64,000 bases of DNA from Setoptus koraiensis. Lineage: Eukaryota; Animalia; Arthropoda. Location of the stretch: contig CM106586.1 of assembly GCA_048013815.1 (NCBI GenBank), positions 9,238,001 through 9,302,000 of the forward strand, written 5' to 3'. A model generated the notes under the pieces. The model worked only from the letters and a program-made list of their open reading frames with translations. It was not told the DNA's origin and searched no databases. The translations under genes and the position numbers were made by a program. Below, piece after piece: positions 1-64,000 of this stretch. How positions within the stretch are numbered: position 1 is the stretch's first letter; every line of letters starts with the position of its first letter.

Positions 1-819
1 GACAAATTTAGAGCGGTGGCCCAGGCTTATGAGGTCTTGAAGGATGACGACACTCGTAAGGACTATAACGATATGATGGATGATCCAGAACACTATTACA
101 GGCATTATTATCGTTACTATCGCAGAGCATTCCCCAAGGTCGATGCAAGACTTGTTATTATTTGCACGATACTCGTCATCTCGGGCTTTCAATACTGGGT
201 TGGTCAATACAGGTATAACGAAGCTATCAACTATTTTGTTACCGTTCCTAAATACAGATTTAAAGCACAAGACATCGCCAGGCAGAAAGGGTTGTTGCCA
301 ATCAATGAGAAGCACTTCGCTGGGGACAGATCAGATAGAAAAGAAAAAGATAAGAAGAGTCGGCACCGATCTAAGGACGAGATTCGTGCAGCGGAAGAGT
401 CGGTGATACGTCAAATTATAGAGAACAATATGGATATTAGAGGGGGTTTCGCCAAGCCCGATATCAAAAGTATTCTACTGATTCAAATATTTCTATTACC
501 TTGGAGTTTATATCAATTTATCAGATGGTATGTCAGATGGATATGGCTGTTCGACATAATGAAGCAACCTTATGGCAGAGAAGAACAAATCTACCTTATT
601 TGTAAATATTTCAATATGAAGTTGGAACAACTAGAAACCACTGAGGATATCGAATCATTGTTGCGGCAGGAGTTATATGTTAAGGATAAATTCTTAAAGT
701 GGAAGCTTAAACGTGATGATGAGATGAAGGAAAAACTTTTAGAATCTTCCAACTACAAAAGAATGAAGAGGTATATGAAAAAAGGCGGCCCTGGCCAGAT
801 AACATTCTTGGATGATTAA
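1..819 (+). CDS. DNAJC25: DnaJ homolog subfamily C member 25, 5'-truncated by the window edge
   Basis: Frame open from base 1. End of a J-domain (FRAVAQAYEVLKDDDTRKDY) followed by PEHYYRHYYRYYRR...PKVDARLV and a C-terminal YKRMKRYMKKGGPGQITF, typical of DNAJC25. Confidence 0.85.
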   Translation, partial: DKFRAVAQAYEVLKDDDTRKDYNDMMDDPEHYYRHYYRYYRRAFPKVDARLVIICTILVISGFQYWVGQYRYNEAINYFVTVPKYRFKAQDIARQKGLLPINEKHFAGDRSDRKEKDKKSRHRSKDEIRAAEESVIRQIIENNMDIRGGFAKPDIKSILLIQIFLLPWSLYQFIRWYVRWIWLFDIMKQPYGREEQIYLICKYFNMKLEQLETTEDIESLLRQELYVKDKFLKWKLKRDDEMKEKLLESSNYKRMKRYMKKGGPGQITFLDD

Positions 820-1608
820 TTAGATTAAGAAACATAAATGAATTTGAATATTTAAATTGATTCAATGTTTATTTTACTATGATTAGACATCCCAATTAAA
901 TTAGGCATCATAAATTTTGAATTCAAATTGTTGCGGGCCTCATCAATGAATTGACTACCATTTAGATCTCAAGCCGAGTTTTTTGCTATGATATTGATCC
1001 CCCTTTTGTCGTTGACGTTGATTAATTGTAGAGGAACTCGATGGTTTTTTAACTAGTTATTGCGCACACGTTCGCTGCGGCCGTCGTGAGAAAATTTCAA
1101 AAATGGCGCATCTAAATGCATCTCGTTCACTCCAAAACTACAAATTCATCGGGGCCTGTCGTTTACATCAACAATTTATACAATATCTGTATCGTCGGTA
1201 TTCTAACGATACACTTACATGTATGAAATGTATATGAAAACCACAGTATTATTAGATCATCATAGATATTAAATAAATTTTGCGTTATTATCGGTGACTA
1301 CGATGATAATCATTACAATCTAACATCTAAATCACAAGTTCTCAATCGTCTTGAAACAATGTGATGCAAAAATTTAAAAGTCCCATCGAGTAATTATACA
1401 CCGGATAATCATATTGCACTTATACACTGATCCTATTGAACTGAATACCATTTATTATTTGACGATTTATGTTTTATCCTGAATTGCAATATATTTGAGT
1501 TGTTGTCCTATTGATCCAAAATGACATCAAGCTTCAACTAATACTAACAAAGGATTAACGGTATACATATAGTAATCAGAATTGAAAATTAACACTAATT
1601 TATTCGCA

Positions 1609-3423
1609 ATGTTCGGCCAATCGTGTGCTTCTTGCAACTCTACAGACCTTGAGTCGGATCCGAGTAGAGGGGATACCTTTTGTACTAAATGTGGTGCAGT
1701 GCTAGAAGAAAATCTTATTGTTAGCGAGTTGCAATTTGAAGAGGGAAGCCATGGGGCAGCAAATCTTATTGGTAGAATGGTTTCCAGTGATGCCAACTAC
1801 AAGAGTTTATCATCTGGAACCTTCGGTAACAGTCTTGCAGTGAATAGCAGGGAATCACGAGAGATAACGCTAGCAAATGCAAAAGATAAGATCAAACGAC
1901 TAGGTCAAATACTGAGGCTCAATCAACATTGCATAGCCACTGCTTTCAATTTTTACAAAATGGCTTTATCGAGACGTCTGACTTATGGTCGTAAGCAGAA
2001 TAATGTATTTGCAGCTTGTCTATACATGACCTGTAGGGTAGAAGGCACTTCTCATATGCTCTTGGATCTAAGTGATGCGACTGCAGTCAATATTTTTGAG
2101 TTAGGAAAAACATATTTAAAATTATCCAACGCTTTATGTATAAATATACCACCTATAGATCCCTGTATATACATTGTTCGATTCTCCAATAGGTTGCATA
2201 AGCTCATTGGCACCGACACCGATAAGGTTAGAGATATAGAAATGACCGCCCTAAGGCTCGTCCAACGTATGAAACGCGATTGGATTCACACAGGAAGAAG
2301 ACCGTCCGGACTTTGCGGTGCAGCTCTATTAGTTGCCTGTCGTTTAAACAGTGTTCATTGCAATATAAGAGATATCATCAAAATAGTTCAAGTTTGTGAG
2401 ACTACTATTAGGAAGCGTCTCTCGGAATTCGGAGACACAGAGACGGGAAGATTGACTCTAGATGAATTCATGACCGTTGATCTAGAAGGGGAGGAGGACC
2501 CACCTTGCTTCAAGGAAGCGAGAAAAAAACATAAAATGATTCTGCAGAATCTCGACTCGCCTAACCAAATGGAAGAATTCCAGCAAGAGATAACGAAATT
2601 CCAGGAAATGATAGATGATAAACTAGAAGACATAAGATTGGAGAAACATAAGAGGTACAAATCTATGATGATACCTTCAGTCGTGAATGCTCCCAAAGTT
2701 TCCAAGAAAAACAAAAGAAAGACCCGAAACTCTAAAGATTCTCCCTCCGAGGATGAAGAAACTGAGATAGATGAAGCGAACATTGAAGTGCTGGAGGAAG
2801 TTATTGTTGGTAAAATAATAGAATCGGAAACAGCAAGTATAGTCAATAGAGTTCTAGATGGCAAAGATAGCAACGAAAATAACCTAACTGCCCTGGAGAG
2901 ATTAGACGCGATGAGGCCAACAGCAGAGAGTTTGCGTTTACCCGCAGCTGGACTAAATAATTTTGATGTTGCTGCGAACGCTTGTAGAGAGCTTTCAATA
3001 ATTAACTCAAGTGCTTTCCTAGATGACGAAATAGTTGACGAAGAGGAGCAAGGTGAACTGGATCTGACAGGCATATGTGACGACGAAATAGATTCTTACA
3101 TCCTCAACCCTGAAGAGAGGATCGCCAAAGAAGACCTTTGGAAAAATGTTCATGCCGAATATATAGAGGAAGAACGGTTGAAGGAAGAAAAGAGAAAAGA
3201 AGAGGAGGCCGAAAGGAGGAAAAAGGGTTACGACGCCGGACCACCAGTCAAGAAGAAGAGGACAGCCCGAAAGAAGGCACCAGTGGTTGCAATATCCGCT
3301 GGTGAAGCTATAGAGAAGATGTTACACGAGAAACGTATCTCCAGTAAGATAAACTATGAAGTATTGAAAAACTTGAATCCATCTAACACTACGATTGAGT
3401 CGATAGTTACAGATGTAGATTGA
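1609..3423 (+). CDS. BRF1: TFIIIB 90 kDa subunit BRF1, intronless
   Basis: Zn ribbon CASC...CTKCG, TFIIB-like cyclin folds (MKRDWIHTGRRPSGLCGAALL, DLEGEEDPP) and the BRF1 C-terminal motif AGEAIEKMLHEKRISSKINYEVL. First ATG is at 1609. Confidence 0.95.
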   Translation: MFGQSCASCNSTDLESDPSRGDTFCTKCGAVLEENLIVSELQFEEGSHGAANLIGRMVSSDANYKSLSSGTFGNSLAVNSRESREITLANAKDKIKRLGQILRLNQHCIATAFNFYKMALSRRLTYGRKQNNVFAACLYMTCRVEGTSHMLLDLSDATAVNIFELGKTYLKLSNALCINIPPIDPCIYIVRFSNRLHKLIGTDTDKVRDIEMTALRLVQRMKRDWIHTGRRPSGLCGAALLVACRLNSVHCNIRDIIKIVQVCETTIRKRLSEFGDTETGRLTLDEFMTVDLEGEEDPPCFKEARKKHKMILQNLDSPNQMEEFQQEITKFQEMIDDKLEDIRLEKHKRYKSMMIPSVVNAPKVSKKNKRKTRNSKDSPSEDEETEIDEANIEVLEEVIVGKIIESETASIVNRVLDGKDSNENNLTALERLDAMRPTAESLRLPAAGLNNFDVAANACRELSIINSSAFLDDEIVDEEEQGELDLTGICDDEIDSYILNPEERIAKEDLWKNVHAEYIEEERLKEEKRKEEEAERRKKGYDAGPPVKKKRTARKKAPVVAISAGEAIEKMLHEKRISSKINYEVLKNLNPSNTTIESIVTDVD

Positions 3424-3569
3424 GATTCTAATCATTCGCACGTTTTTTTTTATTATTAGAATGAATCTAAATAAAATTTAAATGAACTATGAAAAAAATC
3501 TAAAACGCTTTGTCCTCGTTCTATCAGTTTATGCTTATGTGATGATTTATTGATAGTAATTATTTCGAA

Positions 3570-4235
3570 TCAGAATACAGTCATTAAGGCAAACACTGTA
3601 TAAAAGAGCATACATGGGAAGGCTATAAGGATTTTAGAATATGGATTCTCTACAGCTGTGGTGAATAAGTTCGAAGCACCGATGGCGCACCATAGTATTG
3701 CTAGCGCTGATATTGAATAACCTATGATGTGTATTTTAAGATCAATTACTACGGAAATAGCGGATAACATGACCATGGGTAATAAACAGTAACCTAAAAC
3801 ACTGACCGTGCAAAAGAATGATAGTTCTTTTCCCTCGTCTGTCATGAGACGAAGAACAATGTGGAACGTTAGGCATCCGATGGTGCCCAAACCGAAAGTG
3901 TAGCCGAAATGTATTTTTCCTGCAAATAGCAACAGTGTACCAAAAGCTAGTAAGAAGACGAGGGGTCCAGCTAGGTCAGTTTCATGGAGAATATTTCTAT
4001 GATCGTCGAGATTTTTGAATGATAGCACAGCCCATGTTTTCCGCATTATTTGGTCAAGATTGATACCTAATTCCTCCATGAGCGGTCTCTCATCTTCAAC
4101 GCCGGTATACCGAGAGGATTGCATGTTGGATCCCATGGGGTCCCATGTTTCTTCGTATAGTTCGGCTGCTTTTGGCATTCTATTGCTGTCATCGTAGCTG
4201 TAGTCGGACCCCAGACCCATATTGAGCACGGCCAT
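3570..4235 (-). CDS. YIPF5: Yip1-family ER-Golgi protein (YIPF5/7-like)
   Basis: EDERPLMEELGIN, ETDLAGPLVF, GKIHFGY and SVLGYCLLPMV motifs, with multiple TM segments. First ATG is at 4235. Confidence 0.9.
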   Translation of the reverse strand: MAVLNMGLGSDYSYDDSNRMPKAAELYEETWDPMGSNMQSSRYTGVEDERPLMEELGINLDQIMRKTWAVLSFKNLDDHRNILHETDLAGPLVFLLAFGTLLLFAGKIHFGYTFGLGTIGCLTFHIVLRLMTDEGKELSFFCTVSVLGYCLLPMVMLSAISVVIDLKIHIIGYSISALAILWCAIGASNLFTTAVENPYSKILIAFPCMLFYTVFALMTVF

Positions 4236-4855
4236 GGTTAATTGTTTCACCTGATTTGATTGTTTAATAAATAATAAATGTTTTGTACAATAGCAACAAC
4301 GTAAATGTTAAATGGTTGGCCGATGATCGTTAGTTGTGACAACATCTGATGTAAAAATTCCAGTACAACAACGAAAAAATTTCGACAACAAGTTCCTTCG
4401 GAGCAGAAGTTGATGTGTTCGCATTCAGAGCAAACACAAAATATGGACACAGGCTGCTTTGCGGTGCATCCTGCAGCAGGACAGTGGCGCCACCCTCGAC
4501 ACAGTTGTCAGTAGTGCATTCGGAGGCAGGTAGGCAGCGTGTCGTTCAGCCAACATAACTGCTAGCAGTACTGGCGGGGGACCAAAGTGTTTTTGCCCCG
4601 TTATAAGCGGTGTTTCGATGAATCACCGAACGCGCGTTTTATTGCACAGAGAACACATTGCGAACACACACGAGGGAACAAAAATTATGAGCAGTCGCCG
4701 AATAACCACGGCCACTTTAAATATTGTAAACATTATAATCAACAACCAATTAACAGCCAGGATAACAGGTTAACAGTACCATTAACTAGTTGAATTGCCA
4801 GATCAGATTGGAACCCCGGGTTGATAAGCACGCGAATGAGGTAGCCGGCATATTA

Positions 4856-5116
4856 ATGGCAGAGACAACCACAACCACGGCGTCGGCCAACATGGATCTG
4901 GGAGCTGGCTACGATATCGAGGACAAGAGGGTGGCCAAGGCAGTTGAAATATTTGAAGAGACATTGGTGCCCTATATCAAGGATAGTCCGGCATTTGCCA
5001 AATCAAACATATTGACCATAAGCGGTTACGGCACAAATCTAGGACCACGGGGCCAGAAGCGCAAGGCGCACGCCGACGACGACGACACACCGTCTTCATC
5101 CCCCACTCAAGCCTAG
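4856..5116 (+). CDS. Small hypothetical protein (86 aa), possible NLS QKRKA
   Basis: ATG-started ORF with a non-repetitive amphipathic core (DKRVAKAVEIFEETLVPYIK), in a gene-sized gap between YIPF5 and GPR89. No family recognised. Confidence 0.5.
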   Translation: MAETTTTTASANMDLGAGYDIEDKRVAKAVEIFEETLVPYIKDSPAFAKSNILTISGYGTNLGPRGQKRKAHADDDDTPSSSPTQA

Positions 5117-5488
5117 TGCTGCGCTGTGCGGCCTTCTCATGTTTTCATCACTGTTATTATTGCTATTATTTGTGATTATAATTATTGTTTGTTTGTGATA
5201 TATATCGCGAAAATAAGGTATTTAGATGTCTATTCCTCTATACTATTATCACACTAGATATACATACATATGTACATATACACACAAATATTGTAGACAT
5301 ATGTAGTTATTATTATCCATGTATTTATTATTATTATGGACACCAGCGTTGCACAACTGTTATTATATCCACTATTATTCCAGCCTCAGCCAATATTGTT
5401 GGCAATAGTAAAACAATAGTACAGCTACAAACATTAATCACAATTTTATTTATTAGCCAAACAATCTCTTGTTGTTCTTTCATCAATC

Positions 5489-6942
5489 ATGTCCCTAGAG
5501 GATCTGCTCATCCTGGGCGCGTCTCAGATAATATTTCTCGTCTTCGGATGGTTCTTTTTCACAGAGCACCTATTCAGAGACTACGAGGTGCAACACAAAT
5601 TGATTCAGTTGATGTTCTCAACAATTTTATCTCTCTCTTGCACAATGTTCGAGTTAATCATCTTTGAGATTCTCGGAGTGCTCAGTTCGGACTCCAGAAA
5701 ACTATCTTGGACCATTACCATATACTCAATGCTATTCATGCTTATTTTTATCATACCATTCTATATTGGCTATTTTACTATAAGCAATAGCCGTCTAGTT
5801 GACAAGCCCATTGCCGTCAAGATGGTGTCCATTGTCATTTATATTATATTCATTTATATATTTATCACTACAGGAGACCCATTTCCCATCACCAGTCCCA
5901 AGCATGGAGTTTTTTCAATTGAGCAAGGACTAAGTCGCGTAGGCATCATTGGCGTCACACTTATTGGACTACTGTCGGGATTTGGTGCTGTTAACTATCC
6001 CTACACAAGCATGGCCTGCTTTATGAGGCCAATTAGTCAAATTGATCTGCTTCAACTGGAAAGAACTCTATCTCATACGTATGAAACAATCTTGAAGAAA
6101 AAAAAAGAAATCTTATATGAGGAACAGGCTAGATCAAACCAATCCGCTGGGTGGCTTTCAAGTTGGACATTTGGATCCAATGATCTCAATAAGCTCAAAT
6201 TAGATTGTGCAAACAATGAAGAATTATCGAGACAATTGTACTTGGAACTTGTTGATATGAGACAAATGGAGGAAAGAATCAGGTGGTCGAGGACGATCAA
6301 GGGGAAATATTTCAACTTCGCCGGTTATATATTTAGCGTCTATTGCATCTGCAAAATAATCATGTGCACCAATAATATATTATTTAATAGGGTTGTCAAG
6401 GTGGACATTGTCACAAGGGGTCTGCAAATTGCGGTCAATTACATTGGATTGGAAATAGAGGATGTTCAATCATGGTCCCAGCATATTTCATTCACTTTTG
6501 TGGGAATAATAGTTGTCACATCTATTCGCGGACTTTTGATCACTCTCACTAGGGTAAATATTGTCAAATTGATTAGATTCCAGATTCCACCATAGCTCAC
6601 TAATATTTAATAATTGATATATCATCTTATCTCACTTTCCATACAACTTGACAGTTTTTTCGTTGGATATCGAGTTCAAAGTCGTCTAATGTTATCGTTC
6701 TAGTACTCGCCGAGATCATGGGAATGTATTTTGTTTCGAGCGTCCTGTTAATGAGGATGAGTGTTCCATTGGAATACAGAAAAATTATAACAGAAGTTTT
6801 GGGTGATTTACAATTCCAATTTTATCATAAATGGTTTGATCTCATCTTTTTGGTGAGCTCGGTATTCAGCATATGTGGATTGTGGGTAGCGCACAAATCT
6901 GACAGGCCTAATGATGGCTACGAAAGACTTCACACCGATTAG
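5489..6942 (+). CDS. GPR89: Golgi pH regulator GPR89; exons 5489-6553 and 6655-6942
   Basis: LSCTMFELIIFEILG, SRVGIIGVTLIGLLSGFGAVNYPY. A GT-AG intron at 6554-6654 (phase 0) restores ITLTR/FFRWISSSKSSNVIVLVLAEIMGMYFVSSVLLMRM. Confidence 0.95.
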
Positions 6943-7275
6943 TATCGAATTTCCAACTGTTATACGAATTTTTAGAAGAGCTTTCACTATAGCTATAATG
7001 AGATATAAAACTTTCAAGATACGTACATTTCATCAAGTTGAACTAAAGATATTGCTCTTAGCAGCAAGTTGTGATATACGATTAATAATAAATTCCACGC
7101 TGGGTGTATTTTTTAAAATTGACTTTTTTCTTATTATTTTATTATTACCAAACAATTGCGAGTTCAGTTGTCTCGTTGATGAATTAAGTAGAATGCCGAG
7201 TTAACTATTTTACACTATCAATATACAATCAATTTGAAATATTGTTATATTGCCTTCACCAGTTCGAGAATTTGC
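6772..7275 (+). repeat. Left copy of a ~500 bp direct duplication (GPR89 3' end plus spacer)
   Basis: Aligns by eye to 8719-9210; offset 1947 at the start and 1935 at the end, owing to a small indel. Confidence 0.95.
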
Positions 7276-7280
7276 CATGG

Positions 7281-7339
7281 AGAGAGCCGGATGGGAAGAT
7301 TATGGACCTTAAGGATTACTTTGATATTTTGTATTTGCC
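7281..7339 (+). pseudogene. 59-bp captured fragment of the NRF-6 coding sequence
   Basis: AGAGAGCCGGATGGGAAGATTATGGAC...TATTTGCC matches 9482-9546, with a short deletion. Confidence 0.9.
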
Positions 7340-7377
7340 ATGAACCATAATGATGGCGACATCACATTGAAATTTAG

Positions 7378-8139
7378 TCAGTCCTTAAGGAAGCTGAGTA
7401 ATATTGTCACACATTCTCGCCAAACTTTGGATCGCTTGTCTTGCACCTGCCACAACTGTTCCCATTTGTCCCATCGGAGCTCGTAATTGATTGGTTTCTC
7501 CGAAAGAATGGCATCTCTTGCTAAGCGAATAGACTCTTCAGTTTTATAGAGACTGTTTAACTCTTGTTGCAATTGAGTTAATCGTTTCTTTTTCAAAAGT
7601 TGCTGTCCATCTTTCGATGATGACGTTGCTAGGGATGAGTTAAGTGCACAATGATTGCCAGTATCGTTACAATTCTGTTTTCTACTCTGATTATTTGTCT
7701 GCTGTTCTATTGGTTTGTTTTTCGGACAACATTTGTTATTACCACCATTGTTAGTGGTGTTGTTTTTCGTTGAACAAACAACGTAACTGGTGCTGGGCGG
7801 AAATTCAACACCCAACATTCTGGCAAATGGTTTGTCTCTGCCGGTTGGATTGCGTATTTCGAAGTCTGTGTCCCAAAAGTTGGCGTGCATTATCTCCATT
7901 TCCCTTTGTAGCAGATTGGACCAGTGTGTCAATTCTGCTTTTCGTTCCGACTTGTTCAGGCATGTATTGTCCTTGTCCAAGCGGTCAAGTCTATTGTCAA
8001 TTTGGCGCCTTAGCTCTGATACTCTCCAGCTGCTTGAATGCCATTCGTAAAATTTGTCCTGTAGCTTCTTTTTGTTGTAAGCGGCCGGCATCTGCCCCCA
8101 TAAGTCGACAAAATCGTCCATGATATTCATTGAGCCCAT
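7378..8139 (-). CDS. Orphan 253-aa Trp-rich helical/coiled-coil protein
   Basis: Long uninterrupted ORF, first ATG at 8139. Two helical segments are separated by an N/K/Q-rich linker. No family recognised. Confidence 0.65.
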   Translation of the reverse strand: MGSMNIMDDFVDLWGQMPAAYNKKKLQDKFYEWHSSSWRVSELRRQIDNRLDRLDKDNTCLNKSERKAELTHWSNLLQREMEIMHANFWDTDFEIRNPTGRDKPFARMLGVEFPPSTSYVVCSTKNNTTNNGGNNKCCPKNKPIEQQTNNQSRKQNCNDTGNHCALNSSLATSSSKDGQQLLKKKRLTQLQQELNSLYKTEESIRLARDAILSEKPINYELRWDKWEQLWQVQDKRSKVWRECVTILLSFLKD

Positions 8140-8718
8140 GATGCAAATAGCGCAATTAAGACAGCTCAGTAGCAATCAATCATATTATTTGTCTCGTCGA
8201 TGACAAAGCACCGAGATGCTCAATTATCTCTGTGATGGAAGGGGAAAATAGGCTCCTATATCTGCGGAGAGATGATTGGTCTTGTCCAGTTTTGATGCGG
8301 GTTTCTCCTCTAGCCAACTGTTGATCCCGGAGACTCCATCGAATGTTGATGGCCAGCAACGATTCTGATTCCAAATAATTATGCTGATCGTTGTAGACTG
8401 TTGCTATTTGCGATTAATTAGTGGCCGTTATCGGTGGTCGCAAAATCACCAGTACAATGGTTTGGTCAACAGTGGTCAGCAAGTATGGGGGAAGAGATGA
8501 GCCCCATTTCTGGGGGCACAGTTGCGCTATATCATCTGTGTGTCTTGAATTTTTCCCCCGGTGTTCGCCAGGGGAATGCATTGAAGAAAGCACGTTTTCA
8601 AGAACGTTGTTGTTGCGCTTGCGCGTCGACAAACAGAAAGCCGTTGGCTGGTGCTTGAAAGGCGTTACTTTCAAACCTTCAAAAAATTGGTTTGCTTCTT
8701 CAGCCGCAAGGCGGATCA

Positions 8719-9210
8719 GAATCCAGAAAAATTATAACAAAAGTTTTGGGTGATCTACAATTTTAATTTTATCACAAATGGCTTGATCTTATCCTTTTGG
8801 TGAGCTCGGTATTCAGCATATGCGGATTGTGGGTAGCGCACAAATCTGACAGGCCTAATGATGGCTACGAAAGACTTCACACCGATTAGTATCGAATTTC
8901 CAACTGATATACGAACTTTTAGAGAAGCTTTCACTATAACTACAATGAAATATAAAACTTTCAAGATACGTACATTTCATCAAGTTGAACTAAAGATATT
9001 GCACTTAGCAGCAAGTTGTGATATGCGATTGATAATAAATTCCACGCTGGGTGTATTTTTTAAATTGACTTTTTTTATTATTACCAAACAATTGCGAATT
9101 TAGTTGCCTCGTTGATGAATTAAGTAGAATGCCGAGTTAACTATTTTACACTATCAATATACAAACAATTTGAAATATTGTTATATTGCCACACTAGTTC
9201 AAGAATTTGC
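8719..9210 (+). pseudogene. Right copy of the duplication: dead GPR89 3' fragment (8719-8889) plus spacer upstream of NRF-6
   Basis: 9 substitutions (all transitions) versus 6777-6942, including CAA>TAA at 8764-8766. The 5' part of GPR89 is absent. Confidence 0.9.
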
Positions 9211-9277
9211 GTTAATCGTTCTCACGATCTAAGCAAATCCTATTTCCGGTCAAAAGTTATTACTTGTATTAATAAGA

Positions 9278-11895
9278 ATGGCTGATGAAAACCCCAGTGT
9301 CAAACCACTCGCGTCTGAAAGCTTTTTTCATCATGGTGAACGAAGCAGCAAGAAAGATGATCATTTATTGTTGATGAGGTTTAAGTTATTTTGTATCTAT
9401 GTATTTTTTATATTTACAACAATTGAACCTCGTACAGTAGGCGCAATCCACGCTGTAGATATCAAAGTTCCTTCTTATTTTAGAGAGCCGGATGGGAAGA
9501 TTATGGACCCTAAGGATTACTTTGATTTTGATTTCTTGTATTTGCCTAACAAAACCTACTCAGAGAGCCAGACTATAGAAACTCATTCATATAATCTCAT
9601 CAAGGCATTTGATTATGCAAATTTGTATCGCACAGATCATTGGAATTATAGCAACAGGGAAGAAATGAGGTTATCATCGCAGCCTGTCGCTAATCAAGAG
9701 AGTTGTGGCAAACAATTGGATTGGGTATTGCATCAGATAAATGATACAAACAATATTTTCGGATATGGCCTAGCTGCTAGATATTTGTCCAAATATCTAG
9801 ACTCATTTGGGCGTCCAGAACCAAGCACATCGCTCGGTAATCAATATTGGTTTGGCTCTTATTCTGTCTGCCTCAACACTAGATTGCGTATCACCACAAA
9901 CAGTTCTGATAATGTCTCCGAAGAGACGCTGAAAACTAGGTATTGTGTTGGTAAAGTGCGGGCCCATTCTTGGCCTCAAGACAACTATGTGCCTACAATT
10001 TCATACAAGGTTGGATTGTGTTTGCCAGAAACCTGTGATTCAACATCAATCAAGTTATACAAGAGCTCGATTGAGACAATTATGAAATTCAATTTTGCTA
10101 ACTTCCAAAAAGATAGGTATTATCTTCATGACATGTATTGCCTGCCGGATGAGCGAAGCCCAATTAGACGGCGAAGTTGGGCTAGTCATGTATATGTGTC
10201 ATTGTGTTTAGGGTGGTTAAGTCTAGTTTTACTGGCTTCGTTCATTTACAAGCGTCATACACAAACTAGATCCAGTGAATTTTGTCAGATTCAAGACAAC
10301 AAATTGAACATGCTAAATGATACAGAGGACACAAATCAATTATCTGCCATGAGGAATAGAAGCCTTGTCGAAGTGAGCACCGGTATGGCGATTGTAAAAT
10401 CTTTCAGTGTCTCTGAGAATCTAAAGGAGTTCTTTTCAACGCCACAATCATTAGATAATAGAATCAATTTAAACAGTTTAGATTTGATTAAGGTATTGTG
10501 CACAATGTTGATTGTTTGGGGTCATATTGTATTTATTTACATGCAGCGTATAGTGGTGGTCGAAGAGGTAGTAACAATTTCAAATGATTGGTATCTGCGC
10601 ATTCTGTTGGCATTTTTCAACTTAGTTGACTCATTCTTTGTGATGGCTGGATTTCTCATTAGTTATTTCCTATTCAAGAGATTTAGCAAGAAACAACTGG
10701 CCAAATTGCAAATATGGTTCCTGTTTATAATAATGAGACTTGTTCGACTGACACCCGTTTACCTAGTTGTTTGGTGGTTCATTAAAACAACAGTCGTATA
10801 TCTGGGATCTGGCCCTACGTGGGATTACGGCACGGATGAACTGTCGCCAAGGGGTTTGTGTATCCGCGATCATTGGTGGAAGTCCATTCTGTATCTAGGT
10901 AACTATGACAGCATACAACCCTATTGCATATTGCCGGCATGGTCAATAATAGTGGACGCCCAGTATTCTCTGCTAGTTCCGCCCGTGGTTTGTATCATCT
11001 CAAGGTAATTAATGGTCAATAAAAACATGTTCCACTCAACAATGAACACCAACCTGTTTTAAGCTGCATGAAACTAACCGTTGCAAACTAACCATATCAC
11101 CATCTCACCATAAGGAACAAAACTTTGGGTTATGTCATTCTGGTGATCGCAGCGTTTGTGTCAACTATAAACATGACTTGGCAACTTGTGACACAGAATT
11201 CTGTCAAAACAGACGATATGGCCAAAGTTAGACTACACGTCTATCCGATGATATCTAGATTCTCCGCTGATTTTTACAATTCTATGTGGAATCGCCTAGG
11301 ACCCCTGGCGATCGGTATGATGGGAGGCCATATGTTGTATGAATACGATGTGGGCAAAATCAAGAAATGGCCTTTCTGGCTCAGGGGCAAAATATTTAAG
11401 ATTGTATTGTATTTGCATTTAATCATCATTTTACTGCCAACAATAAGCAGCTATTTTGACAGGCAAGATTCTAGTACAAAGTCAAACAAGATGATATTTG
11501 TGTTGTGCAACACAACAATCAAGCCAATTTGGTCACTCATAAATGCAATTATATTGATGAGGATGGTAACCACGAACTCAAACAGAATTTCAATTTTCTT
11601 GAGAATACTTAATCATAATTTTTGGCACATACTTGCAAAACTAACCTACTCATTATATCTTGTTCATTATGAGCTAATTTTGTACAATCAGACCATACAC
11701 AAAGAGGGAATGCGACAACCTGCTTGGCTCTATCTTTCTAAAGAGTTTTTATACATTCTCTTTTGCTCAATGTTACTATCATTCTTCATATACATTTTAT
11801 TTGAAGCGCCCATCTATCAACTCATCAAAATTGTACAATCGTCGGTATTGTCTGGCAAAAAGTTGAAAAATATAAAATCACCGACTGCAATATAA
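9278..11895 (+). CDS. nrf-6: Nose resistant to fluoxetine 6 (NRF-6)/O-acyltransferase-like protein; exons 9278-11004 and 11115-11895
   Basis: NRF domain (LDSFGRP...WFGSYSVCL, GLCLPETC) plus acyltransferase_3 motifs (VDSFFVMAGFL, RLVRLTPVY, KLTYSLYLVH, FEAP). A GT-AG intron at 11005-11114 (phase 2) joins the two ORFs. Confidence 0.88.
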
Positions 11896-12376
11896 ATTGT
11901 CATCAATGGCAATTGTCTCTAACAGTTGCCATGATTCTACGTCACAATTAACTTATCGAGCACGCGTCCGGTTCAATTCCATTATCACTTGTACATTATT
12001 AGATTGTATCAGTTGATTATTTGACAGGCGTTCATAATCAGATTGATGATGTAGGCATTCGCAATCGAGATGTGATCTGTGGTGAAGATTATATGATTGA
12101 TTATTCGGATTGATGCGCCAAAGCGATAACTTGTGCGATCATAATGATGTCTAACCAAGATTGATCTCGAACACAAATCTATTTCATATAAATTTAGCTG
12201 GCATATAATAGTAAATGGCATCTGAACGACGACAAGTTGTTCACTGAATTTTCGTTGCATTTATAATCGTTAAAACAATCGTGCCATTAAAACAATAGGA
12301 ACCTGAGGGAAAGTAATTGTGAATAACAGTTGTCTTCAGTATACTCTGTTATTATAATTATAATTGTGTTATAGTG

Positions 12377-14083
12377 ATGACAATAGCGAAGTCAAGTTCT
12401 GCTACTAGTATGTTACATTCGGGTCTACTCTGGGCGATTTTGCTCTATTGCCTTCATCAATCAAGCAATGCTCTGAGCTTCAATATCAGCTACAAGACTG
12501 GATGGTTCGAACAAAGGGTAAGCGAATGAAAACATTCTACTCTGACAGTTGCTTGTGTGTGCTCGATGGTAGTTGATTACATTCGGAGAAAAAGAAATCC
12601 TAGGTTAATGAAAGATCACCATCTCTAATTCTATATTACGCAGGTGGATCACTTCTCTTGGGCTAATCAAGACACTTATAAACAACGATACTTGTATAAT
12701 AATGATTCGTGGTGCGGAAAGAATTGTCCCATATTGTTTTATACCGGTAATGAGGGTGACATAGAGGTGTTCACAAACAATACCGGATTTATGTGGGAGA
12801 ATGCTGCCAAACTTAAGGCGATGCTCGTTTTTGCAGAGCACCGTTTCTATGGGCAATCCTTTCCCTACGATGTCGATCCAACTAAATTCAACAGAAATGA
12901 GACTGACAAGCTGGGATATTTGACCAGTGAGCAGGCTCTGGCTGACTATGCCCTTCTATTGGAGCATCTCAAGAATAAGGTATTCGAAGCAGGTCTTTCG
13001 CCTGTCATCGCTGTGGGCGGTAGTTACGGTGGCATGTTGGCCGCCTGGATGCGAATGAAGTATCCAAATATGATAGAAGGAGCTCTGGCGGGATCAGCGC
13101 CCATATTACAATTTCCCGGCGAATACAATTGCAACGATTTTAACAAGATTGTCACCAAAGACTTTGAAAATTATTCAAAAAATTGTCCAAAAAGTATCTC
13201 AAGATCGTGGAGCGCTATAAGAAGATTTGGCGAGACAGTTGAAGGACGTGCTAAGCTTTCACAAGCGTTCAAAACTTGTCATCCTGTTGAAGAGAGTCAA
13301 GTGGACAATATAATCGCTTGGCTCTATAGTATATGGGGCAATTTAGCTATGACTGATTATGGTAGCGCCTCTGATTTTCTGTCACCAAAACCGGCGTATC
13401 CAATCAAGCATGTTTGTGAATTCTTGAAAGACAATGTTGACGACGAATTCGAATTGTTGAAAGGGGTAGCTAGTGCCGCTGGGGTCTACGCAAACTATAC
13501 TGGCCTACTGGAATGTTTGAATTTAGATGAAGCTCTCGATGACCCTATGGATGTTATGTGGGACTTTCAGGCTTGTACAGAGATGGTGATGCCAATCTGT
13601 TCTGACGGTGTCCAAGACATGTTTGAAGAACAAAAATGGGACCTAGGCGAATATTCAAAACAATGCGAATTACAATGGGGTGTCAAACCAGATCCAAAAA
13701 GTATTATGGCCATCTATGGAGATAAAAATATGTCCGCCCATTCGAATATCATATTTAGTTCAGGCTCACGAGATCCCTGGTCTGCAGGCTGCCCTCAAGA
13801 ATCGTTGGAATCTAATTCGATATTCGCAATAAAAATCGAGGGCGTTTGTCACCATGAAGATCTCAGGTTTTCAGAGCCAAACGATCCTAGCCAACTCAAA
13901 GATGCCAGAGTCCAGGAGGTCAATCACATAACTGACTGGATCACTAAGTATTATGAGGGAGTTCGTCGTAAGATCAGCTTTTTCAAACATTCTTGGACCG
14001 ATTCATCAAATGAGAACACAAAATTACCTTCTGGTGTCAATCTTACCACTATGTTAAAAGGAGATAAAAGAAATGTGATTTAA
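12377..14083 (+). CDS. PRCP: Lysosomal Pro-X carboxypeptidase (S28); exons 12377-12517 and 12644-14083
   Basis: The signal-peptide exon ending WFEQR splices to VDHF. YTGNEGDI, AEHRFYG, catalytic GGSYGG, DPW and HHEDLR motifs are present. Confidence 0.95.
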
Positions 14084-14328
14084 TTAACCGATTACGCAAT
14101 GTAATATACACCAAGTGTGAACAATTCAACACTTCCTGTGCAATCGCTCAAAGGTGCAATCATCCACCAAGTTGAGTTACTCATGAGCTGTTTGTATTGA
14201 TATAAAAGGCTTACGAAGAAAGAAGTCAGCTAAATTTTTAATGCTGAATATTTTTAATTAATTTCTATTATCAACAACCTAGATTAGTTATCTTGTGTAT
14301 ATTGCATTGCATATATTATGACTTGTAT

Positions 14329-16806
<2,478 letters not shown>

Positions 16807-19800
16807 CTAGCTAGTCGTCTTGTTGTTCGTCTTGATTGGTAAGCAACAGTAGTGGCTAATATGATACATTTGTTGAAATAATATAAAAAAGCAGCAGTGG
16901 CATAATATCCATGATTGTTGTGTCTAGACTCCAGAGTGTTATTTGGCAAGACGATAGTGCTGATATGACGATGATGTAAATTTGATGTTAGCCACCAGGG
17001 CGCACACAGGGACACTCACAACCATGTAGCAGTGGTGGCGTTGGCGACGACAACAACAACAACGGCGCCAGCAGCTGACGTGGAAACAGCTGGCCTGGGA
17101 ATTTACCCTGTGATGGAATGGATATTCGTCAGTAGTTTGTACAGTTGTTGTTGTTGCTGTTAGATGGTTGAAATGATAAAACGGGAATAAAATAAAATAG
17201 TAATAATGTTACTTTCGTTGTTGTCACCGCCAGCGACTAGTCGTCAGAAATTGTGTGTTGTGTGTGTGTGTGTGAGTGAGCGAGTGAGCAATGCTGACAT
17301 CAATCGGTGACTTGTGAAATCTCGTCCTGTTGCCACTATTCCAATTCTTTCACTGTCCCAGTTCTATCGATGGCGCCCGATTTGATGCTCTGGCGTGCTT
17401 GAGCTAGTGGCCCATTGAGCTTTTGAGTGGCCGTTTCTCGTTGTTTGCTAAATTCAATTCTAATGTGTGTAGAAAATTCTCTCGTAGCTTGGTCGTTTAG
17501 ATGAATGTGTTCTGGTCTCGGTTAGCTGGTCGCGGAATTGGAACTGGAGAACTGGCTCAAGATTCGCTTCTGTGTGCGAGCAATAATTGAGCATGTGTGC
17601 GGTTATTATTATGCAATTCAACTGGCGTGTCTAAATGTGTATAAAAGAATCCCTTTCTATTGTTGGTTCCATTGAGCTTCTGGGATTGACTTGCTAGACT
17701 AACTACTGTTATCAGTCGTTGTTCGTCGGTGCACCAATGATAATTGAGGTCTCTCTCTCTCTCCCTCTCGAAGATTCGATTCCATCAATCGTTCGATTCG
17801 AATATTTTTACTTGGCGCACACACACACACATACACTCACAAATCGAATTTTACTCGAGTCGAACTCTGTCCCACAGACTGTGACTCGCTCAATGTAAAG
17901 TGCGTCTGTCCGTCCGTCTGTCCGTGTTCGCGATTGTGCACAGTTGTGCAACATTGCGCCACTCCGTCCGATGCACCGCTGCCCCCAAGGCTTGCGGCAC
18001 ACAAGCACGCATTCTCCAATGTATGCAGCACCGCATCTGGTGCACCGTATACGGCGCACAAAGCGTGCATGTATCGATGGCCGCTGTTACGCTTGCACCA
18101 TGTCGCACCACTGTGCTGTTGCGCACGGTGCATGCACCACCGCCACCTAGGTAAAATGAGCGTGAGTTAGTGGCGCACAAGCTCACGCTGCTCGTTCCCA
18201 CTCGCCTCATAGCCGCTGTCGCGCTCCCCGTCGGCCGTGGCCCCCGCAAGCCACCACCGATGGGGATCATCATTCGTGCAACTCGACTGCCAGTAAATGC
18301 ACACAGGCTAACGATGGCCACTCAAACGATAATGATGCATCCTCTTCCCTAGCAGATAGATAATGTAGGCTGGTCGTGGTCGTAGTGGCCGCATCACTTC
18401 AATCGGACCTAGAAGACAGAGTCCTTTAGGGAATCCATGAATGGCCATGGCGTCGCTCCGACGATGGCAAGAGTAAGTGGATTCCTTTGAATCGGTAATC
18501 ATTTCGCAACAGTGCGTACTGACGCCGATTATATACGGGGCAGCATGCTGGCCGGCCTGGCCAGCCGGCAGGCCAAAAAGATCAGGCGATCTCCGGCCAA
18601 AGGCCCTAACATGATGATTACCAGCATCAGTCAGTGTGGTCAACAACCGAATCCCTGCCTATCTGTTTATCTAGTTGCCACACTATCGCCAGTGCTATGT
18701 GTGTTTTCACTCGATGTGAAAGAGCTCATCGCTACGAATTCCATCGTTTCACTATTCATTAAAGAATAAAGAAAGTTCTTAAATCCAGCACACACTCTAG
18801 CCGTATGGTGGTAATTGTGGTCGGCGCTATGGCAAAGGCCGCCCGATGTTCCACTCAAGATAATTGCTCTGATCGCTTTTATTCGGCACACTAACTAGTG
18901 TGAATGTTGATTCTCTCTCTCTCTCTCTCTCTCTCCCTCCATACCTCTCGCATATCCTCTTATATGAGCCGGCTGCATATAAACCAAAAGTTTTCAAAGT
19001 TCACTTTCACTTGACCGGTTTGCGCCAGGCGTGCAATGGAAGAGAACCAAATCCATCTAATGCAGTACCTGCACAAACGTGTGTAATGCGAAACTTCAAC
19101 TCACACTTTATAGCGTGCTTTCACTACCGAGCGGCATAAATACCATAGTTGATGATGTGGAGGAGGGCGATAGCGAGAACGAACCTTCCGTTTGGCATCC
19201 CGCTACAACTAAGGAAATTCTGATGCACTTGTTCGCGTGGATCTCTATGGACAGTCTGTCGAACAGATTAATAGTTGGAGGGACCTCTGTTCTTCTCCCG
19301 TGAGGTCCTTATGCTTAATGGCAACACGGTTGGCGCCACAGACGAGGATTCGTTGTAATCAGCGTTGGTCGAATAAAGACGGCAATTGTTTCGAAGCGCT
19401 TCAAACTATTGGTATCTGTTAGCTGCTATCTCATTTTATCGCTCGTTCAAATGGCGGAACAAAAACGAAAAGGAAACCATTAAAGATGTAAGGTGGTACT
19501 CCACGTTACCTGTGACGGGCGAGCATGGAACAACTGATTGAGCCAAGTCGCCGGCATTGGCAGTCTGTTGAAGAATTATCAAAAGAAAATACTGACTATA
19601 AATGTAAGTTACATATTTTGCAAAGAGTGGTAGTTTAAAACGACTTGGAGTATCCAAGTGAATATCTCTAACTAAATGAACGAGATTATCTACTGAAGCG
19701 TGACCCGGCATTCACAAAATGCGAACGTTCGAACTTGATCGTTTGCGCTCACAATTGTTGATCGATGATCGTCACGTATCCCTCATGATTCATCTCTTCA

Positions 19801-20011
19801 TTGCTCATGGCAGCGAGGTTCATCGCTACATGTAGTCTACATGTACTTGTCAGAGATGGCTCATTCGCATTAGTAGCGTTGGCACACCATCTGTGGCTCA
19901 CAACAACAAATATTTGTTGCCTACACTGTAACTTGGGACCAATTTGCTCCAACTACTAACCTCGACACATGGATGCTATTTTCAAAAATAATTTTTTAAT
20001 ACGATATCAAC

Positions 20012-20563
20012 ATGATTCTCAACGCATTTATACGATCTATATCCAGACAACAATCTTCAACTGTGCTTAGGAACTATATGCACACGGTTAGAGGCCCACA
20101 TCATATTTCCACAACAAGTCATCATTATAATGACAAAAGTGCCTTACTACTGAGACACTCAAGGATGAGCCATAACCCAGCCAACAAGGATAATTCAGAC
20201 TTAGAGATCAAAGTTAAACCACCACTCACCGTCAGAGATGTAATTAAGAAGGCCACAAAAGAATATGGACCCGTTTTCTTAGTAGTTCACATAAGTGTTT
20301 CCCTGATGTCGGTGGGATTTTTCTATAGTATCGTTAATTATACGGTAGATCCAATCGAATATTTGCCAATTGTCCTTAGAGAAAAACTTAGTGAGAAATT
20401 AATGTCGGCTACGAATGAAGGAGGAACCATGGTTATAGCTTATGCATTACACAAAATTATGTTCCCCGTGAGATTGGCCATATCGTTGGGTATAACACCC
20501 TATTTGTCGAAGAGGATCTTCCAAATGAAATTTTTCAAGAGCAGAAAAAATGGCAAAGCATGA
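20012..20563 (+). CDS. FAM210B: FAM210B-like mitochondrial membrane protein (DUF1279)
   Basis: Basic transit-peptide-like N-terminus; KEYGPVFLVVHISVSL and GGTMVIAYALHKIMFPVRLAI motifs. Confidence 0.8.
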   Translation: MILNAFIRSISRQQSSTVLRNYMHTVRGPHHISTTSHHYNDKSALLLRHSRMSHNPANKDNSDLEIKVKPPLTVRDVIKKATKEYGPVFLVVHISVSLMSVGFFYSIVNYTVDPIEYLPIVLREKLSEKLMSATNEGGTMVIAYALHKIMFPVRLAISLGITPYLSKRIFQMKFFKSRKNGKA

Positions 20564-20934
20564 AAGTAGAGATCGTTACACAATATAAATAACAATAATA
20601 AATAAGTTCAGCGTAGGTTGTGAGCAATATTTTCATTTGAACAAATTGATTTTGAGAGCCAACATTGTCAGCAGATATTAGATCGTCATTAGATCAGAGT
20701 GCATTACTAGTGTGTACTTCATACACAAGCCTGTTGCAAGTTATGCTGTTATGACTTGAGAGAAGTTATATCACGGGCCTCGTGATTCATCAATCTACTG
20801 TGCTCGTCTTCTTTTGTATCTATTCGTACCTGTTTGGACTATAGTATTGCATCAGCTACCCTGAATATAATAGTTTTGTTACTTTAGCTATCTTATTAAA
20901 TCACGATCAATGCCATGCAATATTGGGCAGCATT

Positions 20935-21630
20935 ATGCTCGACGAAGTTACATCCGATGAAAGTATACAAGATATAGAATCTTATGACGATGAAATACTT
21001 ATAACAGTACTTGTCGTAGCAGGCGTTGGATTGATAGTTGCAATAATATACTTTAAATGTCATATAGAAATTCCTGACGATAAAGACTCTCATAAAACAA
21101 GCAAAGCCCGTACCAAAATCCACACACCTGCCAATAATGATATGGATAAAGCTCTGATTAAGCCCTTCTTACCGATTCAGAAAGCATTGGCGAAGGTAGC
21201 TTCCCAGGAACGATTGGCGAAGGTAGCAACGCAGGAACGATTGCCGAAAGTACCAACGCAAGAACGATTGTCTATCGCCGAACGGAATCAGAATCAGAAC
21301 CAGAAACAACTGCATCCACTCAATCTCCCTTCAATGGAATCAAAGTCAAAGTCATCTACGTCTGGACAAGATTTTTATGCTAAGTCTGGCTCTACGATGT
21401 CAAGCAAACAATCTTCGTCTGGAGTGGGATCAATTATGGCCTCATCCATTGTCAAGCCACTAAGTGTTCGAGCTAGCGCCACTCAAGAGATCTTGATATT
21501 GCCTGAATCCGATAAATCAACTATTTCAGATCGTATTAAAAAGAGTCTGCCACAACAGTCGTTACCTGCAAAAAAAGCCCCTCCTATTAAAGTTGAAATG
21601 AGTCAGCTTATAAAGATGATCAAAGAGTGA
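20935..21630 (+). CDS. Orphan single-pass membrane protein with Ser-rich tail
   Basis: Acidic N-terminus, one TM (ILITVLVVAGVGLIVAIIYF), then KC. First ATG is at 20935. Confidence 0.65.
   Translation: MLDEVTSDESIQDIESYDDEILITVLVVAGVGLIVAIIYFKCHIEIPDDKDSHKTSKARTKIHTPANNDMDKALIKPFLPIQKALAKVASQERLAKVATQERLPKVPTQERLSIAERNQNQNQKQLHPLNLPSMESKSKSSTSGQDFYAKSGSTMSSKQSSSGVGSIMASSIVKPLSVRASATQEILILPESDKSTISDRIKKSLPQQSLPAKKAPPIKVEMSQLIKMIKE
21187..21270 (+). repeat. Coding 27-bp tandem repeat x3 (LAKVASQER/LAKVATQER/LPKVPTQER)
   Basis: Units start at 21187, 21214 and 21241. Confidence 0.9.
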
Positions 21631-21747
21631 ACATTCAAATAGCATCACAGCAACGAGTTTACACTTCTTGTTATTATTCATAGCTTATTATTACTACATA
21701 TGTACAAAAATTTTTAGTAATACCATTAGATACTTTCGATCGCGATT

Positions 21748-23541
21748 CTAGCACTCGCTTTCATCATCCCAATCATTATTTTCATCGTCATCCTCACCTC
21801 CCTCATCAGAGTCGCTCACTTGCATAGCTACTCTTCTCGCTAATATAGAGGCAACGTCATTTGCCATAGTTTTATTTTCCGCTTCCTTTTGCTTAGAATC
21901 TTCTACTTTCCTTAGGACTATACCTTTCTTGATTGCAGCGAGCAAATCATCGCGAGGATCTGAGCTTGTAGATTGGACAGGCTGAGTTTTCCTTAATTGT
22001 TGTTGTTTCAATTGCAGTTGTTGCGCCGTGACAGTTGGTTGCATCAGCGGAGGAGGAGGCGGCGGCAAAGACGGAGCGTGCTGATTTGAATTAGTTTTTA
22101 CAGCTTGAAATTGGTTAGTTGCTGAATTATTAGAATTCTGCACGGGTGTTGTATCATTAGTGAATTGTTGTTGGCCGTTCGTGGAATTTTGATCCTTCCT
22201 AACATCATTAGATCCGTGCATCTTATTTTGTGACCATTCATTATTATTTGTTGGCGTTGGTTGAGGGTTAACCGACAGTTGCTGGAGATCTAGCTCCGGA
22301 AATGGGAGAGCGGGAGGCGGGGGCGGTTGCGTTGGGGGAGGCGGCGGCTGAGGAGGTGCTTGAGATGACTGAATAGTGAAACCATTGCTTGGCGCTTTTG
22401 ATTGAGAATAGTAATTGTTGACCACAGGTTGATGCTGGCTGGGCACCGTTGTCGAATTAGTAGTGATTTGTTGTTGATAGACAGAGCTTTGTTGCTGAGC
22501 GATCGATTGCATATGTGTTTGTTGTGGTTGTTGTTGATTCCGGTGTTGTGATTGTTGTTGATGTTGCTGGTGTTGTTGTGTTTGTTGTTGTTGCAGCTGT
22601 TGTTGTTGTAATTGCTGCTGCATCTGCTGTTGTTGTTGCTGATGCTGCAACTGCAATTGTTGTTGCTGGTGGTGCTGTTGCAGTTGCTGCTGTTGCAATG
22701 GTTGTTGTTGCATTTGATGTTGCAGTTGTTGCTGCAGATGTTGCTGCAGTTGTTGTTGCGGTTGTTGGTGATTGTGAGGCTGCTGCTGCTCTTGTTGTGA
22801 GGGCTGGGGAACTTGGCCATGCTGATTATTTCTCTTTAGTTGTTGTCTCTGTTGATGCCTTTGAATATTTTGTTGCTGTTGCCTTAATTGTAGTAATTGT
22901 TGTTGTTGGACTTGTTGTTGTTGTTGTTGGGCCAACATTGTTTCCTTGAGCATTTCTTTTTTCCACAATTCAAAGAAATAATTGGGGTCTGTGTAGAATT
23001 TAATACCAGATTTACCATCTTCTCTAAGCGGGTCTAATTTTTCAAATGGTGGAGGTTTATCACACATGTGATACAAGTCCGTAATAGATGTGGGAACACT
23101 TTGGCGAGTCAATACTTGTTGGTCGCAAGCCATATTAGAGGAGAATATCTCGCGTTGATCAGTTGCGTCCCGCAAGGTTATGGGCGCGTCATTAGGCTGA
23201 TCTAATTTGGTGGCCTTCATCATAAGCCTATCCATTCGTTGTTGCAACGCTACCGTCCTTGACATAATAATGGAGGCTTCATCGAAAACGCCACTTAATA
23301 GATCTTCAGCTTGTCTAGATAATGTAGATAATTGTCTAATGAGATTTGCCAAACTGCCATTTGTGACGCATTCTAGTTCATTGGTTATTTTTATATTGGC
23401 TGCAACGGCCGCCGCTGCCGCCACCCCCTGGCCAGTGGCAACAGCGGCGGGTTTTATCAGGGGCCTGGTGTCTTTTGGGGGTAGTGGTAGTGTCGATCGG
23501 GACACATACACCGGCTCTATAACTCGTTGTTCTAGTGGCAT
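21748..23541 (-). CDS. SCAR: WAVE/SCAR (WASF) actin nucleation-promoting factor, intronless
   Basis: MPLEQRVIEP, ELECVTNGSLANLIRQLS, FYTDPNYFFELW (WHD); proline-rich region; WH2 (DPRDDLLAAIKKGIVLRKV), central NDVASILARR, acidic DW-containing tail. Confidence 0.95.
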   Translation of the reverse strand: MPLEQRVIEPVYVSRSTLPLPPKDTRPLIKPAAVATGQGVAAAAAVAANIKITNELECVTNGSLANLIRQLSTLSRQAEDLLSGVFDEASIIMSRTVALQQRMDRLMMKATKLDQPNDAPITLRDATDQREIFSSNMACDQQVLTRQSVPTSITDLYHMCDKPPPFEKLDPLREDGKSGIKFYTDPNYFFELWKKEMLKETMLAQQQQQQVQQQQLLQLRQQQQNIQRHQQRQQLKRNNQHGQVPQPSQQEQQQPHNHQQPQQQLQQHLQQQLQHQMQQQPLQQQQLQQHHQQQQLQLQHQQQQQQMQQQLQQQQLQQQQTQQHQQHQQQSQHRNQQQPQQTHMQSIAQQQSSVYQQQITTNSTTVPSQHQPVVNNYYSQSKAPSNGFTIQSSQAPPQPPPPPTQPPPPPALPFPELDLQQLSVNPQPTPTNNNEWSQNKMHGSNDVRKDQNSTNGQQQFTNDTTPVQNSNNSATNQFQAVKTNSNQHAPSLPPPPPPLMQPTVTAQQLQLKQQQLRKTQPVQSTSSDPRDDLLAAIKKGIVLRKVEDSKQKEAENKTMANDVASILARRVAMQVSDSDEGGEDDDENNDWDDESEC

Positions 23542-24231
23542 TATATTATTGTTTTCCTCGTGAGCAATGTGATCTTTATGTATACTATGTGCGTATGTGT
23601 ATGTTAGCAGATACAATAATGGATAAATTTAGATTTATTTATATATATATAAAATGACTATCTCTAATAATATGTTCCTTCAAAGTGTAAAATAATTCAT
23701 TGATAAATAGCTGGTGGCTTTGCCGGATGCATTTTACAGGCAACCTCAACTGATTTATACATGTAATATAATATATTGGATATATTTTCATTGATCAGCA
23801 GTGAAGGGGGTGTTTTAAATGTGTAGTATATCCAGAAATAATTCAAGTACATGTAAGATGAGAACAGAGATTGGGCAGAAAAATAGTGGACTGTTCTGTT
23901 CCAGGAACAGCCAAACATGATTCACGATTGTGCTGCCTCACTTTACCACTGTGCCGCACAGTCAGTGTGCAGATATTTACTATGTATACACTTATGTGAG
24001 TGTGCACATCAACTGATAATATAGTGCATAGAACATGGCTGTCTACCACATGTAGTGCAACTTATTCGCATCTATGCAATACATGATGATCTGCTCTGAG
24101 GCTGCCCCAACACATGGTTCCCGGACCTCAATATATACAATCATTGCTCCATATAACAAGTTGATTAGCGGATCCTAAGACACTTTGCTACATCAATACT
24201 ACAACGAACGCAACGTCTGGCGAACAACACA

Positions 24232-24876
24232 ATGTCTAAGACTCTCTACTACGGGAGGAAAACCAAATTTGTTGGCAAGACCCTGTTTGAGATTCTAGCC
24301 AATCTAAGAAATTTTGGAATTGGTAGGGTCGTCTACAAGCACACCGAACTACAAATGCACCCAAACTCATATTATATCGTACGCGATGTCGAGCCTGTGA
24401 TGGATGATAAATTAGAACTAGGTGTTGTTCACGCCGAGAAAATATTCAAAGGTGCCAGAGCCTCCAGTCTAGTAACTATCGATGAGGAAACCTGGCACAC
24501 TGACTGGCGATTAGTTTTGAAGGAAGATGAACACCTATTCAAAGTGCCTGAGGAAAACTTAGTCGACGTCTCTCATCCGTCTAAGGTGGAGGTTCTCCCT
24601 CGATGGATGGATATGCCTCCTTTAATGGAAATTTTCTTACGCAGAAAATTCAAGGACAAAAAACTCCAGTCTGATTCAATCAGAGGCATGAATTCTGATC
24701 AGCCCCTAAAGATAAGACTTAGGTATCTTGCAGAGGTTCGCGATCAATTACCACATCTTCACAAACGAGTAGCCGAGGAGGGCGAAACACCCAGCTTCAT
24801 GTCAAAAACAACAATCGGTCTGCTACCACCTGAATTTAGACCTGATCCCAGCCAGACGGACCAAAAGAGGGCTTGA
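24232..24876 (+). CDS. MRPS34: Mitochondrial ribosomal protein S34
   Basis: YYGRKTKFVGKTLFEILANLRNFGIGRVV and DWRLV motifs. Confidence 0.88.
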   Translation: MSKTLYYGRKTKFVGKTLFEILANLRNFGIGRVVYKHTELQMHPNSYYIVRDVEPVMDDKLELGVVHAEKIFKGARASSLVTIDEETWHTDWRLVLKEDEHLFKVPEENLVDVSHPSKVEVLPRWMDMPPLMEIFLRRKFKDKKLQSDSIRGMNSDQPLKIRLRYLAEVRDQLPHLHKRVAEEGETPSFMSKTTIGLLPPEFRPDPSQTDQKRA

Positions 24877-24979
24877 TTTCTGCATAGACCAAGAACTTGT
24901 CAACATTAAGTAAGTGTGAATAAATATATATGTATACAAAGATATGTCTTTTAATTTTAGGGGTTTTCTCCAAAAAAAA

Positions 24980-26209
24980 TCAATCCTCGTGGGAGTCTTC
25001 GCTATCACTCCTCAAGTCCTTCATCTATAGTTACATGAAAAATAATAACAAGAAGATGTGGATCAGTTAGTCTGTGACAGTTTTCTTGTTAGAAATGTAA
25101 ATTGAGTTTAATATGGTTCTACTTACGCCATCGTTTTTGATTGCATAGTACATCATCTTAATGATCAACCAGGTCCAGATGAAGTGGAGGAGTTGTAGGA
25201 AGCAAAGTAGAGCATTGAATATATAGTAAGCGGGAAATACTGGTATAAGCTTTGTTGCTTCGTATGCTGTATAGTATATAACTCTTGTGGGAAGTACATA
25301 ACATCTAGTCAAGATCCAAGTGAAAGTAAAAAGGCAAAAAACGAGATCGGCGCAACGTTGAAACTTAGCGTATTTAAATAATTTTGCTAATTCTAAAGGT
25401 ATGTCTGCAACATCATGGATTGCGAGAACAAGTGATCCCATACGATGGAAATTGCAGGCCCATGATAGGGTTATCAACAGAACTGTAACGATATGATGCA
25501 TAAACATTTGCCAGAAGTCTTTGCGTTTTGTATCAAAGAATTGTGAGCACAACAGGGATAAATAGAATCCCAATTCTATATTGTAATACCACCATTCTTC
25601 ATTTGTTACTGGATGGTGTGGATAATCATAGAAACAATGCATTGTGTCGCTAATATAAGGCTTTCCACGTAGCACAAAGAACCAGCCGAATATAGTAGAG
25701 GCCGTGTAAAATGTAAATCGCCAGGCACCTTCAGTGAATTTGTCTATTGTGCTTTGCTTTTTAACATTGAAGGCAGTTATTCTGTGATAGCGTTTGATCT
25801 GATGTTCTGTCATGTTGGAATTGACAGTATTGTTTCCATTTATAACTTTGTTGCCACTATTTTTGCTGTTGTTGTTGTGTTGATTGTTCTTCTTGTGGTT
25901 CTTATTGTCATTATTATTGTTTTTATCATTAGCAATATTATCTCCATTGATTTCGGTGTAATTATTTGGTAGTGGATTTTGGATGGGAAATTTCAGTCCG
26001 CTCAACAGGGCTAGCGGTCTGAATAAATATTGTTCTAGAGTACATCTTAATATGATTAGAAAGCAGGCGGTTATGATAGAATAATACAAGTCATAAAATT
26101 GAGCATATTCCGGTTTTAAATCATTCCATGTGAGTCCCTTTGGGCACCAAATAGATTCTGACCAAAACCACAAAGTTAAACTTTGTCGGGCCTGGTTTAG
26201 GGACTCCAT
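24980..26209 (-). CDS. CERS: Ceramide synthase (CerS5/6, schlank-like); exons 26209-25127 and 25024-24980
   Basis: FWSESIWCP, KFTEGAWRFTFY, Lag1 motif RKDFWQMFMHHIVT...GSLVLAIHDVAD. Intron 25025-25126 adds the acidic tail MKDLRSDSEDSHED. Confidence 0.93.
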
Positions 26210-27321
26210 AATCTATCTAATATGTGTGTTGGTCGACCAATTGTTATTTGACAAACAACGGCTTGAATGATGTGTTAATACTAGTTAATTTGTACTATTG
26301 ATTAAATAACAACAACAACAATAAACTAATATTGTAACAATAATAATAATGATGCTAATGTATAAATTGAGAAACCTAATGCTCACCCACTAACATTCAC
26401 ATATGAATTCCCACTCTGTTAGTGAGTGTGTGTGTGTGTGTGTGAGTGTGTGCAATCTGAAGCACACTCAAGGCGCGCACATAACGCACAGATGCAGCAT
26501 AGACATGCATTCAAGTTGTGAGTTTGCTGCGAGCGACAATGATAGATAGTGGGCGTTTTTCATTTTTCGCTGTGTTCCATTTAACTGACTGCCAGTCACC
26601 TAGTTTCGCTGTTGTGCTAGTTGCTAGTTGATAGTACAGTGGTTTGGCGCGACGTGACGCTATCTGAGATGATGAGATTTGATGCGACGCGATCCCGATG
26701 ATCACTAGCACAACAGTCTGTTTGCCCGACTAACGGACAAGAGGAGCTCCTGTGAGCCGCAACCAATTTATAAACATTGACGCGACCGATTTCCACGAGG
26801 GGCGCTCTCCGTGTCCCGTGATGAGCCGGCTATCGGCATCGAGCCGAGTGACAGCTGCGTGGAGACGGCCGAGAGCGCCGCTCTCGCGGATCATTTTCGC
26901 AGCGTCAATAGGCGCGCTAATGATAACGAAGACACAGCATTGAACATGAGCAGTGCAAGCGTATAGCGTACAGCGGTGTAGCGCATAGAAAACTTGCTCC
27001 AACCCTACCTCGCAGCTTCCGAGAACAGGCGCCAAATTCAAGTATAACTGAGAGTGCGCATGCGCACATCAAACTCATCAATGAGCAGCTGACAACAGTG
27101 TGTTCGTTGTGCTGCCGCTCAATGCATTTGTTTTTTTTTTCTGTATCATCATTATTTTTTATTATTGTTGTTTACCGTCATGTGTGTTGCAAGTTGCAAC
27201 ACTCGAGGCTTGTGACGTTGGATATGATGACTTCGCTTGCACCGACAATGTATCTTATAATTTATAAAACTAACTAACAAGACTAACAAGATCTATTGAC
27301 AACGAATATTCTAGCACCAAT

Positions 27322-29955
27322 ATGAAGCTTGTTAATATTTTAGTGTCATCCCACTTGCGGAATCACATTCATCTTGCACAACTACAGCAACGACGCCACC
27401 ATCAACCGCAGCAGCGACGACAACAACAAACATCGATTAGCAACCAATGTCTTCTACTTGGCACTATCAATGTAGTGTCAACTACAAAAACTGCCAACAA
27501 TAAGACTAACGGCAACAGCTTGGACGCAACACTCGATGAAGTCATAACCGTTTATGTGACCGCTATAATAGAGTTGAATAATTCTAGTTCCTCCGTCCCT
27601 TCACTTGTGTCAAACAAAGTGACACTCTCTAAATCGGAATCTCTGAATCACGAAGGAAGCCTCACTATAGTCGGTATGATTCGTAGCGACTGCCCACCGA
27701 ACAACTTTGCTGTTGCATCAAATGCACTAGATAATGATGTAACTGATGCACAATCGAATACATTGAGTCATACATCACGACAATGTCGTCAAATTGTTCG
27801 TCGTATCTATTCAAAATGTTCCGACTTTCAACGGCTCCTGATGGAATCTCTATTTTGTGACTCGCAATACTTTCTTTACATTGAGGGCTGTCATGGGAGA
27901 ATTCGGGGACCATCGAACGATGAGAGGAACATTGATACAACAATTTATGAAAAAGGTTATCATGACAAATTATATTGTGATGAAATATTTTCATTAGATC
28001 GCTTGTTGTATAATAATAAGTGCCCTCGAGACAATTGCTCAGAGGAATATTTCTTCTTTACAGACAAAATGACACAATGTTTCGATAAAAGTTCCATAAC
28101 TGTGATACAACATGATCCTAATGAGTTATTACAATCGCACCTACTGAGAGGGATAATATCTCAAAGGAAGAACCAACTACAAGGTACACCCACAGACATA
28201 AAATTGTACGAAGACGAACACAAGGAAGACATGCAATACCACTCAAACTTTCCATTTTTTATACCATTCTTATTTGAATCACTCGAGAACACTTATTGCG
28301 CAATCAAAACTAGTTTGAGACATAATCAACTATACTTGAAACTTTCTCAACCGTTCAACGCTACTAATGACACCATGCTTCTTCACGTTTACCATTGGCA
28401 CAACTCAACAAACAGTTCGACTATTAGCTGCAACAACCACGAGATGCCGGTAGCCTTATTTGACTTGGATCTAGTAGCTTTATCAAACGGTCATGACATA
28501 ACTCTAATGAGAAGATACAACAGTGATAGAGAAGGAGTATTCTCGAACTTTCCTCATACAACTGTTAGTTCGAGACAGCAGGAGTTAACGCAAAGAATTG
28601 AGGGGAAGAATCAAAGACGATTCATCAGGAGAACTTTAAGCACTCCGGACGACATGGTTACAGGTTTGAATTATCAAAGTGAAATTAACTATGATGTTCA
28701 AAAGGGCGACAACAAGAAATTATCTTTATTTTATTGGCTTGATAAATTGCAAGATTTATCCGTGAGAAAAACATGTACAGGTCGTCAAATTTATCTAAGG
28801 TGCGTACAACTAAGACATTGCTATAAGGCCTTGGTCATATCGCTACGGGAAACTACATTTGTTAGACGATCACTTTTACGTACTTGTGGAGGAGATGTGC
28901 ACTATGATTCCTCGCAAGATATTACTCCGGAATACGTAGTTTCCTCGCTCAATGTTCTCATGTCCGTAGGTATGGATATATTTATCGGATTTACTCTCAC
29001 TTTACTGTTGATGTTATACATAGGACCAAGCAACTGGTTTGACATGTCCATGAATCATGCAGTTCGTGTCGTGGACCAAGTACAAAGGTTATTAAATTCC
29101 TTAATTGGTATGCCTGTCGGACTAAAGCTTAATTCACACTTGAATCAAGCCATGGGAAAGCTATTTTTGTATCATATTTATCTTTGGAAAACTTTTGTGA
29201 CTCTCATTCGACCTCTGCTAGCAATCGCTATCCATGCTCTGACATTGACGGGTCTCCTAGGTCTTAGTTGCCTTCTAAGTGTTGGATGCGACCTGTTTGC
29301 TTTGATAACAATACACATATATTGTTTTTATGGATATGCAGCGCGATTCTACAATCTACAAATACGAGGACTGATTGCCTTGTGGAGATTGTTTCGAGGC
29401 AAAAAATGGAATCTATTGCGCCAAAGGGTAGACTCACATTCTTATGGAGCCGATCAATTGTTTGTTGGCATGATATCATTCACGATAATAGTTTTCTTAG
29501 TGCCAACTGTACTTACATATTTTCTAGTATTTTTCACCTTGCATCTGGTTACGAGACTTCTGCAAGATACTCTGAAATATATCTACTATTTGTTGACAGG
29601 CTCACCAATTTATACTATTATCCTATGGTTGATGAGTTCCAGAAGAGTGGCTTGCCAAGTACGCATCTTACCTATAACGCCAATTGAGGCCGAAGATAAT
29701 CAAGTTACCAGGAGTGTCGCATTCAAGAGAACTTTCGTTTACCTCACATCATGTATCGCATCTCTAGAAACTACTCTGTCTATGAACTCGCAACTGCATT
29801 CCTACCAACGCTCAAAACAATACAATCAAAAGGGACACTATGAGTTTAGAAACAAGCTGCTCATGTTCAAACTATTACAGGGCCACTCTCCATTGACAGA
29901 ATTAGTGTCTTTTGAATGTGTACGCAAAAAGTTGTTGTTGGGAGAAATTTTCTAA
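27322..29955 (+). CDS. PIGQ: GPI-GlcNAc transferase subunit Q with long N-terminal region
   Basis: Gpi1 domain: GMPVGLKLNSHLNQAMGKLFLYHIYLW, ALWRLFRGKKWNLLRQRVDS, DQLFVG. Start codon uncertain. Confidence 0.88.
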   Translation: MKLVNILVSSHLRNHIHLAQLQQRRHHQPQQRRQQQTSISNQCLLLGTINVVSTTKTANNKTNGNSLDATLDEVITVYVTAIIELNNSSSSVPSLVSNKVTLSKSESLNHEGSLTIVGMIRSDCPPNNFAVASNALDNDVTDAQSNTLSHTSRQCRQIVRRIYSKCSDFQRLLMESLFCDSQYFLYIEGCHGRIRGPSNDERNIDTTIYEKGYHDKLYCDEIFSLDRLLYNNKCPRDNCSEEYFFFTDKMTQCFDKSSITVIQHDPNELLQSHLLRGIISQRKNQLQGTPTDIKLYEDEHKEDMQYHSNFPFFIPFLFESLENTYCAIKTSLRHNQLYLKLSQPFNATNDTMLLHVYHWHNSTNSSTISCNNHEMPVALFDLDLVALSNGHDITLMRRYNSDREGVFSNFPHTTVSSRQQELTQRIEGKNQRRFIRRTLSTPDDMVTGLNYQSEINYDVQKGDNKKLSLFYWLDKLQDLSVRKTCTGRQIYLRCVQLRHCYKALVISLRETTFVRRSLLRTCGGDVHYDSSQDITPEYVVSSLNVLMSVGMDIFIGFTLTLLLMLYIGPSNWFDMSMNHAVRVVDQVQRLLNSLIGMPVGLKLNSHLNQAMGKLFLYHIYLWKTFVTLIRPLLAIAIHALTLTGLLGLSCLLSVGCDLFALITIHIYCFYGYAARFYNLQIRGLIALWRLFRGKKWNLLRQRVDSHSYGADQLFVGMISFTIIVFLVPTVLTYFLVFFTLHLVTRLLQDTLKYIYYLLTGSPIYTIILWLMSSRRVACQVRILPITPIEAEDNQVTRSVAFKRTFVYLTSCIASLETTLSMNSQLHSYQRSKQYNQKGHYEFRNKLLMFKLLQGHSPLTELVSFECVRKKLLLGEIF

Positions 29956-30185
29956 TTCATAAAAACCATCCATCGGAGTGTTAAATTACTATTTAGTGAA
30001 TAAAAAAACTACGCAGTCTAATCACTCGTAGGCCTGCATTTAATTGATATCGCAGACACTTTACTAGATGAGCAATCATTTCACTTCAACGCAATCGAAC
30101 CAATTTTTTCCGGCAAGAGACACAGGAGCATCACCGAAAAAGGATGGCATTTCCCTTTGGCACTATTACAGTTTTTCGTACCAGA

Positions 30186-30392
30186 ATGTATAAGTTTCTA
30201 GGTATAGCGGCTATCTGCTTGATAGTATTATTATGCCTCACAAATGGACGACAATCAGCCCCTGATGTACATAGAAGAGGAAATTTTCCAACGGCGGCAA
30301 GGAACATCAATGTTAACGTTTTAAACAACATTCGATTTCCAGGGAACTTTGCACCCGACGATTTCGATTTTGATCCCTTCATGCATCCATAG
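30186..30392 (+). CDS. Small putative secreted peptide (68 aa)
   Basis: Signal-peptide-like MYKFLGIAAICLIVLLCLTNG followed by a short mature region with repeated FP.N motifs. Confidence 0.5.
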   Translation: MYKFLGIAAICLIVLLCLTNGRQSAPDVHRRGNFPTAARNINVNVLNNIRFPGNFAPDDFDFDPFMHP

Positions 30393-30514
30393 TCTGGGAG
30401 AGGATTTTGATAAAACTTGCGATCGTATCAACAATTAAGCCTGTGAATTGGTGAAGTTTGTTTGAACCCCACCACAGATTGCTGAGTCTATTGAAGTCAA
30501 GAAAAAGTTGTAGA

Positions 30515-30667
30515 ATGTACATGTTGAATAAAATCAATTTGTATACTATAAGTATGCTTAGTGCATTCAGAATGGACATTTTAAATAATCGTCAATTTCC
30601 AAGGAACCTTGATACTGCGAACTCATGTTGGAACCCTCGTTGTTTAATCAATGTTGGGTCGCTGTAA
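30515..30667 (+). pseudogene. Diverged tandem paralog or remnant of the 30186 peptide
   Basis: Shares AGAATGTA, AATGGAC and TTTTAAA(C/T)AA...ATTTCCA.GGAAC.TTG blocks (ILNNRQFPRNL vs VLNNIRFPGNF). Confidence 0.35.
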
Positions 30668-31450
30668 ATTCCTTTTCATGACATGGCAGAGTAGGTGTTG
30701 TATCTGTGGTGGAATGCTTTGTAGCTATGACTGAAGTAACCCCACTTCTTGACAATGCCTCGACATATAACTAAACTTATCTTTCAAACCATCAAACTAG
30801 ACTAGTTGACAAAGATTGTCATTCTCTGTCCGAATTGAGGCGACTGTTGCGACACTGAAGGCATTTTTTTTCTTCGCAAGCACTTTTTCGCATTGTTATC
30901 CCCAATCCTAGAATGAAGCTGTTAACCAGTACAACTGTTACCAACGAGAGGAGCAAGATTAGCAAACAATTGTTGCCAGTGGCCAAATCACTTGATGGAC
31001 GATAGCTAATTGAATTAGAACATTTATAGAACTAATTGAATTATTGTCAAGACGCCTCAGTAGTGGTTTGATATCATTATAGAACTCGGATATCTCCAGT
31101 TGAGGCATCTGTTAGCATGATGCCTTGTTGCGTATGTTTGTGTGAGGATAAAAATAGCGGCTGTCTGCACATAGCGGGCTTGTCGCTATATAAATATACA
31201 AAGCTATCTTAGCTGTCAACTGTGCATGATGTATGAGCAACTTAGACTTTCGAATAGCTGATTTCTCTATCTTGCTGAGGCCAATGACAGAATGGTTTGA
31301 TTCGTTTAATGGCCTCGTAGTGGAAGACACTTTTCTGGCGAGTTTATCCACTTGTCGCGGTTGTTAGGTTATTATAGGCGAGCTGATAGCGAGATGAAAT
31401 TTCCTCTGCTGATATTCAAATAACCCTAAACTCTTCATTACATTATACTA

Positions 31451-31522
31451 TCCGTTATTGTCTAGTGGTTAGGATGTCTGGCTTTCACCCAGGAGACCCG
31501 GGTTCAATTCCCGGTAACGGAA
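31451..31522 (+). tRNA. trnE-TTC: tRNA-Glu (anticodon TTC)
   Basis: Acceptor stem TCCGTTA/TAACGGA, anticodon arm TCTGG-CTTTCAC-CCAGG, T-loop GGTTCAATTCC, and a downstream TTTTT Pol III terminator. Confidence 0.96.
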
Positions 31523-31983
31523 CAATCTTTTTGCCAAATTGATACATTGAATTTCGAAGAGCAAACCGACTTGACATATTTTCCAAGACACTCCTTCCCT
31601 GAGAAGCATCTCTACGCCCCAATCCCCAATATTTTTACAAGGCTCAAATTGTTTCCCTTTGAAGGCTTTCAAGAAAAAACGCCAGACCAGCTCCCACAGT
31701 CTCTGTTTTCACATGCAGTTGCTGAGCCAACGTTTCTTCTGAGCGGGGATTTTTCGCTCGCTTGATGATGGTGCAAGGTGAGTAGACCTCTCCAAAGATC
31801 TCGATTCTCGAGGAGTCATTCTCACAGAGAGGTAGACATTTTGGAGAGATATGGGCTCCCTCCACAACTTGAAAATATCGCTTGGCGAGAGCGCCAACAC
31901 CATTTTCTGGATTCAATTTTGGCGCTGAAAAAAAAGACAAATAGAAACATTGAAAACGTGTAATTCTTTGGCATTTGGCCCCG

Positions 31984-32991
31984 ATGGTTGGGGCGCGTTT
32001 GGATGGACTGATGTATCACTTTTATCACTCGATTACGGATTCAACAATGGATACATTCAAAGTGATTTCCATATTTACATTTGGTGCCAAATTAAAATGT
32101 AGTTCAGAGATAGCCTGTTTAGCCGCTCACACGTGGCACAGATTCCATCTGAGATGCTGCGGTGGATCAACAAACATCGCAGCCCATGATACTCACGCTT
32201 ACCTGGCCTCTTGTCTATTATTGGCCTTCCGTCATTATGAGCAACAATTAAATCCACGCGATCTAGTGAATGTCATCATAGCCTCTATTCATCAACCGAA
32301 AAATTTCCTCCTCGACAAACCCAATATGACCCTACTCGAACAGACCATAATGAATGCCACAGAGGTTGTGTTACGAGTTATCGATTATAAAGTTGGCTAT
32401 TATTTAGTACCGGGTCCGGAACACCAATATAGCTCGTCTGTTTTAAATAATGTGAACGCAAGAAGCACCCTGATGAATTTAAACCAGGCCTCCACATCCT
32501 CCAGTCAGGTCACCACCAGCGACGTTAGTGGTAGCAATGGTGTCACTTGTAGTAGCAGTAGTAACAAAGTGAAAAAGCCCATCATATCAGCAGCCCAGAA
32601 GAGCACAATTAGTCCACATAGGTACATGACACATTATTTAGATTCTTTGTGTGATCTTTTTAATGACAAGGCACTCACCGAAAAACTTTGTAACACAGCC
32701 TGGACTTATTTATGTGATTTTTATTGTAGTTCCAAAGTTGTTCATTACAAACAAGAGTATTTAGCTTGTGCCAGTATAGAGATGGCACTTAAGACACTTA
32801 AAATGACTGTACCCACTTCTAGCTCCGACGATGCCTCAACTAATGAAACGGCCAAACGAGGATGGTACAATATATTTTGTGAGGACTTAAACGAAAAAAC
32901 ACTGGATAAATTAATACTCACCATGATAAATGAGTATTCCCATCTAGATGATTTAATCGAGAATGAGACTTCTGGTCTTTATGCTGCCTAG
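31984..32991 (+). CDS. CCNQ: Cyclin Q / FAM58-like cyclin
   Basis: Cyclin box FKVISIFTFGAKL...YLASCLLLA...YEQQLNPRDLVNV, then AWTYLCDFY and LACASIEMAL. Start could be 31984, 32011 or 32047. Confidence 0.75.
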   Translation: MVGARLDGLMYHFYHSITDSTMDTFKVISIFTFGAKLKCSSEIACLAAHTWHRFHLRCCGGSTNIAAHDTHAYLASCLLLAFRHYEQQLNPRDLVNVIIASIHQPKNFLLDKPNMTLLEQTIMNATEVVLRVIDYKVGYYLVPGPEHQYSSSVLNNVNARSTLMNLNQASTSSSQVTTSDVSGSNGVTCSSSSNKVKKPIISAAQKSTISPHRYMTHYLDSLCDLFNDKALTEKLCNTAWTYLCDFYCSSKVVHYKQEYLACASIEMALKTLKMTVPTSSSDDASTNETAKRGWYNIFCEDLNEKTLDKLILTMINEYSHLDDLIENETSGLYAA

Positions 32992-34440
32992 CTAACATTC
33001 TTCTTTCGCAGAACAGCAAGGCGCAAAAATACAAGTGTGAGTCCAGTTATCTGTAAACGAATGCATCATTATGTTTTTGTGTCTAGCCAACTAGCAAGAA
33101 TGGGCATCAAATGAAAACATTGTCTCTCGTGTTTGAAGCCCTTTCCCTCTTTTTAATATAGATAAATTGTCTCTAATACATAACTAGCTAACCAGTTAGA
33201 GTGGGCAAGTTTGAGAGTTGAAAAACTGATAAGCTGGAGAGCAGAGTAATGCAGAGCAGCAGCGCTGCAGATCTGAAGAGCTGAAGAGCTGAATGGCCAA
33301 GAATCTAGAGAGCCTAAAGGGGCCTTGGTGAAAGAAAGAGACCCACTTGCTTTAACTGGATAATCTTAAACCATCATTGTTGTTGTTGTCATTGTTGTTG
33401 TTATATAACAGTTGTTATAAAAGTTGTTGTTATAGAAGTTGTTGTTTTTTTTTGTCGGTGGTGGTGTCTCTTTTGTTGTTGATGTTGCAGGGCTGGCCAA
33501 GGTTGGGCTAGCTTCAAAGTATAAGGCGCCTGTGGTGTTTTGTTGGGGGATGATTTACTTAAAAAAGTGAGCGAAAAAATCCGACAACAAATCTTGCTCT
33601 AGGATAGAGAATGATCTTGCATCTAGTGCTGCACTACAACAACGTCGACAAGGACGACTAGTCGCATTAATACAGATGCTTTATATCAAACGGACTATAG
33701 GCTACCACTGTATCGGTCACTGACCGAGACCAAGCTCGAATAAGCCAGCCAGCTCACCTCACTGTCAGTGGACGCAATTCCCAAGGATAGGCTGTCAATA
33801 ATTTTTATCTTGATCTGCGTCTTTCCAGTTCCGGTTGAGCGGATCCCGTTCACCGAACCGACGATCGCCATCAAAGCTAGATTGGCGCTCAATATCTAAC
33901 AGCTAAGCCAACTGTTCAGGCTGACAGGTTCAAGCAGCAATGGGGCAAAATTAGTAAATGTGTGTGTGTGTGTGTGTGTGGCCAAATGGCACGCCAGTCA
34001 AGTCGAAGTGTGGCGCACGTGATAGTTGTATCTATCGTGTTGTCGTTGTTTGTGTTGTTGCTGATGATGTAACGACAATAATAATAGTACATGTGTAATA
34101 ATGGATAATTTCTATGGGATTTATAGATAACATCTATGTACATGTAAATAATTGGTTGAGGGCAGCGGTTGCAATGGTGTCTAACATATCAATTTGTTAA
34201 ATACTCTCTGTTTTGGGCCAACAACATAAACACCTTGATAACACCATCAAGAACCAGGGGGAGAGACAGAGGCAGAGCGGGCGACACTTTTCTAGAAATG
34301 CGTCCCTCTATCTTGAGCTTGTCTCATATTGTTTGAATCATTCTTGTGTGCTTGGGGTGGTAAATAAGATTATGATCAACGACACACGACAAAGTTTTGT
34401 TGGTAGTGTCGCTTGGCGCCAATATACAAGCGCACGGAGG

Positions 34441-34443
<3 letters not shown>

Positions 34444-34497
<54 letters not shown>
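34444..34497 (+). repeat. (AG)n microsatellite
   Basis: Perfect dinucleotide run; one of many SSRs in 33-64 kb. Confidence 0.95.
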
Positions 34498-34498
<1 letters not shown>

Positions 34499-37400
34499 CA
34501 TACACAGGAAGTAAGAGTGGAGGAAGGCGCACACGAGCGCGATACAATTGAATAGGCCCCAATGGCAAGTCGCTATGCGCCACCGTTATGAGCATTGTGT
34601 GATATGTGTGTATGTGTGTGTGTGTGTTTCCCCAAAGGAGAACATATTTACACTTTGGGGCTTGTTGAAATTCAGTCAGTGGCATTTTAGCTTGCATGAA
34701 CAACAACAAGAGTTTATCTCCTTCTCGCTGGTTTGGTTCTTTTTCTACGTCTTGGGGAATTGGGGCTATGACATAACGTAGTGTGTCACATTATTATAGC
34801 CCCTTGCAAGTCAGATCACATACATGGGCCACTGTTTAGTATAACAGGGCGACAGCGACTGATAACCGGCGATAGCACGAGAGAGGTGAGCACGGCGCAC
34901 AGCATACATTACACAGTATAGGTTCACGCTTAGCTCTGACCCCCTTTACCCTTACGTCTTGCTTTTGAGTTGCACAGCGGCTGGCCAAGGCTCATATGAA
35001 ATCAATTGGAATGGGGGTCGTCACAGCACACCGTGCGCCACGCGTTGTCTATGATTTCGGCGATGATTGACTGTTGTTAGATCATCGTCACCGTCATCAC
35101 CATCGCCATCACGGGTGCCGACACCAGCAATCATAGCGCTCGATCATTACGCTTGAGAGGCACCGAGAGATAGATTGAGAGAGCGAAGAAGTCAACAAGT
35201 ATCGCTGATGCGAGCGATGGGCGGTTTGGACCGGCCCACAGGCAGCTCACGGCCGGCTTACAGGCAGCTGCCAATCGCGAGGCCGTGGGCTGTGTCAGTG
35301 CGAGTTGCGAGTCAGGTTGTGACAGCGCTAGAAGCGGTATGCCGGCCAGTAAAATTGCTGGCGCCGCTGCTCAACGCACACAAAGAAGATGGACACGGGT
35401 GCACGGACACACGAACACAAACAATTACACGCGGCAGTGTCACCGCTGTATAAGACGAGTCTAATCCAAATCGAAATAATCAAGGTGCAGGCGGGGGAGC
35501 GCCGGCGTTTAAGTGAGGCCGGTCAAATGAGACCGGTCAGATACGGACGCAAACGAGCGGGCACGCCGACCGGCTGATTGGGGGCGACTGACACACAGGG
35601 ACGATCGCGAATAATATCGTCATGATTGTGGCATGAGAATACTACGCTTCGCGTATTTTCCATGGCCCGTTCTCATGAGCCGATTGTGGCCCGCTGTTCA
35701 TTTGCACCCACAAACGCGCCCACAAACAAACAACATACCAGAGCAGTGTATGCATCACAACCACCAGTGGATAGCGATCGTTCATTAAGAGTGTCGCCCG
35801 ACAATCGCGCTGCAGCCCAGTTTTGGGTCGTTGGCGAAATGGCGCGCATTCGTGGCCGGCCAACTATCGTCCCAATTGGATATTCAGCGGGCGAGTCCGG
35901 CGCGGTCGTTAATGCTCTCTCTCTCTCTCTCGCTCTCTGGTCGCTCCGCTTAATGACGCTAACACATTCTTATCGCGGCGAGCGAGGCGATCAATTTTTT
36001 AAGGTCAACACAAAATCGCCACCCAAAAGAATTCGCGCCCCATTGTTCTTAGCTAGCGATAGCGAGGGAGTGAGTGCAATATATCGAGAGCCAGAGAATT
36101 TTCTGTTTGTGGGCCAGTTACGCGGCGCACACACACACACACACATTGGCATTGGTTCGCCGCGTCACATGGGCCCAGTGGCACCAGTGAACCAAAATGC
36201 AGAATGCGGCACAATTGTGCACAGGATCGAGCGAGCTGTGCGCATGTCTGATGGCGCGCGATGGTGGACAAGTTGGCTGAATCGAATCGAACATCGACGC
36301 GTTGCACACTACATAATGCGTGGTTGTGCGTCGAAATTCGATTGTGTGTGCGTTCGCAAGCGCTGCCAGCGGCAGCGGGACTGATTGTCAGTGCACAATA
36401 AAGTGCAGTAGTGATGATATTGTTGTATGGAAACTGTTGTTTTGCCTCTTCCATGGCTGCTGGCGCTGCTGCGATGGAAGAGGCAACGCACACACGCACA
36501 CACACACACTGCACGGCCCTTCGAACAGTCATTCGAGCAGCGAACATTCATAAAAGCGGCCGCGCTGGTGAACCCTATCTCGTGTGTGTGTGTGTGTGTC
36601 CACCTTGAGTTGTGCGCTGGTACACACACAGTGGAATAACTGCGCACAGCTTCTTCATCTTGTTCGCCACTGGTCTCTTCCCCCTTCCCCCGCCCTTTCC
36701 CCGCGTGCGTTCCCCGCTCTCTCGCTCGCTGTGTGTGTGCGCTCGCTCAGAGCGAGTCGCTCTGGTATCAACGCCCGCTGTGTGTATCCGATACACACAA
36801 TGTGAATGCGCCTGAGTGTGTGTGTGTGTGAGAGTTTTGGTCGAAATGAATTTGATTCGAATCGAATTTTGTTTTTGAGCGCACACACACACACAGACAC
36901 ACAAACGAACAGACGCACACACGCATACACATTATCCGCAGTACCGAGCAAACACACACACGCACACACACACACGCACACACACACACACTCGCTCACT
37001 CACATTTATCGATCACCCGGTTTACACGCACACACACACACACACACATAGGCAGACAGACAAGCGGACAGACGGACAGAGCGCATCTCGGGCATCGAGT
37101 GAGTGTAAGATGGAACAACAATAATCATAACAACACATCGGCACAAGCAGCAGCATCTTATCGCTTGGTTATGCTATACGTTATCCTATCTCGCACAACT
37201 AACGAGCCGCCGGACTGTCGAATTACAATAACGCCGGTAGTAATGAATAATAACCAATAATAGTAATAACAGCAACAACCGCAACAACAGCAACAACAGC
37301 AACGACCAGCAACGCCAAGACAAAAAAGCAAGCGAACAAGATCCGACCGACGAGAGCAACACACACACACACTTGTGAAGAATTAGAGGAATAATAATAA

Positions 37401-38258
37401 TAAAAGCAGCAACGTAACAATGTTGGCCCTTTTGCCATGGTTACGATGACCACCGGTCAGCCAGGCATCAGCTAAATCGTTATCATTACCTCCATTATCA
37501 TTGCTATTATTATTAAAAGCATTATTATTATTACTATGCTATTTTTTCTTACATAATCAACATTTTTATTACTGTTGTTGCTGGTGCCGTTGTTGCATTA
37601 TCATATACAGATAACTCTATATTCGCAAATATCATCATCGCAACACAGTACAGATATATTACACAGTACAGTTGTCGTTGTTGCCGTCGTTGTTATGAGT
37701 TGCCGCCACAGTGAAGCCAACACAGTGAACAATGAAACGACAATGCAACCAGCCATCGCCATGAATCGAACAAGAACAAAATACAGACGAACCCACCATA
37801 GATAAATAGATAGATAGATAGATAGATATATCACATAGTCGGTCGATGAATATATTTATAGGTGAATATATATTTGTATACACGTTGTATTTATTTATTT
37901 GGTTCATGTCCGAAACACACACACACTCACACTCACACATACCTAGCCGCCATGATGCTCAGAAGTCACTGGTCAAGCCATGTTACTACTCATTTGCTCC
38001 ACTACTCAGCCACCACGAGTTGTACGTGAATATCCATTCGTGAACACACACACACAAACCGACACACACACACCTTCTCGCAAGACGTGACCCTATGATA
38101 CTTACACGACGACAAGAAGAAGAAGAAGAAGAAGAAGAAGTAGAAAAAAGAGTTAGCAATTAATGGGCAATCAAGCGTTTGCAAACAAAGTGAAATCACA
38201 ATAATCAAGAGCTGAGAATAATAATCAAATAATAATAGCGGATGAACCAGATAATCGA

Positions 38259-38907
38259 ATGGCACAAGTTCATCGGCAACCGAGCAGCAATTACTTATTT
38301 GTTTGCTTGTTCTGGTCTATGGCCACTCTAGTCAGTGTCAATCTAATCGCAAATCAAATCTTCGCTGACGTCTTAATTGCACCTTCAGAACAACAACAGC
38401 CCACAACACAGCGCCATAATCAAAATTATAACAAAAATAGTAATAGGACTAATTCAGATATTTTATTATTAGACAATGCTGGACAATCGGCATTCGATTC
38501 GACATCGGATGGAATTTCAGTAAGTAAAAAACATACATATGGAATAACGAGAGACCTGGGTGCTAGTAGCCGGTATACGTCGTCGTCGTACGTGACCGAA
38601 CACAAATCGATTGAGGGAACCTCTCAACGAGCGCGCGACACTCTCAACAATTCATATTCATAGCGCACATAAAGCGAATCTCTTATACAGACGAACGCAC
38701 TCACTCACAAACTAACCCCAACGCTAACTCATCGAACTAAAATATTCTTATTGTTATTTTTGTTGTCCATCGTCGTTATTTTTCATCATCGCCATCGTCT
38801 CTTTATATAGGGTAAGGAAAGAGAAAAATTTCGATTTTATTGCAGATATAGAGTCTCATCAATTAAAAATGTCAACCAACTTATTTGCTATCTAAATTTA
38901 TTCACAT

Positions 38908-38962
<55 letters not shown>

Positions 38963-41900
38963 TGCACATACGCGTACACACATGCACGCACACACACACA
39001 CACACCCAAACAAAACAACATAAATTATTACTATGCGACAACTTTTAGTGGCAGACGAGTCGCTGGCTGCCAGTATAGGCATCAAGCCAGACTCAAAAGT
39101 GAGCGCCGCCATCGGCCAAAATGTGATATTAAATTGTCCTGTTAATTTTAAAGATGGTATAGAAAAACCATTCGTGGTAAATTGGATCAAATTAGGCTAC
39201 AAAATACCTATCTACATTTGGTACGCAGGCTATCCGCCACATATAGCCGAAGGCTACGATCACAGAGTTTCGCGTATTGGTCAGGCTTCATTGAATTTAA
39301 CCAACGTTAAAGAGACTGATCAAGGCCTGTATGAATGCAAAATATATTACCTAGATCGCAGGCCTGAGGACAACACCAACGGAACCTGGGTATTCCTTGA
39401 CGTCCAGGGTGAGTAAAATAAGCAACCTACCAACCGAGCAATGATTGGATATGACAGAGTAGATACGCATCAAGTACCGGTGTATATCAGCTTTGATTTC
39501 ATGGATATATGCAGGCCATCGAAATATTCTGAACACCTAGGCTTGCGATAATCCAACTTTGCAACGAGGAACGTAGTTTTTATAATTTTAGAGAGATTTT
39601 ACTACAGATAGAAACTTGTAGATTTTGTTAGCGAGTCACTGAAAAATGAAAGATTATCGTTGAAGCTATCAATGGAACGACGATAGCAATATGGTCCAAA
39701 CGAATCGTCCGCACACCTTCAATGAACTTGTCACTATGAATAGATTCATTTCAAAAAGGTTGGAACAGGTCTGATACGATACGATGGTTTCATATCCATT
39801 GAGGTTACCCATGGATATCCATAAGTGCTTATCGATATTCACCATTTAACGCATCTCTGTCTAATTTATACAGACAGACACGTTTATTATTTATAGAAAA
39901 TAGACAATGCACATCGGACTGTCACATAGAATACAATACTATCACGTTTATACGACCCAAATGTTAGACACACATCTACAACTGGGCACAGTTAGAAGGA
40001 TAAAGAAACTTATTGATGCGGCCGACAAGTTTCGGGGCTCCCCAAAATCCTTCCATTGGCTGAAATACATTCACACATAGCCAACCTATACATATATGAG
40101 TTGGTGCAATGGAGAGAGTTGGGTGACAGATAGACAGACAGATTTGAAAAGAGAGTAGACCCAACATGGCGAAAGTTAACCAGTGAATGCTTGCGGTTGC
40201 ACTTGTTTGGGTATGTTTGCGGCTAAATTCTAAGGGACCTGCCCAATTCTTGTGTGTGCATCTGAATGTGTGCAATCGTTGCTGTGTGTCGTCTATTCTG
40301 AACCAACTCAAAATGGATACCCATAATGGATGAATGCATGAATGATTTGTGTCCTAAGGCTATTGTCTCAACTATGAGTCAGTTGTCATTGGGAGTCATC
40401 TAGATTCTCTCTGTACCCTGCAGCATCGGTTCGAAAGGCGGCGAGCGAGAGAAGTAGGGAGAGAGAGAGAGAGAGGGAGGAAGAAAGAGAGAGAGAGGAA
40501 GAAAGAGAGAGGTCCAGCGAACTGGGCGAACTGAGTAAAGACAAAACGTCACAAATAGAAACAGAGTGAGAGTTGACGAGAGAAAGAGGATCGGAAGTTA
40601 ATGATCGTTGGTGGCTATGGAAATTTAATGTGTAAGCACACACAAGCACGCCAAATGCTACCGAATGTGGACACTCTCAAACAAGTGCCTAACTTGAGGT
40701 AGGTTCCGAGCGCCAAGTAAACAAGATAGTAAATGGGACTGATATAGAACATATGTGGTAATGGATGGACTAGATAAAGATTTTCTACGATCATCGTCGC
40801 CATTCCTGTGGCCGCCGTTGCTGCATTTACAATCAATTACACAGACAGACACACGCACGCACTGAGGGAGCACGCTGGCCAGCCCTCGGATGGGGCCAAA
40901 TATGTTGGGCCCACAAATATTGTGCAAACATAATGACTCTTATCGCGGCTGGTGTGTGGCTTGTTTGGCCGAGTATAAGTGAAGACAAGACCATATACAT
41001 GTATATATATATTTTGTCTTGGTATGTGCGTGTTTGTGTGTTGTGGATTAAAGTGAGGGCGATCTCAGTGAGGACCGCTCGATATTCTAACAAAGAAGAC
41101 TTGAATTGTTAATATGTCATCATTATTTGGCAGCAAAAAGTATTCTTATTTTCTTCTGTGTGTTCTGTTGTCGCTATTCTGTTTTCTTTCTCCTTTCTGT
41201 GTCTGTCCACACACACACACAACGCACACAACAGAAAATAGAAAAACAAGCTGGACGAAGACGACTCGCCGATGCCAGTTATATAATAGTTTCAATGTTG
41301 CCACCATACAACGTCATATGGTGTCGCGAGCTATGTTACTGGCTATGCTACTGCTGGCGAAATCCAGAATCAGCAACGACAATAGCGGCTACAACAACAG
41401 TAGCAGCGACAACAAAAAACACATTGTTACAGCAAACAAACCATTAAGGATCGGTGTGGCTCTAAGTCATGTCAATGTCAGATGCGATAGTAGCGATGTT
41501 GAGGAATCGAAAAGAATCAGATCAGCGCTTGATGTCCACTACAATAAGCGGTACTTCTGTATCAGCAAAACTGGCGTAGCCTAAAACTAACAACCAAAAG
41601 CCACCAGAGAAGAACAGCTGACGATCATTTGTCGCCAGCCATAGTCAAATATATATTCATGTGTGTGTGTGTGTGGTGCGTCTGCTTGTGCGACAACTGC
41701 TACTATAAGACAAAACCCTAATGTCTTACGGGCCCCTATTTTGCCCGTCATAGGTGCTAGTGCATTTTGCACAATGTACATTGTGTCTGCAGAGCTGGCC
41801 GGCTGGTCCGCCTCATCTGGCTCTGTTCTTCGAAGCCGAGAATAGATGAGATGATGGCGGACGTGATACAGATTGTGTGAGCACGAACCACTAACGATTA

Positions 41901-44900
41901 AGAGGGGGCACTAAAGAATGCGCCTAGCACCTAATACGTTAATCTGAATTGATTGTGCCTAGGTACACGCATCATCGTATCTATTCTCATCGTCTTTTCA
42001 TTGCCACTTTAGCGACGTTTACAAACGACTACAGAATAAAGGCAATTTATTTTAGCTTGTGTGCGTGTCAAAAGTTTCCTATCTCAGTTTAGCGAGACAC
42101 ACCGAGCTAGCGAGGGCGAGCGAGCGTGGCAACAGTGGCAGTAGTGGTGGCAAAAGTATATGTGCATTAGCAAGTTGGGCGAGACAGAAAAGTAGAGGGA
42201 TCGAGAGAGATAAGAAGAAGAAGAAGAGTTGGTCGTTAGACGCGCTGGTCTACATAGACAAATGGGCAGAGTGAACTATTATGAGGAGAGAGAAAGAGGG
42301 GTCCCCGCCAAATAATAATAATAACAGTAACGACAACGACAGCATAGAGTCTAGACTCTCGTTTTCATTTTCATTTTCATACAAAGCTTCTATTAATAGA
42401 CATTAGACGGTGGCGAATGAGATGTAGCTAAAGATGTAGCAGGCATTCTTTCCACAGCGGGCCGCCAAGCTAGCCAACCAGCTGTGGACTTACCTACGTC
42501 CAGCAACGTCAACGTCAGAGCGCCCCAGGCACAGCCTATTAGACGGGCCCCATTTTGCTACTTTTTACTTTGTCTTTCTTTCTCTGGAAGTTTAATGTAG
42601 CAAAGTTCTCGGCGCACTGCTACATTAAACATCTAAGTCCAACGAATAACACTTACTCAAGACGCCACCCAGACAGCCAGTCAACCAACCGACAATGCCT
42701 AATGGCGGTCTAGTGGGCCCGCAAGCGCTGCCGGTTCGGCCCATAGAGCACCAGACAAATGAAAACTTTATCATTGCGTTATTCCAATCTATTCTAACCT
42801 CAACTTTTATCTTTTCCCCTTTCTCTGTCGCTCTCTTATCTGATTTGATCGCATCTGATCCGCGATCCGATCTTTTACCACGCCCGATTGCGCATCGCAC
42901 ACGTTGTTGCGCGCAAAATACACGTGCGATAATAACCGTCTACTACCACTGCTACCGCTAACAACTTAAACAGGTTCGCCCCATTTTACAGAATCTCCGC
43001 CAGAAGTGACCTACGTTCGACCTGGCGATTCCATCTCATTGCCTTGTAGCGCCGAATCAACGCCAAGACCTATTATCAAATGGTATAAGGTAAGTTGACA
43101 CACAGCATAACAAGCGCGCGTAAAGCGCACTGTGTGGTAGTGCATGATCATTAATTAATTAATTGAGGCACACAACTAATCGACTAAACTCAATTACGAA
43201 TGCCATGAAACAATGCAATGCAATGCAATGCAACGCGACAATAGAATAAGGTAGCGATTGAAAGCGACGACGGACCCTATAGACTGAGACCGAGCCCAAA
43301 CAACAACAATAATAACGATGATGGTCATATGGAGCAACATTTCAGTTACGGCAATGTTCACGGCAATGGCAATAGATTAGAGCTGCTTATAGATAATATC
43401 CAACCTGGTGTGACAACTGGTGAATACATTTGTTTGGCCAGCAACAGCGAGGGCTCCGTGGAAGCCAGCGCCAATTTAGTAATAGCAGTGCCTGCTTACA
43501 TAACTCAAGCGCCCAGGAATCAGACAAGGCTTGAGGGTGATAGAGTTGAGATGATTTGTCAGGCAAGAGGAATGCCAAACAATATAACTTATAAATGGTT
43601 CTTCAATGATAGGCCAATTGATAAATCTAGATGGTCTATAGCAAAACGTGACGGAACGCTAATAATACAATCATTGACTAGCGACGATCAAGGCCACTAC
43701 AAATGTCAGGCCTCTAACGGTATAATGCCAGTAGTAATGTCACCAAAGTCTACCACCGCTACCGCCTCCACCAACACCCCCACCACCTCCACCGCTGGCA
43801 TTACAAACAACAACAACAACCATGTTATGCAGCATAGCAGCACTGCCACAGGGCTGCAACCCATTTACGCCGAAGTAAGCGCCTATCTAACTGTGGAATA
43901 TGCCGCCCGTGTTACCTATTCGCCGCCAATACAATTTTTACCACTTGGCTTGTCCGGAATTGTTCGTTGTTACGTGCAGTCGCAGCCGCCATTTACAGCC
44001 ATCCATTGGACGTTTAACAATTTGGCATTTGATCCAAATGTTATAGAAGATGTTGAAACATTGAAAAACGGCTCATTGCTATTTAAGCGCGTCACCCAAT
44101 CTAACGAGGGCAAATACCGGTGTACCCCAATGAACATACACGGTTCAGCTGGCTCGTCGGCCAACATGGAGGTGCGCGTAGAGGGTAAGTTGTTTGTTAT
44201 GTCTAACCAACTCTGCCTAGCCAACAACTGATCTGTCTGTTGCAGCAAGTGCCTATTGTGAGCGAGCGAGCAATACGTAGACAAAAAGCAAACAAAGGGC
44301 TTCGAGAGGCATTTCTCGCACCATCGCACCTATAAGCGATTATGACCTCAATTCAGCCCAGCAATTGAGGCTTCACTACCAACAGTAGTGGTTGCGCTAC
44401 TAGCTGCGGCAGCGAATTGAATCTAGCTGCCAATGCTGCTTGTTGTTTTGCGTTGTTTTCTCCTAGCTCTCGCTCACTTACTATTACTACTACTACTACT
44501 ACTGCCAGCAACTTTACTGGCAGCAACATTCCTAAAACTGCTGTTGTTGCTGTTTATTCCAATTTTATTCCTATCCAACAACACACAAATCCTCCTTCTT
44601 TTTACTGCTCCTTTTTGGGCCCCGTATTTCGCTCTATTATGTTATTAATCGACGGCCAAACGATGATGATTAGATCCGCCCGAATTTGTGATAAAACCCG
44701 CCGATTTATACAAGGCCAATGTCGATAGCCAAATCAAATTGCCTTGCAATGGTCGTGGCCGACCCAAGCCCAGTGTTACCTGGCGCAGGGTAAGTACACA
44801 CAGACACACATCAAACGTAATCTAGTTTAAAAGAATAGTCTGGCACTGATTTAGATGTTGTTTTGGTTGGCGGCCACTGGCTGTTCGGGCTCGCCACCAC

Positions 44901-46838
44901 CGCTACTACCACTCATTTATTTTTATATAAACACACACCGTGGCGCTGTTTCATGCAATTTGAGGCGCCACCCATACAGAGCTCGGTAGATCTCCCGATC
45001 CGCATTTAGATCGACTGTTGCCAGACAAAAGCCAGCTGTGTGTATAAAGGGCTTAGATTCAGAGATTTGGCAAGACACTTACACTCTGACCGTTTCTTTT
45101 TTTTGTCTCTCTCACTCTTTTTGTGTGTACTGCTTGTCCATCGGTTGTTGCTGTTGCTCTTGGCTAGGCCGATGGTTATAGAATAGCCCAAGATAGGGTA
45201 GATTATCGTGATGGAAATTTGTTGATACACAATTTACGTAAAGAGGATCATGGTAAATACGAATGCGTCATAGAAAATGACATTGCCACCCTGGTCTCGT
45301 CCACACTACTATACGTAGAGGGTAAGTGTCGTTCAGAGGGACTAGACGGGTGCCCTTGCTGCGCCTTGATGGTGTCCATCTTAAAAATTGATGCCCACAT
45401 TGCCCCCATGATGATAGGCGGAAGATATGGGGCCACTGCTGTGGCTCGCAAATCAGCCAAGTAATCTAATAATCTTGCCGGTTCTCTTATTTCCCTGCTC
45501 CTTCTCTTATGCAACAACAACGATTACCTCGATCAATGCCATCATTTCCATTTGTGCACATCAACAAAAACAACGACAACAACAACAACAACAACAACGA
45601 CAACAACGACAACAACGACAACAACAACAACATCAACATCAACAACAACAACGAAAAACAAACGCAAACTACAGAGACCACGCCCCACAGTCCGTCCCAA
45701 TTTAATGTTCACACCAAGGCCTGGTCAGCCACCCTCACCTGGTTGCCGGGTTATGACGGTGGCTACGAGCAAACGTTTGTTGCTTGGTACAGGCAGGTGC
45801 AGCAACAGCAAGTGCAACTTCAATTACAACAACAACCGCTAGACTCAACACAATTGTCAACATTGCCAACAACAGTAGCGCCCTATATAACAACAACTGT
45901 GATATCATCAGCATCATTATTAACGGGCACAAATATCAACAGTGATAACAGTGGTCTAACTGACCAGCACACACATCCAACAATTGTTGGCGACTATTCA
46001 ACAAGCGGCGGCGGCGAGCCCGATCAAAGCAATGGTTCATCGTTGCCTAATTCACAACAGACAGATAGTTCAACAGACACCTCCAGTGATAACGATAATC
46101 ATTATAAGTGGCAGTCCATAGTTGTTCAACCAGCAGGCTCGCAAACAATAACCATCGACAACTTGCTCGAGGACACCGAATATGAATTTTATGTTAGACC
46201 GCGCAATGTCATAGGCGACGGTTCTAGATCGCAAATTGTGCGCGCCAAAACAGGACGTAAGTATATCCGTGACAACAACAACACAAGTAGTCGCAAGAAA
46301 CAGTCCAAAAAACTACTCCTTGCGACCGTTAGCATCTCGCTTGCCCGTTATGGCTAGTTCTTGTGACCCCCTCATTAGTGGTTGCGCAACACGCGTTGCT
46401 AGACGATGCTGGTGATGGTGTCGTTGCTACCTCCTAATTTGGTTGGATGATGGTGGCTTCAATTGAATTGGGGACGCACCAATATCACCACCAGTATCGG
46501 CAAATGATCCCGGCAACTGACGATATATGTTACACTTGTTATTTTGTTACATTCACTCACTCGCTCATTCTTCATTTGTATGATCTATCGCCATATTATC
46601 GCCCGGCAAACAACAACCATGTTTGTTCTATATAGGCTCAATAACGGGAGTTCTGGTACTGACAACGGAATCGGTGACAGCCACCATTAAAGCAGCAGGT
46701 AAGTATGGGTGTGTTAGTTGTTTGTTTGTTAATAATAGTCCATCTCTCGCTGGTGTCTCGGCGGCATTTTTCTCCACCTGCAACTCCGATGACTACTGCT
46801 CGCATTCGCCTTACTCACCCTATCTTCTCACTGTCACT

Positions 46839-46871
<33 letters not shown>

Positions 46872-49800
46872 CCTCTCCACCTACTCACCTATCTATTGCG
46901 ATACCTTTGGTATCACGCTATATTTAACTTACTCACCGCTCACTTGTTCACTGCGCATCTTGGCGACATTGTGCCACCGAAACTCATTCACTCAAAATAA
47001 TACACACCATCATCGCCGCCTACAACGTCGTCTACGTTATTATTATTCGTTGTCGACAACGACGACAACAACAACAACTCCGTTGACACTTGATTGTGTT
47101 GGCCGCGCCACAATGACGTTCGCATCAATGACGAATGTTTCTACGCATCGTCATTGTCACATCGTGTTGCCTGTCGTTTGTGCGTGTAGACGACATAACC
47201 GAACCGATATCACCTGCTCTAAGTGGCTTCCAAGATCCCGACGAAGAAGAGACCGATCCCAGTATAATGGGCATCATTCGTTTGGATAGGCCTCCGGTGA
47301 GCACCGGCAGAACAACTGGTTCCGTTGTTGATCCCCAGCAGCAACAACAACAACAACAACAGCAGCAGCAGTCTGAGGGTAACAGTGATACAACAATTGT
47401 GCAACAACAACAGGACAACACATCTGGCGATCAGACAGAGATATCCAGTGATCCTCTTAACGTTGGTGCCACTGGCAGTGATCCTTTTAGCGGCAATTCT
47501 GCCACACAGCAGCAAATATCTATTAACGGTGCCACTAGCAGTGCAAAGCAACAACGACACAACGAGCTAATTAATTCATCTAGTTCCAGTGACAACAACA
47601 ACAACATGATAGGAGTGATGGTGTCAGAAGAGGGAGCAGCAACTCAGAGCGTTGAGCAACAGCAGCAACACCATTCAACATCAGCCACCGCAACTCTCAT
47701 GATCAGCACCACATCATCACAACAACAAGAAACACCAAACAACAATGACGCAACCAACTCAGCCACAGACGCGGGCCCCAACAGCAACCAACAGCATCCG
47801 CCATTATCCAATCATGTGCTGGTTAATGGGCACTGGCTAGAGAGCAACGGTTCGCCCGCTGTCGGTTCTGACAAGCAAAATGGTGCGCATTATCTCTCTC
47901 ACTCTCTCTGTCTCTCTTTCTCACACACTAGCTTATATCTCTGACTAGATGTTTAATTGCCTAAAATGCTCTATGAGTTGCCTTGCTCCCGATTTTAGTT
48001 TACCTTCGTTTGTGTGTGCGTGTGTGTGCCATTAATTTAAAGACTCTGAGGCCCGACGATAACGGGCCTCTTTTGGTTTGTTTGTTTGAAGCACGGGAAG
48101 TCGCGCTTTCTAGAGGCGCTAATTAGTAATTAGAGTGGCTGGTAATAGCAATTTAATTTTCTTACACTTGCGCCGTTAGCGAGCACAAGGTAGCGAGCTC
48201 TTGTTTTCGGCCTCATGTCTAACGCCGACATTTATTTTGTCTAACGCCGTTTATTGTCATGTGTGTAGGTATTCTAGCGCCCGCTGCCCCCAGGAATGTC
48301 AGCGTGCTGAAGGTGGCCCAAGGTTGGGTTGTGAGCTGGCTTCCACCTCTGCATCATGGAACATCGTCAAAGCAGACAGGTGCCCAATCGGACAGCTCGG
48401 CTATGACGCAACAACAACAGCAGCAGCAGCAGTCAATTCAGAGGCAAGTCAATTCGTCATCAACGTCGCCTGCGTCCTCGTCACCGTTGAGCAGCACCGA
48501 CAGCCAGTTATTGCTGCAATCAATTATCAAGGCCGATGTTGACTTTTACGTTGTGGAACTCCGAGAGAAAGGTGGCGCCTGGCGTCAAATGGCCCCCGTG
48601 AAAGAGACCTCATATCTGGTGAAGAACCTGAAGCCTGGCACTGAATATTTCATTAGAGTGGTAGCATCGTCCATTCTGGGCTCCGGTCAACCAAGCGAAC
48701 CAATTGAATTTCAATTGCCCGACAATAGAAAGAAACCGGGCGGCGCCCAAGCGCTATCGGCGGGCATAATGGGCGGCGTATTGTTCTTCATAGCGGCCAT
48801 TGTGATAAGTGTTTGCACAGTGAAAATGTGCAACAACCGTCGGACAAAGCGAGGCAAAAAAGGTACTATGGCCGCCCCACTGTTTACTCGTCCTATTTCT
48901 ATTACTACTCTGCTTGCCAGCAGCAGCGTCAGCCCATGCGGCAATTGATTGCCGCGACTCTAGCCATAATTCACACATTAACCGCCAACACTTTGCTCCC
49001 CTTTTGTTCTCTGATCTCCCATATGCGTAACATATCCGCGCCACATCCGTACCACCATATCCGCACGACTACATCCGCCGCCGTCGCCGCCGCCACCGGG
49101 CTCATGCAGCCGCCTATGTAATGATGTCGTGTCCCGTGTTGGAGCACCACCATCAGGATCCCGTGTTCAATTCGAGCGCACTGCTGGCCACAAAGTGAGT
49201 ATGACCCATGTTGCCCCATGCGTTATTAGGGCCCCCAACACAATGACCACTCGCTGTTATGCAGTTGTTGTCAAACACCGAGAAAACAACAGTCGGTGGT
49301 GCTTTATCGCGCAACCACAATGACAAATAATGTCTAAATATAGACCACTGAAGACTGGACACACAAACCAGACATACACAAGAGTTATATTTAGACGCAC
49401 CAACACACAATATGCTCCACATTTAGGACTGGCGAGATATGGCCTCTTGTATGGCCTCATTTCTGGTCGGCCATCGGCTTGCCAGTGGCTGTAAAATCTG
49501 GCCCCAAGTCAGACGTTGCCATTTAATGTAGTGGGCACAGCTTAATGATTGTTTCGACTCTGGGCGCCGCAGTGACCAGTGTGGCCAAGACTAAACTCTC
49601 GTATTAGCCGGTGGCGGGCGCAAATGGAAGTGGACAGCCATACCAATACAGCAGCCAGGGCGGTTGCACGAATTTGAATATAATAATCGATGGAGGCGCC
49701 ACCACACTAGACAATAGAGAGCCGCCATTAATGATTGTGGCTGCAAGGGGGCGCAATTTTCAACCACTTGACCAACAGTGACCAGCCGACAGTTAGGAGG

Positions 49801-52800
49801 CCCCCCCCCCGTTTGGGTGCGCCACTTTTGGCCTGGCGACCGCCAACATTGTGTTGTTTAATTAATTAACGATCAATTCATGGCTCTCGTTATCGCCGTT
49901 GTCGGCGCTGTTGTTGCTGTTGTTGTTGTTGTTGCACAATCAATAATCAATCATTGATTGTTGATTGCGCGGCGGATGGGAGCATTTCATCTCTAATCAG
50001 TGTCTCCAAACGGCGAACGTGCACAAGAGATTGATTGCTTGTGATTGCGCCGCGAGCTGGCCCTTTGTGCCACTCGCAAGAATTGTCGCCTTCCCCCCCG
50101 GCCAGCCAGCCAGCCAGCCGCACAAAGAAGCAGTTTGCTGGCTGGCAAGCGCGCCCCATTGGGTCCCTATTGGGTCGCTATGCTCGCAATGCGTGTTTGC
50201 GTTTGCTTACCTAGCTTGTAGACAGCAGCGTTGTGTAGAAACACAAACAAGACAAGCGCAAAGTTGTCAGCGTGACAAGCTCGCGCGTCTTGGGCAAATA
50301 TCGACTGGGGATTTAACTGTGTGATGGGTTAGCCCAGTCGAGATTCGACCGGGCTCGTTTGTGTGCCTCCCAGGCAGCAGGGGAGAGAGCGAGATAATTT
50401 TTGTGCTCGTTGATCCCGTGGCGGGGAGCGCGTGGCCCGTGGCTCGTGTCACGCCAGACACTTGAGCTTGTTTTGTGTGTGTGTGTGTCGCACACTAACT
50501 GCTTGTGCGATTGGCCCCGCCGGCCCCAATTGGCACAAGCAGGCCCTTATGCATTGGCGAGCCCGCTTGCTTTGGGGCCCAACGGAGCGGCCATTGTGGG
50601 GCCAGAGGATGGCGCCAGCGCACACACACACACACTAACCGTTAGTGACTAACGTGACTCCGTGCGGCAATTATGATTGCCGCGCGCAACGTTACGTAAC
50701 AACAAGGCGCGCGTGGCAAGGAGTTAGCTGCCTCAAGTGACTTGAGTGCGAGATTTCGTCTGCCTATTGCTGGCTTGCCGGCTGGCTGACGCAGTGCTGG
50801 CTTGTTTAGAAGTTTCTATTATTCGGCCTGTGTGACACAACCGTTGTGACAACAACGCCGCGGCGCCCAGGCCAGCGACAACCGAATGACACTCATCTAT
50901 TATTGACAACATTAAAAGTCGGCTGGGCGCGTCGAGCCCCCCTCCCCGCTACAAGCTCGTCGCTGATATTTCTGGGGCGCCTTGGAAACATCTACATGCG
51001 ATGCGATGCGTGTTTGTGTGAATGTTTTAATGCATGTTTTTGCGCGTTTAACTTGTTCCAAACTTGTTATAGTTTGTAGGCGCCGCCATAAGGGGCGGAT
51101 GGGGCCGGGAGCGGCGCGCGGCCGAGGGCCACTTAGCTGTGCAACTTAGCTTAGCCAGTTAACTTGATTAGCACAGAAATTAATTTAGTGCGTGCCACTC
51201 ACCAGCGAGAGGCCCGGCCGGCCGGCCAGCCGGCCGTCTTGCCAGCCAGTCAGTCAGCCAGTCAGTCAGCCAACATGCGAGTCGGCCAGCCGGCGAGCCA
51301 GTCCGTGAGCCAGCCGGCGAGCCAGTCAGCGCGATACAGCCAATATAGGATATATCGGTGTGTGGCAAGCCAGCGCGGATAATAATGTATGTTTCTGTGC
51401 GCGCGTGTTTGGTTGCTGAATTTATTTCTGCGTGTCGCGCGCACACTGACTATCTCATTTGGGGGGATTGTTGTTGTTGCCATTGTTGGGCGCGCGTCGC
51501 CGTTGTCGTTGTTGTTGTCGTTGTTGTTGCTGCTGTTATGCGTCGATGTAGATGTCGACACGGCCATCGACGTGTACATTGAATGAGAATGAGCGTCTCG
51601 CCTTGTTTTCGCTTCTTATTTTGGGGCTCGCGCGGGGCGCCGCGCTGGCGAGCTGGCGAGCAAGTGTCGGCGTCGACGGGCGCATAACAAGTGCAGCGCG
51701 GATCATTGTTGGCTTCTGTGCTGCCTGTGCCGCTGCAACGCCAATTGGAGCTTTGCCTCTTCCGTTCCGGCAACGCGCTCGCCGGCCAAGCTGGCCGAGC
51801 TGGCCGAGCTGCCGGCCGACAGTGGCGGTCGCGAAAGCGTTGCGTTTGTGCAAGCCCAGCCAGCCTGGCTAGTTAAGCTGCTGCCGAGGGGTCAAGCAAA
51901 GCGAGCGATGCGCCGCAAGAGGATGCCTCGCCAGTGGAGAATAATAAGTTTTTGGCGCTAACGCGTGCAAACAGATACACACACACACACACACACACAA
52001 ACAACAACAACGCGTGCGGCACAGATATATATTGGCTTGCGGATAAGTATAGGCTCGGCCAGCGAGTTACCAGCGAGATAACTGATGATGATCAAGCGCA
52101 ACAACATCAACGCCAGCGCTACATCGCTGCCAGTGGCCGTTGCCGGGCCGGCCTGGCCGCCTGGCGCTGATGATGCGGCGCGACGCAGACAAGCAGGATG
52201 AGAGGGATTAATCAAATCACACACACACGCGCGCGCCCAGCCAGCCAATTGCCAAGACGCCTGGCCGGGCAGTGCGCTGGCCGGCAGCGCTTGGCCGCGT
52301 CTCGGGCCGCGGCTCGGGCACCGTCTCAAGCGGCGTCTTGGCTGCCGCAAATGGCCAGTCGCGGCTGCAACTCGACGGTGTGGCCTCGTTTTGAATAACC
52401 TAGTTTATTGGCGCCCCACCAGGGCCAAACAAACGCGCGGCCAATGTATGCGGCCAATGTATGTATATGGGCCTGTCGCGCGGGCCATTGCTCCTGGCGC
52501 TGGCGCGCAATATCCAGCGCCGGCGGACACTGGCCGGCAATGTTGTTTTACATCATTGCTATCTATTTATGGCCCGTGTGTGTGTGTGTGTGTTGTTATG
52601 TATGTATGACATGGGCGAGTGTCGAGGGTAAGAAACGGGCAAAAAAGCGGCGAGCCCAAAAACAAGATAACAATGGTAATAATAAACAACGAATGAAGTG
52701 AAGCGAAAATGGAACCAACTTGATATTTTTCATTAGCTAACTAGGCTGGTGCGGGGCCCGGCCGCCACGCAGCGCCACACAGGGCCATAGAGCGCCCCAT

Positions 52801-55800
52801 AGCAGCTCCGCATAGCCACCATACATATGTAGCAACATGCCAGAGTGCGCTGTGCAGCGGCATGCCGCTGTGCGTGAGTCGCGAAAGTCGCTATGTGTGC
52901 ATGAGTCGCGAAAGTCGCTATGTGACTGTGCGCTGTAGAGAGCAATGGGAGCCGCGTTATGCCACAGACGACTTTGCAGCAGACGAATGCGCACTAATGA
53001 TGACTATCAACACACACACACACACACACACAGCGGCAATTTGAGCTGGCCAGAGTTGAGTGGGTCAAGTCGGGATGATGGCACTAGCTTATCATCGTGC
53101 CGCTGTGTGTGACGTGCCAACAATTTTATACATGTTCGGGCCAAGTCGATTGGTGCGAGATACATCTTGTTGTTGCTGCCGTTGTTCTCCTCATTTGCTG
53201 GCCGGTGCTCATTTGGCCTGCCTTTCGTTTGCTAGCTCGGCGCCCAGCTAACAACCAGGATATTGTGGGGATATTGTGAGGATATTGTTGGGATATTGTG
53301 AGGATATTGTGGGGATATTGTGGGGATATTGTGAGGATATTGGCTAAGCTGATCTATGAGAAGAATATCTGACATGCTCGCAATCATATCATGGCGCCCC
53401 GCTCACATATATACAAATTGTGGGCTACTTACGACACGACACACAACAGCGCAACACAACGCAGCCAACACAAAGCTGGCTGCTACTGCTTGTTAGACAC
53501 TGCTGGCCAGACACTGCTGGTCGCCATAGTAATGGCCTGCGACATGGCAAACAGGGCCAATGTGTGCGCAAGTAATAATAATAAAACTTCTCAAATACAG
53601 AATAACACTGGCTATTCTTTTAATGACTTATAAGAGCTTCTTCTCTGTCAGTGAAACGCAACAGCAACAGCAACGCCAACAACGACAGCGCCGACCACAA
53701 CGACAGCGCGCGCACACACACACACAGTGGCTAGCTGCACGGACATTGGCAGCCGTGGAGCCGATCACATGTAACATCACACACGATTACGTAACATGTT
53801 ACTTGTTACATGATGTTACGTCATGTTAGCTGGTTGCTGTTATATCCATAGCTGCATACGACACACAGTGTGTTCAGTGTTCAGTGTTCAGCGTTCAGCG
53901 TTCAGTGTTTAGCGTTCAGTGTTCAGTGTTGAGTAACCAAGGTCGGCCCGGCCAACCAGCGACCGGGCATTAGGCAACAACGATCGTCCGTTTAACATTG
54001 CGTTGTTGCGTTGCGCCGTCTTTGGGCCAGCGCTAGCTGGCCCGAAGACGCTGGCAACTGGTAAGCCCGGCACGACTTAGATTAATGACTTTTGCCAAGA
54101 CACTTACACTGAATTATATTCAGATATAACTGCCCGATATATATATATAGCGCCATGTGATATGGGTGTGCTGTATGTCAGTTTGTGTGTGTTATGTTCC
54201 AATTGGATTCAATTCAATTCCGTGCCGCCGCCGCCGGTCGCCATGTTCGTTCGTCGTGAGCCGCTGGCCGTCGAGCCGTCGGGCCGTGGGGCCGCCGAGC
54301 AATCGGGCTCGCCGAGTCGGGCTCGCCGAGTCGGGCCCGCCGAGTCGGGCCAGCCATAACAGGGGCCAGCCATAACAGGGGCCAGCCACAACAGCGGCCA
54401 GCCATAACAGCGGCCAGCCATAACAGCGGCCTGCCATAACAGCAGCAACTCCAAATAAAATAAGCCATCTAACTGCAACGCGCGCGATAGCTTGGGGCGC
54501 TCAAATGCCCAGAAAAAACAAAAACAATATCCCCAATAAATGCATTGGTGGCGCGCACACTGCCGCCAGCCCATAATACTATATAAACACCCCAGATAAG
54601 CGCACACGCAAACAATCAAAACAATACAACCAGACTAATGCCATGCAGGCACATGTACACACTGTATGCCACTGTAAAGGGTGTTTCAATCAGAACCTGG
54701 ATCAATAAAACACACTGTGCTGCTCGCTAGCACATATTCTTTCCGAAGTGGTGATCAAATGAAATTCGGCACAACAAATCAGATAGACTGTGTTGAGGTC
54801 GAGAAAAGTCCCATTCGCTTGGCACAACTAATTATTTCGCGCTGCACATAGTCTCTTTCTGCACGCTGTAACTTCCAGAATGCATCGACAAATATCGAAA
54901 AATAAAGCACTGTGGAAGGCAGCGTAGCATAATCAGTTCAAATCCAGGTTCTGATTGAAACACCCTTTATGCATGTACCCATATTATGCATCATATCGCA
55001 ATATATTATGTAATATATAATATAATATTGCATAATACGCACCGGCTCCGCTAGTCTCGCATAGCGCCATGTCGCTATGCGCCATGCGATTTGAGATGTG
55101 CGATTTGAGATGTGAGACGTGGCGCGTTATTGACAGGCGATCTGTGCGCGATCACGAGTAGCGCCACCTGCCGCTCGCCACTCAAAGCTAATTTGACAAC
55201 TATGCTCCCCTCTCACCACTGCCGCTCTGACAAGCTCTCTCTCTATTAATAATCAATCTATTCCTCTCGTCTCTGTCCTATTACATCACTATATTACATC
55301 ACTATGCATTACATCACTATGCATTGCATCACTATGCATTGCATCACTATATGGCATTACATCTGTGTGTCCATGTGTCAACTATGTCTCTTTCTCTGGT
55401 CTATACATGAACTTACTTCTCTGTCATCTTCTGTCGCAACTGTCAAACCACTGGACAACAACACTACCAACAACAAATTACAACACCTACACTAAACAAT
55501 AATACACTAAATACTCACGCAATGTAGCAAGCGGCTCGAAATGAACTCTTATCCTCCCTTGCTCAATGGTAACTATCCTGCTCTCTCTCTCTCCCCTCTC
55601 TGGCTCTCTCTGTCTCCTTCTTCTTCTGTCCTCCAATTGGTCTGATCATGCTAGTTGGCGTCCACTGGTTGAGCGGGTCTGGTTCACTGACCGCCAGTCT
55701 TGCATACCAACCGGTGTTTGCGAATCCTTTGTAACCCTTGTCCGTCAACTGTAACTGCAACAATCACACTAACAATATAATATTTTTCTCTCAATTTTTT

Positions 55801-58800
55801 GCAAATCGACGACGCACGTTACATAACACGTGACACGTGACATCATAAACGGCATTCGCGCAGGCATTCGAAAGTCCGAGTACCGAGTGTGACGAGCACC
55901 CTTCATCACTCATCAGCAGAGAGTCCAAAAGCGGGCAGCCTTGGATCGCTTCCGGCCTTCGGCGACCGACAGCGATCGAGTGGTTCGTTGTTGGAGAGAT
56001 TCGTTGAGCGCTTGAATAAAATTCTACAAGTGTCGTCCGATTTCGCCCGATCATCATCGTCAACGGCGAGAGTGGCGCCAGTTCCAGCAGCCAGACAGCA
56101 GCACAACGATAATAATCTAGCCTGCAACATGTTCGATCACGTTGATCGTCCCAACAATGCAACTGACCATCATTTAGGCCAATCTATTTTGATTAATGGA
56201 CACTCGGGCAACACAGAAAGCCACTTGGCGGGCCCCGGCGAACACCAGCAGCACCAGCCCCAACGCCAACATCAGCGACCTGAGCCAGCGCCTAGAGCGT
56301 CCGTGAAAGCTGGCTGTGGCGGCGGCGTTGACAAGAGTAATTACGACAACAGCAACCGCCGAACGGTAGCCAGCAAAAACAATAACAACAACAACAACAG
56401 CAGCAACACTGGTGACTTTAGCGCCATTACGTCACAGTTGATTGCTGGACAGTGGCCAGTGGGGGTGGGTGCTACCAGACAGCGGTGCCACTCCAACAGC
56501 AGTCTAGACGACTATTGGGTGCGACAACCGTCGAGCAGAAAGTGGGGCACGCTCACTGTGGCCGGCGCAAAATTGGCCGAACGAAGGGCCGCTTTGGCGT
56601 CCGAGGAGGCGCGAAAAAACATACTGCTGGCGGGCACAGCCGACGAAATTGATGGCCACAATGGCGTTCATAATGATGATCTAGACAAACACCGTCAGCC
56701 ACAACAACAACGCGACCAATTTAGTTTCAATATGGTGGCTGGCTCGTCGGCGGCGCCGGCGCCGCCACACCAGCCACTGGCTGCAACAACGACACAAACT
56801 AACAATGACAACGGCACAATAGTTGACAATCATCGTTCCTCTATATCCTGTCCACAATCGCCACTTATTAGCCAATCTTACGCCTGTCGCCATTTCGATC
56901 AGCAACCGGCGCCCATATTCTTGTACAACAACAACCAACAACAACAATCAGACTGTTACATCCATCATTCGCAGCAGCCGCCGCCCCAGTCGCTCGATAA
57001 TGAGGCAACGACGCGCCACTCGCAAGCCGCCGGCCCCCCGTCGCATCACCAGCAACACGCTCGCCACCTACCCTACATCGATCTAACTAAACCGCAGCCA
57101 ACTCACGCCCACTACCCGATACCGTTGCCCGCGTTACCGAGACGCGCCACAATGTCAGGTGACCGGTCAACACATCGATTGGAGCAAGCGGCTTCAAAGT
57201 GTCAATCGTCGACGGGCCGAAACCGGGCGCCTATAGCGAGCTCGCTCACGCAACCCTGTCAAGCCAGCAGTGACCAACAAAACAGCGGTGACATGAACCT
57301 ATTGCAAATGAGCAACTTGGACCGTTTCCAATACTGGCTAGACACTCAGGCCAGCATTAGATCGGAGCCGCATGCCGGCGACGAGCCGCCACTTCCGGTG
57401 TGTCCGTTGTCTCATAGCGCTCGGCCAGCTCAGCAGCTTGGCAGCAGTTATAATGGGAGCGCGTCACTTCATCGAAACTATTCACTCAATCAGCACAACA
57501 ATTATTCCATTGATAACAACAATCATCATCCACATATAACGGGCTTTTATAGCAGTATGAGTGTGCCGCGAAACAATCATCACCAGTGTCACTATCTCGA
57601 CAGCAACAATCAAGCGGCCAATCGGCACTGGCAGCAGTCAGACTCGAAGTGTTTCAATTCTAATAACATGAACAGGCCTGTGCCACCCCCGCCACCGCCG
57701 CCGCCGCCGCCCCCTCCGCCCAAACTTCCGGCCCGATCTGGTGTTCTGGAGGCGCGCGAGCATTGCTTGCCTCGAGATTCAGCGTCCCGGTTTTCGTCGT
57801 CCGATGGGGTCGCGAGGCGGAGGCAGCGACCCGCGCCCATTGACATGAGCGGACTGTCGCTGCCGACCAATGTCACCGGCACCCACAATGGCGACCAGAA
57901 CGTTTGGATCAAGCAATCGAGTTTCAGCAACGAAGAGACCAGCCACAACGGGTACCGTTACATGGGATGCGCGGACGACGAAACGGACGACGAGACGGCG
58001 CAAGCTCTGTACAATTTGCGCGCCATTCAATCCGAGATAGCCATTCATCGTTGCCAGCAACAACAACAACAACCCTGGCACGGGGGCCCAAATGCGGCTC
58101 ACCTGTCGCAGCAGCAACAGCATCACTCGGCGCCCGGGGGTCAGCATCAGGCGTTCAGTTTTGATGCGGCCGCGGCGCGACGAGTGCAGCACGTCAGCAG
58201 CAACAGTATGGCACCGTTGCACCAGCAGCAACAACTGCTGCACCGGCGCCACTTTGTTGGCTGCGACGCCTTCGACCAGCTGGCCAACCAGATGCAACAA
58301 CAACAACAGCAGCAGCAACAGCAGCAACATCAACGACGACAAGTGATAAACGACAACGGCGCCATGACGCGCATATCGTCGCATCATTTTGTGCCACCAG
58401 GTGAATCTTTCTATTTGCGCACGCCACCTAGCGATGAGGCCCCGGCCCAGATGAGTGGTGGCTGTCCAATGACGGCGTCCGGCCGGCATCAGCAGCAGCA
58501 ACATTGCAACGGTCTGCTGGTGCTCGATGTGGCCAGCCAAAGGCTGCTGTCGGACGGATGCAGCAGCACGGATCCGCACGGACAGCCGCCCGTTCCGCCG
58601 CATCGGTACCGTTCAGTTCAGGTGCAAACGTCACCGTTGGGCTCTAACGACGAACTGTTTTCATTGAACAACAACGACACTGCAACCGAACCAGCCGACG
58701 ACAGCGAATACAATCACTGTTACGATGGCGTTTGTGATGACGTAATTGACGCTGACCAGCAACAGCAACAGCATGGGTTGCACAATATGCACAATATGCA

Positions 58801-59350
58801 CAATATGCACAATATGGCAAGCAGCGGAAGTAGAAGGACCTTTTGCGGCCAGGACAATCAGGCGCGTCAGGCAAGCTCAGTTGGCATGTGTCACCAGCAG
58901 TCGGACGATTATGACGACATTGTCAACGAGGAACACGACGAGACAATTGTGGCCTCAGGTGAAAACTTTTCGCGCCGGTCACAATTCAGAAAGAGTCGAT
59001 TGGCTGGCGTTCACACGATGGACCTGGACAACGAGGCGGCCAACGAGGATCGACATTCCAGTTTCAGTTGTCAATCGAACGCAAACTCCAATTGCAATTC
59101 AACCACAAATTCAAACTCGGACGGCGAGGCCAATGTGAGATCTCACAATTCAAACATGTCGTCGTCGGCCAACGATCAATCGGTGGACGAAAACTACGAA
59201 TTTGACATGCAACAGCAGCGCCAGCCTCAACAACAACAACAACAACAACAAGAGCAAGAGCGGCAGCAGCAGCAGCAAGCTCATAATATAATATACTCAA
59301 AGGTCAACAAGCAAAACAGACCGAAATTGATTGACGAACAGGCAGTGTAA
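38259..59350 (+). CDS. tutl: Turtle/IGSF9-like receptor (signal peptide, 5 Ig, 2 FN3, TM, long tail), about 2480 aa as modelled
   Basis: Exons built by phase-matching GT-AG sites: 38259-38519, [38811], 39049-39408, 42974-43089, 43245-44184, 44674-44789, 45168-45321, 45675-46256, [46636-46698], 47190-47882, 48269-48862, 49110-49194, [55655-55713], 55920-59350. Total 7455 nt, divisible by 3. Bracketed exons are tentative. Ig C...W...Y.C motifs, FN3 LTWLPGYDGG and TM AGIMGGVLFFIAAIVISVC are present. Confidence 0.85.
38811..38811 (+). other. Candidate 1-nt microexon (G) of tutl
   Basis: TATATAG|G|GTAAGG preceded by a ~118-nt AG-free, U-rich zone with CTAAC motifs. It bridges the phase-0 donor (38520) and the phase-1 acceptor (39048). 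Confidence 0.5.
53258..53342 (+). repeat. 11-bp minisatellite GGATATTGTG(G/A) x~7
   Basis: Direct tandem units, intronic. Confidence 0.9.
53870..53932 (+). repeat. 7-bp tandem repeat G(T/C)GTTCA x~9
   Basis: Direct tandem units, intronic. Confidence 0.9.
54294..54443 (+). repeat. Abutting GC-rich minisatellites: 14-bp GCCGAGTCGGGCTC x4 and 16-bp GGCCAGCCATAACAG(G/C) x6
   Basis: Direct tandem units without spacers. Confidence 0.9.
54677..54967. mobile_element. Tc1/mariner-type MITE, 291 bp
   Basis: Perfect 26-bp TIRs AAGGGTGTTTCAATCAGAACCTGGAT (54677-54702 and 54942-54967), flanked by TA on both sides; no internal ORF. Confidence 0.88.
55279..55363 (+). repeat. 13-15-bp minisatellite (GC)ATT(A/G)CATCACTAT x~5
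   Basis: Direct tandem units. Confidence 0.85.
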
Positions 59351-59761
59351 AGCCAGTGTATTTGTATGTATCGCCTAATTAGTTATTTCTAATTAGCGAC
59401 CAGTATGCACAGTTTGCAGTGCTTTACACCGTTTACAGGGTAGCGAGAGCTTTTCTAGGCTTGATCTCATATTTATTAAAAACAATAATCGTATGTGTGA
59501 AACTGCCTTCATCGATGTAATAAAATTGTTGACAGTTATTGTTAAGTTGCCCTTGTCGGTTCATTTGTCTCTGTGTTTGTGGTTGTGTTTGTGGTTGCGT
59601 TTGTGGTTGCGTTTGTGGTTGTGCTTGTGGTTTTGTGCTTGTGGTGTTGGTGGTCACTGGCTTGTTGGCCCCATTCCTGTAACAGACTGTTGACTGTTTG
59701 CCGCTCGAAGCCGCTCATGTGTGTGCATTCGGTATTGCGTAAAATAGGTAAATTGCGTAAA

Positions 59762-59798
<37 letters not shown>

Positions 59799-60268
59799 CA
59801 TTGTGGCGATAATTACATAATGTATACTCATATTTCATAAGTTTATCACGCACTAATTCACAGGTACTGATGAGATTGTCAAAAGATGCTCCGACCCTCG
59901 GCCGGCAGCTCAACAGATGCGATAAATTAAAATTGTGTCAGCCGACAGGTCGGATGATCGACGGGTATCGACGGGCGTTCGCGCGCCTGCCATTCGATGG
60001 TGCTAGTCAATACAGCATGTCATACACAATGATATGATCAATCAAATATTGATGACAGTAGCGTTACGTAATTAGAATAAAAGTTGTCGTGATTGTTGCG
60101 AGCCGCCAACTGTCACACCGTGCGCGTGTGCGCCGTCGTCCATAATTCCATCGGATTATAATAATGAACCAGATGTATTTGATATATACACATATATTCA
60201 GTTTTGAGTGGTGATATATGATTTGATTCGAGTGAGTGAGTGCGTTGCAAAAGTTGCCAACAACAAAG

Positions 60269-61273
60269 TTAAAAGTTTGCCCCCATTCGTCGCAGGGCCA
60301 ATATGGCGTGCACCGCTTTTTGCCAGCGCCTCCTAACAACGTATTTCTTCAATTTTGTCTTGCTCAATCTGGCCACCTTGCCCTTCTTGGCGGGCGTCTT
60401 GGCCAACCATTTGTGTTTCAGGCAATCGGCGGGCTTTAGTCTGCGCTTGGGGTCCTTAATTAATAGGTTGGATATAAAATCTTTGGCATCACTACTGATT
60501 GGATCAAATGATTCGTCGTCAAAATCATAAATGGCCTTAGTGACATTGGTCATGGTCTCTAAATCGCTGTTGCCCATAAATGGCGACAAACCGGACAACA
60601 GAACGTAACAAATGACGCCCAGCGACCACATATCGGCGGCCGGTGTCACCTTGTCGTAACTGAGCACCTCGGGCGACGCAAAATCGGGCGTTCCAAACAT
60701 CACCTGTAGCGTTTGTTTAGCGTCGTACCGTCTGGCCAGACCGAAATCAATTAATTTAATTCTATTGCCCGTCCTTGTAACGCACAATATGTTTTCGGGC
60801 TTCAAATCCAAATGGATAATACTTTGACTGTGCATGTAATCGACGCCTTCGCAAATTTGTCTCATAAATATGGCGCAAACTTTTTCCGTCAGCTCAAAGT
60901 CGTCATCGATGACACGCTCAAACAGCTCGCCGCCCTGGATAAATTCTGTTATGAGGCACATTTCGTCTTTTCCGTCGTCGTAGGCATCGTACAATTGCAA
61001 TAGGCGCCTATGCTGCAACGACTTCATAATATCCACCTCGCGCTCAACATTTTCCCTATCCTCTTTTCGGCGCGTACAAACAAACTTTGCTGCCAATTTG
61101 AGGCCCGTCTTTTTCTCTGTACATTTGAACACTGTGCCAAATCGGCCCCTACCCAATTCCTCACTAAACGTATAATCTAGCTTGACGTTTCTGCTTCGTT
61201 TCACCACAACCTTGCGCGCCACAAAAGCGGGTTCGTTGCCCACATCCTGGTCGCACTCATCAATCCTGGGCAT
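60269..61273 (-). CDS. sqa: Short myosin light chain kinase (sqa-like), single exon
   Basis: [36 protein letters not shown], and a CaM-binding/autoinhibitory tail LSKTKLKKYVVRRRWQKAVHAILAL. The N-terminus resembles that of the short Drosophila MLCK Sqa. Confidence 0.85.
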   Translation of the reverse strand: MPRIDECDQDVGNEPAFVARKVVVKRSRNVKLDYTFSEELGRGRFGTVFKCTEKKTGLKLAAKFVCTRRKEDRENVEREVDIMKSLQHRRLLQLYDAYDDGKDEMCLITEFIQGGELFERVIDDDFELTEKVCAIFMRQICEGVDYMHSQSIIHLDLKPENILCVTRTGNRIKLIDFGLARRYDAKQTLQVMFGTPDFASPEVLSYDKVTPAADMWSLGVICYVLLSGLSPFMGNSDLETMTNVTKAIYDFDDESFDPISSDAKDFISNLLIKDPKRRLKPADCLKHKWLAKTPAKKGKVARLSKTKLKKYVVRRRWQKAVHAILALRRMGANF

Positions 61274-61337
61274 CTCAATCTCTTGGGTTCCTATCTACGA
61301 TTCTTGGTGCGTCGTCTCGTCGTTCTCTTGGCCTCCC

Positions 61338-61438
61338 TGGGTACAACGCCGTCTTGGGTACAACACTGTCTTGGATACAACACCGTCTCGGGTACAGCAA
61401 CGTCTTGGGTACAACGTCTTGGGTACAACGCCGTCGGG
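61338..61438 (+). repeat. 15-18-bp minisatellite GTCTTGGGTACAAC(GCC) x~6
   Basis: Direct tandem units just upstream of the MLCK start codon. Confidence 0.9.
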
Positions 61439-62152
61439 CAAGGGGGATGGCTTGCTGCTAATATTTGAATATAATATTTGACTGCTGTGTGAATGTGCTG
61501 GGCTGACCGGATGCTGGTCTAATGGTTTTGCTGCTGGTCAGGATGCAATTGTGTTTGCGCTGACACAGATTTGGCACAGACAGAATCAACTGGTTCAATG
61601 GCTAATTAATTAATGAAGTTGCTGGGTGTCTGGGTACAAGTGGCGATCACTAGCTGTCGACAGGTGAGTCATGGCAGGTACGTTTGTTTGTTTGTGGTGT
61701 GGCTGTAGCGCATTATGATGAATTAATGAAATGCATTGGCACATAATCAATCGCGGCGATAAATGTAATGTGAGCTCTTGATTTATTTGTTTGTTTGTTT
61801 CACAACACAACTAACTAACTGTGTGCCTAATGAATGTGAACTGCACGTAAACTAAATGTAAACTGGATATAAAGGATTGGATATTAGACTGCTACAAGTC
61901 AACAAACTGTTGTCGCACAAACTGTCGGACTGTAGGCTTGCTGCGATGGCTGCGAGGTGTGTCGTCTTGCGCCAACTTTTATCATTGTTGTGGTTGAGGT
62001 TGTTGTTGTTGTTGTTGTTGTGACGATATGATTCACATGGGATAAATGGAAACAAACATCTCATCGAGTCTCGATTGAATAATCGACTGTGTTACACAAC
62101 AACCAATGGGCGCTAATATCTATCTATTTATCTGGGCGAATGTAGTTGTCAA

Positions 62153-62155
<3 letters not shown>

Positions 62156-62208
<53 letters not shown>
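62156..62208 (+). repeat. (GT)n microsatellite
   Basis: Perfect dinucleotide run. Confidence 0.95.
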
Positions 62209-62213
<5 letters not shown>

Positions 62214-62847
62214 GTGTCGTTAGGTCATTAGAAAGCGGCTGTTCTTTTTAAATAATAATTTATTTATGTGCTCCATTATTGTTGTTGTTGTTGTTGTTGT
62301 ATCATATAAACTTGTTTCGCTAAATATATAGAACATACATAGTAAATTTATTTCTAATCTAGAACCATTGTGTGCTTAGGCAGACATAGTCACAGGGCTA
62401 GAGGATCTTTCGTTGGCTTGCCATTGCTCACTCGCTGCAATTTGCTGTTGCACTATTCATGTCAATGTTTCATCTCGCTTTCGTTTCAATGCTCGCTGTT
62501 GGTTGATTTTTTAACTTTTGGATGAGATTTGTATTTTAGATCTGATCAGCATAATGAATTTCATTCACTACGACTCGCACAGAGAGTCATTTAGCGAGAT
62601 GAGTGTGTATGTAGATGAGATAGTAGTTGCTACCGCTAGAGAAACCGCTTGAGACGCCTTGGGTGCGTTTGTGTCGCTTCGAATATGGTGAGAGTCGTCA
62701 ATATCGTCGTGTGTGTGTGTGAGTAGCTTTTGTTTATTTGTATATTGATCTATTCATCCATTCATCTATCTGGAGTATTTAGTATGTGCCACGACGGCTT
62801 CGAAGGGCTCATCCGTCGCCACCATGAATAATGATAATGTCTATTAG

Positions 62848-62850
<3 letters not shown>

Positions 62851-62924
<74 letters not shown>
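62851..62924 (+). repeat. (CT)n microsatellite
   Basis: Perfect dinucleotide run of about 37 units. Confidence 0.95.
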
Positions 62925-62926
<2 letters not shown>

Positions 62927-64000
62927 GCTCGCTCTATCTCTCTCGCTCTCTCTTTATCGCTCGCTTCTTTTTTATGCGGATTCTCAGCGGAGAGAGAAGA
63001 AGCGAGATCAAAGTAAGCGAGCGCAGGGAGAAGGCGAGCCACAGAGGAGAGAGAGAGAGAGAGAGAGACGAATTAGGCAACCTAATTTAATGCAATATGT
63101 TCATGTCATCTCCAAAGTCGCTCTCTCGTTCTCGACTCTCGGCGTGCATCTTGAATAAACAGATAAACTGAAGGCATGCTCAGCAACAACAACAACAACT
63201 GGGCCGACCTCAGTGTCGCCGTTTAGAAGCGCACCGAACGCTCGCGAGCGAACAAACAACAATCCTAGAGTAGTGGCAACGAGCGAAAAGAAGTGAAAAG
63301 TCGGCAGTGAAATCACAATGATGATAAATATATATATATATATACTGTGCTTGTGTTGGCTCAATGACAAACTATAAATTAGCCAACTACAGCTGCCAGC
63401 CAGCCAGCCAGCCAGATAGATAGATAGATAAATGGATATATACATAAAGTGAGAGAGAGAGAGAGAGCCAGAAAGAAACAGCACGATTAGAAATATAGAT
63501 ACTACCTCGGTATTCGCTCGCTCAAATTACCTATCACTTTCTATCTCGTTGCACGCAACAACACCGACAAAAACATGTCGCTGCTGTTGCCACTAGCCTA
63601 ACTAACGACTGATCATGTTGGCCCGCTGTTAAAGGCTTACGCGAAATGAAAATGGAAATAAATATAAATAAAGAGTTACTAACCAGCTAGCAGCCACGAT
63701 AATATAGCGATAATCCTAGCTGGTGTTTCGTGTCGTGTTGTGTCGTTGTTATAACACAGTGTTCGACAGTGTGCATTAGCCCGGGTGAGATCAAAGTCGT
63801 CTATCTATCAATCATTTGTGGTGCACAAAATTTGTGCTATCCGCACTGCGATACAAACTGCGAACCGGAAGTGCGCATAAGCCATGCTCTTGAGTCTTGG
63901 GGCAGGCATCAAATTATCAAACTTTGTCAGCATTGCCAAGAGACTATCGCTCTGGCTATTGCTTAATCTGTCTGTGTGTCAGCAAATAGCTTTTGCTTTG

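What the first reader, a model, noticed from the sequence alone, without database searches (positions are those of the whole stretch)
38520..39078. Candidate single-nucleotide exon that switches the turtle reading frame on
Seen: the signal-peptide exon ends at a strong phase-0 donor (TCA|GTAAGT, 38520), but the first acceptor of the Ig1 exon (TTTTAG|TG, 39048) is phase 1. Direct joining frameshifts to a TAG at 39076. Inside the intron is TATATAG|G|GTAAGG, preceded by CTAAC motifs and ~118 AG-free nt. Including G38811 alone gives GIS-V-ADESL in frame. A longer coding exon ending at 38811 is blocked by the in-frame TAG at 38808-38810. Established: 1-nt exons are extremely rare (reported for Arabidopsis APC11), and recursive AG|GT splicing is known in animals. 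Inference: two-step, recursive-like splicing that leaves one base could act as an on/off (NMD) switch for a neuronal adhesion receptor.
Basis: partly seen in the sequence, partly recalled or inferred. Interest (0 to 1): 0.8.

Follow-up and report, generated by a model that had tools for sequence, protein, structure and literature searches.

The report
Probable one-base exon in mite turtle
The first two coding exons of a mite neuronal adhesion-receptor gene (turtle/IgSF9) fit together in frame most plausibly if a single intronic G, flanked by two complete short introns, is kept as a one-base exon; this is known in plants and fungi but I found no report in an animal nuclear gene, and no RNA read here confirms it.

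Summary
Exon 1 (ATG 38259 to 38519) ends in phase 0 at GTAAGT. The Ig1 exon (39049-39408) starts in phase 1. Direct joining stops at TAG 39076. TATATAG|G|GTAAGG sits at 38804-38817. A DNA-like run reproduces the sequence, so it is not an assembly error. A second mite species (L001) keeps the same frames and motifs.

The anatomy favours two tandem introns (291 and 237 nt) around G38811:
- All seven donors I could place in this gene are GTRAGT.
- On a small matrix built from them, 38520 and 38812 score well above the in-frame alternative GTAAAA at 38524, which scores like an ordinary GT.
- The Ig1 donor has the same GTRAGTAAAA shape and uses its first GT.
- AG 38809 follows two CTAAC motifs and a 119-nt AG-free, pyrimidine-rich zone, like the gene's real acceptors.
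- It is the only one of 23 AG-N-GTRAG sites in the window with such a zone.

No RNA junction was obtained: the one read-laying run gave no spliced contig.

My estimates are one-base exon 0.6, weak tandem donor 0.2, other 0.2. The proposed NMD on/off switch has no support. One-base exons are proven in plants and Fusarium (the same AGGGT). This would be a new member of that kind, and as far as my literature search shows the first in an animal nuclear gene.

The parts
38259..38519 (+). Exon 1 coding part: ATG plus 87 codons, with a signal-peptide-like hydrophobic stretch, ending TCA in phase 0
   Evidence: Translation. The hydrophobic maximum is 2.12 and it is the only ATG-initiated open frame of 15 codons or more ending at a GTRAG donor with a hydrophobic maximum above 2 in 33000-39048. 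In L001 the indels are multiples of 3, and 7 of 87 third positions differ against 11 of 174 first and second positions.
38520..38810 (+). Proposed intron A (291 nt): donor GTAAGT 38520-38525; CTAAC 38712-38716 and 38724-38728; CTAAA 38737-38741; AG-free zone 38691-38808 (71% pyrimidine in the last 69 nt); acceptor AG 38809-38810
   Evidence: In L001 the donor, the three CTAA motifs, a 96-nt AG-free zone and the AG are all kept, although the tract itself is only 74% identical.
38524..38529 (+). Rival in-frame donor GTAAAA (TAA|GTAAAA), which is positions +5/+6 of the GTAAGT consensus; it would give ...SVMADE...
   Evidence: It ranks about 700-1100 of 3737 GTs on a matrix built from the gene's own donors. 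It reads GTAAAG in L001.
38811..38811 (+). Proposed single-nucleotide exon (G), the first base of the codon G|TG (Val)
   Evidence: It restores the frame to SDGISVADESL. AG|G|GT is conserved in L001 at 642-646. There is no RNA evidence.
38812..39048 (+). Proposed intron B (237 nt): donor GTAAGG 38812-38817 in the context AGG|GTAAG; purine-rich stretch 38817-38830; conserved block 38846-38910; (CA)n 38911-39005; AG-free zone 38854-39046; acceptor TTTTAG 39043-39048
   Evidence: The donor ranks 10-86 of 3737 GTs. AGGGTAAG occurs 6 times on the + strand and 0 times on the - strand, and three of the six are donors of this gene placed by homology. The block is 63/65 identical to L001, P about 5e-8 against intron background. 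The AG-free zone is 194 nt.
39049..39408 (+). Ig1 exon (360 nt, phase 1 to phase 1), V-set Ig domain; donor CAGG|GTGAGTAAAA at 39409
   Evidence: It is 98% identical in protein to L001, with 1 of 238 first and second positions changed against 16 of 119 third positions.
39076..39078 (+). Premature TAG reached if exon 1 (donor 38520) is joined directly to 39049

Best explanation
G38811 is most likely a constitutive single-nucleotide exon of the mite turtle/IgSF9 gene.

The 529 nt between the signal-peptide exon and the Ig1 exon are two complete short introns in tandem. Intron A (38520-38810) has GTAAGT, a cluster of CTAAC/CTAAA branch-point-like motifs, a 119-nt AG-free pyrimidine-rich zone, and then the first AG. 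Intron B (38812-39048) has GTAAGG in the gene's usual AGG|GTAAG context, a strongly conserved block that may hold its distant branch point, an AG-free (CA)n zone, and then the first AG.

The 3' splice site of A and the 5' splice site of B overlap on the same few bases, so the two introns must be removed one after the other. If A goes first, ligation creates TTTCAG|GTAAGG, a better donor than either original context, much as at a recursive splice site. If B goes first, A's acceptor becomes TATATAG|GTGGCAG. Either order yields ...GGA ATT TCA GTG GCA GAC..., which reads G-I-S-V-A-D. Skipping the G gives a stop 10 codons on.

Shown: the sequence, the frames, the site quality relative to this gene's other sites, and conservation in one related species. 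Inferred: that these sites are actually used, and the order in which the introns are removed.
For: 1. The frames are incompatible unless one base is added, and the gene is under strong purifying selection (Ig1: 1/238 non-third against 16/119 third-position changes versus L001). A productive route must therefore exist.

2. All seven donors placed in this gene are GTRAGT: 39409, 43090, 44185, 44790, 45322, 46257 and 46699. On a matrix built from them, 38520 ranks 1-169 and 38812 ranks 10-86 of 3737 GTs, whereas 38524 ranks about 700-1100.

3. There is an internal control. The Ig1 donor has the same GTGA|GTAAAA shape, and the frame shows that the first GT is the one used.

4. AG 38809 looks like this gene's real acceptors. 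Its AG-free zone is 119 nt, against 70-218 nt at six acceptors placed by homology. CTAA[C/A/T] lies near the start of the zone, as at most of those acceptors. Two CTAAC occur in 119 nt against about 1 per kb in the window.

5. It is unique among 23 AG-N-GTRAG sites in having a long AG-free zone.

6. L001 keeps GTAAGT, the three CTAA motifs, a 96-nt AG-free zone, AG|G|GTAAG and the purine-rich stretch after it. The surrounding intron is only about 70% identical and has indels.

7. Val at the junction matches the [V/I/L][G/A][E/D] motif of outgroup mite orthologues, none of which has Met there.

8. No other signal-peptide exon with a GTRAG donor lies within 5 kb upstream.

9. There is precedent. 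The validated Fusarium CYP621A one-base exon is the identical AGGGT, and plant APC11 and VPS55 also have one.
Against: No RNA evidence was obtained. The only read-laying run returned a DNA-like run, plus a 266-nt contig lying wholly inside the Ig1 exon, and no spliced junction.

Only one close relative exists in the collections searched. Conservation of the 14-nt motif alone is weak (13/14, P about 0.05), and the rival GT at 38524 is conserved as well.

Long AG-free runs are partly compositional in this genome. Runs of 100 nt or more are as frequent on the antisense strand of the gene region (18 against 18).

The donor matrix rests on seven sites.

I found no report of a one-base exon in an animal nuclear gene. 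The U2AF and U1 footprints overlap at the site.
Confidence: 0.6

Rival explanations
1. Tandem (delta-4) donor. There is one 525-nt intron, spliced from the weak GTAAAA at 38524 to 39048, giving ...GIS-VM-ADESL... The strong GTAAGT at 38520 and the internal AG|G|GTAAGG are unused or are decoys.
For: It restores the frame with a single ordinary intron. GT 38524 is kept in L001, as GTAAAG. Alternative donors 4 nt apart are a known class (own knowledge). It needs nothing exotic. Phase 1 at this intron matches the phase-1 acceptors seen in outgroup mites.
Against: TAA|GTAAAA lacks both G at -1 and G at +5, and ranks about 700-1100 of 3737 GTs on the gene's own donor matrix, while a perfect GTAAGT lies 4 nt upstream. 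The same GTRAGTAAAA shape at the Ig1 donor uses the first GT. The second GT is simply positions +5/+6 of the consensus. This model leaves two conserved, strong and harmful decoys unexplained: the donor at 38520, and the full CTAAC + AG-free zone + AG + GTAAGG set. Outgroups never have Met at the junction residue.
Confidence: 0.2
2. Regulated switch. The one-base exon exists but is facultative. Direct 38520-to-39048 splicing gives a premature stop and NMD, so inclusion of the G turns turtle expression on or off.
For: Direct joining does give a stop 10 codons downstream. The block at 38846-38910 is far more conserved than neutral sequence, and it could be a regulatory element.
Against: Nothing here bears on regulation. 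The conserved block is equally well explained as intron B's distant branch-point region, because it sits at the start of the 194-nt AG-free zone, as CTAA motifs do at other acceptors of the gene. APC11 is reported as a constitutive one-base exon. Proximity favours pairing 38520 with the nearer 3' splice site.
Confidence: 0.1
3. Other route. Either the Ig1 exon is joined to an unseen first exon further upstream, so that exon 1 serves another transcript, or exon 1 is joined to the weak acceptor GACGAG| at 39059, giving GIS-SLAAS.
For: Outgroup mites place the intron before Ig1 at other positions, and their signal-peptide exons could not be found within 6 kb. Long first introns therefore occur in this gene family. 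Acceptor 39059 is in frame with donor 38520.
Against: No ATG-initiated, hydrophobic, phase-1 exon with a GTRAG donor lies in 33000-38258. Exon 1 is conserved as coding up to 38519 and lies 529 nt upstream on the same strand in both species. Acceptor 39059 is the third AG after the AG-free zone and has no tract of its own.
Confidence: 0.1

Closest known systems
Fusarium CYP621A one-nucleotide exon (PMC12940212, 2026)
   Same: It has the identical five-base core AG|G|GT. The flanking exons are off by exactly one base, the G is the first base of a codon, the core is conserved across related species, and automatic gene models miss it.
   Different: That case is fungal, in a P450 gene. It is confirmed by SRA reads and by an intronless paralogue used as a ruler. 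Here there are no reads and no intronless relative, and only two species to compare.
Plant one-nucleotide microexons in APC11 and VPS55 (PMC4674806; PMC8831610)
   Same: A single base lies between two short introns and is needed for the frame. The donor after the base is a strong GTRAGT-type site. The authors also propose intron definition with sequential removal.
   Different: Those are plant genes, validated by RT-PCR, reporter mutagenesis and RNA-seq, and conserved across land plants. In APC11 the base is an A and its identity does not matter. In VPS55 the exon is alternatively included in some lineages.
Drosophila zero-nucleotide recursive splice sites (ratchet points; Burnette 2005 and Duff 2015, as cited in PMC4674806; details from own knowledge)
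   Same: A 3' and a 5' splice site overlap and are used in sequence. After the first ligation a consensus donor is regenerated, here TTTCAG|GTAAGG.
   Different: Ratchet points leave no base behind and subdivide introns of tens of kb. Here one base is kept, it is essential for the frame, and the two introns are only 291 and 237 nt.
Tandem alternative 5' splice sites 4 nt apart (GTNNGT; own knowledge)
   Same: GTAAGTAAAA offers two GTs 4 nt apart, and the second is the in-frame one.
   Different: In such pairs usage follows site strength. Here the in-frame site is very weak and the out-of-frame one is perfect.

Membership tests
Single-nucleotide exon (APC11 / VPS55 / CYP621A type) | The flanking coding exons are out of frame by exactly one base, and no longer exon can fill the gap | tested here: met
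   Exon 1 is phase 0 at 38519, Ig1 is phase 1 at 39049, and TAG 38808-38810 blocks a longer exon.
Single-nucleotide exon (APC11 / VPS55 / CYP621A type) | AG|N|GT with a credible 3' splice site before it and a credible 5' splice site after it | tested here: met
   There are 2x CTAAC plus CTAAA, then a 119-nt AG-free zone (71% pyrimidine in its last 69 nt), then the first AG. The donor AGG|GTAAGG ranks 10-86 of 3737 GTs.
Single-nucleotide exon (APC11 / VPS55 / CYP621A type) | Conservation of the AG|N|GT core and its signals in related species | tested here: inconclusive
   Everything is kept in the one close relative available (L001), but the motif alone gives P about 0.05. No further relatives turned up in the metagenome scans.
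Single-nucleotide exon (APC11 / VPS55 / CYP621A type) | cDNA or RNA-seq reads that carry the extra base at the junction | tested here: inconclusive
   The only read-laying run gave no spliced contig. X1 is DNA-like, and X5 has one 266-nt contig inside Ig1.
Zero-nucleotide recursive splice site (ratchet point) | AG and GT directly abut, and nothing is retained in the mRNA | tested here: not met
   One G (38811) lies between AG and GT, and the frame needs it.
Zero-nucleotide recursive splice site (ratchet point) | It subdivides a very long intron | tested here: not met
   The whole interval is 529 nt.
Zero-nucleotide recursive splice site (ratchet point) | The first ligation regenerates a consensus donor | tested here: met
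   Exon 1 ending ...TTTCA, plus G, plus GTAAGG, gives CAG|GTAAGG. This is shown by sequence only.
Tandem delta-4 alternative donor | The downstream GT is a usable donor by the species' own standards | tested here: not met
   TAA|GTAAAA ranks about 700-1100 of 3737 GTs, and 7 of 7 donors placed in the gene have G at +5. The sample is small.
Turtle / IgSF9 receptor (identity of the host gene) | N-terminal V-set Ig1, further Ig domains, FN3 domains and a transmembrane segment, with the closest named relatives called turtle | tested here: met
   Pfam V-set/Ig/I-set and fn3 hits. The gene is collinear by tblastn with the 1061-aa Fragariocoptes setiger model P0047, through the transmembrane region. 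Sources name the hits 'Protein turtle' in spiders. I did not count the domains individually.

The most novel reading that the evidence does not exclude
An animal nuclear gene contains a constitutive one-nucleotide exon (G38811). Two tandem short introns around it are removed sequentially, and the first ligation builds the donor for the second. The arrangement is conserved in at least two mite species. As far as my literature search shows, this would be the first spliceosomal one-base exon in Metazoa. It would also imply that animal annotation and read-mapping pipelines systematically miss such exons.
Probability: 0.55. Interest if true: 0.75.

Novelty: new member of a known kind. Interest (0 to 1): 0.62.

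Why it matters
[quoted passage not shown] It would show that an AG|N|GT site can be processed by an animal spliceosome working through intron definition in short introns. It would also offer a natural bridge between ordinary splicing and recursive (ratchet-point) splicing.

There is a practical side. Gene finders and spliced aligners cannot represent such an exon. This turtle gene, and any similar genes, will therefore be annotated with a wrong N-terminus, a frameshift, or as a pseudogene. The same genome seems to use long AG-free zones with distant CTAAC-type branch points, which makes it a good system for studying how the 3' splice site is chosen by scanning.

Tried and rejected
RNA evidence. 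Two run searches and the single read-laying run gave no junction contig. X1 proved DNA-like. X4 gave only a 141-nt contig, 5% diverged and collinear across the donor. X5 gave one contig inside Ig1.

More relatives. The exon 1 peptide found only L001 in the protein collection. A metagenome scan with the exon 1 peptide and another with a 27-nt piece of the conserved intron block both found nothing. The exon 1 peptide does not align to the outgroup loci L002, L003 or L005. Their signal-peptide exons could not be placed, apart from one weak phase-1 candidate in L005.

Assembly error or pseudogene: rejected.

A longer microexon ending at 38811: rejected because of the in-frame TAG.

An exon running from 38811 to a downstream donor: rejected. 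The only GTs there are GTCTCA and GTCAAC, in the wrong phase, and L001 differs in length by 40 nt.

An upstream alternative signal-peptide exon: none found in 33000-38258.

Intron A as a repeated, introner-like element: there is no other copy in the window or the loci.

A known RNA family or a stable structure in the conserved block: none (Rfam E 0.12 for an irrelevant bacterial sRNA; fold z-score +0.97).

The AG-free zone as a stand-alone acceptor predictor: downgraded, because runs of 100 nt or more are as common on the antisense strand.

My first rank calculation used shifted coordinates. I replaced it.

A gene model from an annotation pipeline would not be evidence of splicing.
Full report
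**What is there**

Reading 38200-39500 confirms each element of the finding at the stated coordinates.
- An open frame starts at ATG 38259 and runs 87 codons to TCA 38517-38519. It has a signal-peptide-like hydrophobic stretch.
- It is followed by GTAAGTAAAA, with GTs at 38520 and 38524.
- The next coding exon begins after TTTTAG (39043-39048) and encodes a V-set Ig domain in the frame that starts at 39051. The exon (39049-39408, 360 nt) is therefore phase 1 at both ends.
- Between the two exons lies TATATAG|G|GTAAGG, with AG at 38809-38810, G at 38811 and GT at 38812-38813.
- Direct joining gives ...SDGISWQTSRWLPV*, with TAG at 39076-39078.
- Keeping G38811 gives ...SDGISVADESL.... The donor at 38524 gives ...SDGISVMADESL.... 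The acceptor at 39059 gives ...SDGISSLAAS....

The host gene is a turtle/IgSF9-type receptor. It has Ig and FN3 Pfam hits. By tblastn it is collinear with a 1061-aa model from the eriophyoid mite Fragariocoptes setiger, through to the transmembrane segment. Database sources name the spider homologues 'Protein turtle'.

**It is not an artefact**

Run X1 covers exons and introns alike at about 85-175x, so it is DNA-like. Its contigs match 38154-38897 and 39020-40400 without a single difference, though it may be the sample the window was assembled from.

Independent support comes from L001, a 2683-nt contig from a related species in another sequencing run. There exon 1 is four codons longer but again ends in phase 0 at TCG|GTAAGTAAAG. 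The motif TATATAG|G|GTAAGA is present, and the Ig1 exon again starts in phase 1 after TTTTAG.

The gene is clearly functional. Between the two species the Ig1 exon has 1 change in 238 first and second codon positions, against 16 in 119 third positions. The exon 1 indels are multiples of three.

**RNA evidence was sought and not obtained**

Two run searches listed seven runs. X5 has one 266-nt contig (39089-39354, depth 2) that lies wholly inside the Ig1 exon. X4 has a 141-nt contig with 7 mismatches that is collinear across the donor at 38520. The decisive test is therefore still open, and everything below is anatomy and comparison.

**Donors**

Using the F. setiger protein as a guide, I placed seven donors of this gene:
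- AGG|GTGAGT at 39409
- AAG|GTAAGT at 43090
- AGG|GTAAGT at 44185, 44790 and 45322
- GAC|GTAAGT at 46257
- CAG|GTAAGT at 46699

All seven have G at +5. On matrices built from these seven sites, 38520 ranks 1-169 and 38812 ranks 10-86 among the 3737 GTs on the + strand. The rank depends on whether exon positions are counted. 38524 (TAA|GTAAAA) ranks about 700-1100, which makes it an ordinary GT (the rank line used shifted coordinates and is superseded).

The second GT of GTAAGTAAAA is simply positions +5/+6 of the consensus. The Ig1 donor has the same shape (GTGA|GTAAAA), and there the frame shows that the first GT is used. AGGGTAAG occurs six times on the + strand and never on the - strand, and three of the six are donors I placed by homology.

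**The acceptor**

The AG at 38809 ends a 119-nt AG-free zone, rank 21 of 3615. The last 69 nt of that zone are 71% pyrimidine. Near its start the zone holds CTAAC twice and CTAAA once, against a window-wide CTAAC density of about 1 per kb.

Six acceptors of this gene placed by homology have AG-free zones of 194, 218, 149, 92, 212 and 70 nt. Most have a CTAA[C/A/T] motif near the start of the zone. Other first-stage notes on this genome describe the same acceptor architecture in other genes. Those notes are unchecked, and I tested the idea only on this gene.

One caveat matters. AG-free runs of 100 nt or more are as common on the antisense strand of the gene region (18 against 18). Such a run alone does not mark an acceptor, and part of the signal is compositional.

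The combination is nonetheless singular. Only two AG-N-GT sites exist in the interval, and the other has no donor. Of 23 AG-N-GTRAG sites on both strands of the window, this one has a 119-nt AG-free zone against 41 nt or less for every other.

**Conservation**

Unconstrained parts of the interval are about 70% identical between the two species and carry indels of 29-40 nt. Against that background L001 keeps all of the following:
- GTAAGT
- the three CTAA motifs
- a 96-nt AG-free zone, although the tract itself is only 74% identical
- the AG|G|GTAAG core (13 of 14 bases)
- a purine-rich stretch after the core
- a 154-nt AG-free zone before the Ig1 acceptor

The core alone is only weakly significant (P about 0.05), and the rival GT is conserved too.

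A block at 38846-38910 is 63/65 identical (P about 5e-8). It is more conserved than synonymous sites of the Ig1 exon. It matches no Rfam family and has no notable fold. It begins at the start of intron B's AG-free zone and contains TCAAC and CTAAA motifs. Its simplest reading is the distant branch-point region of intron B, but this is an inference.

**Weighing the models**

With a one-base exon, every conserved strong signal has a job, and the only coincidence is a GT that belongs to the donor consensus anyway.

With the weak tandem donor, two things must both be idle decoys inside a short intron of a strongly constrained gene, and both have been kept in two species. One is a perfect out-of-frame donor 4 nt upstream. 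The other is a complete branch-point, AG-free-zone, AG and donor set.

The junction residue also leans the same way. Outgroup mite orthologues show [E/Q/D]-[V/I/L]-[G/A]-E-G-L at the homologous place and never Met. That fits V-A-D-E better than V-M-A-D-E, though this alignment is short.

No other signal-peptide exon with a GTRAG donor lies within 5 kb upstream.

I put the one-base exon at about 0.6, the tandem donor at 0.2, and other routes together at 0.2. Those other routes are a far-upstream first exon and the weak acceptor at 39059. The switch idea is a sub-case of the one-base exon, at about 0.1.

**Mechanism proposed**

Both introns are short (291 and 237 nt), so intron definition is expected. 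The AG of intron A and the donor of intron B share the bases that U2AF and U1 would each need, so the introns must be removed in sequence.

If A goes first, ligation yields TTTCAG|GTAAGG. That is a better donor than TCA|GTAAGT, and it is the logic of a recursive splice site with an offset of one base. If B goes first, A's acceptor becomes TATATAG|GTGGCAG.

The sites and frames are shown. Their use and the order of removal are inferred. Nothing supports regulated skipping or an NMD switch.

**Comparison with what is known**

One-base exons are experimentally validated in three places:
- Arabidopsis APC11 (PMC4674806)
- APC11 and VPS55 across land plants (PMC8831610)
- Fusarium CYP621A, whose core is the identical AGGGT and which is confirmed by SRA reads (PMC12940212)

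Full-text searches for the usual phrasings found no report in an animal nuclear gene. The placozoan single-base cox1 exon is mitochondrial.

The site is not a Drosophila-type ratchet point, because a base is retained and the intron is short. If real, it is a new member of a known kind rather than a new kind.

**Evolutionary note**

In the outgroup mites I looked at, the intron before Ig1 appears to be phase 1 but sits at different places. In L003 the likely acceptor (placed by eye) lies about 35 codons upstream of the EVGEGLTL motif. In F. setiger it lies about 6 codons downstream of the window's acceptor. The intron position is therefore labile in this lineage. Whether intron A was inserted just before the last base of an older exon 1 that ended ...TCAG|GTAAGG cannot be tested with the data available.

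Noticed in passing
window 38846-38910: An intronic block is 63/65 identical between the window and L001, while synonymous sites of the adjacent Ig1 exon differ by 13% and other intron parts by about 30%. It has no Rfam match and no significant fold. It sits at the start of the 194-nt AG-free zone before the Ig1 acceptor and contains TCAAC and CTAAA motifs, so it may be a distant branch-point region or a splicing enhancer.
   Followed up: partly
window 38641-38675: A second conserved block lies inside the proposed intron A. It is 32/35 identical to L001 (P about 0.003) and is flanked by indels of 29 and 32 nt. Its function is unknown.
   Followed up: no
window 38000-59500, + strand: Acceptors of the turtle gene placed by homology follow AG-free zones of 70-218 nt, often with CTAA[C/A/T] near the start of the zone and little polypyrimidine tract next to the AG (for example CGCTAACAACTTAAACAG| at 42973). 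However, AG-free runs of 100 nt or more are equally frequent on the antisense strand (18 against 18), so part of this is base composition.
   Followed up: partly
window 38396-38533 (run X4): A 141-nt contig of very high word depth (1254) carries 7 mismatches and no gaps, and is collinear across the 38520 donor. It may come from a third, roughly 5%-diverged strain or species labelled as the same organism. X4-X7 may hold intermediate relatives useful for the conservation test, but they could not be read further.
   Followed up: no
L003 5860-6010; L005 6690-6730; proteins P0003-P0030: In many other mites the Ig1 exon extends further 5' through a conserved [E/Q][V/I/L][G/A]EGLTL motif and a variable Q/N-rich linker. 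The intron before Ig1 appears to be phase 1 but sits at different positions in different lineages, which suggests intron sliding, loss or gain.
   Followed up: partly
L005 2198-2320 (GCA_019968535.1, Fragariocoptes setiger model P0047): The annotated first exon of the F. setiger turtle model (RDERQYMPHQRR...NNNNNNKPA) has no start codon and no signal peptide, and looks like an ab initio filler. A short candidate signal-peptide exon in phase 1 (ATG 3522, donor AGA|GTGAGA at 3580) lies in its first intron.
   Followed up: no
window 55889-59350: A single 1153-codon open frame rich in Q, N, H and S runs appears to be the cytoplasmic tail exon of the turtle gene, far longer than in the F. setiger model.
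   Followed up: no
window 12515 and 52625: Two further AGGGTAAG sites lie on the + strand, outside the exons I placed. They are probably ends of phase-1 exons, of another gene at 12515 and of an unplaced turtle exon at 52625.
   Followed up: no
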